Assembly: GCA_043758205.1 (NCBI GenBank)
Contig: JAYVNY010000057.1
Span: 1 to 64,000 of the forward strand
Length of the DNA: 64,000 bases
From: Akkermansia sp.
GTDB taxonomy: Bacteria > Verrucomicrobiota > Verrucomicrobiia > Limisphaerales > SIBH01
Direction of reading: 5' to 3'
Both the position numbers and the translations under genes were made by a program. Every line of letters starts with the position of its first letter. Within the stretch, counting starts at the first letter, position 1. Positions 1 through 64,000 of this stretch are shown here, in pieces. The notes beneath the pieces are model-generated. The model made no database searches and had not been told where the DNA came from. It saw only the letters and a list, made by a program, of their open reading frames with translations.

Positions 1-533
1 CGCCTCGGCGCGGTCGAGCGGGGCAGGGGAATCGAGAACGCGCCGGTCACTTTCCCGTCCGCGCCCACGTCGAACACCTTCACGTCGCCATTCACGTTCG
101 CGAGAAAGATGCGCCGTCCGTCCGGCGAAAAAATCAGGCCCGTGAAACTCAACTGCCCCTTCTTGTCCGGCTCCAGAATGTTCGGCGACACCACGTCCGG
201 CTCCGGCTCCTGATCCTGCGCCGACGGCAGGTTCACATGCTGAAGAATTTTCCCCGTCTGCGGATCAACGATCACCAGTTCGCTGGTCTTGCCCGACACC
301 GCGAGCCAGCGGCCATTGGGACTGAGCGCCACCCCTTGCGGCCGCATCTTCGGCAATTCGATCTGGCGTCCGTGCGGCGTGAGCACCTGGTTGACCGGCG
401 TGACGACGCGGTTCGTGCCGTGGCGACCGACGGTTTCGGTGTGTTCAGAAGCTGGACGGGTCGCGTGCGTGCAGCCTGTCCCGCCCGCGAGCGCGACGAC
501 CAAGAAGCCCGTGCAGCAAAGCATGAATTTCAT
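1..533 (-). CDS. Partial (3' end off-window) exported YVTN/lactonase-type beta-propeller repeat protein, probable lipoprotein
   Basis: Minus-strand reading from ATG (complement of 531-533) gives MKFMLCCTGFLVVALAGGTGC... (signal/lipobox-like), followed by repeats of the ..PNGRWLAVSG.., ..SPDGRRIFLANVNGDVKVFDV.. type typical of 7-bladed lactonase/YVTN propellers; ORF open to window edge so absent from ORF track. Confidence 0.5.
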   Translation of the reverse strand, partial: MKFMLCCTGFLVVALAGGTGCTHATRPASEHTETVGRHGTNRVVTPVNQVLTPHGRQIELPKMRPQGVALSPNGRWLAVSGKTSELVIVDPQTGKILQHVNLPSAQDQEPEPDVVSPNILEPDKKGQLSFTGLIFSPDGRRIFLANVNGDVKVFDVGADGKVTGAFSIPLPRSTAPR

Positions 534-626
534 AAGGAGATTTCGGACGGATGCTGCCGGAGGTCATGCAACGAGGGAAGAAATGTTGCGTGAACCAAAC
601 CGGGCGCAGCATAGAAGCGCCGCGCC

Positions 627-758
627 GTAACGCCGGCTTTCCAGCCGGCAAGGTCGCGAGACTTTTTAGTCTCGCGGTCGCGGTCCCGCATGGTCCGCAG
701 AGAGAAACACGAGGCTGAAAGCCTCGGAACCTGCCGGCTGGAAAGCCGGCGTTACGTT
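627..758. promoter_or_regulatory. Nested inverted-repeat structure in gntP-like 5' region: outer ~26-bp arms (627-657 / 729-758, one indel) enclosing hairpin gcgagact-tttt-agtctcgc
   Basis: Read directly: gtaacgccggctttccagccggcaagg ... cctgccggctggaaagccggcgttac; inner stem-loop at ~662-681; lies immediately upstream of permease start. Confidence 0.3.
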
Positions 759-845
759 GCCGACCTTGCGCCCAGACGCCCGCGCTCCAGAAACCCGCAC
801 CTTGACCCGCCGCGCGACTTCTGCGGCACTGACGCCTCGCACATT

Positions 846-2372
846 ATGCAACTACTCGCCGCTGCCGCGTCCGCGCCCTCATGGTGGCCGTTTGTCGTCC
901 TCATCATCTCCGTCGCGCTGATCATTTTCCTGATCACCACGCTGAAGATGCACGCGTTCCTCGCGCTGATCATCGCGGCGTTCACGGCGGGATTTCTGAC
1001 CTTTGAATTCAAGCCCGACGCCATCAACAGCATCTCCGGCGCGTTGCGCGAGGACGCGAAGATCAACTCCTGGGTCGCGGCGGTGGAATTGTCCTCCATC
1101 GAATTCGGCAAGGCCGCCGGCTCCATCGCCATCTCCATCGGCCTTGCGTCCATCATCGGCCTGTGCCTGATGGAAAGCGGCGCGGCGGACAAGGTGGTGC
1201 GCCGTTTCCTGGCCGCGTTCGGCGAGAAGCGCGCGGGACTCGCACTGCTCGCCAGCACCTACGTTCTTTCGATCCCGATCTTTTTCGACACCATGTTCAT
1301 GCTCATGGTGCCGCTGGCCAAGGCGCTGCGCTTGAGAACCGGGCGCGACTACATGCTCTACCTGATGTGCATCTGCATGGGCGGCGTGGTCACGCACTCG
1401 CTGACCGTGCCGCATCCCGGACCGCTCGCCATGGTGGACAACTTGCGCGTGGACCCCGGGTTGTCGTTGCTGGTCGGGATCACGGCGGGAATTTTGCCGT
1501 GCATCTTTGGGTTCTTCATCGCGCGCTGGTTGAACAACCGGACGGAAATTCCGCTGCGCGAAACGCCCGGCACCACGCTGGAGGAACTGAAAGGAATCTC
1601 GAGCCAGCCGGAGAGCGCGCTGCCGTCATTCTTCTGGAGCATCCTGCCGGTGCTGCTGCCCATCGCGCTGATCAGCGCCGCGTCGTTTTTCAAAATCGTG
1701 AAGGGGACCAGTGTTGAAGCGTGGTTCGGCAGCGCGGAGAATTTTGCCAGCCTCTCGAAGATCGCCTTCTTCATCGGCAATAAGAACATCGCGTTGAGCA
1801 TCGGGACGATCCTCGCGCTCTGGGTGCTGGCGCGGCAGCGGCGGTTCACGTTCACGAAAATCGGCGAGCTGCTCGGGCCACCGCTGGAGACGGCGGGCGT
1901 GATCATTCTCATTACGGCGGCGGGCGGCGCCTTTGGCGGCATGTTGCGGCACGCGGGCGTGGGCGATGCGATTGGCGCGGTGGCGAAAACCTATTCGCTC
2001 AACTTGCTGCTGCTGTCCTGGCTCACCGCCGCCGTCATCCGCATCGCGCAAGGCTCGGCCACCGTGGCCATGCTCACGACCTCGGCCATCGTGTGGGACA
2101 TGATCAATCCGGGCGGTGACGTGCCGGCGAGTCAGGTGCTCGCGGTCATGGGCGGCAAGCTCGGGTATCATCCGATGTATCTTTTTCTGGCCATCGGCTT
2201 CGGCGCGTTCTGCTGCTCGTGGATGAACGACAGCGGCTTCTGGGTCGTGAACCGCCTGAGCGGCATGACGGAGAAAGAAACGCTGAAAAGCTGGACGGTC
2301 ATGCTGACCGTGACGTCGGTGATGGGCTTGGTGCAGGTCCTGGTGCTGTCGAAATTGCTGCCGTTGGTTTAA
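846..2372 (+). CDS. GntP-family (gluconate/H+ symporter-like) permease
   Basis: ORF 690..2372; start moved to ATG 846 (MQLLAAA..). Polytopic membrane protein with GntP signatures: ..LSIPIFFDTMFMLMVPLAKAL.. and C-terminal ..CSWMNDSGFWVVNRLSGMTEKETLKSWTV.. Confidence 0.8.
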   Translation: MQLLAAAASAPSWWPFVVLIISVALIIFLITTLKMHAFLALIIAAFTAGFLTFEFKPDAINSISGALREDAKINSWVAAVELSSIEFGKAAGSIAISIGLASIIGLCLMESGAADKVVRRFLAAFGEKRAGLALLASTYVLSIPIFFDTMFMLMVPLAKALRLRTGRDYMLYLMCICMGGVVTHSLTVPHPGPLAMVDNLRVDPGLSLLVGITAGILPCIFGFFIARWLNNRTEIPLRETPGTTLEELKGISSQPESALPSFFWSILPVLLPIALISAASFFKIVKGTSVEAWFGSAENFASLSKIAFFIGNKNIALSIGTILALWVLARQRRFTFTKIGELLGPPLETAGVIILITAAGGAFGGMLRHAGVGDAIGAVAKTYSLNLLLLSWLTAAVIRIAQGSATVAMLTTSAIVWDMINPGGDVPASQVLAVMGGKLGYHPMYLFLAIGFGAFCCSWMNDSGFWVVNRLSGMTEKETLKSWTVMLTVTSVMGLVQVLVLSKLLPLV

Positions 2373-2396
2373 GCGGGCGGGCCGGCCGCGCCGCAG

Positions 2397-2960
2397 GTGA
2401 AGATGAACGACCTGACGCAAATTCTGAATCGCGCGGACGGCGGCCGCGCCTCGGCGGAGTTGCTGCCGCTGGTTTATGACGAATTGCGCCAGCTCGCCCG
2501 CGCCCGCATGGCCGGCGAAGCGCCGGGCCACACCTTGCAAGCCACCGCCCTCGTGCATGAAGCCTATCTCAAGCTCGGCGGTGACGAGCAACGGTCTTGG
2601 GCGAATCGCGCGCAGTATTTCGCCGCCGCCGCCGAGGCCATGCGGCGCATCCTGATTGATCACGCGCGCAAGCGGCGCGCGGTACGCCACGGCGGCGGTC
2701 AGGAGCATGTGGCGCTGGAGGAAGTTTCCATCGCCGCGCCGGGTGCGGACGATGAGCTGCTCGCCGTCCACGACGCGCTGGAGAAATTCGCCGCCCACGA
2801 CCCGCAGAAAGCGGAACTGGTGAAGCTGAAATACTTCGCCGGACTCACCACCGACGAAGCTGCCGCCGTGCTGGGCCTTTCCGAGCCGACAGCGAAACGG
2901 CATTGGGCCTACGCACGGGCGTGGTTGTTCCGGGAGATCGGGCGGGAGAAGGCGACGTAG
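2397..2960 (+). CDS. ECF-type RNA polymerase sigma factor, PF07638/TIGR02999 family (Planctomycetes/Verrucomicrobia type)
   Basis: 187 aa; ..AELLPLVYDELRQLARARMAGEAPGHTLQATALVHEAYLKL.. and C-terminal sigma-4 HTH ..LKYFAGLTTDEAAAVLGLSEPTAKRHWAYARAWL.. Confidence 0.85.
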   Translation: MKMNDLTQILNRADGGRASAELLPLVYDELRQLARARMAGEAPGHTLQATALVHEAYLKLGGDEQRSWANRAQYFAAAAEAMRRILIDHARKRRAVRHGGGQEHVALEEVSIAAPGADDELLAVHDALEKFAAHDPQKAELVKLKYFAGLTTDEAAAVLGLSEPTAKRHWAYARAWLFREIGREKAT

Positions 2961-3006
2961 GGCCAGGGGTACAATCTGGAGATCGTTCGTGCGAACCAGG
3001 GGCGCT

Positions 3007-3109
3007 GGTAGGGCGTCGTCGCTCCGCGCGCGCCGGGGTGAGGCTCCAGCAAGTTCCAACGTGTGCCTCCGATTTCAGCCCGGCGCGCGCGGAGCGACGA
3101 CGCCCTACC
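3007..3109. repeat. Perfect 31-bp inverted repeat (3007-3037 / 3079-3109) with 41-nt spacer, no T-tract
   Basis: ggtagggcgtcgtcgctccgcgcgcgccggg ... cccggcgcgcgcggagcgacgacgccctacc read directly; downstream of sigma-factor gene. Confidence 0.6.
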
Positions 3110-3191
3110 CGCCCCCGCAGTTTCCAGATGCAACCCAGGGCAAAGGCGGTTGCCAGGTCATTCAGCCGCGAAGCGGCCCGGATATTAGCCA

Positions 3192-3655
3192 GCTACGAAG
3201 TGGCTGGTTGGGGCGGCAGTTCCCGGTAGAAGACGGTCGTGCTGCACGGGCCGCCTTGCGGCCAGAGGGCGTAGTTGGGGATCGTGCCGCAACGCTGCCA
3301 GCCGAGGCTGGAAGACAAACGCTCGGCGTCACTGCCGATCACGGTGTCGAGCACGAGCCGGAGCGCGGGCTTTCCAGCCCGCAGCCATGTCCGCCGGCAC
3401 GAAGGCGCAGGAACTTGCGAACACGGTTCTCCATTTCACGTTGCTGCGGACTGGAAAGTCCGCGCTCCGCAGCTTGGCGACGTCGGCGCGGTGGGACTGG
3501 TGGTCGGGCCTGGTCAGGAGGAGTGGCACGGTGCCGACGACGCCGGAAGATTCGTCCTCCGCCACCAGCACGATGCGTTCGCCGCGTGCGGTATGGACTG
3601 CGCCGGCCGAGCGGAGCGGCGACGGCGCTTTCGACCGGGCGAAGATGTGCCTCAC
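3192..3655 (-). pseudogene. Disrupted GNAT-family N-acetyltransferase (frameshift plus in-frame stop)
   Basis: N-terminal frame (ORF 3329..3655) has GNAT-like ..IVLVAEDESSGVVGTVPLLLTRPDHQSHRADVAKL..; C-terminal GNAT motif ..LRLVLDTVIGSDAERLSSSLGWQRCGTIPNYALWPQGGPCSTTVFYREL* is in a different frame (stop at 3192-3194) and a TGA interrupts between them. Confidence 0.4.
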
Positions 3656-3920
3656 GCCAAGTCCGCGAAGCGCGCAAAGGTCAGAACTCCTTTTCCCCCT
3701 TCGCGTCCTTCGCGGACTTGGCGTGAGGCTTCATCCCTTTGGAACTTTTCCGCACGCTCGAAAGCGGTGTCGCCGCTATCGCTCTGCCACCGCAGTCCAA
3801 ATGCGGCGCAGCGCGTCCGCCAACGCCTCGGCCTCGGACGGCTCGTGACGCGTGCGGCGGATGGAAATGGCGGGGGAGTTCATGGAGGTGAGCAGACATT
3901 TAATTGCTCACAATAAAAAA

Positions 3921-4202
3921 TCATGGCTGCGCTTTTTTGGAGTCTTTCAACAGGACAACAGCAATTCCCGTCAGTAAGACCGTCACCAGCAATTGAATAG
4001 TCCATCGTGTTGGATCAACCCTGACCCCGTAAGCCGGTGCATCCGACTTGGGCATTGGTGGCTCAAAAAGTGAAAAATACCCGATAGCCACTTCGGAATG
4101 CGTTGATAGGAAACTGAACGTCTGCACCCACGGAGGAAAGAGGGCCATGAAAGCCAACAAGACTGCGCCAACAATCAAAGCTAGCTGCTGTTTGCGATTC
4201 AT
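3921..4202 (-). CDS. Small hypothetical membrane protein (2 predicted TM helices) in AT-rich islet
   Basis: 93 aa, MNRKQQLALIVGAVLLAFMALF.. and ..IQLLVTVLLTGIAVVLL..; local GC clearly lower (~40-48%) than flanks. Confidence 0.4.
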   Translation of the reverse strand: MNRKQQLALIVGAVLLAFMALFPPWVQTFSFLSTHSEVAIGYFSLFEPPMPKSDAPAYGVRVDPTRWTIQLLVTVLLTGIAVVLLKDSKKAQP

Positions 4203-4229
4203 GGCTTTAAAATGAACGATAGGAGGCGT

Positions 4230-4640
4230 CTACCTAGTGTTTCTGATGGCAAAGATAACAAGAGCCAACAATGCGAGCGCGAAGGCCCCAAGCGATGCCC
4301 GGAATAAGCGTCGAAACATGGCGCTCGGTCCAAGCGTTGCCTGAGCGACTGGGTTTTTCATTATCCGATTGATGCTTTCCTGACGAAGAGCAATTGGCAT
4401 GTAAGCGAAGGCGAGGCAGCCTGCGATGGTAAAAACGAGCATAAACCAAGACGCTTGGAGCAGCCAGAGGGATGTTGGGTGATCGCCTGCAATGGAACCA
4501 CGGAAAGTCACGGAAAAGGCAAGAATCGTGGACGCCAGTGCCGTAACCCGCTCCGCAAGCTTTTGTGCGAGATCGGCAATTTCCTTTCCGAGGCGAAGCA
4601 ACTCTTCACTGCGGTTGTCTGGAAGTTCAATTATCGGCAT
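4230..4640 (-). CDS. Hypothetical membrane protein (N-terminal cytoplasmic helix + 3 TM) in AT-rich islet
   Basis: 136 aa; ..ALASTILAFSVTF.., ..LQASWFMLVFTIAGCLAFAYMPIAL.., ..LGAFALALLALVIFAI.. Confidence 0.4.
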   Translation of the reverse strand: MPIIELPDNRSEELLRLGKEIADLAQKLAERVTALASTILAFSVTFRGSIAGDHPTSLWLLQASWFMLVFTIAGCLAFAYMPIALRQESINRIMKNPVAQATLGPSAMFRRLFRASLGAFALALLALVIFAIRNTR

Positions 4641-4688
4641 ACGGTGCCTCGCTGCCAGTTATCCAATTGACCCACCACCCACTTCCCC

Positions 4689-6026
4689 TCACACCATCTC
4701 CAGTCCGCGCATCGTCCCCGTGGCGGAGGCGAATTTGTCGGTCTCCAGGCCCATGCGTTGCAGCATGGAGACGAAGAGGTTTGGGAGCGGGTAGTTGTGC
4801 TGCGTGTCGAAGGCGAGGTGCTGGCCGTGCTTGAAGCCGCCGCCGGCGAAGATGGTCGGCATGTTGGTGGTGACGTGGGTGTTGGCGTTGCCGAGGTTCG
4901 AGCCGTAGAGAATCATGGTGCGGTCGAGCAGCGGTTCGCCGTCCTCGCGGATGTTCTGCAAGTCGGTGAAGAGTTCGGCGAGGAGCTTCATGTGCCATTC
5001 ATCAATGGTCTTCAACTGGCCGAGTTTCTCCTTCGATTTTCCGTGGTGCGAGAGGTTGTGGTAGCCGTCGCTGGTCTTCACTTCGCCGAATTCGAGGGCG
5101 GGCGAGTTCACGCTGTCGAGCATGAGGGAGACGGAGCGCGTGGAGTCGGTCTCGAAGGCGAGGCGCGTCATGTCGTACATGAGCTTCACCTTGTCCATGT
5201 AGGCTTTCGGGCTGGCGGGATCGAGCGGGACGGAGGCGGTGGTCTTCGGCTTGGGCTGGCGCTCCCATTCGCGGGACATCTTCATGCGCTGCTCCAGATC
5301 GCGGACGCTGGTAAAGTATTGGTCGAGGCGGTCGCGATCGCGCGCGCCGACATGGCGCTGCAAATCTTTCGCCTGCCCGGCCACGGCGTCGAGGATGCTC
5401 TGGCCGGTTTCGAGTTTGCGAACTTGCGCCTCGGTCTCGGCTCTCGTGCCTTGGAGAAACATTCTCGCGAAAACATCCGCCGCCTTTTCCTCGCAGGGAA
5501 TGAGCACGCCGGAACCCGTCCACGACAAACTGCGCAGGCCTTGTTGAATGTTCACGCCGAGCGTGAGGGTGGGGAACCGCGTGAGATGCCCGATGCGTTC
5601 GCCGACGTATTGGTCGAGCGAGATGGTGTTCTTGAAGCCCGCGCTGCCCGGATGCGGCGCGGCGGTGAGGAAGCAGTTGTCCGCCGGATGCCCGCCGTCC
5701 ACATCAGGATGCGACACGCCGCTGAAGACGGTGAAGTTGTCGCGGTGGGCCTTCAGATTTTCCAGATACGGCGAGAGGGTGTAATCGCGTCCGGTGCCGG
5801 TGGGAAAGAATTGATCGGGCAGCAAACCGAGGTTGTTGCAGATGCCGAACATGCGGCGCGGCTTGCCGCCGGGCGTGGCGGCGGCGCTGGCGACCTTGCG
5901 CACGGCGGCGAAGGCGGGCGTCATGGCATCGAGCAGCGGGAGCGAGAGGAGGATGCCCGCGCCGCGCAGAAACTTGCGCCGCGAAAGCGCGCGTCCGGTG
6001 GAAAGGTATGGTCCGGTCATAGGCAT
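4689..6026 (-). CDS. DUF1501-family Tat-exported protein (sulfatase/alkaline-phosphatase-like fold)
   Basis: ORF 4689..6251 trimmed to Met at 6024-6026 ([40 protein letters not shown] = twin-arginine signal); C-terminal ..[35 protein letters not shown].. typical of DUF1501. Confidence 0.85.
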
Positions 6027-6094
6027 GGCTGTTTGTTGCTGAAACCAGACGCGGCGGCGAGGGGATTTATTTAGAGCCGGTGCGAAATTCAGCC

Positions 6095-6262
6095 TGGGTG
6101 GGATAGGCCACTGGCCTGTGCCACCGGGCGACCAGACTGCTGGAAGAGTGAGGGCGGCGTGAGGTACACACGCAGGACCGCAGCCAAAGGAGGCTCGCCT
6201 CTCTTCCGCTGGGCAGGTTGCCCAGCGGAACGGGCTGGTAGCTCGTTCCACCCTTTTCCGAC
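6095..6262 (+). repeat. Divergent copy of dispersed ~200-bp MITE-like element (family with ggctaccagcc/ggctggtagcc cores)
   Basis: ..cctgtgccaccgggcgaccagactgctggaa..cagcggaacgggctggtagctcgttccaccc.. aligns with elements at 48.75, 50.45 and 15.05 kb. Confidence 0.5.
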
Positions 6263-6268
6263 CGGCTC

Positions 6269-7348
6269 TTACCGCGGGGCCGTGTCGGGCGCGTTCGTGC
6301 TGGGGGGCGCGATGTCGAAGTTCAGTTGAAACTCGCCCGCGCTGACCGTGACGTGCGAGCGGTTCGTGTCTGTGTTCAACAGCGAGACGTTCGTGCCGAC
6401 GAAGGCAAAGCGGCCCAGGATGTAGCCGCTGACCGGGATGCTGCTCGTGTCGCTGAGGAAGAGCGAGTTGGTCCCGATGTATTCGATGGTGACCGAGGAA
6501 TTCGTGACGACTTCGTCCGTCAGGCCGGGATCAACCTGGAAGTGATACTCCTGTTTGCGGCGCAGGTCCGTCGCGTCATAAAAGCCGCGATTGTCGCCCA
6601 CGCCGAGGGCGTAGGTCGCCGGAAACGCACTGCTCACGCCGGTGAGATGCAAGTGCAGGCCGCGCGTCACCGAACCCGAGTCCACCGCGCTCACGCTCAA
6701 CACGCCGTCTTCGCTGAACTCGCCAATGGTGCCCCCGACGTTGTTGTAAAAATTCCCACCGCCCACGACCTCGCCTTTGGTGGCGTTGAAGGAAAGCTTG
6801 CCGATGCGCGCCGCCATCTGGCTCAGGCCCGGCTTCGTCCGCAAGGCGCGCTGCACATTGTTGCTGGCCGCGGCGAGGCGTTGCGCGGCGGACTGGAGAT
6901 GCTGGATGCGCTTTGCGGTGGTGGCGGCGAGGACGGCGTTCGAGAGCGAGTTGTTCACGCGCGTGAGCGCGGTGCGGGCGGCGGTTTTGTTCGCGCTGAT
7001 CGGGGCGGGGATCAATTGCGCGGTGATCTCGTCGCGGCGCACTTGGAAATCCGCCTGGTAGCCGGAAGTGGCGTCCGCGAGCAGGGGCGCGTAGCCGGAA
7101 ACCTCGCCCAGCAGATTGTTCAAGTTGCGGAGAATGGTCGTGTCGCCGCGCAGGTTTTTGGAAGTCTTGTGATACGCCTGGAGCGCCTTCTCCAGCGTCC
7201 TGGCCGCCGGGCTGCCGCCGTTCAGGTCGTTGGTGAGCTGCACGGAGACGGGTTGCGAATACGGCAGAATGGGATCGGCCGAGGCATCCCAAACCAGCGT
7301 GGAGCAGGCGGCGAACAGCGCGGAACCGAAGAGAAAACGCATCATCAT
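6269..7348 (-). CDS. Secreted hypothetical protein
   Basis: ORF 6269..7390; probable start at [24 protein letters not shown] (signal peptide); Asn/Thr/Ser-rich, no recognisable catalytic motifs. Confidence 0.5.
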
Positions 7349-7422
7349 ATTTGGTGCGCGGAAGTATGCCGGTGCGAAAAACAAATGCAACTGTGCGGGC
7401 GCACTGCTGCGCCCGCCGCACC

Positions 7423-7704
7423 CTAACTCACTGGAATCAACGACACCCGCTCGTTCAAATCATTCCGCGTGATGCCCTGGGCGCGCGGGTCGAGCGTGAG
7501 CACGCCGTCCACCATGAAGGCGTAGCGGTGATGGCCGTGTTTCAACTCCACCGTGATCAGCCAGCCGCCATCCGTCTGCTGCTTGAACGAGTGGGTGTGC
7601 GGATTCCACTGGTTGAAATCACCGACGAGCGTCACCGACTGGGCGGTGGGCGCGACGCAGATGAAATTCATCGAGCGCATCGGCTTCGTGTAAGGCTTGA
7701 GCAT
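7423..7704 (-). CDS. CBM48 / AMPK-beta glycogen-binding (isoamylase N-terminal-like) domain protein
   Basis: 93 aa: ..FICVAPTAQSVTLVGDFNQWNPHTHSFKQQTDGGWLITVELKHGHHRYAFMVDGVLTLDP.. matches E-set/CBM48 fold signature. Confidence 0.65.
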   Translation of the reverse strand: MLKPYTKPMRSMNFICVAPTAQSVTLVGDFNQWNPHTHSFKQQTDGGWLITVELKHGHHRYAFMVDGVLTLDPRAQGITRNDLNERVSLIPVS

Positions 7705-7740
7705 AAAAAAGTTATCCCGAAAAAATGGATCGTGCGTCGT

Positions 7741-8706
7741 TCAGCCCAGCACGTTCCGCAGCGTGGCCATCGCGGAGTGGCGCAGATGCTCGGACTGTTT
7801 TTCCAGCGCGCCGTACTGGTCGAGCCAGTCCGTGGTGGCACCGTGCCGCTCGCGCCAGAGCGTTTTCAGCACGCGCTCGGTCCGTTCGACCTGCTGCATG
7901 ATGGAGGGCAGCGACTCGCCACCCTCCGCCAGGTCGGAAACATGGCCGACAAAAAATTGCGCGATGTGTTTCTTCGCGAACACGGCCTGCAGCAGCATCA
8001 CCATCGTCTGCTCGTAGCCGTACCAGCGCTGCTTGAGCGCGTCGTTCAGGAAGCCGTGGCGCACGGCAAAGAACTCGGAGCGCGGGCGCTCGGTATAGCC
8101 GCGAATCTCGCGCGCCTCCTTGGGAAACCAGTTGTAGAGCAGCGCGAAGGTGCCGTAGGTGTCAATGAGCTGCTTCGAGTTGTTATGGTCGGTGGCGATC
8201 TCGCCGATGCAGATGTCCTGTTCCAGTTCGGCGCAAATTTCCGGCAGGTCGTGCAGCCGGCTCAACACTTCCTTGCCCGTGGTGGTGCCGTAATTGAAAT
8301 CGCCAGGAATGAGCCAATAGACATCGCCCTCCGCGCCGCGATCATGCGCGTAGCCGAGTCCCGAGTACCACATCTGGCAGGTGTCCACGCAATACACGTC
8401 GAGGATGTCCGAGTGCTTCGCCACGGTGCCCTTGCGAAATTCCTGGAAGGCCCGGTCGCCTTCCATCGCCGCCGTGGTCTTCCGATCAATGACGGTGACG
8501 GGACGCGCGTACGTTTCCTTCTCCCCATCCAGCCGCGCGATGAGTTGATACAACTCCTTCAAGTCCGCGTAGCCAGCCGGCTGGCGATAGGGATAGATGA
8601 TGACGGGATGAATCTTCGATCCCGGCGCGGTGCTTGGCACGGAGCGGGCGGATGAAGATGACTTTCGCGGCACGCGGGCGGGTGGAGTTTTCATGGCCGT
8701 GAGCAT
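7741..8706 (-). CDS. Conserved hypothetical protein (function unknown; start ambiguous between 8760, 8706 and 8694)
   Basis: Long ORF with protein-like composition (..YWLIPGDFNYGTTTGKEVLSRLHDLPEICAELEQD.., ..ALLYNWFPKEAREIRGY..); no motif recognised. Confidence 0.45.
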   Translation of the reverse strand: MLTAMKTPPARVPRKSSSSARSVPSTAPGSKIHPVIIYPYRQPAGYADLKELYQLIARLDGEKETYARPVTVIDRKTTAAMEGDRAFQEFRKGTVAKHSDILDVYCVDTCQMWYSGLGYAHDRGAEGDVYWLIPGDFNYGTTTGKEVLSRLHDLPEICAELEQDICIGEIATDHNNSKQLIDTYGTFALLYNWFPKEAREIRGYTERPRSEFFAVRHGFLNDALKQRWYGYEQTMVMLLQAVFAKKHIAQFFVGHVSDLAEGGESLPSIMQQVERTERVLKTLWRERHGATTDWLDQYGALEKQSEHLRHSAMATLRNVLG

Positions 8707-8948
8707 AGCGGAACCGGCCCGGAGGCCAAGTGTTTTGCGGACGGGTGCGCATCCGAACACTTTTCTTACGGCGTGCCTGGGAGCGCCGGCATCCTGCCGG
8801 CGCGATCCTTATAGCCGGACGTGAACACGCCGGCTGGAAGTCGGCGCTCCCAGGGCGGCGGACGTTTGTTCCTGCTTTTTGCCTTTCGTGCCGCCGGGTC
8901 GCTGCGCATTCTCCGCTGTCCCTCGCCGCTCCGGTCGGCCGGGTCAGG

Positions 8949-10598
8949 ATGAACAAACCCTCACTTACGACAGGCCGCACGATTGTCTGGCTCTCGGTGC
9001 TCGCGTTGCTGGTGGTGGTGTCGTTCTTTTTTGGTTCCAGTTCGGAACGGCTGCGGGCTGAGAGGCAAAAAACCGCCGAACGGGAAAAAGAAGATCGGTC
9101 GCCCGACCTGCTTTACCTGCGCTCCACGAATGCCTACGCCCTGCGGCGGGCCAAGCTGATGGGGGAGATTCAGGCGCGCAGTTTTTCCTCGGCACTCCAG
9201 TTGAGCGCGGCGGAGACAAACGTGGATAATTTTCTGAGCCAGGTGCGCTCGAACGAGACGGCGCGCCTCGTCGCCGCGGGAAATTTTCCTCCGTCGCAAA
9301 TGTTCTTCCAGGCCCGGACGAACATCGAAGGCTCGCGACTGTTCCCCATATTCCAGCGCATGCCCAAGGGCGGGTTGCTGCACGTCCATGAATCCACCTC
9401 GGGCCGGTGCGAGTTTGTCATCACCAATATCGCGCGCCGCGCGGACTGCTACATCTGGTGGGGCACCAACGCGGACAACCGCAGTCCCGGCCAGTTGCTG
9501 TTCACGAACGCGCCGCCCGGACATGACGGTGGCCTGAACGGTTACTTTCCGTTTGCGACTCTGGAGGCGCGGCTGCGTGGGACGGGCCTCGACCTGACGG
9601 ACGAGTTGCGCCATCGCTACATGCTCGATCACACCGATCCGCATGCGGACATCTGGAGCGCGTTCGGGGCGTGGTGGACGCTGCTCCCGGACCTGATGTG
9701 CTACCGCCCGGCGATGCGCGATTACTTGCGCGACGCCTTCCAAACGCTGCACGAGGACGGCATCGGCCATGTGGAAGTCCGGGTGGTGACGCCGGTCGCG
9801 ACGCTGTTTGATTACACCGCGCAAGGCGGGTTGAACACGAACTACACCGAGCGCGACACACTCCAGGAATATCTCGACGCGAGGGATTTCATCCGCGCGC
9901 GGTTCAACACAAACTTCACCATCCGGATCATCACGACCGGGCTGCGCGGCAGCATGACTAGCGACGCGCCCACGGTCCTTCGCAAGACGCGCGCGTATCG
10001 CAGTTACTTTCCGAAGGAGGATTTGGTGGCGGGCTGCGACTTCGTGGGCGACGAGGACGGTGGCCGCCTCACGAGCGCGGAGGTGCCGCACCTGCGCGGC
10101 CTCGCGTCACAGACGAACGCGCTGATCAAGTTCTACTTTCACGACGGCGAAACGGCCTGGCCAGGCGATGACAATCTGGTGGACGCCATGCTGCTCGGCA
10201 CCAAGCGCGTGGGGCACGGCTTCAACCTGTTTCAGTTTCCCATCCTCGAAGCCATGATGAGGACGAACGCGGTGGCCCTGGAAATTTGCCCCATCAGCAA
10301 CCAGTTGCTCCGCCTGCTGCACGACCTCCGCATTCATCCCGCGCTCGGCTACATGAACCGCGGCGTCCAGTGCGTGCTTGGCTCGGACGATCCGGCCATC
10401 TTCGGCAACACCGGATTGAGCTATGATTTTTGGGAGGCGTATTACGCCTGGGGTCTGGGCCTGGATGAATTGAAACAGCTCGCGGCGAACTCGTTGAACT
10501 TTTCCGCGCTCGAACCAGACGACAAAGCCGCCGCGCTCGCCCGCTGGAGCCAGCAGTGGGACGCCTGGGTGCAATGGGTGGCCACGCAACAACCCTGA
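8949..10598 (+). CDS. Adenosine/AMP deaminase-superfamily protein, ADGF/CECR1-like, with N-terminal signal anchor
   Basis: Start at MNKPSLTTGRTIVWLSVLALLVVV (TM); amidohydrolase metal ligands ..GLLHVHESTSG.., ..KRVGHGFNL.., ..LEICPISNQ.., ..LGSDDPAIFG.. Confidence 0.7.
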   Translation: MNKPSLTTGRTIVWLSVLALLVVVSFFFGSSSERLRAERQKTAEREKEDRSPDLLYLRSTNAYALRRAKLMGEIQARSFSSALQLSAAETNVDNFLSQVRSNETARLVAAGNFPPSQMFFQARTNIEGSRLFPIFQRMPKGGLLHVHESTSGRCEFVITNIARRADCYIWWGTNADNRSPGQLLFTNAPPGHDGGLNGYFPFATLEARLRGTGLDLTDELRHRYMLDHTDPHADIWSAFGAWWTLLPDLMCYRPAMRDYLRDAFQTLHEDGIGHVEVRVVTPVATLFDYTAQGGLNTNYTERDTLQEYLDARDFIRARFNTNFTIRIITTGLRGSMTSDAPTVLRKTRAYRSYFPKEDLVAGCDFVGDEDGGRLTSAEVPHLRGLASQTNALIKFYFHDGETAWPGDDNLVDAMLLGTKRVGHGFNLFQFPILEAMMRTNAVALEICPISNQLLRLLHDLRIHPALGYMNRGVQCVLGSDDPAIFGNTGLSYDFWEAYYAWGLGLDELKQLAANSLNFSALEPDDKAAALARWSQQWDAWVQWVATQQP

Positions 10599-10622
10599 CT
10601 CTTTTCAAGACCCCATCACATC

Positions 10623-13247
10623 ATGGACAGCCGAGTCATATTGAACCGAATCCGTCGCCGCGAATCCGTGTCGCTGGAGGAGTTGGAGCAGTTGAAAAAT
10701 CTCCAGCCCGAGTTGCGCGCGGACAGCGCGGTGCATCGCACCAGCCGCGTCTCGGTCATCGTGCCCACGTTCTTCAACTCCGATCTCAAGAGCGGCTCAC
10801 TGCGTCATCTGCTCACCGGCATCGAGGCCGCGCGGTCGGTCGAGCAGGTGGTCATCGTCGCCTCGGGTGGCGAGGACGCGTTGCTGGGAACCTTAAAGGA
10901 AGTCATCGGCGACCGGACGCTCACCGTGGCCGGGGCGGAGCCGCACAATCGCGGCGGCTCGCGCAACGTCGGCGCCGCCGCGGCCACGGGCGAGTATCTG
11001 CTCTTCCTCGACGACGACATGCTGTTGAAGGATTGGCGTTGCGTGGATGTGGTGCTGTCCGCGCTGCTCACCGGCGGCTTCGAGTGCGCGATGTTTCCGC
11101 GCCGGCACTACGCGCGCTTCCCGCTGCTCTACGATCCGCCGTCGTTGGCGGCGGCGATTGGCCGCTGGCGCGAGCACGGCGTGAACGGCGACCCGCTCGT
11201 TTATGATCCGCTGCACGAAGGCACGCCGGACCTGCCCATGCTGTTCTGTTTTCCGGGCTGCTTCATGATCATCCATCGCGAGGCGTTCGCGTCACTCGCG
11301 GGCTTCGACAGCAGCTTCCAGGGCTGGGGCTTCGAGGACACGGATTTCGCCCTGCGCGCCATCCGGCGGTTGCGCGTGTTGAATTTGTTTTCCAGGGCCG
11401 AGCCGTTGCTGCACATCGATCATCCCGTGTCGCCCTACAAATCCGATGAGCACCGGGTGAACTACGAAAAGTATTTCTCCTCCTCCATCGCCGTGGATGT
11501 CCACCGCTTCTGCCGCACGGTGCTGCTCTGCTCGGACTTCACGCCGGAGGCTGAGGAGAAGCCGGTGCTTGAAAAGGACATTCACGTCCAGCCGTTCACT
11601 CACCTCGCCGCGGCGGGCATTCCGCTCGACCCGCAGGAGATTGAGGAATGGGCGGCGGGCGTGGCCGAGAAGCGCATGCACGCGTTGCTCTCACCACGGC
11701 CTGAGTTCATCGTCCTCCACGGCTCGCGCGCCTCGGGCCGCGCCACGGCGCGCAGCGACTACGACGTCCTCTGCGTCTATCGCGGGCCGGTGCATGAATT
11801 TTTCGTCACGAAGATCGAGCCGCGCGTGGAGATCGAGTGCGGCGATTTCGACGTGTTCAACGCCATCGCCGCCGAACCGGCGCAGTACGGCATGCACGGC
11901 GTGCTTGAACTGGCGAAGCTCGCGCAGGCGCGGCTGCTCTGGGGCGATGTGGAGAAGTGGAACGCGTGGCAGTCGCAGACGCTCGACCTCGCCATCGCGA
12001 ACGGCCACGCCTACTGGCTGGTGTTGACGCTGGGCTTGCGCCTGCACGCGACGAAGTACGGTGCGGTCATCGAGCGCTTCTGCGGCAGCCTGCGCGCCGT
12101 GGTGGAATCCCGCAATCCAGCCGCCGTCGGCGAAGTGCAGACCGCCGATGTCGCGCGTCTGGCGGAGTGCGCCCGCGCGGCCCTCGACGCGCGCACGCCT
12201 GACTGGCGCGAGCGCCTGGCGGAAGGCCTGAAAGTTTTCACGCTGCAAATACCGGAGGTGTGGAGCGCGCTCTATCATCTCGCCGATGAGGCCGCGCCCT
12301 TGCCGCGCCCCCGGACGCCGAGACTGCCGGGTGAACGCTATCTGTTCGCCGCTTCTTCCAGCGGTCTCGGCAATCGCCTGCTCCTGCTGGCCGGCTGCCT
12401 GCGCGTGGCGGAACGGACGAACCGGCGTCTCCTGCTTCACTGGCCTGACAACGATCAGCTCGGCAGCCCGTTCGACGCGCTGTTCGAGAACCATTTCGAC
12501 ATGGTGGATGCCGAGGACTTGAACTTTCTCCTGCGCAGTGACCGCACGGTCAAAGTCTATAACACCTGGCGGCAGCGCGGCCCGCTCTACACCGACCTCG
12601 ATCCCGAGGGCGATCCCGACACGGAAGTTGTGATCGTGAAGGGTTGGGTCGCGTCGCAATTCGCCGGGGAGAAGCGGAACTGGAAGTTCGACGAGGAAAT
12701 CGTGCGCCACCTCCGCACGCTGACGCCGTGCGCTGAATTCAAGAAACTCGCGGACGAATTTGGACTTCCGGCGCGAACCGTCGGCGTTCACATGCGGCGC
12801 GGCGATCCGACGCGCGAGTTCATTGACGAATACCGGCGCTCGGAGGACGCGCACTTTCTCGCCATCATCCGCGCCGTGTTGGAGGCCGCGCCGGATGTGC
12901 ATTTCTTTCTCGCCACTGATCACCCGCCGACTGAAGAGCATTTGCGCGGGCTTTTTGGCGAGCGCATTCTCCTGCGCCCGAAGACGTCACTGCTGCGGCA
13001 CCGGCAGGCGATGCACGAAGCGATGATGGATTTCCTCCTCCTGAGCCGCACCGCCGCCGTCCTCGGCACGCACTTCAGCACCTTCTCCGAGGTGGCGGCG
13101 AAGTTCGGCGCGTGCCCGCTGATCATCGCCAACGAAAACAGTGCGACGGAAAAACTCGGCGCCTCAGTGGAACAGATCGTGGCGGCGTTGTCGGCGCGGA
13201 CGAAGGGGAACGGAGCGCCGAGCATCGCTCGGCCTGTTGAAATATGA
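10623..13247 (+). CDS. Tri-domain glycosylation protein: N-terminal GT-A/GT2 domain + central Pol-beta-type nucleotidyltransferase domain + C-terminal GT-B fucosyltransferase-like (GT11/GT23-type) domain
   Basis: 874 aa. GT2: VSVIVPTFFNSD, LFLDDDM, FQGWGFEDTDFALR. NTase: LHGSRASGRATARSDYDVLCVY. FucT-like: SGLGNRLLLLAGCLRVAE and VGVHMRRGD (HxRRGD motif I). Confidence 0.75.
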   Translation: MDSRVILNRIRRRESVSLEELEQLKNLQPELRADSAVHRTSRVSVIVPTFFNSDLKSGSLRHLLTGIEAARSVEQVVIVASGGEDALLGTLKEVIGDRTLTVAGAEPHNRGGSRNVGAAAATGEYLLFLDDDMLLKDWRCVDVVLSALLTGGFECAMFPRRHYARFPLLYDPPSLAAAIGRWREHGVNGDPLVYDPLHEGTPDLPMLFCFPGCFMIIHREAFASLAGFDSSFQGWGFEDTDFALRAIRRLRVLNLFSRAEPLLHIDHPVSPYKSDEHRVNYEKYFSSSIAVDVHRFCRTVLLCSDFTPEAEEKPVLEKDIHVQPFTHLAAAGIPLDPQEIEEWAAGVAEKRMHALLSPRPEFIVLHGSRASGRATARSDYDVLCVYRGPVHEFFVTKIEPRVEIECGDFDVFNAIAAEPAQYGMHGVLELAKLAQARLLWGDVEKWNAWQSQTLDLAIANGHAYWLVLTLGLRLHATKYGAVIERFCGSLRAVVESRNPAAVGEVQTADVARLAECARAALDARTPDWRERLAEGLKVFTLQIPEVWSALYHLADEAAPLPRPRTPRLPGERYLFAASSSGLGNRLLLLAGCLRVAERTNRRLLLHWPDNDQLGSPFDALFENHFDMVDAEDLNFLLRSDRTVKVYNTWRQRGPLYTDLDPEGDPDTEVVIVKGWVASQFAGEKRNWKFDEEIVRHLRTLTPCAEFKKLADEFGLPARTVGVHMRRGDPTREFIDEYRRSEDAHFLAIIRAVLEAAPDVHFFLATDHPPTEEHLRGLFGERILLRPKTSLLRHRQAMHEAMMDFLLLSRTAAVLGTHFSTFSEVAAKFGACPLIIANENSATEKLGASVEQIVAALSARTKGNGAPSIARPVEI

Positions 13248-13300
13248 AGCCACATCGAGCCGAGTGGTGCGGGCGAGTCTCGCGGGTGTCGCCATCCGAA

Positions 13301-13400
13301 AGCGGCGCTGAAGCGACCGCACTCCAAACGCTGTCGCGCAGCACGAGACGCCACCGACGACGCGAAGCGTTTGGAGTGCGGTCGCTTCAGCGCCGCTTTT
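13301..13400. terminator. Very long perfect hairpin (32-bp arms 13301-13332 / 13366-13397, 33-nt loop) followed by TTTT: probable intrinsic terminator / structured element after tri-domain GT gene
   Basis: agcggcgctgaagcgaccgcactccaaacgct ... agcgtttggagtgcggtcgcttcagcgccgct tttt read directly. Confidence 0.5.
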
Positions 13401-13432
13401 ACACGGCCTCACTGGCATACTGATCTAAACTC

Positions 13433-14320
13433 ATGCCCGAGCCATCCCTCATCGCGTCCTGCACCAGCGGCCTCGCCAACCGGATGCTGATGCTCGTCGG
13501 CGCGCTGCGTCTGGCGCGGCTCACATCGCGCAAACTCCTGCTCTACTGGCCGGAGAACGATCAACTGGGCTGCCCGTTCGACGCGCTTTTCCAGAATGCG
13601 CCGGCCATGGTTCACGATGGGGACATGCACGCGCTGCTCCGCTCCGACCGCACCATGAAGGTGTACAACGCCTGGCACTGCCCACCGCTTTACGAGCGCG
13701 TCGCACCGGATGGCGATCCGGACGCGGAGATCATTCTGCTCAAAGGTTGGACCGCGCCGAAGTTCGCCAACGAGACGCTGGCGGACATTCGTGATGAACT
13801 TTGCGACGGATTGCAGCAACTCGTGCCGGTGGATGAAGTGCGGGCGCGGGCGGACGCCATCGAAGTGCCGGAGCGGTGTCTGGGCGTTCACATTCGCTCG
13901 GACGAAACGTCTGGGGGCGTGAACTTCTTCGCGCAATCGAAGCACGAACATTTCGAGACGATCCTGCGCGCGGTGCTGGAGCAGCGCGGCGACACCGCCT
14001 TTTTTCTCGCCACCCTCCAGCCCGAGGTGGAGCGGTATTTTCGCGGCGTGCTCGGCGACCGGTTGATGGTCTTTCCGAAATCAGGGCCGGGGCGCGAGCG
14101 CGCCGCCCTCCGCGAGGCGTTGGTGGATCTGCTGCTGCTCAGTCGCACGCGCGGCGTGCTCGGTCATTACGGCAGCACCTTCTCGCAAGTGGCCGCCCTG
14201 CTCGGGCCGCGCCTGCTCGTGATGGCCACGGAGACGACGGCCGGCACCGGGCGGGCCGCGGTCGTGCGGCGTTTCACCGACGCGCTGAATGGCACCCCGG
14301 AATTTCACCTTGAATTATGA
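13433..14320 (+). CDS. Stand-alone fucosyltransferase-like (GT-B, GT11/GT23-type) glycosyltransferase, paralogous to C-terminal domain of upstream gene
   Basis: 295 aa; SGLANRMLMLVGALRLA.., ..LYWPENDQLGCPFDALF.., ..CLGVHIRSDE.. parallel the upstream domain (..LGNRLLLLAGCLRVA.., ..LHWPDNDQLGSPFDALF.., ..VGVHMRRGD..). Confidence 0.7.
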   Translation: MPEPSLIASCTSGLANRMLMLVGALRLARLTSRKLLLYWPENDQLGCPFDALFQNAPAMVHDGDMHALLRSDRTMKVYNAWHCPPLYERVAPDGDPDAEIILLKGWTAPKFANETLADIRDELCDGLQQLVPVDEVRARADAIEVPERCLGVHIRSDETSGGVNFFAQSKHEHFETILRAVLEQRGDTAFFLATLQPEVERYFRGVLGDRLMVFPKSGPGRERAALREALVDLLLLSRTRGVLGHYGSTFSQVAALLGPRLLVMATETTAGTGRAAVVRRFTDALNGTPEFHLEL

Positions 14321-15048
14321 TCCCGCTCTACTCGCTCTACACGCCGTCGCATCGCCAGCTCATGGAACAGTATTTCACCCCCTCGCTTCCGCCCGATGTG
14401 GAACCGCACATTGTTTATTTCGAGAACGAGGGGGAAGGCTGGATTCAAGATCCGTCGTTCTGCCGGGCCATCGTCCGCAAGTGCGAGGTCATCATCGCTG
14501 CCATTCATGAGAACTGGGGGCGGACTTTCATCTGGAGCGATGTGGACGCGCAGTTCTTCGGGCCGATGACGGAATGGGTGGAGCGGACGACGCGCGACCT
14601 GGACCTGGTTTTTCAAGTGGATGCGCCGGGGCCGTGTTTGTGCGCGGGTTTTTTCTTTTGTCGTGGCCACGACGAGACGCTGAGCCTCTGGGAGGAGGCG
14701 CTCGACTTCGTGCGGCTGCCCGGTTCCGTGGGTGATGATCAACTCTATGTGCGCAACCAGCTCTGGTCTGGGCAGCGTCGCGTGCGCTGGGGGCACCTGC
14801 CGCCCGCGTTCATCGGCGGCGGCACCTTCACCGGGAAATGCTGGGACCCCGGGGACGACTTTCCCGTGCCGCAGGGAGTGGCGGTGCATCACGCCAACTG
14901 GACGGCCGGGCCCAAGTTCAAAATCATGCAGTGCGAATTCGTGCGCGCGAAACTGGCCCAAGGTGATCTCATCACGATGGAGGACGCCTGCGCGCGGCTG
15001 GACGGCGGGCGTGGGAAAATTCGGCCCCACGACTCCTCGCCGGGCTAG
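14317..15048 (+). CDS. Nucleotide-diphospho-sugar transferase-like protein (PF03407-like GT-A fold)
   Basis: 243 aa; start overlaps upstream stop (ATGA) indicating operon; ..FIWSDVDAQFF.. (DxD), ..GDDQLYVRNQLW.. resemble Nucleotid_trans domain. Confidence 0.55.
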   Translation: MIPLYSLYTPSHRQLMEQYFTPSLPPDVEPHIVYFENEGEGWIQDPSFCRAIVRKCEVIIAAIHENWGRTFIWSDVDAQFFGPMTEWVERTTRDLDLVFQVDAPGPCLCAGFFFCRGHDETLSLWEEALDFVRLPGSVGDDQLYVRNQLWSGQRRVRWGHLPPAFIGGGTFTGKCWDPGDDFPVPQGVAVHHANWTAGPKFKIMQCEFVRAKLAQGDLITMEDACARLDGGRGKIRPHDSSPG

Positions 15049-15049
15049 G

Positions 15050-15232
15050 ATTTGCATTTGGTGGAACGGGCTACCAGCCCGTGCCGCCCGGCTACCAGCC
15101 GGGCGGAAGGGAGGGAGCGTTGACTTGAAATAGGCCGCGCCAAAATCGACGGACGTCCTTCCTCATTCCGCGCGGCTGGTAGCCTGTGCACCCGGCGGCA
15201 TAGCCGCCGCTACTTCGGATTTCCGGTCAAGG
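15050..15232 (-). repeat. MITE-like element copy (reverse orientation) in convergent intergenic region
   Basis: Reverse complement ..ccgaagtagcggcggctatgccgccgggtgcacaggctaccagccgcgcggaa....ccgcccggctggtagccgggcggcacgggctggtagcccgttccacc.. aligns with the ffh-flanking copies. Confidence 0.55.
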
Positions 15233-18200
15233 TCCGGGCCGGGCCGCCAGCGCATCAATGGACTCCAAGCGTGGCGGTCGCCAGTGCCAGAGTTCCTGGT
15301 TGCCCAACCCGAGGACCGTGTCTTCGTCCAAAAAAATCGGGGTGAAACTTTGCAGTCGGGCCACCTGCCGGTTCGCGTCCAGATCGAAGAGCAGGGCGTC
15401 GCCCCACTCGTTTGCGAAGAGCCGCCGTCCGTCCGGCGAAAACGCCACGCGAAAAAAGCTGGAGCGGCTGCCGCGAAAGCGCGCGATTTCCCGGCGCGTG
15501 CCCAAATCCCAAACGCGCACGGTCGCGTCCCAACTCGTCGAGGCGAGGCGTTGGCCATTTCGCGAAATCGCCAGGCGGTTGATGCTGTCGCTGTGGCCGG
15601 ACAGTTCCACCAGCCGCTGGCCCGAGGCCACGTCCCAGACCGACAGTTTTCCCTTGCTGTGCCCGACGCCCACCTGCGTGCTGTCGGGCGAGAAACTCAC
15701 GGTCACGACTTCCGTCGGAGGTTCCGGCCAGGGCCGGAGGTCGTAAGGCGGCGCGAGTGACCAGAGTTGAAAGATGCGATCCTCCGTCACACCCGCCAGC
15801 CAGCGTTCGTCGCTGGAAAAGACGAGGTCGGACAACTGATTGGTGCCGGACATTTTCAACAGAGCCAGCCGGTTCGTGGTGTCCATCTGCCAGAGGCCGA
15901 GACCGCCCTCGGCTTCCACGGCCAGGAGCCGGCCCGCCGGACCCACCGCGACCTTGCGGACCTTGCTGACGGGCAGGGCCAGTTCCTGACGCACGCGGCC
16001 CTCGCGCGGATCGATCAACAGGCCTGTGCCGTTCGCGTGCAGTGCGGCCATGGCGGAGCCGTCGGGCGCGATGCTGCCCCGCGACTCGGAGACGATTTCC
16101 GAAGCCAGATCCTCGAGGCGCAATTTCCCCAGCATCGTGTCGGCCTTGTTCAATTCCCTGGCCTGCACCGCGCCGTGGTTTCCACCGCTCAACAGCAGTC
16201 CCGCCTGCGGGAGGAGCGTGACTTCGGAAAGGGAATCGCCGGACTTCAGCGTGGAGACGATGCGCCATGTCGCGCGCTCGCGCACTTCGATCATGCGGTC
16301 GAAACTGGTGGTGATGAGGTGGGAATCGTCGGCGGAGAATGTGGCTGCGGTCACATGGTCCACATGCGCGGGAAAGTTGGTCATCTCCAGCCCGCTGTCC
16401 AGGTCCCAGACTTGCACGCGAAAATCCGATCCGACACCGAAGGCCGCGCCCGCCACCAGCAGCCGTCCGTCCCCGGACAACGCCAGCGACAAAGACAGGC
16501 CGGCAAAAACATGGCCGGACCGGAAGACGCGGGTCTCGCGCGTGTCGGCCCGCCAGACCGAGATGTCCCGCTTGCCATCACTCACGGCCAGCGTCCGGCC
16601 ATCGCGCGACAACGCCATGTGCGCCTCGCGTGGCACGACGTGTTCCTCCTCGAGCTGGCGCGACGCCACGCCCCACACCCCCAGCCGGCCATGGCCATAA
16701 GTGATCAGGCGCTCGCCGCCGGGATGAAACTTCATCGAAGACAATTGGCCGACATGCTGGATGGGCGGGCCCACCTGCTTCAGCGTCGCCAGCGACCAGA
16801 AACGAATCCGCCACTTCGAGTCGGACACGGCCAGCAGTTGATCCGAAAGCGTGGGGGCGGGGCCACCGCAGTCATTGAGCGTCAGCACCTCGCGTTTCTC
16901 GGGCACGCTCCAGAGCTTCAACACTCCGGTGCTATCCGCCGAAACAATCCAGCGTCCGTCCGGCGAAACATTGATCCCGTGAATCTTGCCGTCGTGGCGC
17001 GCGAGCGGGATGACGGGCTGACTGCGGCTGAGGTCCCAGAGATAGCGCCACTCCCAACCACGCACATCGATCTGTCCGGCGGCGGGCCGGTGCGCGAGCA
17101 ACAACTGGAGCGCGTAGCTGATGCGCCGCTGATCAATGGCCTGTTGCACGAGGCTCATGTCCGCGCCGTAGGCATTGCGGCGCGCGATCAATTCGCGATC
17201 CTCGGCGAGGAGCCGGGCCTGGTTGAGACGATAGGCCGCAATGGGCGAACCGACGGCGATGACGCCGAGCAGCAACAACGCCGCCGCCCCGACGCCGGCC
17301 AGGGCCGGCTTGCGCCGGCACCACCGGAACACGCGCGCCGGCGCGCTGACCGGGCGCGCGAAGATCGGCTCGTTGTTTTGAAAGCGCGCCAGTTCATTTG
17401 CCAGATCGCGCGCCGTGGCGTAGCGGCCCTCGCGCGTTTTCTCCAGGCACTTGAGACAGATCGTTTCCAGATCGCGCGGCAGCTTGGGATGCAGCAGGCG
17501 CGGCGCGACCGGCTCCTTTTCCAAAACCTGACGCAAGGTATCGAGCGGCGTCTCCGCGCGGAACGGCGGCCGACCGCAGAGCAGTTCGTAAAGCACCGCG
17601 CCCAGCCCATACACATCGCTCCGCACATCCACCGCGCGGATGTCGCCGCGGGCCTGCTCGGGCGGCATGTAGCTCGGCGAACCCATGACCGTGCCGCTCA
17701 AGGTCGCGCCGGTTTCCGACTGCATGACCTTCGCCAGTCCGAAGTCCGTCACCTGCGGTTCGTCATCCTGATCGATGAGCACGTTGGCGGGTTTGAGATC
17801 GCGATGGAGAATCTGCCGGGAATGCGCGTAGTGAATGGCCCGGGCGATCTTCTCGACGTAGCGCGCCGCCTGGCGTGGAGCCAGCGGGCGTTCGCGGGCC
17901 ACCTCCGAGAGGCTCTGGCCCGCGACGAAATTCATCGAGTAGAAATGTTGTCCCTCCACTTCGCCGACCTCATAGATGGCCACGATGTTCGGATGATGAA
18001 GCTGGGCCGCCGCGCTGGCTTCGACGTGGAAGCGGCGAATCTCCTCCTCGCCCGCGAGCCGTTCCCCGCGAATCATCTTCAACGCCACGACGCGGTGGAG
18101 GGATTTTTGCCAGGCTTTGAAGACCACGCCCATGCCGCCGCGCGCGATCTCTCCGCGCAACTCGTAGTCGCCAAAGCTCTGGTTTTCCGGCGTGAGATCA

Positions 18201-18466
18201 ACCTCGAGCACCTCGGACAGGGACAGCTTGATCGTGCTCGCCGGGTTTGGCCGCGCGTCGGATGCGGCACCTTCCTTGGCGCAGTCCGGGCAGATCCCGC
18301 TGGCGACTTCTGGCGGCAGCTCGCGGCTGCACCCTGAACATTTGTTGACTGCGTTCACAATTTGAACTTCCGCGCTGCGTTGCTCTGGCGAGGTCGGCCA
18401 GTAGGTTACCCGAGGGCTGCGCCCGCCGACCAGCCCGGAGCCGGAGGATATTGTGGACGGTCGCAC
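15227..18466 (-). CDS. Serine/threonine protein kinase with N-terminal zinc-ribbon-like CxxC..CxxC, TM segment and C-terminal multi-WD40 beta-propellers
   Basis: 1079 aa; Hanks kinase motifs DYELRGEIARGGMGVVFKA..VALKMI, HRDLKPANVLI, DFGLAK; many WD40 repeats (..LWSV.., ..VWDL..). An alternative GTG start ~18352 (VNAVNKCSGC) is possible. Confidence 0.9.
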   Translation of the reverse strand: MRPSTISSGSGLVGGRSPRVTYWPTSPEQRSAEVQIVNAVNKCSGCSRELPPEVASGICPDCAKEGAASDARPNPASTIKLSLSEVLEVDLTPENQSFGDYELRGEIARGGMGVVFKAWQKSLHRVVALKMIRGERLAGEEEIRRFHVEASAAAQLHHPNIVAIYEVGEVEGQHFYSMNFVAGQSLSEVARERPLAPRQAARYVEKIARAIHYAHSRQILHRDLKPANVLIDQDDEPQVTDFGLAKVMQSETGATLSGTVMGSPSYMPPEQARGDIRAVDVRSDVYGLGAVLYELLCGRPPFRAETPLDTLRQVLEKEPVAPRLLHPKLPRDLETICLKCLEKTREGRYATARDLANELARFQNNEPIFARPVSAPARVFRWCRRKPALAGVGAAALLLLGVIAVGSPIAAYRLNQARLLAEDRELIARRNAYGADMSLVQQAIDQRRISYALQLLLAHRPAAGQIDVRGWEWRYLWDLSRSQPVIPLARHDGKIHGINVSPDGRWIVSADSTGVLKLWSVPEKREVLTLNDCGGPAPTLSDQLLAVSDSKWRIRFWSLATLKQVGPPIQHVGQLSSMKFHPGGERLITYGHGRLGVWGVASRQLEEEHVVPREAHMALSRDGRTLAVSDGKRDISVWRADTRETRVFRSGHVFAGLSLSLALSGDGRLLVAGAAFGVGSDFRVQVWDLDSGLEMTNFPAHVDHVTAATFSADDSHLITTSFDRMIEVRERATWRIVSTLKSGDSLSEVTLLPQAGLLLSGGNHGAVQARELNKADTMLGKLRLEDLASEIVSESRGSIAPDGSAMAALHANGTGLLIDPREGRVRQELALPVSKVRKVAVGPAGRLLAVEAEGGLGLWQMDTTNRLALLKMSGTNQLSDLVFSSDERWLAGVTEDRIFQLWSLAPPYDLRPWPEPPTEVVTVSFSPDSTQVGVGHSKGKLSVWDVASGQRLVELSGHSDSINRLAISRNGQRLASTSWDATVRVWDLGTRREIARFRGSRSSFFRVAFSPDGRRLFANEWGDALLFDLDANRQVARLQSFTPIFLDEDTVLGLGNQELWHWRPPRLESIDALAARPGP

Positions 18467-18561
18467 CTCGACGCCCGCGCGCCGGTGCGTGGGTCGCGTG
18501 GGGATCGCGCGTCAGGCATTTGTTGTTTGGGCCGGGCGACGGTGTCTGGTATCCCGCCCGC

Positions 18562-19593
18562 ATGTCACACGCATTGATGCAGGCGCCGGCCACCGACCCG
18601 ACGCAAATCTACCGCTACCGCGATGGTCTCTACGCGGAGGACATGCTCATCGTCGGCATTGTCTGGCTCGATTTGTTTTCCTGGCTGGCGAGCCGCCCGT
18701 CGGACGCCGCCGCCCTCCGGCAGAAATTTGCACTCACCGAGCGACCGACGGACGTGATGCTCACGCTCTTAGTCGCGATGGGATTGCTGGAGCGGCGGGA
18801 GGAAAAATATTTTGTCACGCTGGCCGCGCGGGAGCATCTGTGCGCGGACTCGCCGTGGTTTCTCGGCCCCTATTACGCCTCCTTGAAAGATCGTCCGGTG
18901 TGCGCGGACTTGCTGAAAGTGTTGCGCACCGGGAAGCCCGCGAACTGGGGCAGCGAGAAGGGCAAACTCGACTGGCACAAGGCGATGGAGACGGAAGAAT
19001 TCGCCACGTCGTTCACGGCGGCGATGGATTGCCGGGGCGTGTTCCTCGCGCAGGCGGCGGCGAAGCAACTCGACCTGGGTTCGCGCCGCGCGCTGCTCGA
19101 CATCGCGGGCGGCAGCGGCATCTACGCCTGTTCGTTCTGCGCGCATTTCCCGAATCTGCGCGCGACGGTTTTGGAAAAGCCGCCCGTGGATCAAATCACC
19201 GCGCAGGCGATTGCCAAGCGCGGCTTCACGGAACGCGTCTCCGTCCTCGCGAGCGACATGCTGAATGCGCCGTTGCCCGCCGGTTTCGATGCGCACCTGT
19301 TTTCCAATGTGCTGCACGACTGGGATGTGCCGGTGGTGCGCGAGTTGATTGCCAAATCATTCGCCGCGCTTGCCCCCGGCGGCGTGCTCGTCATCCACGA
19401 TGCGCACTTGAACGAGGACAAAAGCGGCCCGCTCCACGTCGCCGAATACTCCACCATGCTCATGCACTCGACCGAAGGCCGCTGCTACGGGGTAGGGGAG
19501 ATAACGGAGTTTTTGGTCGAGGCTGGATTTGAGAACGTGAGATTCACGCCCACTGCCGCCGCGCGCAGCGTCATCACGGCGGAGAAGCAGTAA
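18562..19593 (+). CDS. Class I SAM-dependent O-methyltransferase (PF00891-like, with N-terminal dimerisation domain)
   Basis: ORF 18451..19593 trimmed to ATG 18562 (MSHALMQAP..); ..LLDIAGGSGIYACSFCAHFPNLRATVLEKPPV.. SAM-binding motif, ..LHDWD.. motif. Confidence 0.8.
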   Translation: MSHALMQAPATDPTQIYRYRDGLYAEDMLIVGIVWLDLFSWLASRPSDAAALRQKFALTERPTDVMLTLLVAMGLLERREEKYFVTLAAREHLCADSPWFLGPYYASLKDRPVCADLLKVLRTGKPANWGSEKGKLDWHKAMETEEFATSFTAAMDCRGVFLAQAAAKQLDLGSRRALLDIAGGSGIYACSFCAHFPNLRATVLEKPPVDQITAQAIAKRGFTERVSVLASDMLNAPLPAGFDAHLFSNVLHDWDVPVVRELIAKSFAALAPGGVLVIHDAHLNEDKSGPLHVAEYSTMLMHSTEGRCYGVGEITEFLVEAGFENVRFTPTAAARSVITAEKQ

Positions 19594-19616
19594 GCAAGTG
19601 TGCGTCGAAAACAAAA

Positions 19617-19646
19617 GGCGCGGAGAATCCGAAGACTCTCCGCGCC
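19617..19646 (-). terminator. Rho-independent terminator for minus-strand REC/Roadblock operon
   Basis: ggcgcggaga-atccgaagac-tctccgcgcc stem-loop; on minus strand followed by TTTTGTTTTC. Confidence 0.5.
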
Positions 19647-19662
19647 GGCTTGTGTGTGAAAT

Positions 19663-20061
19663 TTATTTCCCGACCAGCGTGGAGAAGAAGCCTCGCGGCT
19701 CCGTCTTGCGCGCCTGCACCTTCATCTGGCCCAGGATGGACTGCCAACTGATGAAGAGCTTGTGCCATTGGTTCTCCACGTTGCGCAGCACGCCCTCGTT
19801 GCTCTCGCTCAGGAAGCGCATGGACGGCACGGAGGCGAGCAGGTTGTGAACGTCGTCGCGCGATACCTGCTGACCCTCGGTCACGGTGAGGATCAGTTCC
19901 AACTCCTGCGTGATGACACTCTTGACCTCCATGAACTGGTTCTCGTCATCGAGCGTGAATTTTTTGAAGCGGGCCAGCCCGAGGTAGTGGTTGAACTGCT
20001 TCCAGCACTCCAGGTAGTTCTCCATGCGGAGGATGATGTCGTCGAATCTTTTGGCGCTCAT
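19663..20061 (-). CDS. Hypothetical protein (last gene of REC-Roadblock operon)
   Basis: 132 aa MSAKRFDDIILRMENYLECWKQFNHYLGLARFKKF..; lower GC than surroundings; no motif recognised. Confidence 0.45.
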   Translation of the reverse strand: MSAKRFDDIILRMENYLECWKQFNHYLGLARFKKFTLDDENQFMEVKSVITQELELILTVTEGQQVSRDDVHNLLASVPSMRFLSESNEGVLRNVENQWHKLFISWQSILGQMKVQARKTEPRGFFSTLVGK

Positions 20062-20068
20062 AAAAAAA

Positions 20069-20371
20069 TCAGTTTTTTGGCAACGTCTGCGGGGACAGAA
20101 AAATCAAGGCGCCGCCACGCAGGCAGCGGGCGGTCACTTTCAAGGTCGGGTAATACACGTTCAGCTCGTGCAACGGCATCTGGGCCTGCTGCGCGCCGCG
20201 AAAGAAGGCGAGCACACGCGCGCCGATTTCCTTCATGTCGTTCTGCGGGAAATTTCCCGGCAGCGTGGACACCACGATGCGCCCGTCGCGGTCGAGGGCG
20301 AATGCGCCCGAAGGGAGCTTGGCCGGAGTGCCGGTGAATTTACGTCGGTTAAAAAATTTCATGCGGCCCAT
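20069..20371 (-). CDS. Roadblock/LC7 (MglB-like) domain protein
   Basis: 100 aa; ..PSGAFALDRDGRIVVSTLPGNFPQNDMKEIGARVLAFF.. fits Roadblock/LC7 fold pattern; 8-nt gap to downstream gene, 13-nt overlap with upstream RR gene. Confidence 0.5.
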   Translation of the reverse strand: MGRMKFFNRRKFTGTPAKLPSGAFALDRDGRIVVSTLPGNFPQNDMKEIGARVLAFFRGAQQAQMPLHELNVYYPTLKVTARCLRGGALIFLSPQTLPKN

Positions 20372-21438
20372 TTCGCCAGGATGTTTCTCATCGTCTCACG
20401 CACTTCGTCGGACTTCATGTTCGAGCGGAAGCCGACGCACAACTCGCCCTTGGCCGAGTCGGCGAGCGCGACGTGATTCGCCGGGCTGAGCGCGGTCATT
20501 TGTTGCAGGTTTCCCACCTGGAGTTTATCGCCCAATGCGGCAAAATCCTTGAGCGCCTGCTGCGCCCACTCCGCGACGTGGTCGGCGCATTCGAGGCCCC
20601 AGGATTTTGTTTCGCACTTCGGACCGGGGCCGACCGAGAGGACAAATTGCACGCCATTGAAGCGCGTCAGACCCATCAACGGCGACGGTGCGTCGAGCCT
20701 CGTATCGAGTCCCTGACCATCCAGGCCACCCGCCTCGTCCATCTCCTGCGCGATTTCCAGCAACAACGCCTGATACGAACTGAAGATGGCGCGTGGCCGG
20801 GTGTGCTCGCCGGGCTGCAATTCAAAGTTGCCGGTCTTCCAGCCTAAAATTCTTCGGAACGCGGCCTCGCCTTTCAGCTCCTCCACTTCCGAGTCAAAAA
20901 TTTCTCCGCCTTCAATCCAGATGAAGCCGGTGTCCTGGCCGTGCGTGATTTTGAGCGTGGTGGAATTCTGCGAAAGGCATTCGAGTTGGATCAAATCCAC
21001 GAGGCTCTTGCTCTGCACGCCGCGAAAGCCGCTGTGCGCCTCGCGCTCGAGCAGGGCATCAATCGAGTCGAGGAAGTGCTGGCGTTCCTGCTCCGACGCG
21101 GGCTTCTGCCAGTATTGATCCACGCCCATGCCGTAGGCGCGGGCGCGAAACTGCTCGTCCGCGATGCACGTCCAGACCACGACACGCAGCGCGGGATACT
21201 TGCGGCGGGCGATGGCGATGACTTGCAGGCCGTCCATCTTCGGCATGTTGAGATCCACGATGAGCAGGTTGAACGGCTCGGACTCCAGCATGGCCAGCGC
21301 GCGGGCGCCGGTGGAAGCGGTGTGAATGCCGGGACCGCTGGGCAACGTCTTCAGAATCTCCCAGTACACTTCCAGGAAGTCCTGGTCGTCATCAACCAGC
21401 AAAATCTTTGATCGCTCGGTGGCGGTGGTGCTGCCCAT
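20359..21438 (-). CDS. Response regulator: REC receiver + DUF4388 domain
   Basis: Start at MGSTTATERSKILLVDDDQDFLEVY..; ..LLIVDLNMPKMDGLQV.. receiver; ..LVDLIQLECLSQNSTTLKITHGQDTGFIWIEGGEIFDSEVEELKGEAAFRRILGWKTGNFEL.. = DUF4388 pattern. Confidence 0.8.
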   Translation of the reverse strand: MGSTTATERSKILLVDDDQDFLEVYWEILKTLPSGPGIHTASTGARALAMLESEPFNLLIVDLNMPKMDGLQVIAIARRKYPALRVVVWTCIADEQFRARAYGMGVDQYWQKPASEQERQHFLDSIDALLEREAHSGFRGVQSKSLVDLIQLECLSQNSTTLKITHGQDTGFIWIEGGEIFDSEVEELKGEAAFRRILGWKTGNFELQPGEHTRPRAIFSSYQALLLEIAQEMDEAGGLDGQGLDTRLDAPSPLMGLTRFNGVQFVLSVGPGPKCETKSWGLECADHVAEWAQQALKDFAALGDKLQVGNLQQMTALSPANHVALADSAKGELCVGFRSNMKSDEVRETMRNILAKWAA

Positions 21439-21680
21439 AAAAATTCTTTCTCTGCAATAACGTCGGCGGGTCGGGGCCTTCACTTGAGCGTGACGGGAAA
21501 ATCTTTCACGGCGGCGGTGGCGCGGGGTGCATCCGCACTCTTTTGATCGAGGTCGGAGACTTGAAGAAGGCGCTGCCCTAACAGCGTCCGTTCATTCTGA
21601 GGAGCCGTGTTCAGCTCCACCGCGGCGCGCAAACTTCCTGTTCACCGCGCCCGGCGCTGGCACAGTGCCGCACGTTCAGC

Positions 21681-22418
21681 ATGGCAAACCCGTTCTATGT
21701 CGAAGGCGAGCAGCGTGCCGCGAAGGTCAACGACCTCTTCGCGCGCGTCGCGCCGCGCTACGATCTCATCAACGATCTCCAGAGCCTCGGGCTGCATCGC
21801 GCGTGGAAGCGGCGGCTCGTGCGCATGGCGAAGGTGCGCCCCGGCGAACGCGCGCTCGACGTTTGCTGCGGCACCGGCGACATCGCCTTCGCGCTCTCTC
21901 GCTCGGGCGCGCCCGTGACCGCCGTGGATTTCAGCGCCGCCATGCTCGAAGTCGCCGCGCGTCGCACCGCAATCCCCAATCCCCAATCCCCAATCCTCAA
22001 TCCTCAATTCCATCGCGGCGATGCGATGCAACTCGCTTTCAACGACAACACGTTCGATGTCGTCACCGTCGGCTACGGCTTGCGCAACCTGCGCGAATGG
22101 GAAACCGGCCTCCGCGAAATGCACCGCGTGGCCAAGCCCGGTGCGCGCTTGCTCGTCCTCGACTTCGGCAAGCCGGACAATGCCCTGCTGCGTTCGCTCT
22201 ACTTTGCCTACCTGCGCGTCGTCGTGCCGGTCTTTGGGAAACTCTTCTGCGGCGACGCCGCCACGCACGCCTACATTCTGGAATCCCTCCAGCGATACCC
22301 CGCCCAACGCGGCGTGGCCGCCGCGATGGAGCGCCTCGGCTGCCGCGACGTCCGCATCGTCAATCTTCTCGGCGGCGCGATGAGCATCAACTACGGCGTG
22401 AAATCCTCACGCACCTGA
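21681..22418 (+). CDS. ubiE: Demethylmenaquinone/ubiquinone methyltransferase UbiE/MenG
   Basis: ..YDLINDLQSLGLHRAWKRRLV.., ..ALDVCCGTGDIAF.., ..FDVVTVGYGLRNL..; contains heptanucleotide repeat at 21971-22011. Confidence 0.85.
   Translation: MANPFYVEGEQRAAKVNDLFARVAPRYDLINDLQSLGLHRAWKRRLVRMAKVRPGERALDVCCGTGDIAFALSRSGAPVTAVDFSAAMLEVAARRTAIPNPQSPILNPQFHRGDAMQLAFNDNTFDVVTVGYGLRNLREWETGLREMHRVAKPGARLLVLDFGKPDNALLRSLYFAYLRVVVPVFGKLFCGDAATHAYILESLQRYPAQRGVAAAMERLGCRDVRIVNLLGGAMSINYGVKSSRT
21971..22011 (+). repeat. Heptanucleotide tandem repeat (AATCCCC x3, AATCCTC x2, AATTCC) inside ubiE coding sequence
   Basis: aatccccaatccccaatccccaatcctcaatcctcaattcc, encodes ..AIPNPQSPILNPQF.. Confidence 0.9.
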
Positions 22419-22554
22419 AGTTCCGCTCGCTCGTTCGCTCGAAGAAATCCCCGGTCATCCCGTGAGTCTGGAAGCGCATTGACGGAGCGCGCGCGTCTGC
22501 GTTTTTGCGCCTTGGCGTTAAAAAATGAGCCTTCCCAACTGCAAGAACACCACC

Positions 22555-23364
22555 TCACTTGCGGCGTGAGAGGTCGGGCATTTTCTTGAAGCGCGCCAAG
22601 GGGTCTTCTTTGGCCGTTGATGTCTGAGTTGCGGACGGCGTGTGAGTGACGGCGCTTGGTGACACGCTCGCCGCAATCTCCGGACTGACCGCCGCGTGCG
22701 CCACTGCGGGCCGCGCTTCAAAGTAAGAACCCTGGCCGAGCAACGTGCCGAAGCTGCTGCCCGCCGGTGCGCTCGCCACGACCGGAGTCACCTTGGCGTG
22801 CGCGGCGGGACTGGCCGGAACCGGCGGTGGCACCATCGCGTGCGTCTCTTGCGGCGCACACCAGCAGAGCCGGACGGTCGGCACCGGTCCCATGTAAATC
22901 GTCAGTTGATGGTACTGCAGATGTTGCAGTCGCACCTTGTCGGACATGTCCTCGGCCTTGAGCAACGCGGTCAGAATGGCGTGAGTCGTCGGGTGGCTGG
23001 CGTTCGCGTCGGCCAGCGAGCGCAGGGTGGAGAAGGAAACATCCGCCACCTTCTCCAGGTGAACGATCAGGCGCTGCGGCACGGCCAGTTCCATTTCCAC
23101 GTTCTCCAAATCGTAGCCTGCCTCGCGAAATGTCCCGGCGCGAGCGTCAATCTCGTGCAACGCGGCCAGCAGCCGTTCCTCGTCGTCCGCGACCAGACCG
23201 TGCGCGGCGTCCTGCACCGTGCGGCGCATCTGGTGCATCTGCCCGGCGGTGGCCAGCACGGCTTCGCGGAGTTCGGCGGCTCGCGCTGGTGCGCTCTCGA
23301 TGACGCTGGCGATCTGCGCCGCCTTCTGCCGCGCGTCCTGCACTTTGGTGATGAATTTTTTCAT
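22555..23364 (-). CDS. Hypothetical protein (helical N-terminal half, Pro/Ala/Thr-rich C-terminal half)
   Basis: 269 aa MKKFITKVQDARQKAAQIASVIESAPARAAELREAV....; no motif recognised. Confidence 0.5.
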   Translation of the reverse strand: MKKFITKVQDARQKAAQIASVIESAPARAAELREAVLATAGQMHQMRRTVQDAAHGLVADDEERLLAALHEIDARAGTFREAGYDLENVEMELAVPQRLIVHLEKVADVSFSTLRSLADANASHPTTHAILTALLKAEDMSDKVRLQHLQYHQLTIYMGPVPTVRLCWCAPQETHAMVPPPVPASPAAHAKVTPVVASAPAGSSFGTLLGQGSYFEARPAVAHAAVSPEIAASVSPSAVTHTPSATQTSTAKEDPLARFKKMPDLSRRK

Positions 23365-23380
23365 AGGCTTTCAGGGGTTG

Positions 23381-23415
23381 ACCACGAATGGACACGAATA
23401 AACACGAATGAAAGG
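23381..23415. repeat. Left terminal inverted repeat of 1.6-kb low-GC cassette; contains three CACGAAT direct repeats at ~10-bp spacing
   Basis: accacgaatggacacgaataaacacgaatgaaagg; the first 19 nt (accacgaatggacacgaat) are the exact reverse complement of 24960-24978. Confidence 0.75.
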
Positions 23416-23473
23416 AGCGCCAAACCTCGGAGCACCGGACAGCCTTGTCCGGTGAACGTGCGTGGCGAAGTAA

Positions 23474-23866
23474 GTGACGTTTCTCGCGAGTCGCACGAAC
23501 GACCTAAGCTCAACAACCCGGTGCGCGGGACGCAACGATTGCAATCACGACGCTCTGGTGCTGTTGGGTAATTACCATCGGACGATTCACACCGTTCAAC
23601 GCCCTCAAAACAAGGCGTTTCTCTTGCGAAAGCCGCTTCCGGTCGATCTGGCGTCGTTTGGGGAGCGCTTTCGGGCGGCCCGCATAGCCGGGGGCTACAC
23701 ACAGGCTGAGATGGCGCAGAAATTCGGCGTTTCATTCTCGACGGTGAAGTTCTGGGAACAGGGGCGGACGCAGCCTGTGCCGACCACGCGCTTCCAAGTC
23801 GAAGCCTTCTTGAAAGGACTGCACAGTCGGCTCCGCGAAACTCAATCCAGCAGTCGCGCTCGGTAA
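23474..23866 (+). CDS. XRE-family helix-turn-helix transcriptional regulator (true start probably internal, e.g. TTG ~23622)
   Basis: C-terminal ..FGERFRAARIAGGYTQAEMAQKFGVSFSTVKFWEQGRTQP.. = HTH_XRE; N-terminal 50 aa of the ORF look non-protein-like. Confidence 0.5.
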   Translation: MTFLASRTNDLSSTTRCAGRNDCNHDALVLLGNYHRTIHTVQRPQNKAFLLRKPLPVDLASFGERFRAARIAGGYTQAEMAQKFGVSFSTVKFWEQGRTQPVPTTRFQVEAFLKGLHSRLRETQSSSRAR

Positions 23867-24149
23867 AACTGCATGGGGCCGGACAGATTTGTCTCCGTGA
23901 ATGCCGCCTGTCCCGCGATATTGGTGAGGATGCGGAACGGCACTCAGTTGTTCGGTGGCTGTTTCGTCTCGATAAGATACCGCGCCCCGGTTTGAGGAGG
24001 GCAAGGCGTTGGGGGGTGTTGTTGGACGTAGGCGAGCTTTGCTTCGCTTGAGAAGCGTTCGTAGCTGAGAAGCTATTCCATGCGCCAAATCATTTTTCGT
24101 TGGTGCCACGCGTGCGTTGGTTGGCTTGGATCGTTCAATTGGTTGTGCG

Positions 24150-24731
24150 TCAGGCGGGAACATCGAGTCCGTCAACGGGTTCATCGCGGAGTTCGAGTTT
24201 TTGGACGACCAAGTTCCTCCACTTGCCGCCAATCACTCGTTGTGCCAGAGCTTCGCTAACCACCAGATCCCCAAACTGCGATTCAAATGCGGTTGTGTTC
24301 CCAACGTCACGATTCAGGATGTATCGCTTCCCAATCGTTGAATACCAGATTCGCTGACACTCCGGACAGACGCGGAAAGTTGAACGCTCGTTGCCACGAA
24401 TCAGAATACGTTCTTTCTTCATCAGCGTTACAAATCCTGGAGCTTCCTTTCTATCGGGACCGTAAACTTTTCCCAAAAGCAGGAGATCTTGCGGCCCTTC
24501 AGGAAACAATTCTTGGAGGAAGGAGAGCATCGCAATATGCATGCTGACTCCGTGGACAAAGTTTAGAACCGATTGTTCAGGCCTTGTTTGAAGCACGACA
24601 TCAATCGCCTGACCGGTCACACGTGCCGAACAGCACTCTTTGCAGAGACTTGTTCGTTGAGCTTCCGCAAACCACGCTTTATCGGGTGTTTCCGGGTTAG
24701 AGCTTTTTGAAGTCAGTTCGTAGAAACTCAT
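24150..24731 (-). CDS. Cys-rich hypothetical protein (CxxCC ... CPxC zinc-ribbon-like) in low-GC cassette
   Basis: 193 aa; ..SLCKECCSARV.. and ..FRVCPECQRIWY..; local GC markedly below flanks. Confidence 0.5.
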   Translation of the reverse strand: MSFYELTSKSSNPETPDKAWFAEAQRTSLCKECCSARVTGQAIDVVLQTRPEQSVLNFVHGVSMHIAMLSFLQELFPEGPQDLLLLGKVYGPDRKEAPGFVTLMKKERILIRGNERSTFRVCPECQRIWYSTIGKRYILNRDVGNTTAFESQFGDLVVSEALAQRVIGGKWRNLVVQKLELRDEPVDGLDVPA

Positions 24732-24732
24732 A

Positions 24733-24894
24733 TCAAGGACGATGGGTGAATTTTCCTTCGATGATCATTTGCCATGCTGCTTTGGTCATCTGTGCGACTC
24801 CGCCATGCTCTGCAATCGCGGTCAGAGCGATGCGAACCTGCTCATCGCCGCTGAGTCCGGCGTCGGTGCCTTTGACTGGCTGGAGGGTGGTCAT
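24733..24894 (-). CDS. Small 53-aa ORF immediately upstream of (and 1 nt from) the Cys-rich gene
   Basis: MTTLQPVKGTDAGLSGDEQVRIALTAIAEHGGVAQMTKAAWQMIIEGKFTHRP; stop TGA and downstream ATG arranged as TGATATG; below ORF-track size cut-off. Confidence 0.35.
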   Translation of the reverse strand: MTTLQPVKGTDAGLSGDEQVRIALTAIAEHGGVAQMTKAAWQMIIEGKFTHRP

Positions 24895-24957
24895 GTATGG
24901 ATTGGAGGGACGCGGAGAATGCCTAACAGCGGACCAGACAGTCCGCTGCTCCCTCCT

Positions 24958-24987
24958 CCATTCGTGTCCATTCGTGGTTTCATTTCC
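24958..24987. repeat. Right terminal inverted repeat of low-GC cassette (overlaps stop codon of giant AAA+ gene)
   Basis: ccattcgtgtccattcgtggtttcatttcc; 24960-24978 = reverse complement of 23381-23399. Confidence 0.75.
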
Positions 24988-27900
24988 CCGCCTCCGGTTT
25001 CTGCTCCGTCGAGGCGAGAACTTCGTGGAATTTTTCCAGGAACGCGCGCTCGTTGGTCAACATCTCCTGCGTGAGTTGGATTTCTACCACGCCCTGTTGC
25101 GTGCGGGTCTGGAGCAAGTCCTGCGAGGACTTCAAATGATCGCGCTGCTGCGCCGCGAGATCCTTCAACGTCGCCAGCGTGCTGTGCAGCATTTCCATCT
25201 CGTGCATCAGGCTGCGCATCTGCGAGGGGTCACCGCCGCCGCTTGGTGTGTGAGCAACTTTCTCCTCAATCGAACTTCGCAGCGCATCGAAGCTCTTTCC
25301 GAGCGGCGTGACATCAATCACCACCGGCGCAGGCGTCTGCTGCAACTGTTTCTCCAGCGCGTTCTGGATGCCTTCGAGTCCCTGCTGGAAAGCCGAAAGC
25401 TGCGTCACCACCTGGCCCATCGGGTTCGACTGATCGCCACCGCGCGAGAGCTGATTGCGTTTGAAGGTGCGTTTGATTTCCTCCCAGCGCGTCTTCTCCT
25501 CCGGCGTCAGGAGCGCGAGCATTTCGCGCAGCTTGAGCAGATTCGCCTCCGCGCCCGTCGTGAGTGTCTGCGCCTCGTTCTGGTAGTGATCGAGAATCAG
25601 CGCCTGCACTTCCGCGTCGTTCATGATCGGCACGACCTTTTCCGTGAGGCGGCTCATGTTGCGATAAGAGCCTTGCAGGCGGAACGGCGGTTCGGTGCGG
25701 AACTCGTCGGCCTGGCCGGCGGAGTAAATGTATTCCTGATTCACGCGCAGCAGCACGTCCCGAATTTTCACGAGCTTCTTCAGCACGGCGAGAAGCTCCT
25801 CCACTTCCTGCTGCGAGTAGCTGCCCTCGAACGTCTCCTGATCGCGCGAGCCGCCCGCCGCCAGCCGGATGAAACCGCGCACGTCCTTCTGGCTTTTGTT
25901 CGCGAGCGGCGCGAGCACGGCGTTCGAGGTGACGGCGTTTTCGAGGTAGCTCGCCTTGAACCACTCCGCGCTGCCGCTGGCCATGTCGCCGAGGTTGTAG
26001 GTGTCGGCGCGGTTCGCAAGCATGTCGGGGATTTTGAACTTCTGCCCGCTCTCGGTGTAAGGATTGCCGGCCATCACCACCACGACCTTGCGTCCGCGCA
26101 AATCATACGTCCGCGACTGGCCGCGCCATTGGCCCTCGATCTTGCGCTGGCCGTCGCAGAGCGAAATGAACTTCTGCAAAAACTCCGGGTTGCAATGTTG
26201 GATGTCATCCACGCAGAGCATGATGTTGTCGCCCATCTCCAGCGCGAGATTCAGCTTCTGCACTTCCTCGCGCGCGGCGGCGTTCGGCGCTTCCTGCGGG
26301 TCGAGCGACGTGACGGCGTGGCCGAGGGCCGGCCCGTTGATCTTGATGAAGATGATGCCGAGGCGCACCGCCACGTATTCGAGCAGCGTGGTCTTGCCGT
26401 AACCGGGCGGCGAAATCAGCAGCAACAGGCCCATCAGGTCCGTGCGCTTCTTGTCGCCCGCCGCGCCGATTTGCTTGGCGAGATTGTCGCCCACGAGCGG
26501 GAGGTAAAGCTGATCGACAAGCTGGTTGCGCACGAACGAACCAAGCACGCGCGGTTTGAATTCATGCAGACGGAGGCGCTTGCGTTCCTTTTCCAGCAAC
26601 TGCTGCTTCAACTCGTGAAACTGGTTGAAACGCGGCACCACTTCCTTCTCGAAGGGCAACAGGCGTTTGCGGAAATCCAGGTAATCAAACTGGTAAGTGC
26701 TCTCGCGGATGAGAGCGTGCGAGCCTTTCATCCCGGCGAGTGTTTCCGAAGTCGAAGCGGGCACGACGTGGCGCTTCAAGTCATCACCGCAGAAGAGAAT
26801 CGCGGTGACTTCCTCCAGATATTGCAACTCACCATTGCGCCCAAGCAGGAAGCCGCGCACCCAGTCGCGGATTAAATCAAACTGGCTCTCGGGATGCGCC
26901 GCGAGCGGAGCCAGCGATTCATTGAACTCGTCCTCGCCCGACTTCACCACGAGATGCTGATGGAACGCGGTGGCGAGATTATCCCCCTCCTTGCTCACGA
27001 CGAACGAGTCGCCGCTGACCAGTTCGTGGAAAAGATATTCGCCCGCCTCGTTCGCCAGTTCGCGCGGGAAGAGTTGCGTCTGCTCCACGAAACCGGCGAT
27101 GAGTTTTTGCAGCGCGACGATGTAGGTCTGTTGCGCCGTGTCGCCGGGGAACAGCTTGTTGCGCGCGGAGAAGCCTTTCAGCTTGGCCGTCCAGAGCGTG
27201 CGCGCTTCCGCCGGGCAGAAGCGCACCCAGAAGACCGCCGCCAAAGCGCGCGCGCTGGGTTGATAGCGCGCCAGATGCAGCGCGGCGTGCGTCCGCAACA
27301 GCGCGCGGAGAATGCGCGCCCCATCCACGTCGTGAAGGCCCTTCGTGTAGCCCTCGTGATAGCGCGTCGCGACGAACTCCAGCACCAAGGCCAGCAACGC
27401 GTCGTCCTTCAGTGCGAGCGCGTCATCAATCGTCTTGCCCTGACCGCTCTCCAACAACTGGAGAATGCTGTGCGCGAGATATTCGCCGCGATAGACCTGC
27501 GCATTTTCAGAAACCGCTTCCTGATCCCAGACCGCGCGCGTGGCGAGAAATGCTTCATCCGTGATGGCCTCGAAATACTTCGTGCTGGTGAGATGAATGT
27601 TCGGCACGCCGTCGCGCATCACGACCGTGAGGTCGAGCGGTTGGGTGTTGACGTTAAACTTGTGGCGGCCGAGCTGGATGACGCTCTGGCCGTCCACGAA
27701 CAATTCCTGGCGGTCCTTGAGCTGCCGCACCGCGTCCTGATGCACGCTCTTGAGGCGGCCTTGCAGATCGTCGGCCTTCACCGAATCTTCGAGCGCGAGC
27801 AGTTGCCCGATGGTGTCGCGCACTTTCGCGATCATCAGATCGGACGCCACGTAAGTGTTGATCTCCTCGACCGTCTTGAAGGCTGCGAGGCGGTTCTGAA

Positions 27901-30280
27901 TCGTCTTTAACACGCGCTCTGCCGCCGTCATCAGCGCGCCGGCCTTGCGATTGCGCTGCTCGATTAACGCGACCTTGCGCTGCTCGAACGCCTCGTAAAT
28001 CGAAGTGCGCTTCTCGGAGAGCGGCACGGTGTATTCCTCGAAGTCCGCGAACGCGCCCTCCAGTTCCTCGATCTGAACGCTGATGCGATTGACGTACTCC
28101 TCGCACTTGGCCGGCGAATCGCAGAGGTCGAGGTAGCTCGAGGCCGACTGGCTCAGGAGCTTCATCTGCGCGTTGAACTGCGCCGCGCCTTCCGTCGCGA
28201 CCAGGCTTTGCAGGCGCTTCTTCACCGCCGCCTTCACCTGGTTCAACGTGGAGTAAATGCCCGTGATGCCATCAATGATGCGCGTGGTCTCGGTCGCGTC
28301 CTCGATTTGGAGACCATTGACGATCTCGATCAACATCTCGAGTTCCACGCCGGTGTCGGCGGCGGCCTTCTCAATCTTTTTGCCCTCGGTGGACTTGGAA
28401 ACTTTCTCGACCGAAGCCAACTGCTCGTCCGCCTGCTTCCGGTAGAGATCGAGCGCGGTCGGTTCGAGCAGGAACTTCACGCACCCCTTCGAGAGCGTGT
28501 CCGACTCGGCGGTGACGTGCTTCTCCAGTTCATCAAGCTGCGCGACGTTGACGTAGCGCACTTCCTTGACCGTGATGATCTCGCCGCGCAACTGGCGCAG
28601 CGCCGCGAGATTGCGCACAAAATCATCCAGCGTCTTGAAGCTCGCGCGGCGCACCGTGCGGAAGCGTTCTTCGCAACGCTGCTTCAAATCCCCGACACGC
28701 TGCACGGCCTCGCGCTGGAGACGGCGCACCTTGTCAAATTCGTCCACCGCCTTGTCCGCGACTTCGCGCAACTGCCGGAGCGCGGCGTCAATCTGCAACC
28801 CATCGGGCGTGGTCAACCACGGGAAGGTGTCGAGGATCGCGCCGCTGCGCTTGACCAGATCGGCGTAGAGTTCGGCGTAAGGATTTTCTTTGCCGAGCAG
28901 CGTCAGCACTTCGTTGGCTTCGGCCAGCGCACGCACGACTTCCTTGTTGCCAACTTGATAAAGAAACGTGTCGCGCTGCCCCGCCGGTTCGTGGCCGGGC
29001 TGATAGAACGGCGTCTGCCGCAACTGAATCGAGTGATGTTTCTGCGGTTCGTCATCTGCCCGGAAGAGCAACAGGTGGCCGTCAGGGAACAGCGAGAAGC
29101 CATTGCAAGTGATGCGCTCGTCCACCTTCTGTTGAATCAGCCGGTAGGGCATCAGCACGTATTGCCCACTCTCGTAGTTGTAGAAAACAAAGAGCGTGTC
29201 CTCGCCGTTGGGCGAATTCACCACGCGCTCGATGGTCATCCCCAGTTCGCGGCTCTCGAACTGTTTCAACTCGCCCGTCGCGAGATAATAGCCGTCGGGG
29301 AAAATCAGTCCGTGGTCTTCCGGCAGCAGCACGCACGATTGCCCGAGCGAGTCCACGCGCTGCGCGGTCTGCAACTTCTCGTTGTAGATGAAGTAGCGGC
29401 TGGCGGTTTCCTTGTAGGGCCGGATGCGGAGCAGAATCAGATGACCGATCAGCGCGTAGGCGATTTCCGCGTCATCAACCTTCTGAAACTTGTCATCCAC
29501 CGGCTCGGCGTGAATGCCTTCGCCGGTCTTGGTGTTGTCCTCGATCTTGATCGTCAGGTCGCCGCCCACGCACTCGACGAACACGCGGTCCTCAATCGAG
29601 ACGTGCGGATGATTGCCATAGCGGAACGACTCGCGCGACGGCGTGAGCCAGCGGAATTCATACTGCGGCGGAAAACCCACGCGGCGGAAATCCGTCTCCG
29701 CACGTCCATCGAGATAGCGCAGTTGCCCGCCTTGAAACGCCCACTTGACCACCGCGATGTCGTTCGCGCCCGCGCCGATCTGGAAGACCATGTAGAGGTT
29801 GCCCTCGATCAGCGAAAACTTGCTGAACACCGCGCGGTCATAGACCTGATAGAGCCGTTTGAAGTCGGTGAGGAACTGCTTCTGCTGGAGGACGTCCAGC
29901 GTGCTTTCCTTGAACGCGCCGTCCGCCTCGTCGCGGTGATAAATGGCGAAGACGTCTTCGAGTTTGATTTCCTGCTTCAGTCCAAACTGCACGTTGAAGC
30001 CGAAAAGGAAACGCCCGCGCCCAAGCTGGACCATGTCGCGCGGCATGCAGTTGTGGACGGTGGTGACGCGATCCGATTGCAGCAACTTGAACTCGACGTT
30101 GCCGAACACTTCCTGTCGTCGCGCGTTGAGTTGGTTCACGCGCTCGCGCAACACCGTGGCCTGCGCCTGCAACCGCTGGCGGATGATCTCGTAGGTCGCG
30201 CTGCCGAGCGTGGACGCGGCGGTGGGTGTCGCGGCCGCTTCCGGCGCGGGCGTCGCAGGAGTTGTGGGCGCGTCAGCCAT
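24980..30280 (-). CDS. Giant (~1767 aa from Met at 30278-30280; ORF extends to 30370) uncharacterised protein: N-terminal beta-rich region, long coiled-coil/helical regions, MoxR/AAA_5-like ATPase core near C-terminus
   Basis: Walker A ..LLLISPPGYGKTTLLEYVAVRL.., Walker B ..IMLCVDDIQHCN.., sensor/arginine region ..VVVVMAGNPYTESGQKFKIPDMLANRADTYNL.. (MoxR/AAA_5/McrB-like); N-terminal ..SPNGEDTLFVFYNYESGQYVLMPYRL.. beta repeats. Upstream portion of the ORF (30281-30370) overlaps an imperfect 24-bp inverted repeat so the MADAPTTPA start is preferred. Confidence 0.85.
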   Translation of the reverse strand: MADAPTTPATPAPEAAATPTAASTLGSATYEIIRQRLQAQATVLRERVNQLNARRQEVFGNVEFKLLQSDRVTTVHNCMPRDMVQLGRGRFLFGFNVQFGLKQEIKLEDVFAIYHRDEADGAFKESTLDVLQQKQFLTDFKRLYQVYDRAVFSKFSLIEGNLYMVFQIGAGANDIAVVKWAFQGGQLRYLDGRAETDFRRVGFPPQYEFRWLTPSRESFRYGNHPHVSIEDRVFVECVGGDLTIKIEDNTKTGEGIHAEPVDDKFQKVDDAEIAYALIGHLILLRIRPYKETASRYFIYNEKLQTAQRVDSLGQSCVLLPEDHGLIFPDGYYLATGELKQFESRELGMTIERVVNSPNGEDTLFVFYNYESGQYVLMPYRLIQQKVDERITCNGFSLFPDGHLLLFRADDEPQKHHSIQLRQTPFYQPGHEPAGQRDTFLYQVGNKEVVRALAEANEVLTLLGKENPYAELYADLVKRSGAILDTFPWLTTPDGLQIDAALRQLREVADKAVDEFDKVRRLQREAVQRVGDLKQRCEERFRTVRRASFKTLDDFVRNLAALRQLRGEIITVKEVRYVNVAQLDELEKHVTAESDTLSKGCVKFLLEPTALDLYRKQADEQLASVEKVSKSTEGKKIEKAAADTGVELEMLIEIVNGLQIEDATETTRIIDGITGIYSTLNQVKAAVKKRLQSLVATEGAAQFNAQMKLLSQSASSYLDLCDSPAKCEEYVNRISVQIEELEGAFADFEEYTVPLSEKRTSIYEAFEQRKVALIEQRNRKAGALMTAAERVLKTIQNRLAAFKTVEEINTYVASDLMIAKVRDTIGQLLALEDSVKADDLQGRLKSVHQDAVRQLKDRQELFVDGQSVIQLGRHKFNVNTQPLDLTVVMRDGVPNIHLTSTKYFEAITDEAFLATRAVWDQEAVSENAQVYRGEYLAHSILQLLESGQGKTIDDALALKDDALLALVLEFVATRYHEGYTKGLHDVDGARILRALLRTHAALHLARYQPSARALAAVFWVRFCPAEARTLWTAKLKGFSARNKLFPGDTAQQTYIVALQKLIAGFVEQTQLFPRELANEAGEYLFHELVSGDSFVVSKEGDNLATAFHQHLVVKSGEDEFNESLAPLAAHPESQFDLIRDWVRGFLLGRNGELQYLEEVTAILFCGDDLKRHVVPASTSETLAGMKGSHALIRESTYQFDYLDFRKRLLPFEKEVVPRFNQFHELKQQLLEKERKRLRLHEFKPRVLGSFVRNQLVDQLYLPLVGDNLAKQIGAAGDKKRTDLMGLLLLISPPGYGKTTLLEYVAVRLGIIFIKINGPALGHAVTSLDPQEAPNAAAREEVQKLNLALEMGDNIMLCVDDIQHCNPEFLQKFISLCDGQRKIEGQWRGQSRTYDLRGRKVVVVMAGNPYTESGQKFKIPDMLANRADTYNLGDMASGSAEWFKASYLENAVTSNAVLAPLANKSQKDVRGFIRLAAGGSRDQETFEGSYSQQEVEELLAVLKKLVKIRDVLLRVNQEYIYSAGQADEFRTEPPFRLQGSYRNMSRLTEKVVPIMNDAEVQALILDHYQNEAQTLTTGAEANLLKLREMLALLTPEEKTRWEEIKRTFKRNQLSRGGDQSNPMGQVVTQLSAFQQGLEGIQNALEKQLQQTPAPVVIDVTPLGKSFDALRSSIEEKVAHTPSGGGDPSQMRSLMHEMEMLHSTLATLKDLAAQQRDHLKSSQDLLQTRTQQGVVEIQLTQEMLTNERAFLEKFHEVLASTEQKPEAGK

Positions 30281-30575
30281 GCGGATGAAAACGTGGTCGT
30301 TCAGCCCGGAGGGCTGACAGAAAGTAGCCGGGGGTTGAGCGACAGCGATACCCCCGGTCGCCCCCAACAAACGGACGCGACCCTGAAGGGGTCGCAGAAA
30401 TCATGAAATCATGGCGCGCTTCTTGCACCCCTCCGGGGTGCATTCGATTTCCGTGCGCGGATCCGGGGGTGTCGCTGGCGCTCAACCCCCGGCTACTGTC
30501 TTGCAGCCCTTCAGGCTGCCGCGCAGCACACGTTTGTGCGCTTCTCTGGATTCGCGGCTTCATCGCGTTTCGCAA
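30281..30575 (-). promoter_or_regulatory. Hairpin-dense spacer between flotillin and giant AAA+ genes
   Basis: gcgaccc-tgaa-ggggtcgc (30378-30396), cacccc-tcc-ggggtg (~30426-30440), gcagcc-cttcag-ggctgc (~30505-30521), and 24-bp imperfect IR cagaaagtagccgggggttgagcg / cgctcaacccccggctactgtctg (~30317-30340 / ~30478-30501). Confidence 0.4.
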
Positions 30576-32744
30576 CTAGCGCTTCGCCTCAGTCGCAGAA
30601 ATCACCGTTGCCGCCGGCACGTTCGCCAGCCCGCGTTCGCGCACGGCATTCAACGCTGCCTTCATCATGCCTTGCACGGAACTGTCGTCCGTGGACGCGA
30701 TCAGTTTTCCGAGCAGCGCGGCCACCGTCAGGTTCTTCACGTCCTCGGATGAGATGCCGAAGTCGGCAATCCACTTGCGGAACTGGCTTTTGAAAAACTC
30801 CGAATCGCCGTTGAAGAACGTGTCCTTGATGTCCGTGAGCGTGGTGCTGTTCTGCACCATGCGGTCCACGGCTTTGCCCGTGCCGACGGCGCGCACGACC
30901 TTTTCGAAGAAATCGTTCTCGCCGCCCACGATATCAATGTGCGCGTGCTTGAGCGCCTCGCCGACGATGGTGGAGTTGGCTTGCGCAATGTCCCGCTGGA
31001 CATGAATGGCTGCGAGTTCCACATCGCGTTCCTTCGACAACCGAAGCTTGAACTCTTCGTGCTCCTTGCCGGCCTCGTGGAAAAGTTTCATGGCCTCGGC
31101 CTTCTGATGAATGGCTTTCGCTTCCGCCGCGCCGCGCGCTTCAATGCCGGTGGCGGCGGCGAGTTCCTTTTCCTTGGTGCCTTCGGCTTCAGCCTCGGCT
31201 TGCGTCTGCGTGTTGGTCGCGTTCACCGCGCCCTTGGCTTTGATGACCTCGGCTTCGGCCAGGCCCAATTCCTTCGTCGCCGACGCGTCCGCCTTGCGAG
31301 CAGTGGCTTTGGCGATGATGACTTTCGCTTCCGCGAGTCCGCGCGCGGATTCCATGGCGGCCAGTCCCTCGGCGTCTTGCTCGGAAGCATGGCGGCGCTT
31401 GTCGGAGGCCTTCGCTTCCGCGTCGGCCATCGTCTGCATCCGCTCGGCATCGCGCAACGCCGCCTCACGGTTCGCCTCGGCGGCGGTGATGATTTTGATC
31501 TTCTCCGCCTCGGCAATGTTCTTCTCAGATTCTTTCAACGCTTCCGAGGCCACCACGCGCTGAACCTGATCCTTCTTCGCGTTCATCTCGGCTTCGATCA
31601 AAGTCACTTCGCTCACGCGCGCCGCGGTCATGCGCGCTTCGATGTTGTTCTTCTCCTCCTGCTGTTGCACCACGGCCTTTTCTTCGGCGACGACCGTGGC
31701 GCGCTTGCGCTGCACCTCGACGCCCATTTCGGCCAGCTTGGTTTCCTTGTCCATTTCGGCGAGTGAAACGGTGCGCTCGCGACGCACGCGCGCTTCCTCG
31801 CCCTCCTGAATGGACTCCTGTTCGAGCCGCTGCTTTTCCTTCCGCACGGTAAACTCCCGCTCCTGCACCGCGCGATTCATGTCCTCGGTGCGCAGGCGGA
31901 TGGACTCCTCCGCTTCGAGCCGCTTGCCTTCCACTTCCTGCCGACGGCCTTCGATGACCTTGCGCGCCTCGGCCTCCTCGTTCGCCTTCACCTCGGTGAT
32001 GGCGCGCGTCTGCTTGGCGGTGTCCTCCTCGTTCCGGCGCTTCTGTTCGCGCTTGGCGATGTCGGCGTCGGCGTTTTCTTTTTCCACCAGCACTTGGGCG
32101 CGTTGTGAAAACTCGTTCGACAAAACGCGTTCCCGCTGGGTGATCTCGGTGATTTTCTTGATGCCTTCCGCGTCGAGTACGTTGCTCGGGTCGTGTTGGT
32201 CGAGCGGCGTCTGTTCGAGGTAATCAATCGCCACGTCCTGAAGAATGAAGCCGTCGAGGTCTTTGCCGATGGTCACCTGAATCTGTTCCCGGAACTTCGT
32301 GCGCTCCGTGAACAACTCGTGAAATTCCATCTGCTTGCCCGCCGTCTTCAGCGCCTCGGAAAACTTCGACTCGAACAGTTCGCGCAACTGGTTCATGTCC
32401 GACACGCGCTCCGAGCCGAGCATCTGCGCGACCCTGCGCACGCTCTCCGCCGTGGCATCCACGCGGATGTAAAACGCCACCGAGATGTCCGCGCGGATGT
32501 TGTCCTTGCACACGAGTCCGTCTTTTCCTTTGCGCGCGATTTCGAGTTTCTTCACCGAAATGTCCACCAACTCCATCGTCTGGAAAATCGGAATGCGCAG
32601 CATCCAGTCGAACGACACCCGGATGCCGCCGAGGCCGACGATGATGCCGGCCTTGCCCGGTTGAATCTTGCGGATGCACAGGACAAATACTGCCGCGAGA
32701 AAAAGCAGCGAGAGAACAACAACCGCGATGAGGACGTAAGGCAT
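30576..32744 (-). CDS. Flotillin-like SPFH/band-7 protein with long Glu/Ala/Lys-rich coiled coil and extended C-terminal domain
   Basis: 722 aa; N-terminal TM MPYVLIAVVVLSLLFLAAVFVLC; SPFH core ..VDISVKKLEIARKGKDGLVCKDNIRADISVAFYIRV..; EA-rich ..AEAEAEGTKEKELAAATGIEARGAAEAKAIHQKAEAMK.. typical of flotillins (FloT/YqiK). Confidence 0.85.
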   Translation of the reverse strand: MPYVLIAVVVLSLLFLAAVFVLCIRKIQPGKAGIIVGLGGIRVSFDWMLRIPIFQTMELVDISVKKLEIARKGKDGLVCKDNIRADISVAFYIRVDATAESVRRVAQMLGSERVSDMNQLRELFESKFSEALKTAGKQMEFHELFTERTKFREQIQVTIGKDLDGFILQDVAIDYLEQTPLDQHDPSNVLDAEGIKKITEITQRERVLSNEFSQRAQVLVEKENADADIAKREQKRRNEEDTAKQTRAITEVKANEEAEARKVIEGRRQEVEGKRLEAEESIRLRTEDMNRAVQEREFTVRKEKQRLEQESIQEGEEARVRRERTVSLAEMDKETKLAEMGVEVQRKRATVVAEEKAVVQQQEEKNNIEARMTAARVSEVTLIEAEMNAKKDQVQRVVASEALKESEKNIAEAEKIKIITAAEANREAALRDAERMQTMADAEAKASDKRRHASEQDAEGLAAMESARGLAEAKVIIAKATARKADASATKELGLAEAEVIKAKGAVNATNTQTQAEAEAEGTKEKELAAATGIEARGAAEAKAIHQKAEAMKLFHEAGKEHEEFKLRLSKERDVELAAIHVQRDIAQANSTIVGEALKHAHIDIVGGENDFFEKVVRAVGTGKAVDRMVQNSTTLTDIKDTFFNGDSEFFKSQFRKWIADFGISSEDVKNLTVAALLGKLIASTDDSSVQGMMKAALNAVRERGLANVPAATVISATEAKR

Positions 32745-32950
32745 AAGTGCGTTGGTTAAGGATTCACGTTTGGGCCGTCAGACTGAATGCTTGCTGGATT
32801 ATCAGGAAGGCAAAGAGGCGGCGAGTGGAATTCCGGTTTTGATTTTCAGCCGGGCGCGTGTTGGCACTGTGGCCGAAACCCGAGCCTGAGACGACGGGGC
32901 GCGGGCGTCCCACCCGCCGGGCGGCCAAGAGGGCCGCGCGGCCACGCCGA

Positions 32951-34381
32951 CTACAAAAACTTTGTCACCCCCGGCACGGCCACTTCGGATTTGGGCGGCG
33001 CGGCGTCCCAGTCGTAACGCTCGGGCGAGAGATTTTCTTTGGAATTCATGGCCTGCTCCCAGGTGATTTTCTGACCGGTGTAAGTCGCCATGCGGCCTTG
33101 GATCGCCATCAAGGTGCTGCGCGCCATGTAGTCGCCGTTGTTGATGAGTTTGCCGCTGCGGATGCTGGCGAAGAGTTCATCGTGCTCGGTCTGATAATGA
33201 TCTTTCTTGTCGCCCTCGTAACGCCACTTGCTGTCGCTGTGGATTTCCATGGAGCGCGTGCCGAACGTCGCCGCGCCTTTGCTGCCGGTGGCGTGGACGG
33301 AGATGTCGTTCACTCCGCCGCTCTGCTGGCGGCAGTAGGCGTGGAGCTTCACGCCGCTGGCGTATTCGTAAATGACCGAGTGGTGATCGTAGATGTTGCC
33401 GAACTCCGGCGCGGTGCGGACCTGACGCCCGCCGAGGCCCATCGCGCTCACGGGATATTCGTCGCGCATGATCCACGCGCACACGTCGAGCATGTGGACG
33501 TGCTGCTCGACGTTAAAGTCGCCCGAGAGCCAGGTGAAATAATACCAGTTGTGCATGTGCCACTGCATGTCCGTCCAGCCGGGCTGGCGCGGTTTGACCC
33601 AGATGGGGCCGCGAAAATCATTGGCCTGCAACGCCCGCACCTCACCGATTTCGCCGGCGTGAATGCGCCGGACCATTTCGCGATAGCCGAGGTCGTAGCG
33701 CAGCACGAGACCTGAAACCAAGGAGAGATTCTTCCGCTTCGCCTCCGCGCACGACGCGAGCACGGAGCGCACGCCCGGCGCGTCCACGGCCACGGGTTTC
33801 TCGGCGAAGACGTGTTTGCCCGCGTCAATCGCAGCCTTGAGATGCATGGGACGAAAGTGCGGCGGCGTGGCGAGGAGCACGACATCACTGGCGGCGATGA
33901 CTTTCTCGTACGCATCAAAGCCGACGAAGCGCCGGGACTCCGGCACCTCGATTTTTTCCGCGATGTCTTTCTGCTTCTGTAAAAGATCGAGGCTGCTCTC
34001 CAGCCGGTCTTTGAACGCATCGCCCAGTGCGACGAGTTTCACGTTCAGGTCACTGGCCAGCGCCTGCGCCGCCGCGCCGGTGCCGCGGCCGCCACAGCCA
34101 ATCAATCCCACGCGCAAGGTCTCGCCGGGAGAAACCTGCGCGAAGCTGCGACGCGCGATGAACGGCGCGGCCCCGGCCACCACGGCGGAGGATTTCAGAA
34201 ACGAGCGGCGTGATAGTCCCAAAGTAGTGGGACTGGCACCCTCGTCTGCGGAACTGCAAGCGGGGGCGCTTGCAGCACTCACGACAGGCGGGGGCGCCTG
34301 TCCCACTAACTTGGTCGCGCTCACGGCAGCTCCTTCACGTAAATGTTTTTGAACTGCACGAGCGCGGGCGGACTGGACCAC
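32951..34381 (-). CDS. Gfo/Idh/MocA-family NAD(P)-dependent oxidoreductase with twin-arginine signal
   Basis: ..LSRRSFLKSSAVVAGAA.. Tat motif; ..LRVGLIGCGGRGTGAAAQAL.. Rossmann; ..HVFAEKPVA..; start uncertain (overlaps DUF1080 gene by 60 nt if 34381 used). Confidence 0.8.
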   Translation of the reverse strand: MVQSARARAVQKHLREGAAVSATKLVGQAPPPVVSAASAPACSSADEGASPTTLGLSRRSFLKSSAVVAGAAPFIARRSFAQVSPGETLRVGLIGCGGRGTGAAAQALASDLNVKLVALGDAFKDRLESSLDLLQKQKDIAEKIEVPESRRFVGFDAYEKVIAASDVVLLATPPHFRPMHLKAAIDAGKHVFAEKPVAVDAPGVRSVLASCAEAKRKNLSLVSGLVLRYDLGYREMVRRIHAGEIGEVRALQANDFRGPIWVKPRQPGWTDMQWHMHNWYYFTWLSGDFNVEQHVHMLDVCAWIMRDEYPVSAMGLGGRQVRTAPEFGNIYDHHSVIYEYASGVKLHAYCRQQSGGVNDISVHATGSKGAATFGTRSMEIHSDSKWRYEGDKKDHYQTEHDELFASIRSGKLINNGDYMARSTLMAIQGRMATYTGQKITWEQAMNSKENLSPERYDWDAAPPKSEVAVPGVTKFL

Positions 34382-35079
34382 TGGCCGTTGCGTTTCGCGC
34401 CGTGATGTTGCAGCGCGAGTTTGCCGCGCGCGGGCAAATCGGAAAGCTGCGCGCCAGCGATCACCGTCTTGCCGTTCAACACGACCGTCACCGACTGGCC
34501 GCGCACCGTGATTTCAAACCGGTTCCACTCGCCGACGGGCTTGTCCGCCTGCGTGCGGGGCGTGACGGCGGCGCGCAGGGCAGGCGTGCGTGTCGCGTCC
34601 ATGCGCACGCCGTACATTTCGCCGGAGCCGATGGGCCAGCACCAGATGTTGACCTGGTGGGTGGCGGAGCCGCGCAGGAAAATCCCGGAGTCCGAGTCGG
34701 GCAGGGTGAATTTCATTTCCTTGCCCTTCACGTCGCGCGCGTGCGTGCCGTCAGGCAGGATGTAGGGGACGTTCGGGTTCAGGTAGGGCGTTTCCTTGAT
34801 GCGCCAGTCCACGCGCAGCACGAAGTCGCCGAACTCGCGCTCGCTCCACAAATCCTTTTCCGCCGCCTCGCTGGCCGCGTCGTAATCGATCACGCCGTCG
34901 AGAATTTTCCAATGGCCGTTGTCGCCTTCAGGGACTTTCCAGTTGGTGAAATCCTTGCCGTTGAACAGGGAGGTGAAACCGGCGGGCGGCTCGTTGTCCG
35001 CCGCGCGCAACGACGTGAGCGCGAGCCACGAGCCGAGCGAAATGAGCACAACGAGTCTGAAGGCGTTAGAAATTTTCAT
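34321..35079 (-). CDS. DUF1080 (3-keto-disaccharide hydrolase-like, concanavalin-like fold) secreted protein
   Basis: Start at MKISNAFRLVVLISLGSWLALTSLRAA (signal); ..GFTSLFNGKDFTNWKV.. DUF1080 hallmark. Confidence 0.8.
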   Translation of the reverse strand: MKISNAFRLVVLISLGSWLALTSLRAADNEPPAGFTSLFNGKDFTNWKVPEGDNGHWKILDGVIDYDAASEAAEKDLWSEREFGDFVLRVDWRIKETPYLNPNVPYILPDGTHARDVKGKEMKFTLPDSDSGIFLRGSATHQVNIWCWPIGSGEMYGVRMDATRTPALRAAVTPRTQADKPVGEWNRFEITVRGQSVTVVLNGKTVIAGAQLSDLPARGKLALQHHGAKRNGQWSSPPALVQFKNIYVKELP

Positions 35080-35217
35080 GGTGTGGGCGTGATGAGAGCC
35101 GATTCCGCCGCGCGGCGCAACAGCGGCGGTGAAGTGAATGGGGCCGACCCTCTGCTTTGGATTCGCCTGCCCCAATTCGTTTGCAAAAATTCCCATTCGA
35201 GCGGGAGCCCCGGCTTT

Positions 35218-36459
35218 TTATCCGCGAAACTTTGTGTCCATTCGCCACTCCAGCGCGCCGCGTGCGGCGTGCGTGCCGGTGGCGAAACAGCCCTGCATCA
35301 AATAGCCGCCGGTCGGCGCGTCCCAATCAATCATTTCGCCGGCGACAAAAATTCCCGGACACCGCCGGAGCATCAGCGCGGCGTTCAGTTCGCTCCAACG
35401 CACCCCGCCGGCGGAGGAGATGGCCTCGGCGATGGGGCGCGGGCCGCTGAGCCGGAGCGGGCAATTTTTCACGGTCCAGGCCAGCGACTCCGCGGAGGTG
35501 AAGGGTGCGAGGCCCGGCAAATTTTCCAAAATGGCGAACGCCGCGTTGCTCAGCTTCCAGCGCGAGCGCGCCTCGGCGAGAAAATCGCGCGGGCAGTTGC
35601 CCAGTTTCCTCACCAGTTGAGCGACCGTGTGGGCGGGCTTGAAATCAATGGTTATCTTCGGTTCCGCCATCGCGCGCAGCGCCGGACCGAGCTGGTAAAT
35701 CACGCCGCCTTCGAGTCCGTATTTCGTCACCAGCAGTTCGCCCACGGCCGTCGTTTCACCCGCGCGGGCCGTGATGTTTTTGAGTGGCTGGCCTTCCGCC
35801 GGCGTAAGCACGTTGGCGGGCCAGGAAATTTCCCAGCCGCAATTCGACGACCGCAAAGGAGCCACGGCCACGCCCAGTTTTTCCAATGTTGAAACCCAGC
35901 CGCCATCCGAACCCGTCTCCGGCCACGAGCCGCCGCCGAGCGCGAGGATGAGTGCGTCCGCTTCCACCGAGCGAGGCTCGCCCTCGACTTGGAAATCCAA
36001 CTGCCACTGCGCGCCCGGACACAGGCCCGTCCAGCGATGACGCAACGCAAACTTCACCCCGCCCTCGCGCAGCCGCTGCACCCAGCGGCGCAAGAGCGGC
36101 GCGGCCTTCATCTCGCGCGGATAAACGCGGCCGCTCGTCGCCGCGAATGTTTCCACGCCGAGTTCCGCCGCCCATTGCCGCAACGCGTCGGCATCGAATT
36201 CCGTGAGGAGCGTGGGCCAGAAATCCGGCGGCTGTTCCGTCCCGGTGTAGCGCTTGGCAAAATGTTCACGCGGCTCGGCGTGCGTCAGGTTCAGCCCGCT
36301 GCGACCGGCCACCAGAAATTTCCGCCCCACCGAGGGCTTGGCATCAAACAGCGTCACCGCGGCGCCGCCCGCCGCCGCCACTTCCGCCGCGCGCAGCCCC
36401 GCCGGCCCGCCGCCAATGATCGCGATGTTGATGCCGCAGCGAAACAGAGCCGCCCGCAC
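35218..36459 (-). CDS. HI0933/YhiN-family FAD-dependent flavoprotein (aminoacetone-oxidase-like)
   Basis: ..IAIIGGGPAGLRAAEVAAAGGAAVTLFDAKPSVGRKFLVAGRSGLNLTHAE.. and C-terminal ..GIFVAGEMIDWDAPTGGYLMQGCFATG.. Confidence 0.8.
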   Translation of the reverse strand: MRAALFRCGINIAIIGGGPAGLRAAEVAAAGGAAVTLFDAKPSVGRKFLVAGRSGLNLTHAEPREHFAKRYTGTEQPPDFWPTLLTEFDADALRQWAAELGVETFAATSGRVYPREMKAAPLLRRWVQRLREGGVKFALRHRWTGLCPGAQWQLDFQVEGEPRSVEADALILALGGGSWPETGSDGGWVSTLEKLGVAVAPLRSSNCGWEISWPANVLTPAEGQPLKNITARAGETTAVGELLVTKYGLEGGVIYQLGPALRAMAEPKITIDFKPAHTVAQLVRKLGNCPRDFLAEARSRWKLSNAAFAILENLPGLAPFTSAESLAWTVKNCPLRLSGPRPIAEAISSAGGVRWSELNAALMLRRCPGIFVAGEMIDWDAPTGGYLMQGCFATGTHAARGALEWRMDTKFRG

Positions 36460-36483
36460 GACGCAACGACGTTGGCCGCAACT

Positions 36484-38088
36484 TCAGTCCAGCCCGTGGC
36501 GCTCGATCCACGATTGCGGGAGGGTGCCGTGACTGAGCAGCCAGTCGTTGAATTTTTTCAAACTCCAGCCGCGTCCGTCCACGAGGCGTGCGCGCAGGCG
36601 CTCGTTCTCCAAGCGCCCGAGCCAGTAGCTCATCGGGACGGTGGGCGAACTCGTGTACCAGTTCACATCGCCCTCGGCGCGGGCGCGCGTGAAGCCGAGA
36701 TGTTTCATCATGTGCCGCACGGCGGATTCGTAACTGTAGCGGCGCGTCTGCAATCGCAGGTCCACGAGGATGCGGTGCGCGCGCCAGAGCGCGTCGTGGA
36801 GTTGCTGCACGCGCAGCCACGGCGAGCGATCGATGCGGAGGTCCACCATCAGCTGCTCGCACCAGAGCGTCCAGCCCTCGTAGAACACGGCGTGGGCGAA
36901 AAGCCGCCGCCATTTGCGCGCGTGCTGATTGGCGAGAACGAATTGCAAGTGATGCCCCGGATACGCCTCGTGCGCGCAAGTGAGGCTGAGTCCGAAATGT
37001 TGTTGTCGCTCGGAACGCTGCTCCGCCTCGGTAGATTTCGTCGCGCTCAGGTCATTCACCCAGAAGGTGCCGCGCTGTTTTTTCTCGAACGCGCCGGGCG
37101 AGGAATACGCCGCCGTGGGAAACAGATGCCGCATGAACTCCGGCACCGGGCGCACGCGCAATTCATCGCCCTGCGGAAACGTCACCGCTTTGGCGGCGCG
37201 GAAAGCATCGGCCACGCGCTGCGTCTCGGCGCGATACACGCCCAGCAAGTCGTCGCCGGGATTCCACGCCTCGCGGGCTTCTTTGATGATTTCCTCGGGC
37301 TGCGCTTTCCGACCGAAGCGGGCGCATTCTTTTTTCAGCAAGGCGTTGAGGCGATCCACTTCGCCGAGCGCGAGCGATTCGATTTCGCCGAGGGTGTAAT
37401 CGAGACCGAGTTGATCGCGAACGCGCCGCTGGGTTTCCTCAGCGCCGATGGCGAAAGAGCCGGCGGGCGCGAGCGGGCGCGCCAGCACGGCGTCGCGGTA
37501 GTGCGTCAGGGCTTTTTGCGCGGAGGCGACGAGCGTGTTGTCGCGCGGGCCGGAATGTTTTTCGAGAAAGGCAGTGACGGCCGTGAAAAGCGTGGGCGCA
37601 CCCTCGGCCGTCTGCTCCATGATTTTGCGCCACACCGGTTCCGGGCGGTCGAGGAGCGCGGCGGACTCGGCGAGAAACTTCGGGGTGTCGCGCAGCAGGC
37701 CGCGAATGTTTCCGGCCGCGCGCTTCGGCTCGTCCTCGCCGCGTTGCAATTCATGCAGCAAGGCACCGAGCAGCGTATCCAATGCGTCGGGATCGAGCGC
37801 GTGCCGGCCGCGCGAAAAATCGTCGCACTCGCGCCGCATTTCCGCGCGCCACGCCAGCCGGTCGAGGTGCTGCTCGCGGGTCAGCGTGCGCGGGGAAATG
37901 CCGTCAAGTTTGCGGAGCGCGTCCTGTCGCCGCCGTTCCCAACGCTGCTCGTGCGCCCGGTCGGCGCGGCCCAGTTTTCCTTCGCCGTCGCGCAGGCCGG
38001 CGTGCGCCGCCATCAGCGGATGCTCGGCGAGCAGCGTCTCGAAATACTCGTCGAGCAGTCCGTCGAAGTGAGTTTGATCGCGATTCAT
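36484..38088 (-). CDS. DUF885-family protein (gluzincin-like HExxPGHH)
   Basis: Start at MNRDQTHFDGLLDEYFE..; ..CAHEAYPGHHLQF.. motif. Confidence 0.75.
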   Translation of the reverse strand: MNRDQTHFDGLLDEYFETLLAEHPLMAAHAGLRDGEGKLGRADRAHEQRWERRRQDALRKLDGISPRTLTREQHLDRLAWRAEMRRECDDFSRGRHALDPDALDTLLGALLHELQRGEDEPKRAAGNIRGLLRDTPKFLAESAALLDRPEPVWRKIMEQTAEGAPTLFTAVTAFLEKHSGPRDNTLVASAQKALTHYRDAVLARPLAPAGSFAIGAEETQRRVRDQLGLDYTLGEIESLALGEVDRLNALLKKECARFGRKAQPEEIIKEAREAWNPGDDLLGVYRAETQRVADAFRAAKAVTFPQGDELRVRPVPEFMRHLFPTAAYSSPGAFEKKQRGTFWVNDLSATKSTEAEQRSERQQHFGLSLTCAHEAYPGHHLQFVLANQHARKWRRLFAHAVFYEGWTLWCEQLMVDLRIDRSPWLRVQQLHDALWRAHRILVDLRLQTRRYSYESAVRHMMKHLGFTRARAEGDVNWYTSSPTVPMSYWLGRLENERLRARLVDGRGWSLKKFNDWLLSHGTLPQSWIERHGLD

Positions 38089-38914
38089 GATTTGTCGGCG
38101 CAGTGAATCACCTCCTGTTTCAGCGGGCAAAGGCAAAGGCGGCGGGCGGGACGCCTTTCAAGTCCGTGCGGGAAATCACCGATAGTTTTTCAGCGCGTTC
38201 ACCGCCGTCCGCTGAGCGGTGCGAGGAACAAACATTTATCGAACCCAAATTTCTGCATGAGCACGAACGACAATAAAGCGACCGGAGGAATCGCCATGAG
38301 CTTCGCGACGAAGACGTTGCTGGTCGCGAGCAGCAGACCCAGCCACACCACGCCCACGGTGCAGAGCCAGCAGACGATGACCGTCAATACCTACCGCACC
38401 AGTTCCGCCGCGCGCACCTTCGCCTCCGCGCGGAAGCCCCAGCATTTGGTCAAGGCGTAGTGCGGGGCCGCGCCGAAAAATTTGGCGAGTGATACGGCGA
38501 TGAGCTGGAGAGCGCCTTCGTTTCATTCCTCACGCCCGGTCGGCGCGGGCTGGTTTGGTCTCCGCGCGACCAGGCTCACCCACATGCTTTTGATAGCTGT
38601 TTCGATTTTGACGCGTCTGCCTTGGGCACCGTCGAGGCCTGTCCGTTGCGCCCGATTCGATTAACATAAATCCGAGCCGTCGCCGTTACAGACAACACGC
38701 CGCTGGCGACCAAGAACTTGCCTTCGAGGTTTGCTTGTGATTAAAGATATCAACTCACGAGCTACCAGACGCGGCATTGGCGTGCCGTATTTGCGTCGCT
38801 CGACCAAAACAAACAGCGGTGTTAAGAAGTGCGTCTATGCTCGCCTGTCGTTGGCTTCGGACATTTTTGTCCGAGCCCCGCGAGCGTTCATTTCTGAACT
38901 CATCCCCCAACTCT

Positions 38915-41900
38915 ATGCAAACCATCCGTATCCTTGCCCTTGTGCTGGCCCTCGTCAGCGTATCCCGCGCCGCGTTGCCCACCATTGACACCCAGCCGGC
39001 CAGTTCCACGAACTGTCCCGGTACCACCGCAACTTTCACCGTCACCGCGTCGAGCGATTCCTCCACGAACTACCAATGGTATTTCAATGTGACGAACGCG
39101 GTCGCCGATGCGACGAACGCGAGCTACGCCGTTGTCGGCGTCGCGGCGAGCAATGCCGGCGGTTACTCCGTCGTTGTGGCCAACAACGATGGTTCCGTGA
39201 CCAGTGTGGTCGCGCAACTCGTGGTCAATGTCGCCACTACCGCGAGCGGCCCGGCCAACACCAGTGTGTGCGTGAACGGCACCACCGTGCTGACCACGAC
39301 GCCCGGCGGCACCGGGCCGTTCACCTATGTATGGCGCAAAGACGGGGGCGCGCCGCTGGGTTCTGTGGGTAACACCCACACGATTTCCGGCGCGACGTTG
39401 GGCGATGCGGGGGTGTATTCGGTGGAAGTTTCCGGTTCCTGCAACAGTGTAACCAACAGCGCGACTCTCACGGTGAATCCTCTGCCGTCGGTCGCAGTGA
39501 ACTCGGTCACGGTTTGCTCAAACAACCCCGGCGTGCTGACCGCGACCACGGGCGCGGCCAACCCCGCTTATCTTTGGACGCCCGGCGGCCAGACGACGGC
39601 CAGCGTCACCAACACCCCGATTTCGACGACTGTTTACACCGTCCTCGTGACGGATGGCGTGACGGGTTGCACGAACAGCGGCTCTGGCACGATCACGGTT
39701 CAGCCCCGCACCACGTCCACGGCCCTGGCTAACCAGACCAACTGCCCCGCCAGCAGCATTACCTTCTCCACCACGGCGGGCGGCACCGGGCCGTTCACCT
39801 ACACTTGGCGCAAGAACGGAACTGTGGTGCAGGGGCCGAACGGAACCAGTTCCTACAACATTCCTTCGGCGGTGGCGGCGGACAGCGGCACCTACAGCGT
39901 GGAAACGGCCGGCTCTTGCAACACCGTGACGAACAGTGCCTTCCTCCAAATCATTGCGGCCCCGGTCATCACCACGCAGCCCGCGAACTTCACGACCCCG
40001 ATGGGCAATGGTGCGACCTTCACGGTCGTGGCGACCACAGTGAATTCCACGGTCGGCCCGCTTTCGTACCAATGGCGCACGAACGGTGTGAACGTGACCG
40101 GTGCGACCTCCTCCAGTTTTTCAATCTCGAATGTTTCGCTGAGTCTGAACGGGCTGCAGGTGAGTTGCAGGGTTTCGAGCTGCGGCGGCGTGACCCTGAG
40201 CTCGGCGGCGACCTTGACGATCACGCCAATCACCGGCATTAGCTTCGACTTCAATACCCCCGGCCAATACACGAACGCGCCCTACAACCTCTTCGGCAAC
40301 GATTGGGTCAACACGGCCATCGTCAATGCCCAGCCCTTCGGCCCGATTCTTCCCTTCGAGCAACCCACCGGTGGCGTGGGTGTGGCCACGGGCGGCGGCG
40401 TGCTGGATTTGATCCATAACAACGGTAGCGACCAGACTTCGCTGCTCGTCCCGGTGACGTATGACTTCTCGCTGCCGGGCAAATCCCTCACGGCTTCGAT
40501 CATGATCAAAGTTAAGTTGGGCATCTCTTTGAACCGCGCCACGCAGTTGGGTTTCGTAGCCATCACCAACCTCCCTTCGCTGAACAACACCATGCAGGGC
40601 ATCGCGGCCAACAACGGGCAGGGTTTCATGTCGGTGATTTTGCAGTCCACCGTGACGAATCAATCACCGCCGCTGCTCGGCTATTCCTTGCGGGCTCAGG
40701 TCAAAGCCACCAACGGTACCGTCGCTACCGAGTACCTGCCGGTCAACACCCCGACCAACTCGCTGTCGAGCAACAACTGGTATCGGCTCGTGGCGAAATT
40801 CGTCAACACCCGCACGACCAACTCTTCCGCGGCCACGAACCTCAACACCTTCACCATCGAAGCCACTCTCCAGGATATGGGATCCAATGGTATGATTCCC
40901 GGCCCCATCGTTCTCGCCTACACTCCGATCACCTGCATCAGCAACCTGGATTTCGTGTATCACAACAGCCTGTTCTTCGCCGTGCGCGGCATTGAAACGG
41001 GCGGCGTTGATTATTGGGATAACTTGTTCGTGAGCACTACGCCGGGCAACGTCTTCTTTGTCCAGCAGCCGACTAACACCACCGTGCTCCAGGGCCGTTG
41101 GACGACGCTTTACGCGATGGTGGATGGCGACGGCCCCTACACCTACCAATGGTCGAAGAACGGCACGCCGATTCCCGGCGCGGGCAACTGGAAGTACCAG
41201 ACCCCGCAGGTGACGACCGCCGACAATGGCGCGGTCTATACCGTCACCGTCACCTCCACGAACAACTCCATCACCAGCGCCGGTGCCACCCTGACCGTGA
41301 CTCCTGATACGCTGGATGTGCTCTCCGTCGGTAGCGTGGACGGTGGGTTGATTGGTCTGCGCTTTGACCAGCCGGTCGCCCCGGGTTCGGCGGAAATTGC
41401 GGGCAACTACCTGATCAACGGTACTCCGGCCCTCTCCGCGAAGTTGCGCGTGTTCAATCCCCTGAATCCGATGCAGCAGTTGCGCACGAACCAGACGGAA
41501 GTGCTCCTCGTGCCGGCGTCGCCGGTCGCGGGCAGTTTCACGGTCACGGTTTCCGGTGTCACCTCCATCTCCGGCACGGCGCTCGGGGCGAACAATTCTG
41601 CGGTCGGTTCCGTGCTTGGGTTGACCAGCTTCGATGTGGATCCGCAGGCCATCCGTTTCAGCCGACCGGAAATCAGCGGCGCTCAGGTCAGCACGCTGCC
41701 CGGCTACACCTACAGCTTTGCGCCGAACCAGTTGGAATTGGTCTCCGGCGGCCATGATGTTTTCGGCAACTTTGACGGGTTTCACTTCGCCTACAAACAG
41801 ATCACGGGCGACTTCGACTTGAAGGTGCGCGTGCCCTACGTCGATCTGGTGCGCACGCCGACCAAGGCGGGCTTTGATGCCCGTATCTCGCTGGATGCGG

Positions 41901-44900
41901 ATGCGCCGAACGTGGGCGTGTTCGCCGACCCCGCGCTGCCGGGCCGTAACTTCGCGGAAGCCGGCGCGCGCACGAATTACAATCAGGCCACCGTTTCCTG
42001 GGGTAACAACGCCACGTTGACTTATCCGAACGCTTGGATCCGTTTCCGTCGCGCGGGCAACACCTTCCTGCGCTACTCGAGCACCAACGGCATCTTCTGG
42101 CAGTTCGACGGTCAGTTCAGCCCCAGCAGCCCCGGCAGCCAGGGCATGCAATTCCCCGACACTCTCTTCGTGGGTGTGGCAGGCAACTGTAACGTGGGTG
42201 GCGGCACCATCCAGCAATACGCCGTCTCGCAGTATGACCAGTATGGTGACTTCGCGGGCTATGCGAATGCACTCCTGACCATCGCCGCGCAACCGAATTT
42301 GGGCCAGACGAACGTGGCCGGGAACTCGACCAACCTCAACGGACTCATGGTCACCTTCACCACCAACGGCGTGACCGTGCCAGCGACGCTCGGTGAAATG
42401 GCCTTCATCTGGCAGCGCGCCAATGGACTGGGCGGCTGGACCAACCTGCCGACGGCCGGTCTCACGGCCAGCAACCTCGTCACGGGCGCACTCTTCGGCA
42501 ACGACAACGGCGCGCAATACCGCGCCATCGTCCGCGCCCCCGGTGCCCTGAGCGTGACCAGCGCCGTCGTCACGATGACGGTGATTGATCTGACTCCGCC
42601 CACCGTGGTGTCGGTGCTCATGCCCAGCAATTCGCCCAACCAGGTGATTGTCTATTTCTCGGAGAAGGTGTCGGACGCCACGGCCTTGAACACGGCGAAC
42701 TACCGCCTGACGAACCTGCTCACGGGCGTCACCTACACCATCGCCAGAGCACAATCTTACCTCGGCGACAACCGCACGGTTATCCTGACGATCAACGGCC
42801 CGCTGCCCCCGTCTCCCCGCTATTCGTTGGGTGTCAGCGGAGTGCAGGACCTGGGTGGCCAGACCGTGGCTACCACTGCTCCCAGCTTCGCGATGACCGG
42901 CATGGGTTTGGTGAACTCCGTGGAAGTGGACTACTACGGATCTTTGGCCAACTCGTCTAGCTTGGCGGACCTGACCGGCAACATCAAATTCATCAACAAC
43001 CAGCCGGACTGGATCATGTATAGCAACTCGATGAACATGGGCGGCGGTGCCTTCGCCTTCCCGGCCTCCACTCCGTTGCTGGGTGATAACTACGGCGTGA
43101 AGATGTTCACCTACTTCATTGCGCCCTCCAATTCGCAATACGTGTTCTGGTGGAAGGCGGACGACTACGCCCAATTCTCCATGACCACGAATCCGGCGGC
43201 GACGGGCGGCACGACGAATCCGTTGTTCAAAACCAGTGCGCCCATCTTGACCGCGAACGTCCCGATTTTCACCAACGCCAACACGTTCATCACTCCGCCG
43301 CTGACGGCCGGTCAGGCCTACTACACGGAGTTGTTGTACAAGGAAGGCGGCGGCGGCGACGGCGGCGTGATCTTCGTGACCATGGGCGGCACGACCAATG
43401 CAATTCCGTTGGGCAACTCCATCGCCCCGACTTATCTCTGGTCCTTCCCGGATGCGGTGGCTCGTCCGCCCAAGATGCTCATGGAGTTCTACACCGGCTT
43501 GAACAACGTGGGCCAGGTTGGCCAGTCGGGTAACGGCAACCTGCCGGATCTCCAGTGGGTGACCAACTTCCAGAACGTGGTCGCAGGCACGCCCAACGGC
43601 ATCGGCTACGTGAACATCTCGGGTTACTCGACCAACTTGGGCAACACCAGCTTGGATGCTTACCTGGGCCGTCTCCGCGGCTACTTCCTCCCGCCGACCA
43701 ACGGCAACTACCGCTTCTACACGCGCTCGGATGACTCCTGCGAGTTCTACATGAACACCAACGCGGTCAACAGCACCGACCCGGCGGGCCGGAGCTTCCT
43801 GCGCGCCCAGTTCGCCTTCACGAACATCACCCAACTCTGGCAGACACCTGTCGTCACCCTCACCGGAGGCCAGCTCTACTATATTGAAGGCATCTTCCGC
43901 GAAGGCGCGGGCGGCGACGGTATGACCATCGCGGTGAGCGGCGGCGATGAGCCGGCTCCGACGGGCGGCTTGGATTTGATTCCGCAGAGCATGTTGGTCT
44001 TCCCGACCAATCTGGATCGCGTGGGTCCCGTCAACTTCAACCAGGCTGGTAGCGCCGGTGGCTTGGCCCCGATGAACCCGACTGTGACCGACGGTCAGAA
44101 AATCACCTTCCAAGCTCGCGGCCTCGCTGGCTCCGCTCCGTATCTCGGCTTCATCTTCGCCAAGAACGGCGTGCAGATGCAGAGCTGCCCGACGGTCACC
44201 TACCCGGCGAATGCACCCTATTTCTGGGTCAGCCCACCCTTCACCGCTGCGGATAACGGCGCGGTCATCACCCTCACCGTGACGAACTATTTCAGCAGCG
44301 TCACCGTGACGAGCATCGTGACGGTCCTGGCCGACAACACGGCCCCGACCATTGTCAGTGCCGTGAGTTCGCAGTACGGCGGGCAGGTGTTGATCACCTT
44401 CAGCGAGAATGTTGATTCCACCACGGCCACTCGCGCGGGCAACTACAGCATCCCCGGCCTGACGGTGTATGCGGCGTGGCGTGATGACGTGAACCCGAAC
44501 CGCGTGAGCTTGCAGACCAGCCCGCAGACGCCGGGCACGACCTACACCGTAACGATCAACGGTGTGAAAGATCTGTCCACCGGTGGCAATGCCATGTCCG
44601 GGGCATCCAAGAGCTTCACCACCTGGGGCTTCGGCGGTTTGGGCACGGCGTACGTGGAAATCTTCACGAACATCGCCAGCACCAGTCCGGACTTCTTCTT
44701 CAACGACCCGAAGGGCGTGTACAACATGCCGGACATCTCTTACTACACGAACACGTTCTCGATCAGCCAGTTCGGGGCGCATGGCGGCTTGGAATTCTAC
44801 GCCGGCCGCGTGAGCGGCCTGTTCATGCCCCCGAGCAATGGACTCTATCAGTTCTATGTCCGCGGTGACGACGGCACGCGTCTCTACATGAACACCAACG

Positions 44901-47900
44901 GCCCCGCGCCCGCCGACAAGGTGCTGGTCGCCCGTAACGATGGTGCCAACTCCGGCCCGGTGGGTGCGAGCAGCGGCTACATCACGGGCACGGCCAACGG
45001 CCGCGTGGGCAATAGCGCCACCCCGGTGCTCTCGCTCACCAACGGCACCCCCTACTATCTGGAAGGCATCATGAAAGAAGGCGGCGGCGGCGACTATCTC
45101 ATGGTGGTGATGCGCGCCCTCGATCCGCTCACCTTGCTGCCCATCGGCGGTCTCCCGCTGACTCCGGCGGCGACCGACGTGGTTTCTGGCGGCTTCTTCC
45201 AGGCCACGGGCAACCCGGACATCAACCAGTTGGTCGTCATCTCGGCTCCGCCCACGGAGTTGACGGTGTTCGAGAATGATCTGGTGAATTTGGAGTTGGT
45301 CGCCAACGCGATTCCTCCTTCGCTCACGCCCTACATCACCTATCAGTGGCAGCGCACCAATGATGGCTCCGGCACCTTCACCAACATCCCGAACGCGACC
45401 ACGGCGAGCTACAGCTTCTACGCCAGCCTCAGCGATGACAGCACGCACTACCGCCTGCGCGCCACCATCCCTGGCCAGACCGTCTTCTTCTCGACGCTAC
45501 TGCATGTGCTGGTGGACACGGTGCCGCCTTACATTGTCTCCGTCAGCGCCCGCACCCCGATTAACGGCAAGCAACTGGTCGGACTGGCTTGGGACGGTCC
45601 GACGGATCCCGGCATCGCCACTGACCCGTCGGGCTATTACGCGGTTGACGAGTTCTCCACCACGGTCAACTTCGTCACGGTGCAGTATCGCCCCGGCTTT
45701 CCTAACCAATTACTCCTCCAGGTGGATGAGACGAGCGGCATCCTGATCGGCAACTTCACCATCTATCGCGACTTCATGCAGGATCGCGCGGCGGTGCCGA
45801 ACCCGGCGTTCAACCTCACGGCCACCGGCGCGGTGCAGCGCCTGAGCGAGCAAATCGTCGGCACCATCGGCAGCATTGCCGCCGGCGGCTACAACGCCAA
45901 CGCGCCCGGCCTCGGCTTCGTCGGCCTGGCCACCCCCACGGAAATGTTCACGGTCACGAACGCGGGCTGGGATGTCTCGGCCAACGGCTGGGACATTTGG
46001 AATAATGCGGACGGGTTCCTCTTCGGCCATCGCGAAGTGACCGGCAATTTCGACATCAAGACCCGCCTCCAGAAATTCACCGGCGCGGATCAATGGTCCA
46101 AGGCCGGACTCATGGTGCGGCCGAGCACGAACAGCAACAGCCGCATGTTCTTCATGGGCACCACGCCCCGCACCACGCCCATTGCCGGCCAGGTCCCGAA
46201 CAACTTCTTCGCCGCCCAGTACCGTGACCTTGACGGTGGCGCTCCGGGCAATGTGCAAAACGCCGTCCCGCCCGGTTACCCGAACGCCTGGGTCCGCCTC
46301 CAGCGCAGCAACTCGGTGTTCTACGGTTACTGGAGCACCAACGGCACGGACTGGAACGTCCTGTTCTCGCGCGACTTCTCCGGCACCATTGCCGGTGGCT
46401 TCCCGGACACGGTGCTGGTGGGCTTGGGCACGTGCTCACATGACCAGACCCGCAGTCTGGCCAACAATGCCTACGTCGAGTATCGCAATCTCTACTTCCC
46501 GAACGGCGCGGTCATTCTCACCCAGCCGGAACCGGCCTTCGTCGAGGTCGGCATCCACCAGAGCGTGACCTTCTCGAACCTCACCGCCTCCGGTGCCGGC
46601 GTCCGCTACCAATGGCGTCTCAACGGCGCGGCCATCACCGATGCCACCAACGCCTCGCTCACGTTGCCCAACACGGCCGTCGGCCAGTCCGGCATCTACA
46701 CGGTGGCCGCTTACACCGACGGCGGCGGCCAGATCAGCTCGAACGTGGTCCTTTCCGTGACCAACGTCCTGCCGACCGTTGTCAATGATTCGCTCACGGC
46801 GACCCAGGGCATGGTGCGCACGTTCCCGGCTTCGTTCCTCCTTGCGAACGACAGCGACTTCGAACTCGATCCGCTCTCGGTGCTCTCCGTGTTCTATCCG
46901 CATACCCTCGCCACGAACTTCGATGGCGGCGCGTTCAGCGGCTCGGTCATGTATGGCAACGCCACGAACGTGTCCACGGGCGGCACAGGTGATTCCGGTC
47001 GCATCCGCCTGAACGACGCGCTGGCCTCCCAAGCTGGCTCGGTCGTCTTCAACGAGGTGACGCCCGGTGCGCGTGTGTTGGCGTTCCGCGCCGCGTTCAA
47101 CCTGCGTATCGCCGAAGGCAGCGCGGAACCGGCTGACGGTTTCAGCTTCAACTTCGCGGGTGACCTGCCGAATGCGGCGACGGGCGCGCGGGCGTCGGAA
47201 GATGGCCTTGGCAGCGGCTTCAGCTTCTGCGTGGACAATTACCGCTTCCTGCCCTTCGTGGGCGTCGGTGCCGCCGCCGGCAGCGGAGCCAGCACCACGG
47301 CCAACACTTCCGGTATGAAGGTGAATTACGGCAACATCGTTCGCGCTGGTGTCCAGGCTCCGACCTGGAACAACACGGCCTACATCCCGGTGGACATCAC
47401 GCTGGAATCGAACGGTCGCCTCACCGTGCTGGTCAATGGCACCAACGTCTTCGGCACTTTCACCATCCCGTGGGTGCCGCAGGCGGGCCGCTTCGGCTTC
47501 TTCGCCCGCACCGGCGGCCAGTTGGAGTCACACTCAATTGATGATCTGAACATCAGCTACATCGCTGAGGACACGCAGCGAGGTGGCCTGCTCACCTACA
47601 CCAACGGCGTCGTGGCCTACAGCCCCCCGTCCATCGGTTGCGGACTTGACAGGTTCTTCTACATCGCCAGCGACGGTCAGGTCGGCGGCACCAACGTCGG
47701 CACCGTCACCGTCAACATCGTTAGTTCCAATGCGCCGGTGATTGTGAGTTGCGCGGCCAACCAGACCTACTACGTGAGCGGAGGTTGCACGGTCAACCTG
47801 CCCAACCTCACCGGTGGCTTGGTGGTCACTGACTGTGGCACCTACACCATCACGCAAAGCCCGGCGGCCGGAACCGCGCTCGGCTTGGGCAATACCATCG

Positions 47901-48658
47901 TGACCTTCGACGTCACGAACAGTGGCGGGCTGAGCACGAACTGCCAGATCACCGTGTCGGTCCTCGACACGAACGCGCCGAGCGTGACCTGTCCGGCGAA
48001 TATTGTCACCGAGGCCACCGGCCCGTCGGGACGCGTCGTGACTTACGCGCCGTCCGGATCGGATAACTGCACGCTCGCTTCGCTCGTCGCCAACCCGGCC
48101 TCCGGCTCGACCTTCCCGCTCGGCGTTACCGTCGTGACCGTCACGGCCACCGATAACAGCGGCAACACCAACGCCTGCACCTTCACCGTCACCGTGCAGG
48201 ACACCACGGCCCCGGTCATCACCTGCCCGACGAACATCACCACCGCCTGCACCAGCACGAACGGCGCGGTTGTGAATTACACCGTCACCTCGGTTGACCA
48301 GGTGGACCCGAACCCGACGCTCATCGTCACGCCGCCCTCTGGCTCGACCTTCGCGCCTGGCACGAACCTCGTGACCGCGCTCACGTATGACGCGGCGGGC
48401 AACACCAACACCTGCTCGTTCCTCGTCATCGTGCAGGATCAAACCCCGGCCATCTTGAGCATCAACAAGGTCGGAACGAACGTCGTGGTCTGTTATCCGC
48501 AGACCTGCACGCCGTATGTGCTCGAAGGCGCGACTGACCTCACGCCGCCGATTTCGTGGACCCCGGTGGGTCTGCCCGCGAGCGCGGTGGGCGCGGACTT
48601 CTGCGTCACCATTCCGGCGGATCTGCCCTATAACTTCTTCCGCCTGCGCAAGCCGTAA
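38915..48658 (+). CDS. Giant (3247 aa) secreted adhesin-like protein: ~6 N-terminal Ig-like domains, LamG/concanavalin-like domains, three PA14 domains, further Ig-like domains, three HYR domains, conserved C-terminal ~70-aa beta-sandwich ending FFRLRKP
   Basis: Signal MQTIRILALVLALVSVSRA; Ig-like Y-x-W-R-K/T-N/D-G repeats (YVWRKDG, YTWRKNG, YQWRTNG, YQWSKNG, YQWRLNG); PA14 (GYFLPPTNGNYRFYTRSDDSCEFYMN; GLFMPPSNGLYQFYVRGDDGTRLYMN); HYR (VTCPANIVTEATGPSGRVVTYAPSGSDNC; ITCPTNITTACTSTNGAVVNYTV). Confidence 0.85.
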   Translation: MQTIRILALVLALVSVSRAALPTIDTQPASSTNCPGTTATFTVTASSDSSTNYQWYFNVTNAVADATNASYAVVGVAASNAGGYSVVVANNDGSVTSVVAQLVVNVATTASGPANTSVCVNGTTVLTTTPGGTGPFTYVWRKDGGAPLGSVGNTHTISGATLGDAGVYSVEVSGSCNSVTNSATLTVNPLPSVAVNSVTVCSNNPGVLTATTGAANPAYLWTPGGQTTASVTNTPISTTVYTVLVTDGVTGCTNSGSGTITVQPRTTSTALANQTNCPASSITFSTTAGGTGPFTYTWRKNGTVVQGPNGTSSYNIPSAVAADSGTYSVETAGSCNTVTNSAFLQIIAAPVITTQPANFTTPMGNGATFTVVATTVNSTVGPLSYQWRTNGVNVTGATSSSFSISNVSLSLNGLQVSCRVSSCGGVTLSSAATLTITPITGISFDFNTPGQYTNAPYNLFGNDWVNTAIVNAQPFGPILPFEQPTGGVGVATGGGVLDLIHNNGSDQTSLLVPVTYDFSLPGKSLTASIMIKVKLGISLNRATQLGFVAITNLPSLNNTMQGIAANNGQGFMSVILQSTVTNQSPPLLGYSLRAQVKATNGTVATEYLPVNTPTNSLSSNNWYRLVAKFVNTRTTNSSAATNLNTFTIEATLQDMGSNGMIPGPIVLAYTPITCISNLDFVYHNSLFFAVRGIETGGVDYWDNLFVSTTPGNVFFVQQPTNTTVLQGRWTTLYAMVDGDGPYTYQWSKNGTPIPGAGNWKYQTPQVTTADNGAVYTVTVTSTNNSITSAGATLTVTPDTLDVLSVGSVDGGLIGLRFDQPVAPGSAEIAGNYLINGTPALSAKLRVFNPLNPMQQLRTNQTEVLLVPASPVAGSFTVTVSGVTSISGTALGANNSAVGSVLGLTSFDVDPQAIRFSRPEISGAQVSTLPGYTYSFAPNQLELVSGGHDVFGNFDGFHFAYKQITGDFDLKVRVPYVDLVRTPTKAGFDARISLDADAPNVGVFADPALPGRNFAEAGARTNYNQATVSWGNNATLTYPNAWIRFRRAGNTFLRYSSTNGIFWQFDGQFSPSSPGSQGMQFPDTLFVGVAGNCNVGGGTIQQYAVSQYDQYGDFAGYANALLTIAAQPNLGQTNVAGNSTNLNGLMVTFTTNGVTVPATLGEMAFIWQRANGLGGWTNLPTAGLTASNLVTGALFGNDNGAQYRAIVRAPGALSVTSAVVTMTVIDLTPPTVVSVLMPSNSPNQVIVYFSEKVSDATALNTANYRLTNLLTGVTYTIARAQSYLGDNRTVILTINGPLPPSPRYSLGVSGVQDLGGQTVATTAPSFAMTGMGLVNSVEVDYYGSLANSSSLADLTGNIKFINNQPDWIMYSNSMNMGGGAFAFPASTPLLGDNYGVKMFTYFIAPSNSQYVFWWKADDYAQFSMTTNPAATGGTTNPLFKTSAPILTANVPIFTNANTFITPPLTAGQAYYTELLYKEGGGGDGGVIFVTMGGTTNAIPLGNSIAPTYLWSFPDAVARPPKMLMEFYTGLNNVGQVGQSGNGNLPDLQWVTNFQNVVAGTPNGIGYVNISGYSTNLGNTSLDAYLGRLRGYFLPPTNGNYRFYTRSDDSCEFYMNTNAVNSTDPAGRSFLRAQFAFTNITQLWQTPVVTLTGGQLYYIEGIFREGAGGDGMTIAVSGGDEPAPTGGLDLIPQSMLVFPTNLDRVGPVNFNQAGSAGGLAPMNPTVTDGQKITFQARGLAGSAPYLGFIFAKNGVQMQSCPTVTYPANAPYFWVSPPFTAADNGAVITLTVTNYFSSVTVTSIVTVLADNTAPTIVSAVSSQYGGQVLITFSENVDSTTATRAGNYSIPGLTVYAAWRDDVNPNRVSLQTSPQTPGTTYTVTINGVKDLSTGGNAMSGASKSFTTWGFGGLGTAYVEIFTNIASTSPDFFFNDPKGVYNMPDISYYTNTFSISQFGAHGGLEFYAGRVSGLFMPPSNGLYQFYVRGDDGTRLYMNTNGPAPADKVLVARNDGANSGPVGASSGYITGTANGRVGNSATPVLSLTNGTPYYLEGIMKEGGGGDYLMVVMRALDPLTLLPIGGLPLTPAATDVVSGGFFQATGNPDINQLVVISAPPTELTVFENDLVNLELVANAIPPSLTPYITYQWQRTNDGSGTFTNIPNATTASYSFYASLSDDSTHYRLRATIPGQTVFFSTLLHVLVDTVPPYIVSVSARTPINGKQLVGLAWDGPTDPGIATDPSGYYAVDEFSTTVNFVTVQYRPGFPNQLLLQVDETSGILIGNFTIYRDFMQDRAAVPNPAFNLTATGAVQRLSEQIVGTIGSIAAGGYNANAPGLGFVGLATPTEMFTVTNAGWDVSANGWDIWNNADGFLFGHREVTGNFDIKTRLQKFTGADQWSKAGLMVRPSTNSNSRMFFMGTTPRTTPIAGQVPNNFFAAQYRDLDGGAPGNVQNAVPPGYPNAWVRLQRSNSVFYGYWSTNGTDWNVLFSRDFSGTIAGGFPDTVLVGLGTCSHDQTRSLANNAYVEYRNLYFPNGAVILTQPEPAFVEVGIHQSVTFSNLTASGAGVRYQWRLNGAAITDATNASLTLPNTAVGQSGIYTVAAYTDGGGQISSNVVLSVTNVLPTVVNDSLTATQGMVRTFPASFLLANDSDFELDPLSVLSVFYPHTLATNFDGGAFSGSVMYGNATNVSTGGTGDSGRIRLNDALASQAGSVVFNEVTPGARVLAFRAAFNLRIAEGSAEPADGFSFNFAGDLPNAATGARASEDGLGSGFSFCVDNYRFLPFVGVGAAAGSGASTTANTSGMKVNYGNIVRAGVQAPTWNNTAYIPVDITLESNGRLTVLVNGTNVFGTFTIPWVPQAGRFGFFARTGGQLESHSIDDLNISYIAEDTQRGGLLTYTNGVVAYSPPSIGCGLDRFFYIASDGQVGGTNVGTVTVNIVSSNAPVIVSCAANQTYYVSGGCTVNLPNLTGGLVVTDCGTYTITQSPAAGTALGLGNTIVTFDVTNSGGLSTNCQITVSVLDTNAPSVTCPANIVTEATGPSGRVVTYAPSGSDNCTLASLVANPASGSTFPLGVTVVTVTATDNSGNTNACTFTVTVQDTTAPVITCPTNITTACTSTNGAVVNYTVTSVDQVDPNPTLIVTPPSGSTFAPGTNLVTALTYDAAGNTNTCSFLVIVQDQTPAILSINKVGTNVVVCYPQTCTPYVLEGATDLTPPISWTPVGLPASAVGADFCVTIPADLPYNFFRLRKP

Positions 48659-48683
48659 GCGGCGGAACGGCTGAAAATTCACC

Positions 48684-48717
48684 AGAGGCCGGGCGCAAGC
48701 CCGGCCTCTTTTTTTGT
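48684..48717 (+). terminator. Rho-independent terminator of adhesin gene
   Basis: agaggccgggc-gcaa-gcccggcctct followed by ttttttt. Confidence 0.8.
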
Positions 48718-48751
48718 GGGGGCATGGAAAAGGCGGTCGCTTTAGCCAGAA

Positions 48752-48960
48752 CACCGAAGTGGCGGCGGCGCAGCCGCCGGGGTGGCACAGGCAACCTGCC
48801 TGTGCCGCGCGGCTACCAGCCGCGCGGAACGGGGGAGGACGCAGGAAAGTTTTGCTGCGCCCATTTCCTATTCACGCTCCATCCCATTCCGCCCGGCTGG
48901 TAGCCGGGCGGGACGGGCTGGTAGCCCGTTCCACCCGTTCCGATTTCGGAGTTCGGGTTT
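48752..48960 (+). repeat. MITE-like element copy A (upstream of ffh), ~210 bp, imperfect terminal inverted repeats
   Basis: ccgaagtggcggcggcgcagccgccggggtggcacaggcaacctgcctgtgccgcgcggctaccagcc....ccgcccggctggtagccgggcgggacgggctggtagcccgttccacccgttccgatttcggagttcgggtt; ~90% identical to copy B. Confidence 0.75.
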
Positions 48961-49060
48961 AGCTCCGCTTTCCGATGGGGTAAATGCCACAGGGCCTCCG
49001 GGGTGCCCCGCCGTCTTTCGCCATTGGCTTTTGGAAATTTCTCCGTACGCTCCCGCGCCT

Positions 49061-50392
49061 ATGTTCGACAGCCTGACCAACAAGTTGCAGAAGGTTTTCA
49101 AAGACCTGCGCGGCATGGGCAAAATCACCGACGACAACGTGGCTGGCTCGCTGCGCGAAGTGCGCATGGCGTTGCTCGAAGCCGACGTGAACTTCAAAGT
49201 CGCGCGCGACTTCATCGAGCGCGTGAAGGAAAAGGCGCTCGGCGCAGAAGTCATCCAGAGCGTTCATCCCGGTCAGCAGATCGTCAAAGTCATCTACGAC
49301 GAACTGGTCGCGCTGCTCGGCTCGGAGAATGCCGCGCTGAACCTCACCGGCAACCCCGCCATCATTCTCATGTGCGGCCTGCACGGCTCGGGCAAAACCA
49401 CTTCCAGCGGCAAGCTCGCGCGCCTGCTCGCCAAGCAGGGGCGCACGCCGCTCCTCGTGGCGGCGGACGTGTACCGACCGGCGGCGATGGAACAGCTCGC
49501 CACGCTCGGACAACAGGTGGACGTGCCGGTCTTCGTGATGCAGGGCGAGACGGACGTGTTGAAAATCGCGCGCGAGGCGCTGGCTTTTGCGAAGGAGAAC
49601 CACCGCGCCACGATCATTTTCGACACGGCGGGCCGGTTGCAGATTGATGAAGTGCTGGTGCAGGAGCTGGTGAAGCTGCGCGACTTCATCCAGCCGCAGG
49701 AAATTCTGCTCGTGCTCGACGCCGCCACCGGCCAGGAGGCGGTGAATGTTGCGACGCATTTCGATCAGGCGCTGAAGATTACCGGCAGCATTCTCACCAA
49801 GCTCGACGGCGACGCACGCGGCGGCGCGGCCTTGAGCATGAAGACGGTCACGGGCCAGCCCATCAAATTCATGGGCGTGGGCGAGAAGCCCGAGGACTTC
49901 GAGCCGTTCCACCCCGAGCGCATGGCGTCGCGCATCCTCGGCATGGGTGACGTGGTCAGTCTCGTCGAACGCGCGGCGGAGGCGGTGGACGTAGATGAGG
50001 CCGCACGCATGGAGGAGAAAATGCGCAAGGGGCAGTTCTCGCTCGAAGATTTTCTCGACCAGATGCGCGCGATGAAAAAGCTCGGCTCGCTCCAGAGCAT
50101 CGTGGGCATGTTGCCCGGCGGCGACAAGATCACCTCTGAGCAACTGGATCAGCAGGGAAAAGAATTCAAGCGGATGGAAGGCATCATCTGCGCCATGACG
50201 ATCAAGGAGCGGCAGAATCCCAACCTGCTCAACGCCAAGCGCCGGCTGCGCATCGCCGCCGGCAGCGGCGTGAAAGTCGCCGAGGTCAACACGCTGATGA
50301 ACAAGTTCGCGCAGATGCAGCAGATGATGAAGAAGTTCAGCAAGATGCAGAAGATGATGGGCCGCATGGGCGGGATGCCGGGGATGCGGTAA
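49061..50392 (+). CDS. ffh: Signal recognition particle protein Ffh
   Basis: MFDSLTNKLQKVFKDLRGMGKITDDNV.., GTPase ..MCGLHGSGKTTSSGKLA.., ..TKLDGDARGGAALS.., Met-rich M domain ..MNKFAQMQQMMKKFSKMQKMMGRMGGMPGM. Confidence 0.95.
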   Translation: MFDSLTNKLQKVFKDLRGMGKITDDNVAGSLREVRMALLEADVNFKVARDFIERVKEKALGAEVIQSVHPGQQIVKVIYDELVALLGSENAALNLTGNPAIILMCGLHGSGKTTSSGKLARLLAKQGRTPLLVAADVYRPAAMEQLATLGQQVDVPVFVMQGETDVLKIAREALAFAKENHRATIIFDTAGRLQIDEVLVQELVKLRDFIQPQEILLVLDAATGQEAVNVATHFDQALKITGSILTKLDGDARGGAALSMKTVTGQPIKFMGVGEKPEDFEPFHPERMASRILGMGDVVSLVERAAEAVDVDEAARMEEKMRKGQFSLEDFLDQMRAMKKLGSLQSIVGMLPGGDKITSEQLDQQGKEFKRMEGIICAMTIKERQNPNLLNAKRRLRIAAGSGVKVAEVNTLMNKFAQMQQMMKKFSKMQKMMGRMGGMPGMR

Positions 50393-50450
50393 CGGGCATG
50401 AACGGTCGCGCGATGGGCGCGCGGCGTTCCCGCCGCTTCACGGTGCGGAG

Positions 50451-50680
50451 GGTTCAACCCGAACTCCGAAGTCGGGGGGCGTAGCCGCCGGGGTAGCACA
50501 GGCAACCTGCCAGTGCCGCGCGGCGACCAGCCGCGCGGAACGGAGGAGGACGCAGGAAAGTTTTGTTGCGCCCATTTCCCATCCACGCCCCTCCCATTCC
50601 GCCCGGCTGGTAGCCGGGCGGGACGGGCTGGTAGCCCGTTCCACCCGTTCCGTTTTCGGAGTTCGGGTTCAAGCGTTCTC
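50451..50680 (+). repeat. MITE-like element copy B (downstream of ffh), ~15-bp terminal inverted repeats aacccgaactccgaa / ttcggagttcgggtt
   Basis: Near-identical to copy A, same orientation. Confidence 0.8.
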
Positions 50681-50787
50681 CCGCGACGAGCGCTGAAGCG
50701 GCATGAATGCCGCGCTCCGTTCTGCGAGCCGGAAATTGAGTTGAGTTTCCTCGCGCCTTCACGCATCACGCGGGACAAACTTCTGCC

Positions 50788-51738
50788 ATGCAACGCGACA
50801 TCGTCACCGTCCAAAGTTTCTACACCGCCCATGCGGACGAACTGGAACTCAAGCTCATCGCCGGTGCGGCGGGATTGAAGCGCATCATCCGCGAGCCGAC
50901 CGTGAACCGGCCCGGTCTCGCGCTTGCGGCCTTCACCAAGTATTTCGCGAACAAACGCGTGCAGGTCATGGGCAATGCCGAGCTGCACTTCCTCAAATCA
51001 TTGCCGCAACCGGGACGCGAGGCGCGCTACGATCAGTTGTTCAAATACAAAATCCCCTGCGTCGTCTTCTCGCGCGGTTATCTCCCGGACAAAGCCTTTC
51101 TCCGCATCGCCGAGCGACATGACGTGCCGGTGTTCAAGACGCCGCTCATCACCATGAAGTTCATCAACCGCGCCACGCTCGCGCTGGAGGGCATGTTCGC
51201 CCCGCGCGGCAGCGAGATGGGCAGCATGATCGACATCCTCGGCGTGGGCGTGATCATCAAGGGCGAGAGCGGCATCGGAAAAAGCGAGTGCGTGCTCGCG
51301 CTGCTCGAACGCGGCTACAGCCTCGTGGCCGACGACATCACCCGCGTGCAGCTCATTGACGGGCGCGACGTGATGGGCACCTGCTCGGAACTGACGCGGC
51401 ATCACATGGAAGTGCGCGGCATCGGCATCATCAACGTGCAGGCCATGTTCGGCGTGCGCGCGGTGCGGGATGAGAAGCGCGTGGACCTCGTCATCACTTT
51501 GAAGGAATGGAGCCAGGTGCCGGACGTGGACCGCGTGGGCATGGAGGAAAAGTACACGCAAATTCTCGGGGCGAACATTCCGCACATGATCATTCCCGTG
51601 CGGCCGGGACGAGACCTCGCGCGGCTCGTCGAGGTGGCGGCGTTTCAAACCAAGCTGAAGCAATCCGGCTACAATCCGGCGAAGGAATTGAACGACATGC
51701 TCATCGCGCGCATGAAGCAGCAGCAAAAGGGGATTTGA
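50788..51738 (+). CDS. hprK: HPr kinase/phosphorylase
   Basis: ..GVGVIIKGESGIGKSECVLALLERGYSLVADD.. Walker A and HprK core, ..MEVRGIGIINV.. Confidence 0.9.
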   Translation: MQRDIVTVQSFYTAHADELELKLIAGAAGLKRIIREPTVNRPGLALAAFTKYFANKRVQVMGNAELHFLKSLPQPGREARYDQLFKYKIPCVVFSRGYLPDKAFLRIAERHDVPVFKTPLITMKFINRATLALEGMFAPRGSEMGSMIDILGVGVIIKGESGIGKSECVLALLERGYSLVADDITRVQLIDGRDVMGTCSELTRHHMEVRGIGIINVQAMFGVRAVRDEKRVDLVITLKEWSQVPDVDRVGMEEKYTQILGANIPHMIIPVRPGRDLARLVEVAAFQTKLKQSGYNPAKELNDMLIARMKQQQKGI

Positions 51739-51830
51739 AGCGGGCCGGGCTGGCCAAATCGAGTCGCAGCAGAAGCCCTGAAAAAAAATTGGATTTGCCA
51801 TGCGACGACGAGCTAGCCTCGTCAAAACAA

Positions 51831-52133
51831 ATGAGTGCGGGAAAACTAACTGGGAACACGGCCAACAAGGTGAGGAAAGAATTGGTGGTCGCCAACAAGC
51901 TCGGCATTCACGCCCGGCCCGCCGCCATGTTCGTCAAGACCGCCAACCAGTTTGACTGCGACGTCTTCGTCGAGAAGGACGGCGAGACCGTGAACGGCAA
52001 AAGCATCATGGGTCTGATGATGCTGGCCGCCGGTCCTGGCTGCAAAATCCGCATCCACGCCGACGGGGCGGACGCGCTCCGCGCCGTGCAGGAGATCGAG
52101 GCGCTTCTGAAGCGGAAGTTCGACGAGGATTGA
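51831..52133 (+). CDS. ptsH: HPr-like phosphocarrier protein (start uncertain: ATG 51831 or GTG ~51870)
   Basis: ..LVVANKLGIHARPAAMFVKTANQFDCDVFVEKDGETVNGKSIMGLMMLAAGPGCKIRIHADGADA.. (active-site His in GIHARPA). Confidence 0.75.
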   Translation: MSAGKLTGNTANKVRKELVVANKLGIHARPAAMFVKTANQFDCDVFVEKDGETVNGKSIMGLMMLAAGPGCKIRIHADGADALRAVQEIEALLKRKFDED

Positions 52134-52138
52134 TCAGC

Positions 52139-52194
52139 GTGCCGCCAGCGTCTCGCTGGTCGGTCGGGTTTCGCCAGCGGGACGCTGGCGGCAC
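52139..52194. terminator. Bidirectional hairpin between ptsH (+) and HAD gene (-)
   Basis: gtgccgccagcgtc ... gacgctggcggcac 14-bp perfect arms. Confidence 0.4.
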
Positions 52195-52196
52195 GT

Positions 52197-53066
52197 TCAC
52201 TTCCCGCCCGCCAGTTGCAAATAGTGCTCCAGCCCCCGCGCCACGCCGTGGCCGCACGGCTGATGGCTGATGAACCCGCCCACCTTCCGCACCAACTCCT
52301 TGATCGGCTCTATCGCATTCGACGGACACACCACGCACTTCGCGTATTGCCCCGCGAGCATTGGCACGTCGTTGTAGTGATCGCCCGCGGCGAGTGTTTC
52401 CTCGGCAGAGACGCCGAGCATTCGTCCGAGTTCGGACAGCGCCGTCCCCTTGTTGAAATCAACGTGGCTGAAACGTGAATAGACATCGTTCCGCACCACG
52501 GTCAGGCCGGGCACTTCCGTGGTGTAGTCCTCCATCATTTTTTGGATCGCATCCATCTCGTCATTCGAGTCGGCGATGATGCAGAAGGGCGAATACGAAT
52601 CCGCGTACACCGTGGCGCGCTGGCGGACGTTCACCCAGTCGGCGAGGCGCGGCACATCTTGCGCGACCCGCGCGAACAACTCGGCGTGCGTCGCGCGGCA
52701 GCGGTTGTTCCACCCGACATGCTCCGTGTAGCGCGTCTCCTGATGGCAATAAATCTCGCGCTCCACCACCACCACGTAGTCCGGCTTGATGCGCAGCCGC
52801 GCGCGGCCCAGCGTCTCCATCAGGCTGCCGAGGTCGCGCCCGGTGTTGATGACCCACTTCGCGCCGCGCGTCTGGAGGGAGGATATCAGGTCCTGCAAAT
52901 CCGCCGGCACCGGCGGGTCTTCGTGCTCGGCGTGCAGCGTCCCGTCGAAATCAGTGGAGATGAGCTTGATGGGCAGCGCGCCGTTGAACGGCACGGCGGA
53001 TGAGAAGCGAACCGGAGCGAAACGCTCCGCCTCGACGTTGCCGGGATTTTTTTGAAACAAGGCCAT
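52197..53066 (-). CDS. HAD-superfamily Cof-type (IIB) phosphatase
   Basis: Start at MALFQKNPG..; ..IKLISTDFDGTLH.. (DxDGT), ..AGDHYNDVPML.. (GDxxND). Confidence 0.8.
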   Translation of the reverse strand: MALFQKNPGNVEAERFAPVRFSSAVPFNGALPIKLISTDFDGTLHAEHEDPPVPADLQDLISSLQTRGAKWVINTGRDLGSLMETLGRARLRIKPDYVVVVEREIYCHQETRYTEHVGWNNRCRATHAELFARVAQDVPRLADWVNVRQRATVYADSYSPFCIIADSNDEMDAIQKMMEDYTTEVPGLTVVRNDVYSRFSHVDFNKGTALSELGRMLGVSAEETLAAGDHYNDVPMLAGQYAKCVVCPSNAIEPIKELVRKVGGFISHQPCGHGVARGLEHYLQLAGGK

Positions 53067-53171
53067 TTGAAAATTGAGGCGGTAAAATCGCGGGCGGGCG
53101 GGGAATGTCAATCGCGCTGACGCGGGCGGCAGGGCCAACGCATCCGAATGCTTTGCTTCATCCGGGCTTCA

Positions 53172-53244
53172 ATTCGTCTGCCCCAATTCGTCTGCCGATT
53201 TTCATTCCGGCCACGGGGAGGCAGACGAATTGGGGCAGACGAAT
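53172..53244. repeat. Perfect 25-bp inverted repeat (53172-53196 / 53220-53244), each arm itself a 13-bp tandem duplication (caattcgtctgcc x2), 23-bp spacer
   Basis: caattcgtctgccccaattcgtctgcc gattttcattccggccacgggga ggcagacgaattggggcagacgaat. Confidence 0.6.
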
Positions 53245-53324
53245 GGGAAAACCTTGTTGCTGATCCCCAGTTCCTCGCACCTCACGATTAGCTTTGCTGC
53301 GTTAGCCCGGCAACTTGCTTCTCC

Positions 53325-54146
53325 TCACCGTCCGCCGGGGAAATCCTTCTCGTATCTCCGCAGCAACGCCGGCACGTCATTGGTCAGCACGTAGAGCTTG
53401 GCGCGAATGATTTTTGTCTCGCCCGCCTTCAACCCGCCGATGCGTGGGTCGCTGTGCAGGCACACGTACACGCCCTCGAACAATTCATGCGTCGCATCCG
53501 ACGCCGTGGCCAGCAACTGCCGCCCGTCCGCGCTGAAGCAGCCGATGAGTCCGTTCACCGGGCGGTCGAGGGACAGTGGGCGCGGGTTCGCGTCGTTCGT
53601 GTTCACGCCGGGCAGCACATAAACTTGTCCGCCTCGGTACAGCGCCTCTTCCGTGCGCCGCGTGTCCGCGAGAGCCATCAATCCGCGCTCGGTGAAGATG
53701 AACGATTTCGACGTGTAGTTGCTCTGGACGCAGCCGGTGAACTTCTCCACCCGCACGCACGCGGGCTGGAACCATGACACGTCCGCATCCTGCGCGCCGT
53801 GATTCACCAGCGTGAACTGGAAAGCAATTTCGTCCACGCCCGCCGTCACCGTGTGCGTCACCTCTACATTTGTCTGCACGAGCGTGCGGAACCGCAGGAC
53901 GCGCTGCTGTTCGTTCGTGAGCAAGGCCGTCCGGTGCGGCAGCGTGGTGCGATTCCACGCCTGCGTATGCGCGCCGCTGCGGCAGAAGGCTTCGAGATAC
54001 CAAATCTCCAACCGGCCGCCTGGGAGGCGGGCGCCGGTGACCGTGAGCAAATTGTTGGTCCACGCGAGGCTGAACTGCGCGCCGGCCGAGTGGGCGAAGA
54101 GGCAGATGACCACGAAGCAGGCGGCGAAGCGTCCGGCGGTTTTCAT
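53325..54146 (-). CDS. Secreted hypothetical protein
   Basis: ORF 53325..54413 trimmed to MKTAGRFAACFVVICLFAHSAGA (signal peptide); no catalytic motif recognised. Confidence 0.5.
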   Translation of the reverse strand: MKTAGRFAACFVVICLFAHSAGAQFSLAWTNNLLTVTGARLPGGRLEIWYLEAFCRSGAHTQAWNRTTLPHRTALLTNEQQRVLRFRTLVQTNVEVTHTVTAGVDEIAFQFTLVNHGAQDADVSWFQPACVRVEKFTGCVQSNYTSKSFIFTERGLMALADTRRTEEALYRGGQVYVLPGVNTNDANPRPLSLDRPVNGLIGCFSADGRQLLATASDATHELFEGVYVCLHSDPRIGGLKAGETKIIRAKLYVLTNDVPALLRRYEKDFPGGR

Positions 54147-54246
54147 CGCGCGAGTGAACCCGAGGCCGGGCGCGGGCGCAACTGGTGCGTGATTGCCGGT
54201 TGCGGTTTTCCCGCCGGTTGTTTCTACTCCGCCACTCGTTTTGAGA

Positions 54247-55428
54247 ATGACCATGTTCGATCCGCAAAAATTTATCGCCGGCAACGTGCGCGACATCCCG
54301 CGCTCGGGCATCCGTGACTTTTTCGACATTGTGCAGGGGATGAAAGACGTGATCTCGCTCGGCGTGGGCGAGCCGGATTTCGTCACGCCCTGGCACATTC
54401 GCGAGGCCGCCATTTACGCGCTTGAACGCGGCAAGACCGGCTACACCTCGAACCTCGGACTGCTCAAGTTGCGGGAAGTGATCGCGCAGCACGTCGCGGA
54501 AAAATTCCACGTCAGCTACAACCCGAAGAACCAGATCATCATCGCCGTGGGCGTGAGCGAGGCGATGGACATCGCGTTCCGCGCGGTCACGAACCCGGGC
54601 GACGAGATCATCTATCACGAGCCGTGCTACGTGAGCTATTCGCCGAGCATCGCGATGGCGCACGGCGTGCCGGTTGCGGTGTCGTGCCAAGCCGAGAACG
54701 GTTTTGCTGTCACCGCGGAGGCGATTGAGAAAGTCATTACGCCCAAAAGCAAAGTGCTGGTGCTGAACTTCCCGACCAACCCGACCGGCGGCACGATGAC
54801 GCGCGAGGAGTTGTTGAAAATCTCCGCGCTCGTTCAGAAGCACAACCTGCTCGTGTTCACCGACGAGATTTATTCTGAACTCACGTTCGAGGGCGAGCAC
54901 ACCAGCATCGCCTCCTTGCCGGGCATGGCGGAGCGGACGATTTTCCTGCACGGCTTCTCAAAGGCTTACGCGATGACCGGCTTCCGCATTGGCTACGCCT
55001 GCGGCCCGGTGGAGATCATCGAGGCGATGATGAAGATTCACCAATACTCGATGCTGTGCGCGAGCATCATCAGCCAAGAGGCGGCCATTGAAGCAATTGA
55101 ACACGGCTGGCCCGACATGCTGGAGATGCGCGACCAATACCGCCTGCGCCGCAATTTAATCGTCAAGGCGTTCAATGACTTGGGCCTGCCGTGTCATCTG
55201 CCGCGTGGATCGTTCTACGCCTTCCCATGTATCAAGAGCACGGGGCTGACCTCGAAGGAGTTCGCGTGGAAGCTGCTCGAACAGGAGAAGGTCGCGTGCG
55301 TGCCGGGCGGCGCGTTCGGCGCGAGTGGCGAAGGCTACGTGCGCGCGTGCTTCGCGACGTCCTTGGAGCAAATCCAGGTGGCTGTCGGGCGCATCGGTAA
55401 TTTTGTCCAGCGCGTGCGGAAAGGTTGA
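54247..55428 (+). CDS. PLP-dependent class I/II aminotransferase (aspartate aminotransferase-like)
   Basis: MTMFDPQKFIAGNVRDIPRSGIRDFFD.., ..GFSKAYAMTGFRIGYACG.. (SKxxxMTGxRxG lysine motif). Confidence 0.9.
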   Translation: MTMFDPQKFIAGNVRDIPRSGIRDFFDIVQGMKDVISLGVGEPDFVTPWHIREAAIYALERGKTGYTSNLGLLKLREVIAQHVAEKFHVSYNPKNQIIIAVGVSEAMDIAFRAVTNPGDEIIYHEPCYVSYSPSIAMAHGVPVAVSCQAENGFAVTAEAIEKVITPKSKVLVLNFPTNPTGGTMTREELLKISALVQKHNLLVFTDEIYSELTFEGEHTSIASLPGMAERTIFLHGFSKAYAMTGFRIGYACGPVEIIEAMMKIHQYSMLCASIISQEAAIEAIEHGWPDMLEMRDQYRLRRNLIVKAFNDLGLPCHLPRGSFYAFPCIKSTGLTSKEFAWKLLEQEKVACVPGGAFGASGEGYVRACFATSLEQIQVAVGRIGNFVQRVRKG

Positions 55429-55493
55429 GGGCAGGGCAGGGCAGGCCCTCAATCACTTCATATGCGGGCGCATTGGAGGCGCGTCAGCCGCTC

Positions 55494-56261
55494 TCACTTC
55501 CCCGCCGTCCAGCCGCCATCAATGATGAAGTCGGTGCCGGTGACGAAGGCCGATTCATCGCTCGCGAGATACAGTGCGGCGGCCGCGATTTCCTCCGGCT
55601 GCGCCATGCGGCGCAGCGCCTGAGTCGAGGCCATTTCCTCGTAGGCTTTTTGGGGGTCAGGATATTCCGCGAGCCGCGCCTTCACGAACGGCGTCTCGAC
55701 GCGCCCCGGACAGAGGCAGTTCGCACGGACGCCTTGCAAGGCGTGGTCCAGCGCCAGCGCCTTCGTGAATCCCACCACGGCAAACTTGCTCGTGGTGTAG
55801 GCCAGCCGGTCGCGCACCGCCACCACGCCGCCGATGGACGCGAGGTTGATGATGTTGCCTTGTTTCCGTTCCACCATCCCCGGCAGAAACGCCTTCGTGA
55901 CATTGAACATCCCGCGCACGTTCACTGCGTAAATGCGGTCGAGGTCCGTGCCGGTGGTTTGCAGCATCGTGCCGACGTGGCCGATGCCGGCGTTGTTGAC
56001 CAGCACATCCAGTCGCCCGAAGCGCGCATGAACGGTCTCCCGCGCCTGCTCGCACTGCGGTTCGCTGGTCACATCGAGAGCGAGAAAATCCGCCGCGTGT
56101 CCGGCGGCGCGAATGGACTCCACGGTTCTGCCCCCGCCCGCTTCATCGCGGTCGGCCACGAAAACGTGCGCGCCCGCGCGCGCCAAAACTTCCGCGATGG
56201 CCGCCCCGATGCCAGAACCCGCGCCGGTGACGAGAGCAACTTTGTTTTGTAGGCTGAACAT
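55494..56261 (-). CDS. SDR-family NAD(P)-dependent oxidoreductase
   Basis: MFSLQNKVALVTGAGSGIGAAIAEVLA.. (TGxxxGxG), ..YTTSKFAVVGF.. (YxxxK), ..NAGIG.. Confidence 0.9.
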   Translation of the reverse strand: MFSLQNKVALVTGAGSGIGAAIAEVLARAGAHVFVADRDEAGGGRTVESIRAAGHAADFLALDVTSEPQCEQARETVHARFGRLDVLVNNAGIGHVGTMLQTTGTDLDRIYAVNVRGMFNVTKAFLPGMVERKQGNIINLASIGGVVAVRDRLAYTTSKFAVVGFTKALALDHALQGVRANCLCPGRVETPFVKARLAEYPDPQKAYEEMASTQALRRMAQPEEIAAAALYLASDESAFVTGTDFIIDGGWTAGK

Positions 56262-56340
56262 GGCAGGAGGTTGAACCAGCCAGGGTGCAAGAGAAAGAAT
56301 TCTTGCGCGCCGAGCCACGGACAAAATGGTAACTCACCAT

Positions 56341-56376
56341 AAAAAAAGCGCGGAGCGTTGCCGCTCCGCGCTTTCT
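56341..56376 (-). terminator. Rho-independent terminator ending the rpsJ-rplC-rplD-rplW transcript
   Basis: aaaaaaagcgcggagcg-ttgc-cgctccgcgctttct; minus-strand reading gives stem then TTTTTTT. Confidence 0.65.
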
Positions 56377-56394
56377 GAAAACTTCTTCCCTCGA

Positions 56395-56676
56395 CTACGT
56401 GAGGATGATGCGATCGCCGTCTTTCAACGTGACGATGGCCTTCTTCCAGGCGTTGGTCCAACCCTCGTCGGCGCGCCGCTTGCGGCGGACTTTGCCGCGG
56501 ACGTTGAGCGTGTTCACGCGCACGACCTTGACCTTGAACAGTTCCTGCACGGCCTGGCGGATCTGAATCTTGTTCGCACGCGGGTCGGCGACCACGGTGT
56601 ATTGATTCAGCTTCTCGCCCTGGCGGGTGCCTTTTTCCGTCACGCGGACGGTCTTGATGATGTCGAAAGCGTTCAT
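56395..56676 (-). CDS. rplW: 50S ribosomal protein L23
   Basis: MNAFDIIKTVRVTEKGTRQGEKLNQYTVVADPRANKIQIRQAVQELFKVKVVRVNT.. Confidence 0.9.
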   Translation of the reverse strand: MNAFDIIKTVRVTEKGTRQGEKLNQYTVVADPRANKIQIRQAVQELFKVKVVRVNTLNVRGKVRRKRRADEGWTNAWKKAIVTLKDGDRIILT

Positions 56677-56677
56677 G

Positions 56678-57301
56678 TTACTTCTGGAGGCGTTCTTCGA
56701 GTTTCTGGAAAGCGCCGCGCGTGAAGACAAGTTTGTCGCTGCGGAGCAGTTGGTAGGTGTTCACGAAGTCGCTGCTGGTGACTTCGACATTCTGGACGTT
56801 GCGCGAGGCGCGTTCGAGGTTCTGGTTCGCGCCGTCGGTCACGAGGAGCGTGGTCTTCTTCACTTCCAGCGCGGCGAGCACGCTGATGAAGTCCTTCGTT
56901 TTCGCCGTGGCGAGCTTGATGTCGTCCACCACAATGACGTCACCCGCGTTCAGGCGCTCTGTGAAGGCCTTGCGCAAGGCGAGTTGCTTCGTGGTCTTGG
57001 AAACCTTCTTGGCGAAGGAGCGGGGCTTGGGGCCGAACACGACACCGCCGCCAACGAACAGCGGGGATTGGAACGAGCCGGCTCGGGCGCGGCCCGTGCC
57101 TTTTTGCTTCCACGGTTTTTTGTTCGTGCCGGCGACTTCGCCCGCCGTCTTGGTGCAGGCGGTGCCGCTGCGCTGGCCGGCGCGGTAGGCCGTCACGACG
57201 TCGTGAACGGCCTGCGTGCCTTTGCCGCCTTCGACGAGCGGGAAACGAACTTCGAGTTCGCCCGCCGGTTTTCCTTGGATGTCTTTGACTGAGATTTTCA
57301 T
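56678..57301 (-). CDS. rplD: 50S ribosomal protein L4
   Basis: ..KKPWKQKGTGRARAGSFQSPLFVGGGVVFGPKPRSF.. Confidence 0.95.
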   Translation of the reverse strand: MKISVKDIQGKPAGELEVRFPLVEGGKGTQAVHDVVTAYRAGQRSGTACTKTAGEVAGTNKKPWKQKGTGRARAGSFQSPLFVGGGVVFGPKPRSFAKKVSKTTKQLALRKAFTERLNAGDVIVVDDIKLATAKTKDFISVLAALEVKKTTLLVTDGANQNLERASRNVQNVEVTSSDFVNTYQLLRSDKLVFTRGAFQKLEERLQK

Positions 57302-57311
57302 GGCTCCTTAA

Positions 57312-58046
57312 TTACTTCTTGGCTGCGGCTTTCGCGGGGGCCTTGGCTTTCTTCGCGGGGGCGGCCTTGGCCTTGGCTTCGAGTTCCGCGCGGCGCTTGG
57401 CGACGTACTCGCGGTTCATCTTTTTCGATTCGCGGATGATGACGTAATCGCCGTTCGATCCGGGAATGGCTCCTTTGATCAACAAGAGATGATCTTCCGT
57501 GCGCACCTGAATGACTTCGAGGTTCTGCGTGGTGCGCTGAACCTGGCCCATGTGGCCGGGCATTTTCATGCCGCGATTCACCGTGCCGGGAAACAAACGA
57601 CAGCCGATGGCGCCGGAGCGGCGCTTCCAGCCTTTTGCGCCGTGGGTGGCGGGGCCGCCGGCAAAGTTGTGGCGTTTCATGACACCTTCAAAACCGCGGC
57701 CCTTCGTGGTGCCGATGGCATCAATGAAATCGCCGACCGTGAAGAGATCCGCGCCGATGATGTCACCGCTCTTCACTTCCTTGGAGAAGTCGCGGAACTC
57801 TTTCACCCGCTTGAAGGCGGGGGTGCCGTGCTTCTTAAAGTGACCGAGCAGCGGCTTGGTGACGCGCTGTTCCTTCTGTTCAAAAATGCCGAGCTGCACG
57901 GCGTTGTAGCCGTCGTTGCCGCCCTGCGTCTTGACCTGAATCACGCGATTCGGTCCGACATCCACGACGGTGACGGAGTGCATCACGCCGGTGGCGTCAT
58001 ACACGCGGGTCTGGCCCAATTTTTTTCCGATAAGTCCGAGAGGCAT
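57312..58046 (-). CDS. rplC: 50S ribosomal protein L3 with Lys/Ala-rich C-terminal extension
   Basis: MPLGLIGKKLGQTRVYDATG.., ..TKGRGFEGVMKRHNFAGGPATHGAKGWKR..; tail ..AELEAKAKAAPAKKAKAPAKAAAKK. Confidence 0.95.
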   Translation of the reverse strand: MPLGLIGKKLGQTRVYDATGVMHSVTVVDVGPNRVIQVKTQGGNDGYNAVQLGIFEQKEQRVTKPLLGHFKKHGTPAFKRVKEFRDFSKEVKSGDIIGADLFTVGDFIDAIGTTKGRGFEGVMKRHNFAGGPATHGAKGWKRRSGAIGCRLFPGTVNRGMKMPGHMGQVQRTTQNLEVIQVRTEDHLLLIKGAIPGSNGDYVIIRESKKMNREYVAKRRAELEAKAKAAPAKKAKAPAKAAAKK

Positions 58047-58080
58047 AAAATCTTGTGGTTAGTGGTTGCGGTTGGACCGT

Positions 58081-58389
58081 TCAGATTTTGATGGTGATGT
58101 CCACGCCGGCGGGGAGGTTGAGCTTCTTCAGCTCGTCCACCGTCTTGGCCGTGGGGTCGAGGATGTCGAGCAAACGCTTGTGCGTGCGCTGTTCGAAGGT
58201 TTCCTGGGATTTCTTGTCCGAGTGCGGCGAGCGCAGGACGGTGAAGCGTTCCACGCGGGTGGGAAGCGGGATGGGGCCGGCGACGCGCGCGCCGCTGCGC
58301 TTCACGGTTTCGACGATCTCATGGGCCGACTGGTCAATGACGCGATGGTCATAGGCCTTGAGCCGAATACGAATACGTTGTCCTGCCAT
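58081..58389 (-). CDS. rpsJ: 30S ribosomal protein S10
   Basis: [44 protein letters not shown].. Confidence 0.95.
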
Positions 58390-58781
58390 ACAAAGAGCAA
58401 TTGTCTGTTAATGGTTAAAAAACTGCGCCGCTTTACCAAAAGCGGAGGCGGAATGTAGCAATCGAAAATTGGTGTGCAATCACTTTTTTGAAGTTTATGG
58501 GTTGTCTGCGGTGGCAGGCCGGGAAGTTACTTCCGAAGCGTCCTCGTCCCGAGTGCGGCTCTGAATCGCCCCCACTCCCAACACTCCGCGAAGCAAGAGG
58601 GGCTTGGTGTGGTGCGCACATTTTTGGAAGCAATTTCCTTCAGCGCCGCATTTACCCTGCTTATCCGCCACGGCAATTATTTGCTTGGTGTTCGCGGCTG
58701 CATGCTTGGTGTTTGAAATTTGGACTTTTGATTTTCGCTCCTCGCGCTGCGACGATGCCACGCCGTTGGTGTCTAAAGTGC

Positions 58782-59423
58782 ATGACAATTTCACGTCGTA
58801 ATCTGGTGCTGCTCGCCGCCATCGCGCTGGCGGCGCTGGTTTATTTCTTCTGGCCCGCGCGGCGCTGGGACTGGCGGAATTATCCCCCCACGGCGCACGG
58901 CCCGTGGGTGGCGTTCGGCGACAGCCTCACTCTCGGCACGGGCGCGGAGAACGGCGGCTATCCCGCGCTGCTGGGCCCGCGCCTCGGGGTGTCGGTGCAA
59001 AATCTCGGCGTGGCCGGCGAGACGACGGCGGATGGACTCAGCCGCATCGCCGAGATCGAGTCGCTCCAACCGCGGGTGGTGCTGCTCTGTTTCGGCGGCA
59101 ACGATGTGCTGCGCGGCCAGTCGCGCGATCAGATGTTTGCCAACCTCGGCACCATGATTGATCGGCTGCATGCGCAGGGAAGTTTTGTCGTGCTGATCGG
59201 CATTCGCGGCGCAACGGTTTTACGAGATGGGAACGCCAAAGGTTTCGCCGAACTCGCGGAGCAAAAGCAGGTCATGCACATCCCCAATCTGCTCGACGGC
59301 ATCATTGGCACTCCGAGTTTGATGTCCGACTACGTGCATCCGAACGACGCGGGCTACGAAAAGATCACCGCGCGGCTGGAGAACGAGTTGCGGCCCTTGC
59401 TGGCGAAACTGGCTGGAAAGTGA
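58782..59423 (+). CDS. SGNH/GDSL-family hydrolase (arylesterase-like) with N-terminal signal anchor
   Basis: Start MTISRRNLVLLAAIALAALVYFF; ..WVAFGDSLTLG.. (GDS block I), ..CFGGNDV.. (block III), ..DYVHPNDAGYE.. (DxxH block V). Confidence 0.8.
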   Translation: MTISRRNLVLLAAIALAALVYFFWPARRWDWRNYPPTAHGPWVAFGDSLTLGTGAENGGYPALLGPRLGVSVQNLGVAGETTADGLSRIAEIESLQPRVVLLCFGGNDVLRGQSRDQMFANLGTMIDRLHAQGSFVVLIGIRGATVLRDGNAKGFAELAEQKQVMHIPNLLDGIIGTPSLMSDYVHPNDAGYEKITARLENELRPLLAKLAGK

Positions 59424-59647
59424 AGAGGTCTCGCTGGTCGTAACGCCCTGATGGTCTCATGCCTTTTTCACGAAGCACGCTTTCACGCCCACGGCGATGC
59501 CGTCCACCTTGCAGGAGTTTTCATGGTCGCCGTCGCCGAGGCGGATGAGTTTGGATTTTGAACCGCCTTTGAGCACCTGCGTGCCGCCCAGTTTCAAATC
59601 TTTGATCAAGATGACGCAGTCGCCATCGGTGAGCGCGGTCCCGTCCG

Positions 59648-60115
59648 CTACTGCGCCGATGGCTTGACGATTTCCCGCGTCTGAAAGTTTGTCTGCCCCC
59701 GGGCATTGCCGGCGATGAGGTGCAGCCGATAGGTGATGCCCGCCTCCAATTGATCCGGTTCGGCGCGGGGAACTTTCGGTTTCATGCCGCGAATCTTGGC
59801 TCCGTATTGCAGCGCCTTGGTCGGCACGGAGTTCGAGTCAGAGATGAGGTGCCAGACCGCGTGCGGATATTTGTTGGTCCGCTCATCGTCGGCGGCCACG
59901 ACTTTGATCTCGGTGAATTTGTACGCGTGATCGAATTGAAAGGTGACCGGATACACCGGCACGTCGCCGGGGAGCGTCTTCACATTGCGCTGCGGCGGGC
60001 GGATCTGGGGGAGAATTTGAATTTGCTGCTTCACGAACCAGTCGGTGAAGAAAGTTACGTACACGCCGGCCAGCACCACGGCCGCGGTGATCAATAAAAT
60101 GCTCTGCTTGGTCAT
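59648..60115 (-). CDS. Hypothetical membrane-anchored protein
   Basis: ORF 59648..60229 trimmed to MTKQSILLITAAVVLAGVYVTFF; no motif recognised. Confidence 0.45.
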   Translation of the reverse strand: MTKQSILLITAAVVLAGVYVTFFTDWFVKQQIQILPQIRPPQRNVKTLPGDVPVYPVTFQFDHAYKFTEIKVVAADDERTNKYPHAVWHLISDSNSVPTKALQYGAKIRGMKPKVPRAEPDQLEAGITYRLHLIAGNARGQTNFQTREIVKPSAQ

Positions 60116-60240
60116 ACGGGTGAGTGGACGTTGCGAGCAGGCGATTATTCGCCAGCGTTCTTGTAAAAGATTTTTCGGCTCTGTGAATCGCGCGACCACT
60201 TCCAGTCCGCGCGAGTTGAAAACACGCATTAGGAAAACGC

Positions 60241-60978
60241 ATGAATCAGAAAATGAAAATCCAGCCCGGCACAGGCGCGTTCACGTTGATCGAGCTGCTG
60301 GTGGTCATCGCCATCATCGCCATTCTGGCCGGGATGCTCCTGCCCGCACTGGCGCGCGCGAAGGAGTCGGGCAAGCGCATCGCGTGCGTGAACAACCTGC
60401 GGCAACTCGGGCTCTCGGTGCAGATGTTCGCCGATGACAACGAGGGCCGGCATCCGGTGCGAACCATCAACGGCGTCGCCGGCGGAAGCTGGCCCACGAG
60501 CCTGCGCGATTACTACAAGGATTTGAAAATTCTCGTCTGTCCGAGCGATCTGAATCCACTCAGCAATTCCTCCGCGTCCTCGAACGATGACCGCGCTCCA
60601 CGCAGCTACATTGTGAACGGCTGGAATGATTACTTCGACGCCATCACGCCGATCAGTTCCATCTCGGTGCTGGAAGGGAAGCAGATGCCGGAGGCGGGCA
60701 TCAAAAACGCCAGTGACACGGTTTTGTTCGGCGAGAAGGTCGCGGACTCGATTCACTTCTACATGGATTTCATGGAGGTGGACCCCGGCGATCTGATCGG
60801 CAACGACTTTAAGGAAGTGGATCACGACAAGCACCTGCGCACGTCGGGAGCGCAGCGGGGCGGCTCGAATTTCGCCTTCGCGGACGGCAGCGCGCGCTAT
60901 GTCAAGCACTGGGGTTCAATTCAGCCGGTCAACTTGTGGGGCGTGACGGAGACCTGGCGCAATGTCGGCGTGCCCTGA
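60241..60978 (+). CDS. Prepilin-type N-terminal cleavage/methylation domain protein with C-terminal H-X9-DG domain (DUF1559/TIGR04294-like)
   Basis: ..[31 protein letters not shown].. and C-terminal ..[27 protein letters not shown].. Confidence 0.85.
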
Positions 60979-61062
60979 GTTTCCGCGCGGGATTCCTGCG
61001 CGCGGCGTCTCTTGAGCCAGCCCGGTGTGAAATGCCTGTTGGCACGACCGTGGGGATGCGCG

Positions 61063-62199
61063 ATGTTCGGTCGCATGACCGTGACCCTGGTCTTCCCCCA
61101 ACCTCAATTTTGGCCGCGCGTTTTTTTGTGGAGCGCGTTGGTGTTGGGATTTTTCTGCGAGGCGCACGGCGCGCAGCGCACCATTCTCACCCCGACGAAC
61201 ACCGTTGTGCGCGTCATGGCTGCGAACGTCACGGGCGGGGCGCAGCAGTACGAGGACTTCGCCATCCGCATTTTTCAAGGGCTGAAGCCGGACATCATCG
61301 CCATCCAGGAATTCAACTACCTCAGCGAGACCCCGGCGCAGATTCGGTCGTTTGTGGACACGGCGTTCGGCACGAACTTTTACTACTTCCGCGAGAGCGC
61401 GGCGGGCTACCAGATTCCCAACGGCATCATCAGCCGCTACCCGATCACCACGGCGAGCAACTGGACGGATGCGCTGGTGTCCAATCGCGGTTTCGCCTGG
61501 GCGCGCATTGATGTGCCAGGCACGAATGACCTCTACGTGGTGAGCGTGCATTTGAAGGCCACGAGTGGCGACACCATGGTACGCGCGGGTCAGGCCACGG
61601 CGTTGAAAAGTTTGATCCAATCCAATTTCCCCGCCAATGCGTGGGTCGTTCTCGCCGGCGACCTGAACATCTACAGCTACGCCGAGGCGGCGATGAACAC
61701 CTTCCGCACCTTCCTCAGCGCCACGCCCGTTCCTGCGGATCAATCGGGCAACACGAACACCAACAACGGCCGCACTGAACCTTACGACCAGGTGCTGACC
61801 AGCCCCACGTTCATCACGAACATCACGCCCGTCGTCATCGGCGCGCAGAGTTTTGCGAACGGCTTCGTCTTCGACTCGCGCGTGTTCACGCCGCTCAGCG
61901 CCGTCGCGCCCGTGCAGAGCGCCGATTCCGGCCTCGCGCAACACATGGCCGTGATGAAAGACTTCCGCATCCAACACACCCTCACGAACTCGGTGGAAGT
62001 CCCGCGCCCCGTGCTGGTGCAATCGACGACGAATTTCTTTCGCTGGGCCGCGGTGCCGGGCATCACCTACACCGTCGAGCGCAGCACCACCTTGACGAAC
62101 TGGCAGGTCGCCACGCAGTTCACCGCCCTGACCACCAACCTTACTTTCACCAACCTGCTTTCGACCAACGCCTACCGCTTTTTCCGGGTGAGCTATTGA
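61063..62199 (+). CDS. Secreted endonuclease/exonuclease/phosphatase (EEP, DNase I-like) family protein with C-terminal beta-sandwich domain ending YRFFRVSY
   Basis: ..VRVMAANV.., ..PDIIAIQEFN.., ..VVSVHLKA.., ..VLAGDLNIYS.. EEP motifs; C-terminus ..YTVERSTTLTNWQVATQFTALTTNLTFTNLLSTNAYRFFRVSY. Confidence 0.75.
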   Translation: MFGRMTVTLVFPQPQFWPRVFLWSALVLGFFCEAHGAQRTILTPTNTVVRVMAANVTGGAQQYEDFAIRIFQGLKPDIIAIQEFNYLSETPAQIRSFVDTAFGTNFYYFRESAAGYQIPNGIISRYPITTASNWTDALVSNRGFAWARIDVPGTNDLYVVSVHLKATSGDTMVRAGQATALKSLIQSNFPANAWVVLAGDLNIYSYAEAAMNTFRTFLSATPVPADQSGNTNTNNGRTEPYDQVLTSPTFITNITPVVIGAQSFANGFVFDSRVFTPLSAVAPVQSADSGLAQHMAVMKDFRIQHTLTNSVEVPRPVLVQSTTNFFRWAAVPGITYTVERSTTLTNWQVATQFTALTTNLTFTNLLSTNAYRFFRVSY

Positions 62200-62488
62200 G
62201 TCGGCGGCGTCCGAAAAACGTCAGCGCCCGCGCCGCTTTTTCCCGTCACGCTCATCACAAACGACGCGCGCGAAGAATTCTATTGAGCCCTGGTCCGGGC
62301 ACTGCGGAACTCGAAGGACTTCGCCTTCAATCCCTGAGGCCTCGCGTTGCGGGCGCGGTTGATTTGTCCTCGCGCAAAACCGCCCGCTCTGCTTCTCTCG
62401 CCCGTCCCATCGTTTCTGGTTCGTGGGCCGTGAGCCTCCAACCTTGGCAACACTCGTTTCAACTGAGTGCAGTACGGCCATCTGCATT

Positions 62489-64000
62489 ATGAAACTCAAT
62501 TCACTTCGGCACTTCTGGCTTATGGTCGCGGGCTTGTGTTTTCTGCCTTCCGCCTTCGGCCTTCGCCTTTCCGCCCAGGGCACGGCCTTCACCTATCAGG
62601 GGCGGCTGAACGACGGAGCGGCACCCGCCAGCGGCAGTTACGATTTGCAATTTGCCGTTTACGACGCGGCCAGCGGCGGCAGCAAGCAGGCACCGTTCAT
62701 GACCAACTCCGCCACGGCGGTGAGCAACGGGCTGTTCACGGTGACGCTCGACTTCGGGAATATTTTCTCCGGCGCGGCGCGCTGGCTGGACATCGGGGTG
62801 CGGACGAATGGCGGCGGCACGTTCACGCTGCTGGCCCCGCGGCAGGCGTTGACGCCCACGCCGTATGCGATCTTCGCGGGCGGCGCGAGCAATCTGGTGG
62901 GCGCGGTCTCCTCGGCGAATCTGGCGGGGACGTATGCGCAGGCGGTGACGCTGAACAATCCCGGCAACGTCTTCGCGGGCGACGGCACGGGCGTGACGAA
63001 TGTGAACGCGGCGCAACTCAACGGACTGGCGGCGGGAAATTTCTGGCAGCTCGGGGGCAACACTGTTTCCGCCGGACAATTTCTCGGCAGCACGAACGAA
63101 CAGGCCGTGGAAATCAAAGTGAACGCTGTGCGCGCGTTGCGGTTGGAGCCTCATGCGACCAGTCCCAATGTGATCGGCGGCTTCAGCGGCAACTTCGTGG
63201 GGGAGGGATTCTTTGGCTCGACCATTGGCGGCGGCGGAAGCCTCGGCGCAAACAACACTCTTTTGGCCAGCTACGCCACCATCGCGGGCGGCTACTTCAA
63301 CGACATCGGCAAGAACTCCGATGCCAGCGTCATTGGCGGGGGACGGGACAACAACATCGCGTCCGACTTGCCGTATGCCACCATCGCGGGCGGCATCTCC
63401 AACACCATCGGCACGGCCTCCGAAAACAGCGCGATGGGCGGGGGCTATAACAACACCATCGCCGCCAAATCGTCTTCTGCCACCATCGCAGGAGGCTCTG
63501 CGAACGCCATCGGCACGAACTCCCCTTTCAGCGCGATGGGCGGGGGCTTCGACAACCGCATCGCGGCCAATTCGTGGGCGGCCACCATCGCGGGGGGCAA
63601 CTTCAACGGCATCGGAGTTGACGGACATTACAGCGCGATTGGCGGCGGGCAGCACAACAACATCGCGTCCAATTCGGCCTTGGCCACCATCGCAGGGGGC
63701 TGGGAAAACGACATCGGAGTCGAGGCCGATTACAGCGCGATTGGCGGCGGTCGGCACAACACCATCGCGTCCAATGCGGCCTACGCCACCATCGCGGGCG
63801 GCACCTTCAACGACATCGGCACGAACTCCTATTTCAGCGCGATGGGCGGGGGCGAAAAAAATACCATCGGAGCCGGCTCGCCGCATGCCACTATCGCGGG
63901 GGGTAATTTCAACGACATCGGAGTTGACTCCCATCACAGCGCGATTGGCGGCGGGCAGCAAAACACCATCGCGGTCAAATCGGTTTACGCCACGATTCCC
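62489..64000 (+). CDS. Partial (3' end off-window) secreted beta-roll/Hep_Hag-like repeat protein (tail-fibre/YadA-head-like repeats)
   Basis: Read in the frame from ATG 62489: MKLNSLRHFWLMVAGLCFLPSAFGLRLSAQG (signal) then >12 degenerate ~28-aa repeats ..ATIAGGxxNxIGxxSxxSAIGGGxxNTIAS..; the track's 62467..63450(+) and 62501..63961(-) ORFs are other frames of this repeat DNA. Confidence 0.65.
   Translation, partial: MKLNSLRHFWLMVAGLCFLPSAFGLRLSAQGTAFTYQGRLNDGAAPASGSYDLQFAVYDAASGGSKQAPFMTNSATAVSNGLFTVTLDFGNIFSGAARWLDIGVRTNGGGTFTLLAPRQALTPTPYAIFAGGASNLVGAVSSANLAGTYAQAVTLNNPGNVFAGDGTGVTNVNAAQLNGLAAGNFWQLGGNTVSAGQFLGSTNEQAVEIKVNAVRALRLEPHATSPNVIGGFSGNFVGEGFFGSTIGGGGSLGANNTLLASYATIAGGYFNDIGKNSDASVIGGGRDNNIASDLPYATIAGGISNTIGTASENSAMGGGYNNTIAAKSSSATIAGGSANAIGTNSPFSAMGGGFDNRIAANSWAATIAGGNFNGIGVDGHYSAIGGGQHNNIASNSALATIAGGWENDIGVEADYSAIGGGRHNTIASNAAYATIAGGTFNDIGTNSYFSAMGGGEKNTIGAGSPHATIAGGNFNDIGVDSHHSAIGGGQQNTIAVKSVYATIP

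Follow-up and report, generated by a model that had tools for sequence, protein, structure and literature searches.

A probable integron-type cassette in the centre of a REP-like palindrome within a conserved ATPase operon of a Verrucomicrobiota genome

Organization of the locus

The 64-kb stretch of Verrucomicrobiota DNA that was analysed (the window) contains an operon with a gene for a giant ATPase and, downstream, the p269 gene. Between the two lies a 1.6-kb segment with three further genes. From the p269 side to the ATPase side, the features are:

22555-23364, minus strand: p269 gene, downstream in the operon, of no known family
23381-23409, plus strand: left arm of the palindromic repeat, p269 side, with three decamers ACCACGAAT-GGACACGAAT-AAACACGAAT
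23410-23499, no strand assigned: inner p269-side frame, with the hairpin CACCGGACAGCCTTGTCCGGTG at 23433-23454 and, at its end, the probably target-derived TTCG at 23496-23499
23500-24926, minus strand: probable inserted integron-type cassette, 1427 nt, 54.3% GC
23500-23569, minus strand: attC-like site (attC'), with the R''-like ACCCAAC, a centre, L' GGGTTGTTGAGCTTAGGTC and the G of R'
23558-23866, plus strand: XRE/YiaG-like HTH regulator, 102 aa, with the other two cassette genes on the opposite strand
24150-24731, minus strand: 193-aa protein (p193), putative RHS immunity protein, with four invariant cysteines C30, C33, C122 and C125
24733-24894, minus strand: 53-aa ORF (p53), with a TGA-T-ATG junction to the 193-aa gene
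24927-24959, no strand assigned: inner ATPase-side frame, with the hairpin CAGCGGAC-N6-GTCCGCTG at 24927-24948 and a purine-rich stretch
24960-24978, minus strand: right arm of the palindromic repeat, ATPase side, with two decamer units, 1 nt past the giant gene stop
24980-30370, minus strand: giant DUF3686/DUF7902/AAA ATPase gene, upstream in the operon, 1796 aa as listed

The segment is bounded by an exact 19-bp inverted repeat: ACCACGAATGGACACGAAT at 23381-23399 on the plus strand is the reverse complement of 24960-24978. The 19-mer has only these two matches in the window, even at 3 mismatches, against 0.01 expected by chance. The GC content is 54.3% in the insert and 50.0% in the 193-aa gene, compared with 62.3% in the whole window. 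The outer end of the left arm lies 16 nt upstream of the p269 start codon. On the other side, the stop codon of the giant gene is TCA at 24980-24982, and the minus strand reads TGA-A-ACCACG into the right repeat.

The first-pass annotation of this DNA had described the exact inverted ends, the drop in GC, the three genes, the absence of a transposase and a right repeat abutting the giant gene stop, and in all these points it was accurate. The regulator matches HTH_3 and HTH_31 with scores exceeding the cut-offs, and the TGA of the 53-aa ORF lies one base before the ATG of the Cys-rich 193-aa ORF. Neither a transposase nor a tyrosine recombinase was found in the segment or in the 64-kb window, and the window also lacks an integron integrase. 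The CACGAAT repeats are likewise as described, three on the left at 10-nt spacing and two on the right.

Orthologous loci without the insert, which the annotation had proposed to look for, exist: they keep the flotillin–DUF3686 ATPase–p269 operon, and p269 adjoins the ATPase gene directly in about 35 of 43, with gaps of roughly 10-480 nt. Homologues of the XRE regulator, p193 or p53 were found at this operon position in none of the 43. The 1.6-kb segment is therefore a genuine insertion into a conserved operon. Rfam searches of the region in E-value mode and of the whole window at gathering thresholds gave nothing relevant, a tRNA search found none, and a promoter and terminator scan was uninformative.

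A palindromic repeat dispersed over many phyla

The 19-mer makes up the outer portion of an array of three decamer units, AACCACGAAT-GGACACGAAT-nnACACGAAT. Further copies of the 19-bp ends, for which the annotation had suggested a search, are abundant: 212 decamer arrays of this 29-mer type were found across at least 120 genome loci in many phyla, including several copies in one MAG. IMG/VR contains the 19-mer in only 11 contigs, and plasmid and phage collections gave no match to a typical element. The arrays tend to form short, inverted, hairpin-forming pairs, mostly 8-130 nt apart and usually just 3' of genes. The 62 convergent pairs have spacers of 8-948 nt, and paired arrays fold into hairpins of -46 to -72 kcal/mol (z about -10). 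A stop codon lies at -6 to +15 nt of 20.6% of the arrays and of 3.2% of random positions, a 6-fold enrichment.

Arrays also form the termini of multi-copy MITE-like families, in one MAG (L025, L036 and L058) and, with elements of about 390 nt, in Acidobacteriota. A few array pairs exactly bracket whole genes, namely GxxExxY genes (L069, L013) and a 318-aa ORF (L064). Clustering of the ORFs on either side of 87 unpaired arrays, inward and outward, yielded no recurrent protein family. The idea that the arrays are, as a general rule, RNA pairing elements under selection was rejected, since the arms of some pairs (L012, L120) differ without compensation. The hairpin repeat appears to be previously undescribed: we found no paper on the repeat strings in the searchable literature, and literature on GxxExxY contained nothing relevant.

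At the locus studied here, the frame is shared with relatives. L124 and L191, two sister lineages, share positions 23381-23495 at about 93% identity, and in both of them the arms and the two hairpins recur at this site, but the cargo that they enclose, about 0.3 kb with an ORF of 85 aa, is a different one. The right arm has two decamers in the window and three in the sister lineages. Between L191 and L124, the element is 99.8% identical, although the flanking genes are only 89-93% identical. A search of all loci with GCTGTTCGTGCG for an empty copy of this palindrome subfamily returned unrelated matches only.

Cassette boundaries and the attC-like site

The boundaries of the cargo lie inside the arms. 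Read on the minus strand, the cassette begins with TTAGGC (24926 downward) and ends with GCTTAGGTCG (G at 23500). Its junctions are GCTG/TTAGGC at 24927/24926 and GGTCG/TTCGTG at 23500/23499, where the slash marks the crossover. The G at 24927 (minus strand), the G of the G/TT crossover, lies at the 3' foot of the ATPase-side hairpin. As is expected of cassette boundaries, the two ends, when joined, give GGTC-GTTAGGC, the canonical attC L'-R' of cassette arrays in other genomes, and the reconstituted attC' reads ...GCTTAGGTC-GTTAGGC. The cargo boundary on the TTAGGC side, G/TTAGGC, is identical to the R' of the arrays. The reconstructed target, GCTG/TTCGTG, contains the minimal GWT/GTT motif, and its GTTCGTG fits this minimal rule only.

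The attC-like site overlaps the first XRE codons on the opposite strand. Its centre and L' are conserved. With the sites next to the XRE genes of L186, L188 and L189 it shares about 85% identity, and this homology extends exactly through GTT and no further. A covariance model built from 13 attC sites matches at 23493-23583 (minus strand) with 23.7 bits (E about 0.0015), a score exceeded by two generic palindromes in the window. As single-stranded DNA, the site folds with -13.7 kcal/mol (z -1.8), compared with -26.2 for canonical sites, and its 5' half pairs poorly. The attC' in the window has probably decayed.

The related sites are fully typical. The 93-nt repeats of the arrays have GCCTAAC as R'' and GTTAGGC as R', with an imperfect stem that contains unpaired bases, and the array sites of L186, L188 and L189 conform to R'' RYYYAAC, R' GTTRRRY and an imperfect hairpin. 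The XRE regulator with its attC'-type site stands at the head of genuine arrays in L186, L188/L190 and L189, which comprise 3 to about 11 cassettes. The far end of the L190 array carries three XerC/D-like recombinases, which score 41-88 bits against TIGR02249 (cut-off 265) and hence are not IntI. In the window, the interval between p193 and the XRE gene contains no detectable attC, so that the unit must be a fused or an unusually large cassette.

The cargo of the sister lineage L124 has comparable edges. It starts G/TTAGAA and ends GATTAAC-CATGCGCTGC, and 13 nt at this end (AACCATGCGCTGC) are identical to the 5' end of the canonical attC. One sister lineage has an attC with a truncation between short direct repeats, which would fit an imprecise loss. 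Decamer arrays do not generally appear to attract this attC family, judging by 100 other array-bearing loci, where the attC model gave 0 matches; the targeting of a palindrome in the present case may therefore be a coincidence.

The cargo genes

Alignment with homologues favours GTG 23558 as the XRE start. These homologues head attC arrays of small co-oriented ORFs, and the regulator has weak NCBIfam similarity to HipB, MqsA and Y4mF types. The XRE gene (plus strand) and p193 (minus strand) are convergent, with 283 nt between them, and no toxin family was matched. The arrangement is thus not that of a type II toxin–antitoxin operon, in which a small adjacent pair including an HTH antitoxin is co-transcribed. 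PADLOC reported only generic HTH matches on the segment.

The 193-aa protein matches no Pfam, NCBIfam or PADLOC family, and an AlphaFold model based on 18 homologues (pLDDT 42) was too poor for fold comparison. The genomic context of its homologues is more informative. They directly follow or overlap RHS toxin genes, and in L170 and L172-L174 they overlap or abut the RHS gene end. The upstream RHS proteins exceed the cut-off of TIGR03696, and no Pfam family was matched in their C-terminal toxin domain. Because its homologues sit directly after RHS toxins, p193 is a probable cognate immunity protein of the RHS C-terminal toxin domain, and may itself confer immunity. Tandem paralogues are present in L167 and L169. 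A near-identical variant of p193 is P0031.

The small p53 gene fits this picture. Its last approximately 18 residues (MTKAAWQMIIEGKFT...) match the C-terminus of a 3268-aa RHS protein (L172) at 12 of 15 positions. Going by this match, this part of p53 is what remains of the very C-terminal end of an RHS toxin, which makes it an orphan toxin tip. The pair has the organization of an orphan tip with its immunity gene, in that homologues of p193 come directly behind the C-terminal toxin domain where the RHS gene is complete, and a tip remnant lies upstream of p193 here. No cognate toxin was found in the window, and its 3293-aa ORF is an Ig/HYR/PA14 surface protein.

Discussion

The data are probably best explained by an integron-type cassette that entered a REP-like palindrome at a GTT serving as a secondary (attG-like) site. 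By the same token, the 19-bp inverted ends would probably be the arms of a widespread hairpin repeat, split by a cassette that landed in its centre. The order of events would then be palindrome first, cassette second. An approximately 170-nt REP/MITE-like palindrome would have been present in the ATPase–p269 spacer in the common ancestor with L124 and L191, with inverted three-unit decamer arrays as arms, each followed by a small GC hairpin. The uninterrupted junction is predicted as GCTG-TTCGTGCGACTCG. A circular integron-type cassette would then have recombined, via its attC, with the GTT at the foot of the inner hairpin (GCTG/TTCGTG), presumably with the help of an IntI-type integrase that is not encoded in the window. 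The recombination would have moved the arms 1.56 kb apart and created the arrangement G/TTAGGC...cassette...GGTCG/TTCGTG. The load would comprise the p53 tip remnant, translationally coupled to p193, the XRE gene on the opposite strand, and the attC-like site of the latter. The same module order occurs in other genomes where polymorphic-toxin loci meet attC arrays. The likely benefit to the host would be protection from the RHS toxin of a neighbour.

The inverted ends invite another interpretation, in which the whole 1.6-kb unit including the arms is a non-autonomous transposon or a MITE with cargo, mobilized in trans by an unknown array-binding transposase. Such a model would account for the arrays at the termini of MITE-like families, for the genes that are exactly bracketed by array pairs, and for the nearly identical element in L191 and L124 despite their more divergent flanks. 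The spacing of the decamers by one helical turn is also reminiscent of multi-site transposon ends. Nevertheless, the model is unlikely, because in the sister lineages the same arms at this site enclose a different cargo, and because the cargo boundaries are well inside the arms, at G/TT and attC features. Moreover, of what characterizes a transposon or MITE, namely delimiting inverted repeats, a target-site duplication and further copies, the 1.6-kb unit lacks the duplication (which the first-pass annotation had suggested looking for), and this cargo with arms was found only once. The 87 unpaired arrays are not accompanied by a recurrent protein family on their inward side. The suggestion of the annotation that the repeats are transposon ends thus gives way to that of a dispersed palindromic repeat. 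Its description of a non-autonomous mobile cassette holds for the cassette, but not for the 19-bp repeats as the ends of the latter, as the G/TT boundaries are 52 and 119 nt inside.

Cargo could also have entered without an integron, by hairpin breakage and illegitimate end-joining, or by homologous exchange via dispersed repeats, in which case the GTT and attC sequences would simply have come with the donor DNA. Long perfect palindromes break and recombine readily, and the element has evidently been exchanged as a block between L191 and L124. The weak attC' and the lack of a detected IntI also agree with such a route. We still regard it as improbable. End-joining is not expected to place both junctions exactly at G/TT, to yield ends that join to the canonical L'-R' core, and to stop the homology with array sites precisely at the crossover. 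The L124 cargo likewise starts at the same G/TT and carries attC sequence. It is far less probable still that the segment is a self-contained toxin–antitoxin or defence module, in which XRE is an antitoxin or repressor acting on CACGAAT operators and p193 is the effector. HTH proteins of the XRE/YiaG type are common antitoxins, the weak similarity to HipB, MqsA and Y4mF types points in the same direction, and symmetric arrays could in principle be operators. However, the arrays are absent near XRE homologues elsewhere and are present without XRE in hundreds of places, which argues against the operator role proposed in the first-pass annotation. The convergent XRE and p193 genes are not co-transcribed, the p193 homologues are found in the immunity position behind RHS toxins, and PADLOC does not go beyond a generic HTH. 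Of the defence-like cargo envisaged in the annotation, the relation to toxins and immunity survives, but not the classical toxin–antitoxin operon.

Our preferred explanation, insertion of an integron-type cassette, has precedents. Recchia and Hall reportedly described, in the 1990s, integron cassettes outside attI, at secondary sites. Insertion of cassettes at non-att genomic sites has been demonstrated experimentally: IntI inserts them at genomic attG sites with the sequence 5'-GWT-3', and excision can be imprecise (Loot et al., bioRxiv 10.1101/2022.09.11.507474). Integration at secondary sites is also among the origins considered for isolated attC clusters (PMC4889954). The present case resembles cassettes at secondary sites, isolated attC elements and CALINs (Cury et al. 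2016, PMC4889954) in the order of ORFs followed by a putative, attC-like imperfect palindrome, in the G/TT at both junctions and the restoration of GTTAGGC when the ends are joined, and in the minimal motif of the target. No integrase lies nearby, and the same attC type and XRE module occur in multi-cassette arrays elsewhere. In contrast to the integrons that have mostly been studied in Proteobacteria, the host belongs to the Verrucomicrobiota. Compared to a typical cassette, this one is large (1.4 kb), contains three ORFs, one of them reversed, which is probably the result of a fusion, and has a probably decayed attC. Unlike known attG insertions, it would have landed in the middle of a REP-like hairpin within an operon. 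The arrays of this attC family, with which no IntI was found, are headed by XRE, and one ends in three XerC/D-like recombinases.

The cargo also has a counterpart in orphan-tip modules of RHS and other polymorphic toxin systems, since the p53 tip remnant is directly upstream of, and coupled to, p193. Unlike in such modules, the pair is not located beside an rhs gene, but has been carried by the probable integron-type cassette into an operon of unrelated genes. In contrast to described polymorphic toxins, neither the toxin domain nor the 193-aa protein matches any family described so far. If the preferred explanation is correct, the locus is a natural case, outside Proteobacteria, of an integron-type cassette caught at a non-att genomic site, and the same G/TT holds different cassette content in sister lineages. 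Integron-style cassette traffic would be tied to polymorphic-toxin immunity, which suggests a route for the spread of orphan immunity genes. More generally, perfect inverted repeats that flank a gene block may not be the own ends of this block.

A wider interpretation, to which we attach little likelihood, is that decamer-array palindromes are structured DNA elements, spreading horizontally across phyla, that offer distributed landing pads to small mobile genes, both to integron-type cassettes (here, with turnover at one G/TT in three sister lineages) and, elsewhere, to genes of GxxExxY PD-(D/E)XK nucleases. They would then be a genome-wide, integrase-less 'mini-integron' platform that is serviced in trans, and the XRE-headed attC arrays at polymorphic-toxin loci would be banks of immunity cassettes.

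The decamer-array palindrome itself is most similar to REP/BIME/REPIN and MITE elements. It has short inverted arms that give stable hairpins of 28-30 bp, is intergenic, typically right after stop codons and within operons, and is present in many copies, several per genome, with family-specific spacers. Occasionally the arrays bracket a gene, as REPs flank RAYT genes. Unlike in the known elements, the arms consist of three tandem decamers, target-site duplications are absent, and no RAYT (IS200/IS605-like) transposase or other associated enzyme was found near the arrays. REPs are normally species-specific, whereas the 19-mer is identical across many phyla. Such identity of a 19-nt core is unusual among REP-like elements and merits a census of its own.

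The cassette and its orthologous loci

The first-pass annotation had described a low-GC cassette, apparently mobile, with three ORFs and 19-bp inverted ends at the 3' end of the giant ATPase gene. The ORFs are all as described, and the low GC content is confirmed (the inserted DNA has 54.3% and the 193-aa gene 50.0%, the window 62.3%). The inverted repeat is exact, ACCACGAATGGACACGAAT at 23381-23399 being the reverse complement of 24960-24978, and no further match to the 19-mer with up to 3 mismatches occurs in the window (0.01 expected). The CACGAAT repeats are present as reported, three on the left, spaced 10 nt, and two on the right, and a single base separates the right copy from the giant gene's stop codon. 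The features are:

22555-23364, - strand, flanking gene for a 269-aa protein (p269), family unknown, whose named relatives assign the lineage to Verrucomicrobiota
23558-23866, + strand, cassette gene for an XRE HTH protein
24150-24731, - strand, cassette gene for a 193-aa protein with four invariant cysteines
24733-24894, - strand, 53-aa ORF of the cassette, with its stop one base ahead of the next start codon
24980-30370, - strand, flanking gene for the giant ATPase (DUF3686/DUF7902/AAA)
further upstream of the flanking genes, a flotillin-like gene

Insertion of the segment, as claimed earlier, is borne out by 43 metagenomic loci that code for relatives of the ATPase C-terminus. A p269 homologue comes after the ATPase gene with a gap of ~10-480 nt in ~35 of the 43, and homologues of the XRE, 193-aa and 53-aa proteins were found in none. 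The closest relatives (L124 and L191, with ~90% identical ATPase-gene DNA) carry, at the same site, the same arms and both sub-terminal hairpins around a different cargo of ~0.3 kb with an 85-aa membrane-type ORF. The shared frame of arms and hairpins takes in 23381-23495 next to p269 and about 24923-24978 next to the ATPase gene. The palindrome is thus probably older than the cargo, which can be exchanged. The 481-nt element is 99.8% identical between L191 (2346-2826) and L124 (7204-7684), far above the 89-93% of the flanking ATPase and p269 genes, which indicates recent lateral exchange of the element. The segment is indeed a mobile cassette.

A 26-codon ORF (24895-24969, - strand) starts at an ATG within the right array (MDTNGGGSSGLSGPLLGILRVPPIHT*), passes through the hairpin and overlaps the start of the 53-aa ORF by ATGA. 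An analogous array-started ORF in L124 ends 4 nt short of the cargo ATG. ORFs running through the frame may provide translational coupling across it.

A widespread decamer-array repeat

The 19-bp repeats had been taken for the cassette's own ends. This does not hold, since the exact 19-mer is present in >120 loci among the matches listed, in a scan that took one genome from each species and had a chance expectation of ~4 matches. Among these matches, most loci are from Verrucomicrobiota; others are from Planctomycetota, Kiritimatiellota, Acidobacteriota, Armatimonadota, Hydrogenedentota, Nitrosomonas and further groups, closed chromosomes included. The full repeat is an array of three tandem decamer units, AACCACGAAT-GGACACGAAT-nnACACGAAT, and the 19-mer is its outer two-thirds. 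The 120 loci listed hold 212 arrays, 124 of them in 62 convergent pairs with spacers of 8-948 nt, mostly <130 nt. Short pairs form near-perfect 28-30-bp hairpins (-46 to -72 kcal/mol, z about -10). The stop codon of a long ORF lies -6 to +15 nt from the outer end in 20.6% of elements, versus 3.2% of random positions. The 19-nt core is identical across many phyla (L004-L123 and both window arms), and in arrays with variant heptamers (CACGGAT, CACTAAT, CACCAAT) usually all units are changed together. In Logan short-read assemblies of two samples, contigs end at window positions 23381 (L001, L002) and 23410 (L003). Breaks of this kind, where contigs overlap by 30 nt (k-1) in the left array, are the assembly-graph signature of a multi-copy repeat.

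No recurrent protein family was found beside unpaired arrays, and no associated enzyme. The element was not found in cultured plasmids or phages, and our literature search found no paper with the array sequence or a description of the repeat. An IMG/VR phage-like contig (L179:1183-3060) carries complete array palindromes in two gaps, one from the terminase stop codon to the portal RBS and the other from the portal gene to the next head (head-morphogenesis) gene. An independent decamer array (TGAACCACGAAT, L147:7407-7445) lies over the giant-ATPase stop codon of a distant orthologue that lacks a downstream p269 gene. Of all the parts, the cross-phylum repeat is explained least and may prove the most novel.

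The window contains about a dozen further long hairpin palindromes, one in the flotillin-ATPase gap, so that hairpin elements occupy both operon junctions. A large palindrome around the giant-ATPase start, in and beside this gap (30302-30518), has 56-nt arms, 88% complementary, and a 105-nt spacer. Another family, with tandem CGCGAAGG-type units, is represented at 3649-3729; a palindrome of this type (L136:7431-7631) lies between the ATPase gene and p269, at the place taken in the window by the decamer-array element. At 53172-53244, a perfect 25-nt inverted repeat with two tandem ATTCGTCTGCC(CCA) units is a cousin of the CACGAAT arrays.

attC-type sites and the cargo boundaries

Homologues of the window XRE protein (71-85% identical) head series of small ORFs in one orientation, with 93-nt direct repeats between them. 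The repeats, GCCTAAC-…-GTTAGGC, fit R'' RYYYAAC and R' GTTRRRY. Their R''/R' stem is 7 bp long, unpaired bases break the L''/L' stem, and the centre is variable, which is the anatomy of attC sites. Three such arrays (L186:1-6270, L190:1-20300, L189:1-1700) comprise 3 to about 11 cassettes and are headed by an opposite-strand XRE gene, not intI. Each XRE gene is adjoined by a shorter, diverged attC-like site (attC', ACCCAAC…GGGTC-GTTAGGC). Two arrays directly follow a polymorphic toxin and an immunity-type gene (RHS-147aa-CotH; a 5393-aa protein, then an Ank-repeat protein). The order in L186 and L190 is toxin, immunity-type gene, opposite-strand XRE, attC' and cassette array, and the window cargo has the same order as the end of a locus of this kind. 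The L190 array ends with PDDEXK_1 and RadC genes and three tandem XerC/D-like recombinases, which are not IntI.

A covariance model derived from 13 complete attC sites matches the window at 23493-23583 (- strand, 23.7 bits, E about 0.0015) and equivalent XRE-adjacent sites elsewhere with 31-35 bits. The window attC' folds weakly. The alignment of window and XRE-adjacent sites shows ~85% identity through …GGTC-GTT and abrupt divergence thereafter, where the window continues into the frame and the cassette arrays into the next cassette. The opposite boundary, GTCCGCTG/TTAGGC (slashes mark junctions), is the same as the R' core of the cassette arrays. This anatomy delimits a unit of 1427 nt (23500-24926) that runs from TTAGGC to …GGTCG. 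When its two ends are joined, GGTC-GTTAGGC is restored, and the reconstructed target is GCTG/TTCGTG, at the 3' foot of the inner hairpin. In L190, the G/TTAGGT core overlaps the XRE stop codon, so that XRE and attC' form a stand-alone reversed cassette there, and the larger window unit is probably a fusion.

The sister cargo of L124 and L191 starts at the same G/TT (TTAGAA) and ends with GATTAAC-CATGCGCTGC, an R''-like box followed by the first ten bases of a canonical L''. This remnant is joined to the frame at a TGC microhomology, a sequence arrangement consistent with deletion of most of the attC. Window and sister junctions fit the known insertion by integrases at secondary or minimal GWT 'attG' sites, and the known imprecise loss (10.1101/2022.09.11.507474). 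The cassette anatomy in the window and sisters also agrees with known isolated attC elements (PMC4889954).

The RHS-related cargo

The family of the 193-aa protein is small (18 clusters) and has no match in Pfam, NCBIfam or PADLOC. The homologues in L170 and L172-L174 lie directly against, or overlap, the end of RHS-repeat proteins (3268 aa in one case), whose RHS core domain scores over the NCBIfam cut-off. Gene position thus suggests a putative immunity protein. The 53-aa ORF closes with 15-18 residues (MTKAAWQMIIEGKFT) that match the very C-terminal end of the RHS toxin domain (12 of 15 identical); L167 and L169 contain a similar toxin-tip remnant in non-coding form. The 53-aa/193-aa pair shows the standard signature of orphan toxin-tip and immunity modules. 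The RHS toxin domain has no family match, and no cognate toxin is encoded within the window.

Origin of the segment

Taken together, we consider it probable that an older, widespread hairpin repeat was split by an integron-type cassette with an RHS-related immunity module and a regulator. The kinds of element are known, and the combination and the host group are new. No integron integrase was seen within the window, and attC sites of this family were absent near arrays at 100 other loci. Capture without an integron at a fragile palindrome is unlikely and does not predict the exact junctions.

A cargo-carrying MITE, limited by the 19-bp repeats, appears quite unlikely. Arrays do terminate multi-copy MITE-like families in some genomes, and convergent arrays sometimes enclose genes exactly: GxxExxY/PDDEXK_3 (PD-(D/E)XK) nuclease-like genes in L069 (1781-2211) and L013 (315-746), and a 318-aa ORF, family unknown, in L064 (942-1947). 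The GxxExxY ORFs are in frame with an ATG inside the array (MDTN...), and arrays surround a decayed GxxExxY remnant at L114:278-445. In these bracketed genes the space is too small for an attC, which implies a different capture mechanism. In the window, however, the cargo is swapped inside identical arms, its boundaries are internal, at G/TT and attC, and no target-site duplication or other copy was found. The earlier suggestion of transposon ends gives way to an older hairpin element to which the repeat belongs. That the CACGAAT arrays are operators of the XRE protein, as was also suggested, or that the genes form a toxin-antitoxin operon, is not supported and seems very improbable.

Two further observations concern other genes. 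A 23S_rRNA_IVP (four-helix-bundle) gene at L170:6820-7275 is another small ORF framed by inverted tandem-repeat arrays, here of AATTAAGAG-type units. Unrelated to the cassette, a 3293-aa ORF (38777-48658, + strand) with Ig, HYR and PA14/GLEYA domains probably encodes a giant surface adhesin.

What the first reader, a model, noticed from the sequence alone, without database searches (positions are those of the whole stretch)
24980..32744. Flotillin/SPFH protein paired with a ~1800-aa MoxR/AAA_5-like ATPase: candidate undescribed membrane-associated two-gene system
Two large co-directional genes sit back to back. The upstream 722-aa protein has an N-terminal TM helix, an SPFH core, an EA-rich coiled coil and an extra C-terminal domain. 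The downstream 1767-1796-aa protein has a beta-rich N-terminus, roughly 700 aa of predicted coiled coil/helix, and near the C-terminus a complete AAA+ core of the MoxR/McrB/dynein AAA_5 type (GPPGYGKT; hhhhDD; AGNP..G..F.IPD.L.NRA). Flotillins are normally paired with NfeD, and MoxR ATPases with vWA partners. A flotillin scaffold next to a giant coiled-coil MoxR-class ATPase does not correspond to any named operon or defence/stress system I can recall. The size, coiled coils and ATPase suggest a mechanochemical or membrane-remodelling role, or a defence-type role.
Basis: partly seen in the sequence, partly recalled or inferred. Interest (0 to 1): 0.8.

Follow-up and report, generated by a model that had tools for sequence, protein, structure and literature searches.

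The report
Flotillin paired with giant AAA+ ATPase
A membrane-scaffold (flotillin-type) gene sits next to a 1,766-residue ATP-driven machine in a pairing conserved across at least five bacterial phyla; a 2024 comparative-genomics survey of membrane-stress genes already noted it, but nobody has tested what it does.

Summary
Two intact co-directional minus-strand genes lie at 30576-32744 (722 aa) and 24980-30280 (1,766 aa from the ATG).

- **Gene A** is a YqiK-type flotillin (hhalign against E. coli YqiK: probability 100%, E=9e-40). It carries a family-specific C-terminal domain.
- **Gene B** is a Pfam DUF3686/DUF7902 protein that NCBI names "DNA repair ATPase". AlphaFold2 models give a divergent beta-propeller, spectrin-like helical bundles, an alpha domain and an AAA+ core closest to the MoxR class (NorQ, CbbQ).
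- **The pairing is conserved.** A gene A homologue lies directly upstream of gene B in 69 of 69 informative loci. The same pairing occurs in Pseudomonas, Streptomyces and Deinococcus plasmids.

It is not undescribed. Ravi et al. (mSystems 2024) report this flotillin plus "beta-propeller + coiled-coil + AAA+" pairing in PspA/CesT/YqiJ envelope-stress operons, and I recovered those operons in Bacteroidota.

The window holds an abbreviated Verrucomicrobial variant. It has no YqiJ or PspA, and it has a lineage-specific third gene (22555-23364).

The most likely role is ATP-driven remodelling of a flotillin/PspA membrane scaffold. That role is inferred and has not been tested. The pairing is real and interesting, but the novelty claim is only partly right.

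The parts
30576..32744 (-). Gene A: 722-aa YqiK-type flotillin (SPFH) protein. It has an N-terminal membrane anchor (aa 3-24, window 32673-32738), an SPFH domain plus coiled coil that align to YqiK (aa 13-411, 31512-32708), an Ala/Glu-rich helical region (aa 412-560, 31065-31511), and a family-specific C-terminal domain (aa 561-722, 30579-31064).
   Evidence: ORF and translation. hhalign against E. coli YqiK: probability 100%, E=9e-40. Band_7 hits in 2 of 16 family members. Sources name homologues 'flotillin family protein' or 'YqiK'. The C-terminal domain is not YqiK-like. Coordinates.
30281..30575 (-). A-B spacer of 295 nt that folds into a long imperfect hairpin. The hairpin is built on two mutually reverse-complementary 30-nt units, CCGGGGGT-N14-ACCCCCGG, at 30328-30357 and 30463-30492. 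It is probably a palindromic repeat insertion or an optional attenuator, and it is not an obligatory part of the module.
   Evidence: MFE -173 kcal/mol, z=-10.75. The units are unique in the window. There is a weak terminator-like hairpin at 30396-30376. About 20 related loci have spacers of 0-60 nt, and only about 13 of 44 longer spacers are strongly structured.
24980..30280 (-). Gene B: 1766-aa DUF3686-family giant AAA+ ATPase (database name 'DNA repair ATPase'). The ATG is at 30280. An upstream in-frame TTG at 30370 would add 30 aa.
   Evidence: Pfam DUF3686 E=8e-168 and DUF7902 E=1e-21. At least 3969 homologues. The 1766-aa product is the one on record.
28823..30151 (-). Gene B aa 44-486: the DUF3686 domain, a divergent beta-propeller-like fold (about 28 strands at aa 65-422). 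It is preceded by a disordered Pro/Ala/Thr-rich tip and a long helix (aa 21-59).
27701..28822 (-). Gene B aa 487-860: long antiparallel helical bundles resembling spectrin repeats. This region includes Pfam DUF7902 (aa 609-691, window 28208-28456).
26561..27700 (-). Gene B aa 861-1240: a small beta domain (about aa 861-930), an all-alpha domain (about aa 930-1170) and a long connecting helix. No known family was assigned.
   Evidence: Model pLDDT is mostly 85-96 in this stretch. No Pfam hit. The Foldseek top hits cover only the AAA+ part.
25481..26560 (-). Gene B aa 1241-1600: the AAA+ module. Walker A is SPPGYGKT (aa 1290-1297, window 26390-26413). Walker B is MLCVDD (aa 1354-1359, 26204-26221). 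A beta-hairpin lies between Walker B and sensor 1 (model strands at about aa 1380-1393). Sensor 1 is MAGNP (aa 1403-1407) and the Arg-finger region is LANRAD (aa 1421-1426).
   Evidence: Motif coordinates. Fold. Best target-normalised TM scores are to NorQ 0.61/0.59 and CbbQ2 0.49, and the best E-values are to MCM. This is the most conserved part of the protein, with majority-residue fraction 0.85-0.92.
24983..25480 (-). Gene B aa 1601-1766: a C-terminal helical/coiled-coil tail. The last ~130 aa are Verrucomicrobia-specific and absent from most Bacteroidota homologues.
   Evidence: Gap fraction 0.47-0.60 and low conservation for aa 1641-1766. Bacteroidota hits cover 88% of the long Cytophagales homologue L071 used as query. 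Long helix with pLDDT about 60.
22555..23364 (-). Gene C: a 269-aa conserved third gene of the Verrucomicrobial version. It has a ~175-aa N-terminal domain, a Pro/Ala/Ser/Thr-rich linker and a conserved C-terminal DPLARFKKMP motif. Its function is unknown. Here a 1.6-kb insertion separates it from gene B.
   Evidence: A homologue lies immediately downstream of gene B in 44 of 53 Verrucomicrobial loci with enough downstream sequence. No Pfam or NCBIfam hit. It is not PspA-like (hhalign probability 1.7%). It was not found in the Bacteroidota loci.

Best explanation
The locus is the Verrucomicrobial, abbreviated form of a widespread membrane-associated module. The constant core of that module is a YqiK-type flotillin with a special C-terminal domain (gene A) followed by a giant cytoplasmic AAA+ ATPase of the DUF3686 family (gene B).

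Shown here:
- The two genes are co-inherited and adjacent across Verrucomicrobiota, Bacteroidota, Pseudomonadota, Actinomycetota and Deinococcota.
- In other phyla they are embedded in envelope-stress operons: CesT/Tir chaperone, PspA, YqiJ/NfeD-like membrane protein, and sometimes a PLD-family gene.
- The ATPase core is intact and is the most constrained part of the protein.

Inferred:
- Gene A oligomerises into a flotillin-type scaffold on the cytoplasmic face of the inner membrane.
- Gene B assembles through its MoxR-class AAA+ domain into a ring.
- Its beta-propeller and spectrin-like arms dock onto the flotillin scaffold, plausibly through the family-specific C-terminal domain of gene A.
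- ATP turnover is then used to assemble, disassemble or remodel that scaffold or its clients, such as PspA/ESCRT-III-type polymers encoded elsewhere, during membrane maintenance or envelope stress. This would be analogous to Vps4 acting on ESCRT-III, or to FtsH working inside the HflK/C SPFH cage.
- In Verrucomicrobia, the lineage-specific gene C and the lineage-specific C-terminal tail of gene B probably form an added adaptor pair.
For: Identity:
- Gene A versus YqiK: probability 100%, E=9e-40.
- Gene B: Pfam DUF3686 E=8e-168 and DUF7902 E=1e-21.

Pairing:
- 69 of 69 informative loci have gene A directly upstream on the same strand, and gene A identity falls roughly in step with gene B identity (76%/67%, 46%/55%, 38%/45%).
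- The same pair occurs on pQBR103, a Streptomyces plasmid and a Deinococcus plasmid. Their SPFH proteins are 33-37% identical to gene A over more than 620 aa.

Stress context:
- Tenacibaculum L074 reads HTH+S24 peptidase (divergent), CesT_Tir_1 (E=4e-57), PspA (E=2e-42), YqiJ-like, flotillin, giant.
- pQBR103 reads YjfI, PspA, rhomboid, DUF2491, DUF350, DUF1190, GspS-like, YqiJ-like, SPFH, giant.
- A PLDc_2 gene lies downstream in marine Verrucomicrobiales.
- These are the operons described in PMC11237479, whose authors proposed ATP-dependent membrane remodelling.

ATPase:
- High-confidence AAA+ model, closest to NorQ and CbbQ.
- Core conservation is 0.85-0.92 across two phyla.
- Walker A Lys, sensor-1 Asn and the Arg finger are invariant.

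Operon:
- About 20 loci have A-B spacers of 0-60 nt.

From my own knowledge, not tested here: SPFH cages house AAA+ machines (HflK/C-FtsH; prohibitin with the m-AAA protease), and PspA/Vipp1 belong to the ESCRT-III superfamily.
Against: - No experiment exists for any member, so every mechanistic step beyond co-occurrence and fold is inference.
- The window has no PspA or YqiJ gene in 64 kb, so a PspA link for this organism is only by analogy.
- Walker B is DD rather than DE, and Walker A starts with S rather than G, invariantly. The protein may therefore be a slow, switch-like ATPase rather than a processive remodeller.
- In this window a 295-nt highly structured spacer with a terminator-like hairpin separates A from B, so co-transcription here is not assured.
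- MoxR-class ATPases normally act with vWA partners, and none is present.
Confidence: 0.5

Rival explanations
1. MoxR-style assembly chaperone. The giant ATPase does not remodel the flotillin scaffold itself. Instead it uses the flotillin microdomain as a platform to mature, insert or extract a specific membrane protein complex or cofactor, as RavA-ViaA, NorQ-NorD and CbbQ-CbbO do for their clients.
For: The AAA+ core is closest in fold to NorQ and CbbQ2, and its sequence motif NP..G....P..L.NRA is MoxR-like. Ravi et al. interpret band-7, CesT/Tir and TPM partners of PspA as chaperone-like assembly factors. The beta-propeller and spectrin-like arms look like client-binding modules.
Against: There is no vWA/MIDAS partner in the protein or its neighbours. 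No conserved candidate client gene lies in the neighbourhood apart from the flotillin itself, and the only other conserved neighbour is gene C, which is lineage-specific.
Confidence: 0.2
2. Anti-phage or abortive-infection defence module. The flotillin and ATPase sense phage-induced membrane damage and trigger an effector, such as the PLD-family protein seen in some loci.
For: The module occurs on megaplasmids (pQBR103, Streptomyces and Deinococcus plasmids). An HKD/PLD gene is nearby in some loci. An HTH+S24 (LexA/CI-like) regulator is divergently transcribed in Bacteroidota. PspA is historically phage-induced. Flanking context varies between genomes.
Against: PADLOC gives only a 27-residue P-loop match at E=0.005. 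No homologue exists in 50,697 phage records. Only 13 of 72,556 plasmid records match, and these are mostly chromids or mis-filed chromosomes. Protein identity tracks taxonomy, as expected for mainly vertical inheritance. No nuclease or toxin effector is part of the constant core. The neighbours in this window are ordinary metabolic and regulatory genes.
Confidence: 0.1
3. DNA repair ATPase, as the database name says. The giant protein acts on DNA.
For: Support comes only from names: the Pfam DUF3686 description 'ATPase involved in DNA repair' and the NCBI product name. There are weak RuvB_N and MCM similarities, which are generic AAA+ matches. A LexA-like regulator lies nearby in Bacteroidota.
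Against: No DNA-binding, nuclease or helicase-specific domain was detected by Pfam, NCBIfam or fold search. The constant partner is a membrane-anchored flotillin, and the extended partners are envelope-stress proteins. No paper in the library mentions DUF3686 or PF12458. The RuvB hits fall far below the curated cutoffs (20 bits against 282).
Confidence: 0.03

Closest known systems
PSP-associated operon of Ravi, Anantharaman, Aravind, Gennaro et al. [quoted passage not shown]
   Same: The flotillin-type protein and the giant beta-propeller/helical/AAA+ protein are the same, in the same order and orientation. I recovered the full published gene order (cHTH+protease, CesT_Tir, PspA, YqiJ, flotillin, giant) in Flavobacteriaceae relatives of gene B, matching the paper's Dokdonia example. 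A PLD neighbour is present as they describe.
   Different: The window has no CesT/Tir, PspA or YqiJ/YuaF gene. The paper's abbreviated operons keep YqiJ/YuaF and only sometimes include the ATPase. The Verrucomicrobial form instead has a lineage-specific gene C downstream and a lineage-specific C-terminal tail on the ATPase. The paper gives no structure, no Pfam assignment and no experiment.
Canonical bacterial flotillin-NfeD operons (E. coli yqiJ-yqiK; B. subtilis yuaF-floT)
   Same: Gene A aligns to YqiK over the membrane anchor, the SPFH domain and the first coiled-coil region (31% identity over 381 columns). Relatives in other phyla keep a YqiJ-like gene upstream.
   Different: Gene A is about 170 aa longer and has a C-terminal domain unrelated to the YqiK tail. 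It has no NfeD/YqiJ partner here. It is followed by a giant ATPase that the E. coli yqiJK locus lacks.
MoxR-class AAA+ ATPases with vWA partners (RavA-ViaA, NorQ-NorD, CbbQ-CbbO)
   Same: The AAA+ core fold and motifs match: P-loop, a beta-hairpin before sensor 1, NP..G...P..L.NRA. The best target-normalised structural matches are NorQ and CbbQ2. Pfam AAA_5 scores just above its cutoff.
   Different: It is five to six times larger, with a propeller, spectrin-like bundles and extra domains fused N-terminally. There is no vWA/MIDAS partner. Walker B is DD and Walker A begins with S. The Foldseek E-values (about 1e-5) are no better for MoxR proteins than for MCM, RuvB or spastin, so clade membership is not secure.
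SPFH cage plus AAA+ machine (HflK/C-FtsH; prohibitin with the m-AAA protease); from my own knowledge
   Same: An SPFH-family scaffold is functionally coupled to an AAA+ ATPase at the membrane.
   Different: FtsH is a membrane-anchored classical-clade AAA+ protease enclosed by a periplasmic HflK/C cage. Gene B has no protease domain and no TM segment, and it belongs to a different AAA+ class. Any physical coupling here is untested.
ESCRT-III / Vps4 (with PspA/Vipp1 as bacterial ESCRT-III relatives); from my own knowledge and PMC11237479
   Same: A polymer-forming membrane-remodelling protein (PspA, in the extended operons) is genomically linked to an AAA+ ATPase, which suggests ATP-driven turnover.
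   Different: The ATPase is not Vps4-like: it has no MIT domain and is not classical-clade. PspA is absent from this window, and the invariant partner is the flotillin rather than PspA.

Membership tests
Flotillin / YqiK-type SPFH proteins (gene A) | SPFH (Band_7) domain detectable by profile | tested here: met
   The protein itself has no Pfam hit. The family profile against E. coli YqiK gives probability 100%, E=9e-40 over aa 13-411. 2 of 16 family members pass Pfam Band_7 at E=7e-14.
Flotillin / YqiK-type SPFH proteins (gene A) | N-terminal membrane anchor followed by a long Ala/Glu-rich coiled-coil region | tested here: met
   There is a hydrophobic stretch at aa 3-24. The region aa 230-560 is 20% Ala and 18% Glu. 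A weak profile hit to the coiled-coil region of the SPFH protein QmcA was found (E=0.0018).
Flotillin / YqiK-type SPFH proteins (gene A) | Canonical flotillin C-terminal tail as in YqiK | tested here: not met
   Residues 540-722 show no similarity to the YqiK C-terminus (hhalign probability 0.2%). This domain is conserved within the giant-associated subfamily.
Flotillin / YqiK-type SPFH proteins (gene A) | Adjacent NfeD/YqiJ/YuaF-type membrane partner gene | tested here: not met
   A YqiJ-family HMM finds nothing in the 64-kb window, or in the Verrucomicrobial loci other than L079. The partner is present in Bacteroidota, pQBR103 and Deinococcus relatives.
Flotillin / YqiK-type SPFH proteins (gene A) | Formation of large oligomeric membrane assemblies or microdomains | not testable with these tools
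   This needs microscopy, BN-PAGE or cryo-EM.
Pfam DUF3686 / DUF7902 'DNA repair ATPase' family (gene B) | Match to PF12458 and PF25472 above the gathering score, with the family's 1.6-1.9-kaa architecture | tested here: met
   DUF3686 scores 558.9 bits (cutoff 25) and DUF7902 scores 77.4 bits (cutoff 26). Full-length homologues are 1.6-1.93 kaa.
Pfam DUF3686 / DUF7902 'DNA repair ATPase' family (gene B) | A role in DNA repair, as the name implies | not tested
   No DNA-related domain or neighbour was found, and no literature exists. The name appears to be unsupported.
MoxR / AAA_5 class of AAA+ ATPases (gene B core) | AAA+ fold with Walker A, Walker B, sensor 1 and Arg finger | tested here: met
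   Model and motifs. The residues are invariant in 69 sequences. Deviations: Walker A is SPPGYGKT and Walker B is hhhhDD.
MoxR / AAA_5 class of AAA+ ATPases (gene B core) | Specific affinity to MoxR/AAA_5 over other AAA+ clades | tested here: inconclusive
   AAA_5 scores 23.0 bits (cutoff 22), but PF00004 scores 24.9 bits. The best Foldseek TMt values are NorQ 0.61 and CbbQ2 0.49, but the best E-values are to MCM, and spastin and RuvB score similarly. A beta-hairpin before sensor 1 is present in the model. The pre-sensor-II insert was not checked.
MoxR / AAA_5 class of AAA+ ATPases (gene B core) | vWA/MIDAS-domain partner, fused or adjacent | tested here: not met
   No vWA domain was found in gene B or in the window neighbours scanned.
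PSP-associated flotillin/AAA+ operon (Ravi et al. 2024) | [quoted passage not shown] | tested here: met
   The same family sits in the published operon layout in Flavobacteriaceae.
PSP-associated flotillin/AAA+ operon (Ravi et al. 2024) | CesT/Tir-PspA dyad and YqiJ/YuaF in the same operon | tested here: not met
   PspA and YqiJ HMMs and tblastn find nothing in the window. The window is therefore an abbreviated variant.
Known anti-phage defence systems (PADLOC-DB v2) | Significant match of either protein to a defence-system model | tested here: not met
   Gene A has no hit. Gene B has only a 27-residue P-loop match to mad8, E=0.0052.

The most novel reading that the evidence does not exclude
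The flotillin plus giant-ATPase pair could be a self-contained bacterial membrane-remodelling machine. In this reading an AAA+ ring carries 'beta-propeller + helical-repeat' arms, an arrangement whose best structural matches include IFT-A, the clathrin terminal domain, Elp1 and Nup84-complex proteins. The ring would actively assemble or disassemble flotillin (and PspA/ESCRT-III) lattices to bud, repair or partition membrane. It would be a prokaryotic functional counterpart of Vps4/ESCRT-III or of coat-type machinery. The flotillin, rather than PspA, would be its primary substrate. In Verrucomicrobia a new adaptor, gene C, would be added.
Probability: 0.15. Interest if true: 0.85.

Novelty: new variant of a known kind. 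Interest (0 to 1): 0.45.

Why it matters
Bacterial flotillins are widespread, but their mechanism is unclear, and no ATP-consuming partner is established for them. A dedicated giant AAA+ partner is conserved next to one flotillin subfamily in at least five phyla. It is repeatedly embedded in PspA (bacterial ESCRT-III) operons. It is therefore the obvious candidate for the energy source of flotillin/PspA membrane remodelling.

This analysis adds four points to the published note:
- The flotillin-ATPase pair, not PspA or YqiJ, is the invariant core.
- The associated flotillins carry their own C-terminal domain.
- A confident domain model of the ATPase is now available: a divergent propeller, spectrin-like bundles and a MoxR-like core with unusual S-P-loop and DD Walker B motifs.
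- Verrucomicrobia carry a variant with a third conserved gene.

The analysis also indicates that the database name 'DNA repair ATPase' is probably wrong. Tractable hosts exist for experiments: P. fluorescens SBW25 with pQBR103, Streptomyces, Proteus mirabilis and Pontibacter.

Tried and rejected
- **Direct Pfam, NCBIfam and PDB sequence searches of gene A.** These gave nothing usable. A family profile against the PDB gave only a weak QmcA coiled-coil hit. The SPFH question was settled by profile comparison with E. coli YqiK.
- **Gene C as a divergent PspA.** One homologue gave a weak Pfam PspA hit (E=0.0012), but hhalign of the gene C family against PspA gave probability 1.7%. Rejected.
- **A gene C-like protein downstream of the long-tailed Cytophagales homologue (L071).** That neighbour is unrelated.
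- **Defence system.** PADLOC and the phage collection were negative.
- **PspA or YqiJ elsewhere in the window.** tblastn and HMM searches were negative.
- **Rfam on the whole window.** No match for the structured spacer.
- **Sigma-70 promoter scan.** No sites.
- **Literature searches.** Searches for DUF3686, PF12458, 'flotillin + DNA repair ATPase', 'YqiK+YqiJ+AAA+', 'flotillin+MoxR' and 'bacterial flotillin+AAA+ +operon' found nothing beyond Ravi et al..
- **The upstream GFO/IDH/MocA oxidoreductase (32951-34381) as part of the module.** It is not a conserved neighbour.

Full report
**1. What is in the sequence**

Two long ORFs lie head to tail on the minus strand at exactly the reported coordinates. 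Gene A is 30576..32744 (722 aa, ATG). Gene B is 24980..30370 (1796 aa from a TTG).

The sequence upstream of gene B shows an ATG at 30280. The 1766-aa product starting there is the one on record in public collections, so I number gene B from that ATG.

Both ORFs are intact and full length relative to homologues (716-724 aa and about 1.77-1.93 kaa). The window has 57-67% GC and its closest relatives are Verrucomicrobiota MAGs labelled Pedosphaera, Limisphaerales or 'Akkermansia sp.'.

**2. Gene A is a flotillin, but a special one**

The protein itself has no Pfam hit and only a 0.09 E-value to the NCBIfam FloT model. It has no sequence relative in the PDB.

- A 16-member family alignment spanning Verrucomicrobiota and Bacteroidota aligns to E. 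coli YqiK with probability 100%, E=9e-40 and 31% identity over 381 columns. The aligned region is gene A aa 13-411, covering the membrane anchor, the SPFH domain and the first coiled coil.
- Two of the 16 members pass Pfam Band_7 on their own, best E=7e-14.
- Sources name homologues 'flotillin family protein', 'flotillin' or 'YqiK'.
- The central region is 20% Ala and 18% Glu.
- The last ~180 residues are strongly conserved inside the family but show no similarity to the YqiK tail (probability 0.2%).

The 'extra C-terminal domain' is therefore real and marks this subfamily.

**3. Gene B is a member of a named but uncharacterised family**

Pfam gives DUF3686 ('ATPase involved in DNA repair', E=8e-168) and DUF7902 (E=1e-21). 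It also gives weak, roughly equal hits to AAA, AAA_5, AAA_22 and RuvB_N around the P-loop.

The family is large. At least 3969 and 5627 hits were found in two searches. The N-terminal domain matches 718 clusters at 50% identity, with full-length members consistently 1.6-1.93 kaa. NCBI calls the family 'DNA repair ATPase' or 'AAA family ATPase', and JGI sometimes calls it 'MoxR-like ATPase'. No paper in the library mentions DUF3686 or PF12458.

**4. Structure of gene B**

Two AlphaFold2 models were built on 69-sequence alignments from two phyla. Residues 1-860 gave pLDDT 86.3 and residues 831-1766 gave pLDDT 83.3. They give this domain order:

| Residues | Feature |
|---|---|
| 1-20 | Disordered Pro/Ala/Thr-rich tip |
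| 21-59 | Long helix |
| 65-422 | Beta domain of about 28 strands |
| 440-860 | Long antiparallel helical bundles |
| about 861-930 | Small beta domain |
| about 930-1170 | All-alpha domain |
| (after the alpha domain) | Connecting helix |
| about 1250-1530 | AAA+ alpha/beta domain plus lid |
| 1530-1640 | Conserved helices |
| 1640-1766 | Low-confidence coiled-coil tail |

I therefore read the N-terminal half as a divergent propeller followed by spectrin-like bundles. This agrees with the published description 'beta-propeller + coiled-coil' but does not rest on it.

The C-terminal model hits only AAA+ proteins. The best E-values are to MCM (1.2e-5). The best target-normalised TM scores are to the MoxR-class NorQ (0.61/0.59) and CbbQ2 (0.49). 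RuvB, spastin, Lon and ClpX score close behind.

The motifs are as follows:

- Walker A: SPPGYGKT (aa 1290-1297)
- Walker B: MLCVDD (aa 1354-1359)
- A beta-hairpin between Walker B and sensor 1
- Sensor 1: MAGNP
- Arg-finger region: PDMLANRAD

All are invariant in 69 sequences. The DD Walker B is correct and is invariant.

The AAA+ core is by far the most conserved part, with majority-residue fraction 0.85-0.92 against 0.45-0.75 elsewhere. This argues for a working nucleotide site. No vWA/MIDAS segment exists in the protein or in its neighbours.

**5. The pairing is conserved across phyla**

A pattern scan of one genome per species returned 80 loci encoding gene B relatives. They are mostly Verrucomicrobiota, plus eight Bacteroidota at 43-46% identity.

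In all 69 loci with usable upstream sequence, a gene A homologue lies directly upstream on the same strand, with gaps of 15-1776 bp. The 11 loci without one all have less than 2.5 kb of upstream sequence. Gene A identity falls roughly in step with gene B identity, as expected for co-inheritance.

tblastn against plasmids found full-length relatives (38-49% identity) in Hymenobacter, Nonomuraea, Deinococcus, Streptomyces, Proteus, Halomonas, Pseudomonas, Vibrio and Photobacterium records. None was found in phages.

The annotated contexts show the same pair:

- pQBR103 has 'SPFH domain-containing protein' followed by 'DNA repair ATPase'.
- A Streptomyces plasmid has 'flotillin family protein' followed by 'DNA repair ATPase'.
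- A Deinococcus plasmid has the same layout.

Those SPFH proteins are 33-37% identical to gene A over more than 620 residues. That is closer than E. coli YqiK, which is 31% identical over 452 residues.

**6. The extended context is envelope stress, and it is already in the literature**

- In Bacteroidota the genes upstream of the flotillin are a divergent HTH+S24-peptidase regulator, CesT_Tir_1 (E=4e-57), PspA/IM30 (E=2e-42) and a YqiJ-like membrane protein.
- On pQBR103 the string is YjfI, PspA, rhomboid, DUF2491, DUF350, DUF1190, a glutathionylspermidine-synthase-like gene, a YqiJ-like gene, SPFH and the giant.
- Marine Verrucomicrobiales have a PLDc_2 gene downstream.

Ravi et al. (mSystems 2024; preprint 2020; PMC11237479) describe exactly this. 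[quoted passage not shown] They add that 'related abbreviated operons' are 'more widely distributed'.

Their Table S3 example from Dokdonia (Flavobacteriaceae) has the same gene order that I found in Tenacibaculum and Leeuwenhoekiella. The pairing is therefore documented, though only computationally. No other paper was found.

**7. What is particular to this window**

HMMs and tblastn for PspA and YqiJ find nothing in the 64-kb window. They also find nothing in the Verrucomicrobial loci, except for a YqiJ-like gene in L079.

Instead, a ~270-aa gene lies immediately downstream of gene B in 44 of 53 Verrucomicrobial loci with room. It has a conserved N-terminal domain, a Pro/Ala/Ser/Thr-rich linker and a conserved DPLARFKKMP C-terminus. 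In the window this gene C is 22555..23364 on the minus strand.

Gene C has no Pfam or NCBIfam hit and is not PspA-like. The last ~130 residues of gene B are also Verrucomicrobia-specific, so gene C and this tail may belong together. That link is an inference.

In the window a 1.6-kb stretch not shared with other loci separates B from C. It carries an XRE-type HTH ORF on the plus strand and a 193-aa CxxC...CxxC ORF.

The A-B spacer (295 nt) folds into a very stable long hairpin (z=-10.75). Similar structured spacers occur in about a dozen loci, but about 20 loci have spacers of 0-60 nt. I therefore regard the hairpin as an optional insertion and not a part of the machine.

**8. How it most likely works**

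Shown:
- The flotillin-ATPase pair is the invariant core.
- It is recurrently linked to PspA, CesT, YqiJ and PLD envelope genes.
- The ATPase core is intact and highly constrained.
- Gene B has no TM segment.

Inferred:
- The flotillin forms a membrane scaffold.
- The ATPase forms a ring through its AAA+ domain and reaches the scaffold through its propeller and spectrin-like arms, perhaps through the subfamily-specific flotillin C-terminal domain.
- ATP turnover drives assembly, disassembly or remodelling of the scaffold or of PspA-type polymers during membrane maintenance or stress.

Known precedents, from my own knowledge, are HflK/C-FtsH and ESCRT-III/Vps4. I put about 0.5 on this explanation.

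The rivals are:
- a MoxR-style client chaperone that uses the flotillin as a platform (0.2);
- a defence or abortive-infection module (0.1; PADLOC and phage searches were negative);
- literal DNA repair (0.03; supported only by the name).

The DD Walker B and S-type P-loop could mean slow, switch-like hydrolysis.

**9. Verdict**

The window holds a new variant of a known but experimentally untouched kind. The variant has no YqiJ or PspA and has gene C in addition. Interest is moderate (0.45). The system is worth experimental work, and the incremental findings here are the invariant core, the flotillin C-terminal domain, the domain model, gene C and the probably wrong database name.

Noticed in passing
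window 30281-30575 (minus strand); units at 30328-30357 and 30463-30492: The spacer between gene A and gene B folds into a very stable long hairpin (MFE -173 kcal/mol, z=-10.75). The hairpin is built on two mutually reverse-complementary 30-nt palindromic units, CCGGGGGT-N14-ACCCCCGG, that occur nowhere else in the window. There is no Rfam match. About 13 of 44 related loci with spacers of at least 60 nt are also strongly structured, and the L017 spacer shares DNA similarity in both orientations. It could be a REP/MITE-like insertion hotspot or an intra-operon attenuator that sets the A:B ratio.
   Followed up: partly
window 23365-24979: A 1.6-kb stretch between gene B and the conserved gene C is absent from related loci by blastn, and the 24-26 kb stretch overlapping it has the window's lowest GC (0.569). 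It carries a plus-strand XRE-type HTH ORF (23474-23866; HTH_31 E=2e-8) and a minus-strand 193-aa ORF with CxxC...CxxC motifs (24150-24731) that has no family hit. It looks like a small insertion, possibly a toxin-antitoxin or immunity-type pair.
   Followed up: partly
window 26390-26413 and 26204-26221 (gene B aa 1290-1297 and 1354-1359): The P-loop begins with Ser (SPPGYGKT) rather than Gly/Ala, and Walker B is hhhhDD rather than hhhhDE. Both are invariant across 69 sequences from two phyla. This hints at unusual, possibly slow, hydrolysis chemistry.
   Followed up: partly
L050:16518-17222 (and L046, L052-L054, L056); L083:22792-22992: A PLD-like (PLDc_2, E=2e-31) gene lies about 1 kb downstream of the giant ATPase in marine Verrucomicrobiales loci, where gene C is on the opposite strand. 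A phospholipase D family gene also lies about 8 kb downstream on pQBR103. This matches the PLD association noted by Ravi et al. for Proteobacteria.
   Followed up: partly
L074:4966-5724 (minus) and equivalents in L071, L075-L078: A LexA/CI-like regulator (HTH_3 plus Peptidase_S24) is divergently transcribed from the CesT-PspA-YqiJ-flotillin-giant operon in Bacteroidota. This suggests induction by self-cleavage of a repressor. It may also be the origin of the 'DNA repair' label.
   Followed up: no
L047:8303-9994; L035, L065, L007, L057: In several Verrucomicrobial loci the A-B gap is 1-1.8 kb. In L047 the gap holds a 563-aa ORF with no Pfam hit, so extra genes have been inserted between the two partners in some lineages.
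   Followed up: no
window 38777-48658 (+): A second giant ORF (3293 aa) carries Ig_3, I-set, HYR and PA14/GLEYA repeats. It is probably a large surface adhesin-like protein and is unrelated to the finding.
   Followed up: partly
window 20359-21483 (-): A response-regulator receiver domain fused to DUF4388 (PatA-type) lies about 1 kb downstream of gene C. It did not appear among the conserved neighbour clusters across loci.
   Followed up: no
H6/H7 (NZ_OL790812.1, NZ_OL790811.1), H2 (NZ_LT559118.1): Several 'plasmid' records holding gene B homologues are 4-12 Mb and are evidently chromosomes filed as plasmids (Proteus mirabilis, Nonomuraea). The plasmid count therefore overstates how mobile the module is. 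It also shows that Proteus mirabilis, a tractable pathogen, carries the system.
   Followed up: no

Follow-up and report, generated by a model that had tools for sequence, protein, structure and literature searches.

The window (the whole stretch of DNA that was analysed, 64,000 nucleotides) contains the gene ffh, which lies between two copies of a small repeated element, here termed A and B. Each copy has terminal inverted repeats, a short direct duplication of the target site and two inverted half-units in its interior. The features at the locus are as follows, the copies having been delimited by sequence comparison and covariance model, and the duplications from the sequence, with their pattern tested family-wide:

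48684–48709, plus strand: terminator-like hairpin and T-run of the upstream gene (3293 aa)
48742–48744 and 48959–48961: TTA, left and right target-site duplication of copy A
48745–48958, plus strand: copy A, 214 bp, subfamily c3
48745–48758: left terminal repeat of copy A, GCCAGAACACCGAA (decayed)
about 48761–48778: small hairpin of copy A
48779–48836: left half-unit of copy A
48837–48879: spacer of copy A
48880–48937: right half-unit of copy A
48945–48958: right terminal repeat of copy A
49061–50392, plus strand: ffh, signal recognition particle protein of 443 aa (Pfam SRP54_N, SRP54 and SRP_SPB), bracketed by the elements and outside them
50454–50456 and 50669–50671: TCA, left and right target-site duplication of copy B
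50457–50668, plus strand: copy B, 212 bp, subfamily c3
50457–50470: left terminal repeat of copy B, ACCCGAACTCCGAA
50490–50547 and 50590–50647: left and right half-units of copy B
50655–50668: right terminal repeat of copy B

Copy A is situated between the terminator-like hairpin of the 3293-residue gene and ffh, the product of which has homologues of up to 93% identity by protein comparison; no identical Ffh is on record, and the protein collection seems to contain no genome of the same species. A preliminary description of this DNA had reported two near-identical copies in the same orientation around ffh, and our analysis bore this out with closely similar boundaries: A and B are direct repeats 1.7 kb apart with ffh in between, identical at 197 of 214 positions (92.1%), and the longest exact run common to both is 61 nt. 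The terminal inverted repeats of about 15 bp that it also described hold for copy B, in which they form a perfect 14-nt pair (ACCCGAACTCCGAA / TTCGGAGTTCGGGT), but not fully for copy A, the left repeat of which has three mismatches. The only ORFs across the elements are short or represent spurious starts of long ORFs, and thus the elements, at 195–214 bp, are non-coding.

Two further copies that had been placed at 6095–6262 and, inverted, at 15050–15232 are also real (C and D, respectively):

6071–6073 and 6269–6271: TTA, target-site duplication of copy C
6074–6268, plus strand (6071–6271 with the duplications): copy C, 195 bp, subfamily c2, from sequence and covariance model; terminal repeats GAGCCGGTGCGAAA and TTTCCGACCGGCTC
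6095–6152 and 6197–6254: half-units of copy C
about 15038–15227, minus strand: copy D, a decayed c3 copy, inverted relative to A and B
15058–15115: intact half-unit of copy D
about 15166–15190: remnant hairpin of copy D
15212–15227: terminal repeat of copy D

The outer hairpin of the second half of copy D has been deleted and one of its ends is degenerate, making that boundary approximate. Copy C lies upstream of a minus-strand DUF1552 gene, and all four copies are intergenic. A covariance model of the half-unit finds A, B, C, and D in the 64 kb and returned no further significant match within the window. The internal palindromic cores noticed earlier are equally secure, as the exact palindromes GGCTACCAGCC / GGCTGGTAGCC occur eight times in the window against an expectation of 0.01, and 11 of the 12 window matches to the wider motif GGCWRGTWGCC fall within the four elements.

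The family is dispersed, as had been proposed, well beyond its four window copies. A 22-mer from the core has more than 101 exact matches in at least 33 other assemblies, and among the matches listed 32 of 33 assemblies are labelled Verrucomicrobiota or apparently mislabelled; a plasmid collection gave no match. We counted 202 half-units in the 0.76 Mb of sequence examined, and two other assemblies have more than 40 half-units each. The family, which appears to be previously undescribed, is abundant in Verrucomicrobiota of soil, groundwater, and freshwater. Many copies are situated at contig ends, and the family therefore probably breaks metagenome assemblies.

Two aspects overlooked in the preliminary description are that the conserved part is an internal core of four hairpins and that, in related genomes, this core is linked to a RAYT tyrosine transposase. 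The core comprises two inverted half-units of about 50 nt each, with hairpin tips of the form GGCWRGTWGCC. Over 40 long copies, conservation is 90–99% in the hairpin columns and 30–60% in the columns of the spacer and the outer shell, with the qualification that all loci were collected via an exact 22-mer in one hairpin, the conservation of which is consequently by construction, and that such sampling is biased toward well-kept copies. It is in the four-hairpin core, and not at the termini, that the family is conserved. Six stem pairs have changes on both sides in 31–48 of 96 sequences, and stem cells pair in 92% of cases overall vs. 78% when shuffled and 27–48% with the partners slid. A sequence-only nhmmer profile missed many of the left halves and the covariance model was used instead. 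Four different shell types carry the core.

In related genomes cores also occur in frame within coding sequences, alaS and metH among others, and their reading frame is invariably the one that yields GGTGYQPV..GNLP.. peptides. This is reminiscent of the Rickettsia palindromic elements, although those have no sequence relation to the present family and belong to another phylum, and the four window copies are all intergenic. Correia (NEMIS), ERIC, and BOX elements are likewise small intergenic palindromic repeats by genes, co-transcribable and with strong hairpins; however they too have no sequence relation to this family, and their duplication differs, that of Correia elements being TA; the present elements are not known to have a promoter, IHF site or RNase site.

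The term MITE-like, used of the element from the outset, suits its outer layer, as the copies are small, non-coding, and bounded by terminal inverted repeats, to which we can add a previously unnoticed 3-bp duplication of the form TNA. The terminal repeats are 14–18 nt long across subfamilies, those of c1 and c2 (including copy C) starting with GAGC and those of c3 (copies A, B, and D) with ACCC. Both terminal repeats could be located in 29 elements; 16 of these are flanked by an exact 3-nt direct repeat, and in the other 13 the duplication is imperfect. The TNA form was seen in 44 of the 58 flanks, and where both flanks were TNA (17 cases) there were 16 direct repeats and no inverted ones. 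Shifting the boundaries by 1–3 nt as a control gave 0, 0, and 1 duplication matches. The same GAGCCTGTTT.AAAA terminal repeats, with a TAA duplication, enclose an unrelated interior in one locus from another assembly (L017, 3678–3950), and conversely many cores are naked, with no shell and no visible duplication. Together these indicate that shell and core are separable.

In size (about 140–215 bp), lack of coding capacity, multiple copies per genome, 14–18-nt terminal repeats (GAGC... in c1 and c2) and 3-bp TNA duplication, the shelled elements resemble the IS5-derived bacterial MITEs and the Tourist-type MITEs of PIF/Harbinger transposons. They differ in that their termini vary by subfamily and conservation is highest in the interior, contrary to what is usual in a MITE, and in that no parent IS was found for the family in the 0.76 Mb and the window. 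Duplications of 3 bp have been reported both for canonical Harbinger elements, relatives of IS5 (PMC12730594), and for the IS1031 group (PMC2516522). The search for an autonomous IS with the shell terminal repeats considered paired repeats 0.6–3 kb apart and orphan repeats adjoining ORFs, and neither the window nor the 0.76 Mb of other loci contained one; the candidates it produced were just noise or ordinary genes (an E1 dehydrogenase, an asparaginase). Terminal repeats that would bound a parent IS of the shell are GAGCSTGTYTGAAAA or ACCCGAAYTCCGAA. GAG is the typical end of the IS1031 group in the ISfinder family table, and the c3 ends, ACCC..., differ from it. The putative involvement of a DDE transposase is accordingly deduced from the duplication signature only.

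The connection of the core to a second class of transposase comes from other species, there being no RAYT in the 64-kb window. In five related assemblies (L008, L039, L069, L068, and L061), as in the partial contig L099, an ORF segment is enclosed by two half-units whose starts are 564 nt apart. The segment matches the NCBIfam model REP_Tyr_transpos over its full length (E 2.7e-20). Homologues of the segment are named RayT and carry PF01797, and the HUH and Y motifs are intact; a PDB sequence search with the RAYT insert gave no match. In a further assembly (L054) the RAYT is between two complete 160-nt cores. Hence in seven related assemblies, one of them represented by the partial contig, half-units or, once, two full cores flank a RAYT that lies in frame within alaS. 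RAYTs closely homologous to it are located inside recG, priA, valS, purH, and metH.

These associations recall the REPINs and REPs, which also are inverted pairs of short hairpin-forming repeats, mainly intergenic, that flank a HUH tyrosine transposase of the RAYT family (PMC3116915, PMC3733652). Each core here has two inverted half-units able to form a hairpin, as a REPIN does, and many half-units start with GTAG followed by a stem, as in the GTAG REPs, which have been described along with REPtrons and TIRtrons (Di Nocera, 2013; PMC3733652). The GTAG tag is variable in this family, however, many left halves having GGGTAGCAC but others, that of copy A among them, and all right halves having GGGTGG. 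In contrast to these known systems, among them the REPINs of Bertels and Rainey (2011; PMC3116915), there are two hairpins per arm and four per core, the cores being 100–160 nt in length, and the RAYT is in frame inside alaS and not a stand-alone gene. The window copies are further set apart by a 3-bp duplication and by outer terminal repeats, both absent from REPINs: copies A, B, and C have TNA duplications, whereas naked cores elsewhere show none.

We consider it probable (roughly 0.7) that A to D each represent a REPIN-like core in a MITE shell and were moved by a TNA-duplicating transposase of IS5/Harbinger type. In this two-layer model the inner layer would be the core of four hairpins in two inverted half-units, of which the naked, shell-less form would be mobilised by RAYT. 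The outer layer would be a MITE shell with 14–18-nt terminal inverted repeats that duplicates 3 bp (TNA) on insertion, frequently within CTNAG, and is moved in trans by a DDE transposase, putatively of the IS5 family (IS1031-like) or PIF/Harbinger type. If so, the family unites two mobility systems usually treated apart, in that a MITE shell with target duplication encloses a hairpin core that is REPIN-like.

An alternative scheme would have the elements as pure REPINs moved by RAYT only, with the stem extending into the outer inverted repeats and without a DDE transposase. The same half-units and cores do flank RAYT in related assemblies, naked cores without visible duplication exist, and many left halves begin with G-GTAG and then a hairpin, like the GTAG-tagged REPs (PMC3733652), although many copies, A among them, have GTGG in place of GTAG. 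The finding of the same shell around unrelated cargo also argues against this scheme. The chemistry of IS200/IS605 elements and RAYTs is not known to leave a target duplication, and the exact 3-bp direct TNA repeats of the window copies and of 16 of 29 shelled copies therefore count against movement by RAYT alone, which we regard as unlikely. It was also considered, decidedly doubtfully, that the elements are structured non-coding RNA genes or cis-acting RNA motifs (mRNA stabilisers, attenuators) that act on ffh expression at the RNA level. The predicted folds are indeed very stable on both strands (z −8 and −9; −139 kcal/mol, z −8, for the RNA of copy A), the compensatory changes in the hairpin stems are strong, the four intergenic window copies could be co-transcribed with their neighbours, and known MITEs and REPs influence mRNA stability (PMC3733652). 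The preliminary description had named an Rfam match as what would turn the repeat into an RNA gene, but the window has zero Rfam matches at the gathering score, and a permissive threshold brought up only generic long-hairpin microRNA models, far below threshold. An RNA function also sits poorly with terminal inverted repeats and target duplications, with cores that occur in frame within ORFs and flanking a transposase, and with the lack of the element at ffh in relatives. Being a true palindrome, the element gives equivalent folds on both strands; G:T and A:C stem mismatches in the element's orientation are about equally rare (40 vs. 29), whereas a constraint on RNA only would tolerate G:U, albeit this asymmetry is a weak test of the RNA strand in a true palindrome. 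An incidental RNA effect of the copies on neighbouring genes is possible.

Very improbable, in our view, is that the hairpin tips GGCWRGTWGCC, four per element, are putative sites for a host DNA-binding protein and that the elements are kept for host use in nucleoid organisation or transcription insulation. This would account for the near-palindromic 11-nt tip motif, with its 4-nt half-sites, being kept between subfamilies and species despite variation in the stems, spacer, and shell. Yet recognition of the tips by RAYT predicts the same conservation, the 22-mer ascertainment favours it, and no candidate host protein was identified.

With regard to ffh itself, each copy has its own matched duplication (TTA/TTA for A, TCA/TCA for B), which indicates that A and B are separate, independent insertions and not a single unit, duplicated or composite. 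Under the two-layer model each would have inserted on its own into one of the two intergenic regions next to ffh, with their common orientation due to chance, and the predicted empty sites are GGTCGCTTTAGCTCCGCTTTCC for copy A and GCGGAGGGTTCAAGCGTTCTCCCG for copy B. It is extremely unlikely that A and B are instead the ends of a single ffh-carrying unit (a composite transposon or segmental duplication) with ffh mobile or amplifiable as part of it. Such a unit is suggested by two copies in the same orientation, 1.7 kb apart, 92% identical, and with a 61-nt identical run, and MITE-flanked composite units are known from other bacteria. However, the outer flanks differ (TTA left of A, TCA right of B), and A and B are not closest relatives: in the same alignment, copy B has 93.6% identity to L048, a copy from another assembly, and 89.5% to A. 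Furthermore, the ffh loci of three relatives with Ffh proteins 89–91% identical have other neighbour genes and no element. Even where Ffh identity is about 90%, gene order near ffh is not preserved, and this comparison consequently shows only that the element is absent.

These observations speak against the special tie to ffh suggested in the preliminary description, as does the finding that neither a sigma-70-like promoter nor a hairpin-plus-T-run terminator is present in A or B, which it had thought might supply those signals to the gene. The bracketing of ffh is probably incidental, and we infer that the window copies have no dedicated role there. Recombination between A and B, leading to excision or duplication of ffh, is possible in principle given the 61-nt identical direct repeat. 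That repeat, which could support rare recombination, is the sole real consequence for ffh, for which the copies otherwise probably mean little.

As to the origin of the cores, we would give even odds to the proposal that a RAYT lineage resident in housekeeping genes has the four-hairpin core as its terminal repeat and seeds cores later taken up by MITE shells. The hairpin units would be translated as Gly/Pro-rich linkers and the transposase produced as a domain within an essential protein, which would give it a refuge like that of an intein, although without protein splicing. From there the RAYT would seed REPIN-like cores genome-wide, some of which could be picked up by IS5-type MITE shells, e.g., copies A to C. 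We found no description of a RAYT nested in a housekeeping gene in the literature searched, and such in-frame embedding in essential genes, if confirmed, would add a new means of persistence for transposases. The RAYT within alaS, with its predicted AlaRS-RAYT fusion protein, offers a directly testable system.

A REPIN-like core of four hairpins, housed in a MITE shell with TNA duplications, is the best description of the element found on either side of ffh. That two repeats bracket ffh, as claimed in the preliminary description, was confirmed by a repeat finder, which identified in the window a pair of direct repeats (copies A and B) spaced 1711 nt apart and 91-98% identical, as well as the weaker copies previously suggested near 6.1 kb (C) and, inverted, near 15.1 kb (D). 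A four-way alignment bore out the homology of all four copies. The features around ffh are:

38777-48658, 3293-aa ORF with Ig-like/HYR domains, directly upstream of copy A
48684-48709, strong terminator-like hairpin of the 3293-aa gene
48745-48958, copy A, subfamily c3
49061-50392, ffh (Pfam SRP54_N, SRP54, SRP_SPB)
50457-50668, copy B, subfamily c3
50788-51738, hprK, downstream of ffh and copy B
downstream, along with hprK, the HPr gene

Copies A and B are identical at 197 of 214 positions (92.1%) and share a 61-nt identical run. The sequence GGCTGGTAGCC occurs eight times in the window (0.01 expected), on every occasion within A-D, as do 11 of the 12 window matches to the wider motif GGCWRGTWGCC, and all four copies are intergenic. 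The Ig/HYR ORF has internal repeats of 237 nt and 474 nt.

An intact copy consists of a 3-bp flank, a 14-nt terminal inverted repeat and an interior of two inverted ~58-nt half-units with a ~40-nt spacer between them. Each half-unit has two hairpins with tips GGCW-RGT-WGCC, and because the left half carries these in reverse complement (ACC/ACT loops) the whole element is a true palindrome that folds equally well on either strand (predicted energies -139 and -140 kcal/mol; z-scores -8 and -9). In A (TTA/TTA), B (TCA/TCA) and C (TTA/TTA) the triplet recurs in direct orientation at the two ends; D is missing a hairpin and one of its ends. Four subfamilies are distinguished by terminal repeat:

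c1, GAGCGTGTTTTGAAAATG, other assemblies
c2, GAGCCTGTCTGAAAA, copy C
c3, ACCCGAACTCCGAA, copies A, B and D
c4, GCCGTATCTATGCAG, other assemblies

For 29 elements both ends were placed by one fixed rule and the flanks were then compared. The 3-nt flanks were identical in 16 of the 29, and TNA accounted for 44 of the 58 flanks, frequently in the context CTNAG (C before and G after the triplet). When the boundary was shifted outward by 1, 2 or 3 nt as a control, there were 0, 0 and 1 matches. Both flanks were TNA in 17 cases, 16 of which were direct repeats and none inverted, demonstrating that the triplets are not part of an extended inverted repeat. The terminal repeats and 3-bp duplications thus uphold the original reading of the element as a mobile repeat. 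A duplication of this kind characterizes canonical Harbinger elements, themselves relatives of IS5 (PMC12730594), and the IS1031 group within IS5 (PMC2516522). No parent IS for the shell was found in 0.76 Mb of loci or in the window, and its mobilizing enzyme is therefore inferred. A 273-bp MITE in another assembly (L017 3678-3950) has c2-type terminal repeats (GAGCCTGTTT.AAAA) and a TAA duplication around an unrelated interior, indicating that the shell is separable from the core and moves with differing cargoes. Many cores have neither a shell nor a visible duplication.

The conserved part of the family is the core, not the termini: in 40 long copies from many assemblies the hairpin columns are 90-99% conserved and the spacer, shell and flanks 30-60%. 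Covariation was measured in the half-unit's inner hairpin, the one not used for ascertainment, where six stem pairs had both sides changed in 31-48 of 96 sequences and pairing held in 92% of cells, as compared to 78% when shuffled and 27-48% with slid partners. Non-ascertained half-units had the same pattern of paired change. By a tally of counts, G:T (40) and A:C (29) stem mismatches were about equally rare, which argues against an RNA-only constraint.

In other assemblies, half-units in the usual left/right order, 564 nt from start to start, enclose a REP-associated-type HUH tyrosine transposase (RAYT) within alaS, the gene for AlaRS. In one further assembly (L054) two complete 160-nt cores enclose the RAYT, a layout that is that of the REPtron or TIRtron (PMC3733652). 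These loci are:

L008 2979-3600; L039 4660-5281; L069 2523-3144, RAYT with half-units in alaS
L068 2218-2839; L061 2156-2777; L099 852-1473 (partial contig), RAYT with half-units in alaS
L054 1989-2826, RAYT between full cores in alaS

The segment enclosed by the half-units matched NCBIfam REP_Tyr_transpos over the full model length (E 2.7e-20, 72.8 bits, cut-off 80), its homologues are named RayT and carry PF01797, and its HUH (VMPDHVH) and Y (F[RH]Y[VL]C[GR]NPW) motifs are intact. Judged by sequence, the dispersed cores look like transposase-less derivatives of this RAYT unit; no RAYT was found in the 64 kb of the window. All of the RAYT inserts in alaS are in frame. In six assemblies, including L054 with its full cores (the L099 contig being partial), the AlaRS ORF remains open for 1122-1388 aa across the RAYT and the repeat units on both its sides, the Pfam domain tRNA-synt_2c is split by the insert, and the half-units translate as GGTGYQPVAAGNLPAA and a 17-residue peptide. 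Two alaS sites are in use, and for either one there are genomes in which it is unoccupied. In L068, alaS has a further insert (3303-3779), which belongs to a sister RAYT lineage and has its own HUH motif changed to HVN. This lineage (also proteins P0124 and P0161) is likewise nested in host genes, and is flanked by a differing palindromic repeat (GGGGAGCGCACGCGCCCTCGCG...) that translates as ..GSARASRAG.. and ..AREGACAP...

The nesting of a RAYT lineage in housekeeping genes is the more surprising result, and lies outside the window. A search of the full library using a RayT homologue as query produced 6364 matches (E <= 0.001); among the best 150 representatives of these, ~50 are at least 400 aa in length, most with the RAYT domain internal. 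Ten long homologues were identified by Pfam as AlaRS (4), RecG (3), PriA, ValRS and PurH, and the hosts observed for nested RAYTs besides AlaRS are RecG, PriA, ValRS, PurH, MetH and one protein whose domain resembles alanine racemase. In MetH, P0161 has a RAYT at the same linker at which two other assemblies have a naked core, that is, a core without a shell:

P0216, P0223, P0229, P0230, P0232, P0241, P0250, P0283, P0284, P0299, P0161, P0196; L107 2501-3319, nested RAYT homologues
L005 2607-2706; L055 3057-3153, naked cores in frame in the MetH inter-domain linker

Naked cores also occur in frame within long ORFs in L038, L063, L080, L097, L046 and L101, always in the reading frame that gives GGTGYQPV..GNLP.. 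peptides, and 12 of 75 paired cores have an open frame of at least 100 aa on both sides. This in-frame reading is like that of the Rickettsia palindromic elements. We found no description of RAYTs nested in housekeeping genes in the searchable literature; Quentin et al. (2018) noted only that tnpAREP and other genes contain in-frame REP insertions.

An exact 22-mer of the outer hairpin, scanned against one genome per species, had more than 101 matching stretches (a lower bound), and for most of the matches listed the assembly label was Verrucomicrobiota, Pedosphaera or Limisphaerales. Applied to the window, a covariance model built on the half-unit recovered copies A-D with no further significant match, and it also recovered 202 half-units in 0.76 Mb of loci from 33 assemblies, with the 75 paired cores falling into length classes of ~100 nt and ~158 nt. 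Many copies are close to contig ends (within ~100 nt; L013, L020, L021, L026, L035, L048, L051, L071, L075 and others), and the family therefore probably breaks, and so fragments, short-read metagenome assemblies. Several carriers have odd taxon labels: L101 (CAYZJP, "uncultured Klebsiella sp."), L006, L011 and L025 (DATHKK, "Candidatus Limnocylindria"), and JAYVQC and JAYVWQ ("Akkermansia sp."). P0025, a homologue with 88% identity to the window's Ffh, is likewise labelled Limnocylindria. The labels of these carrier assemblies probably reflect mislabelling or mis-binning.

The proposal that A and B supply ffh with its promoter and terminator was not supported, as a sequence scan identified no promoter-like or terminator-like sites within either copy. 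Nor was a special relation to ffh borne out, since the duplications of A and B differ, B is nearer to a copy in another assembly, L048 (93.6% identical), than to A (89.5%, same subfamily alignment), and no half-units were found at the ffh loci of three relatives, where the neighbours are unrelated to those in the window and where, in one of the three, the gaps flanking ffh are only 52 and 38 nt. By blastn, L048 is 94.8% identical to A and 94.6% to B, and the ffh of the window is only 82-84% identical to its best available relatives. A and B are thus independent insertions, and we conclude that their bracketing of ffh is probably incidental. Recombination between them over the 61-nt run is possible.

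Several families of palindromic repeats appear to be abundant in the genome of the window. At least four further large intergenic inverted repeats (30302-30518, 13286-13412, 3000-3116 and 615-767), unrelated to the ffh element, have arms of 40-56 nt that are 83-93% complementary, and GCGCTGAAGCG occurs at 13305, 13383 and 50690, the last of these shortly downstream of B. Within long ORFs, a tandem array of period 102 nt (63223-63996; at least seven copies, 66-78% identical) extends to the window end and is probably a 34-aa protein repeat.
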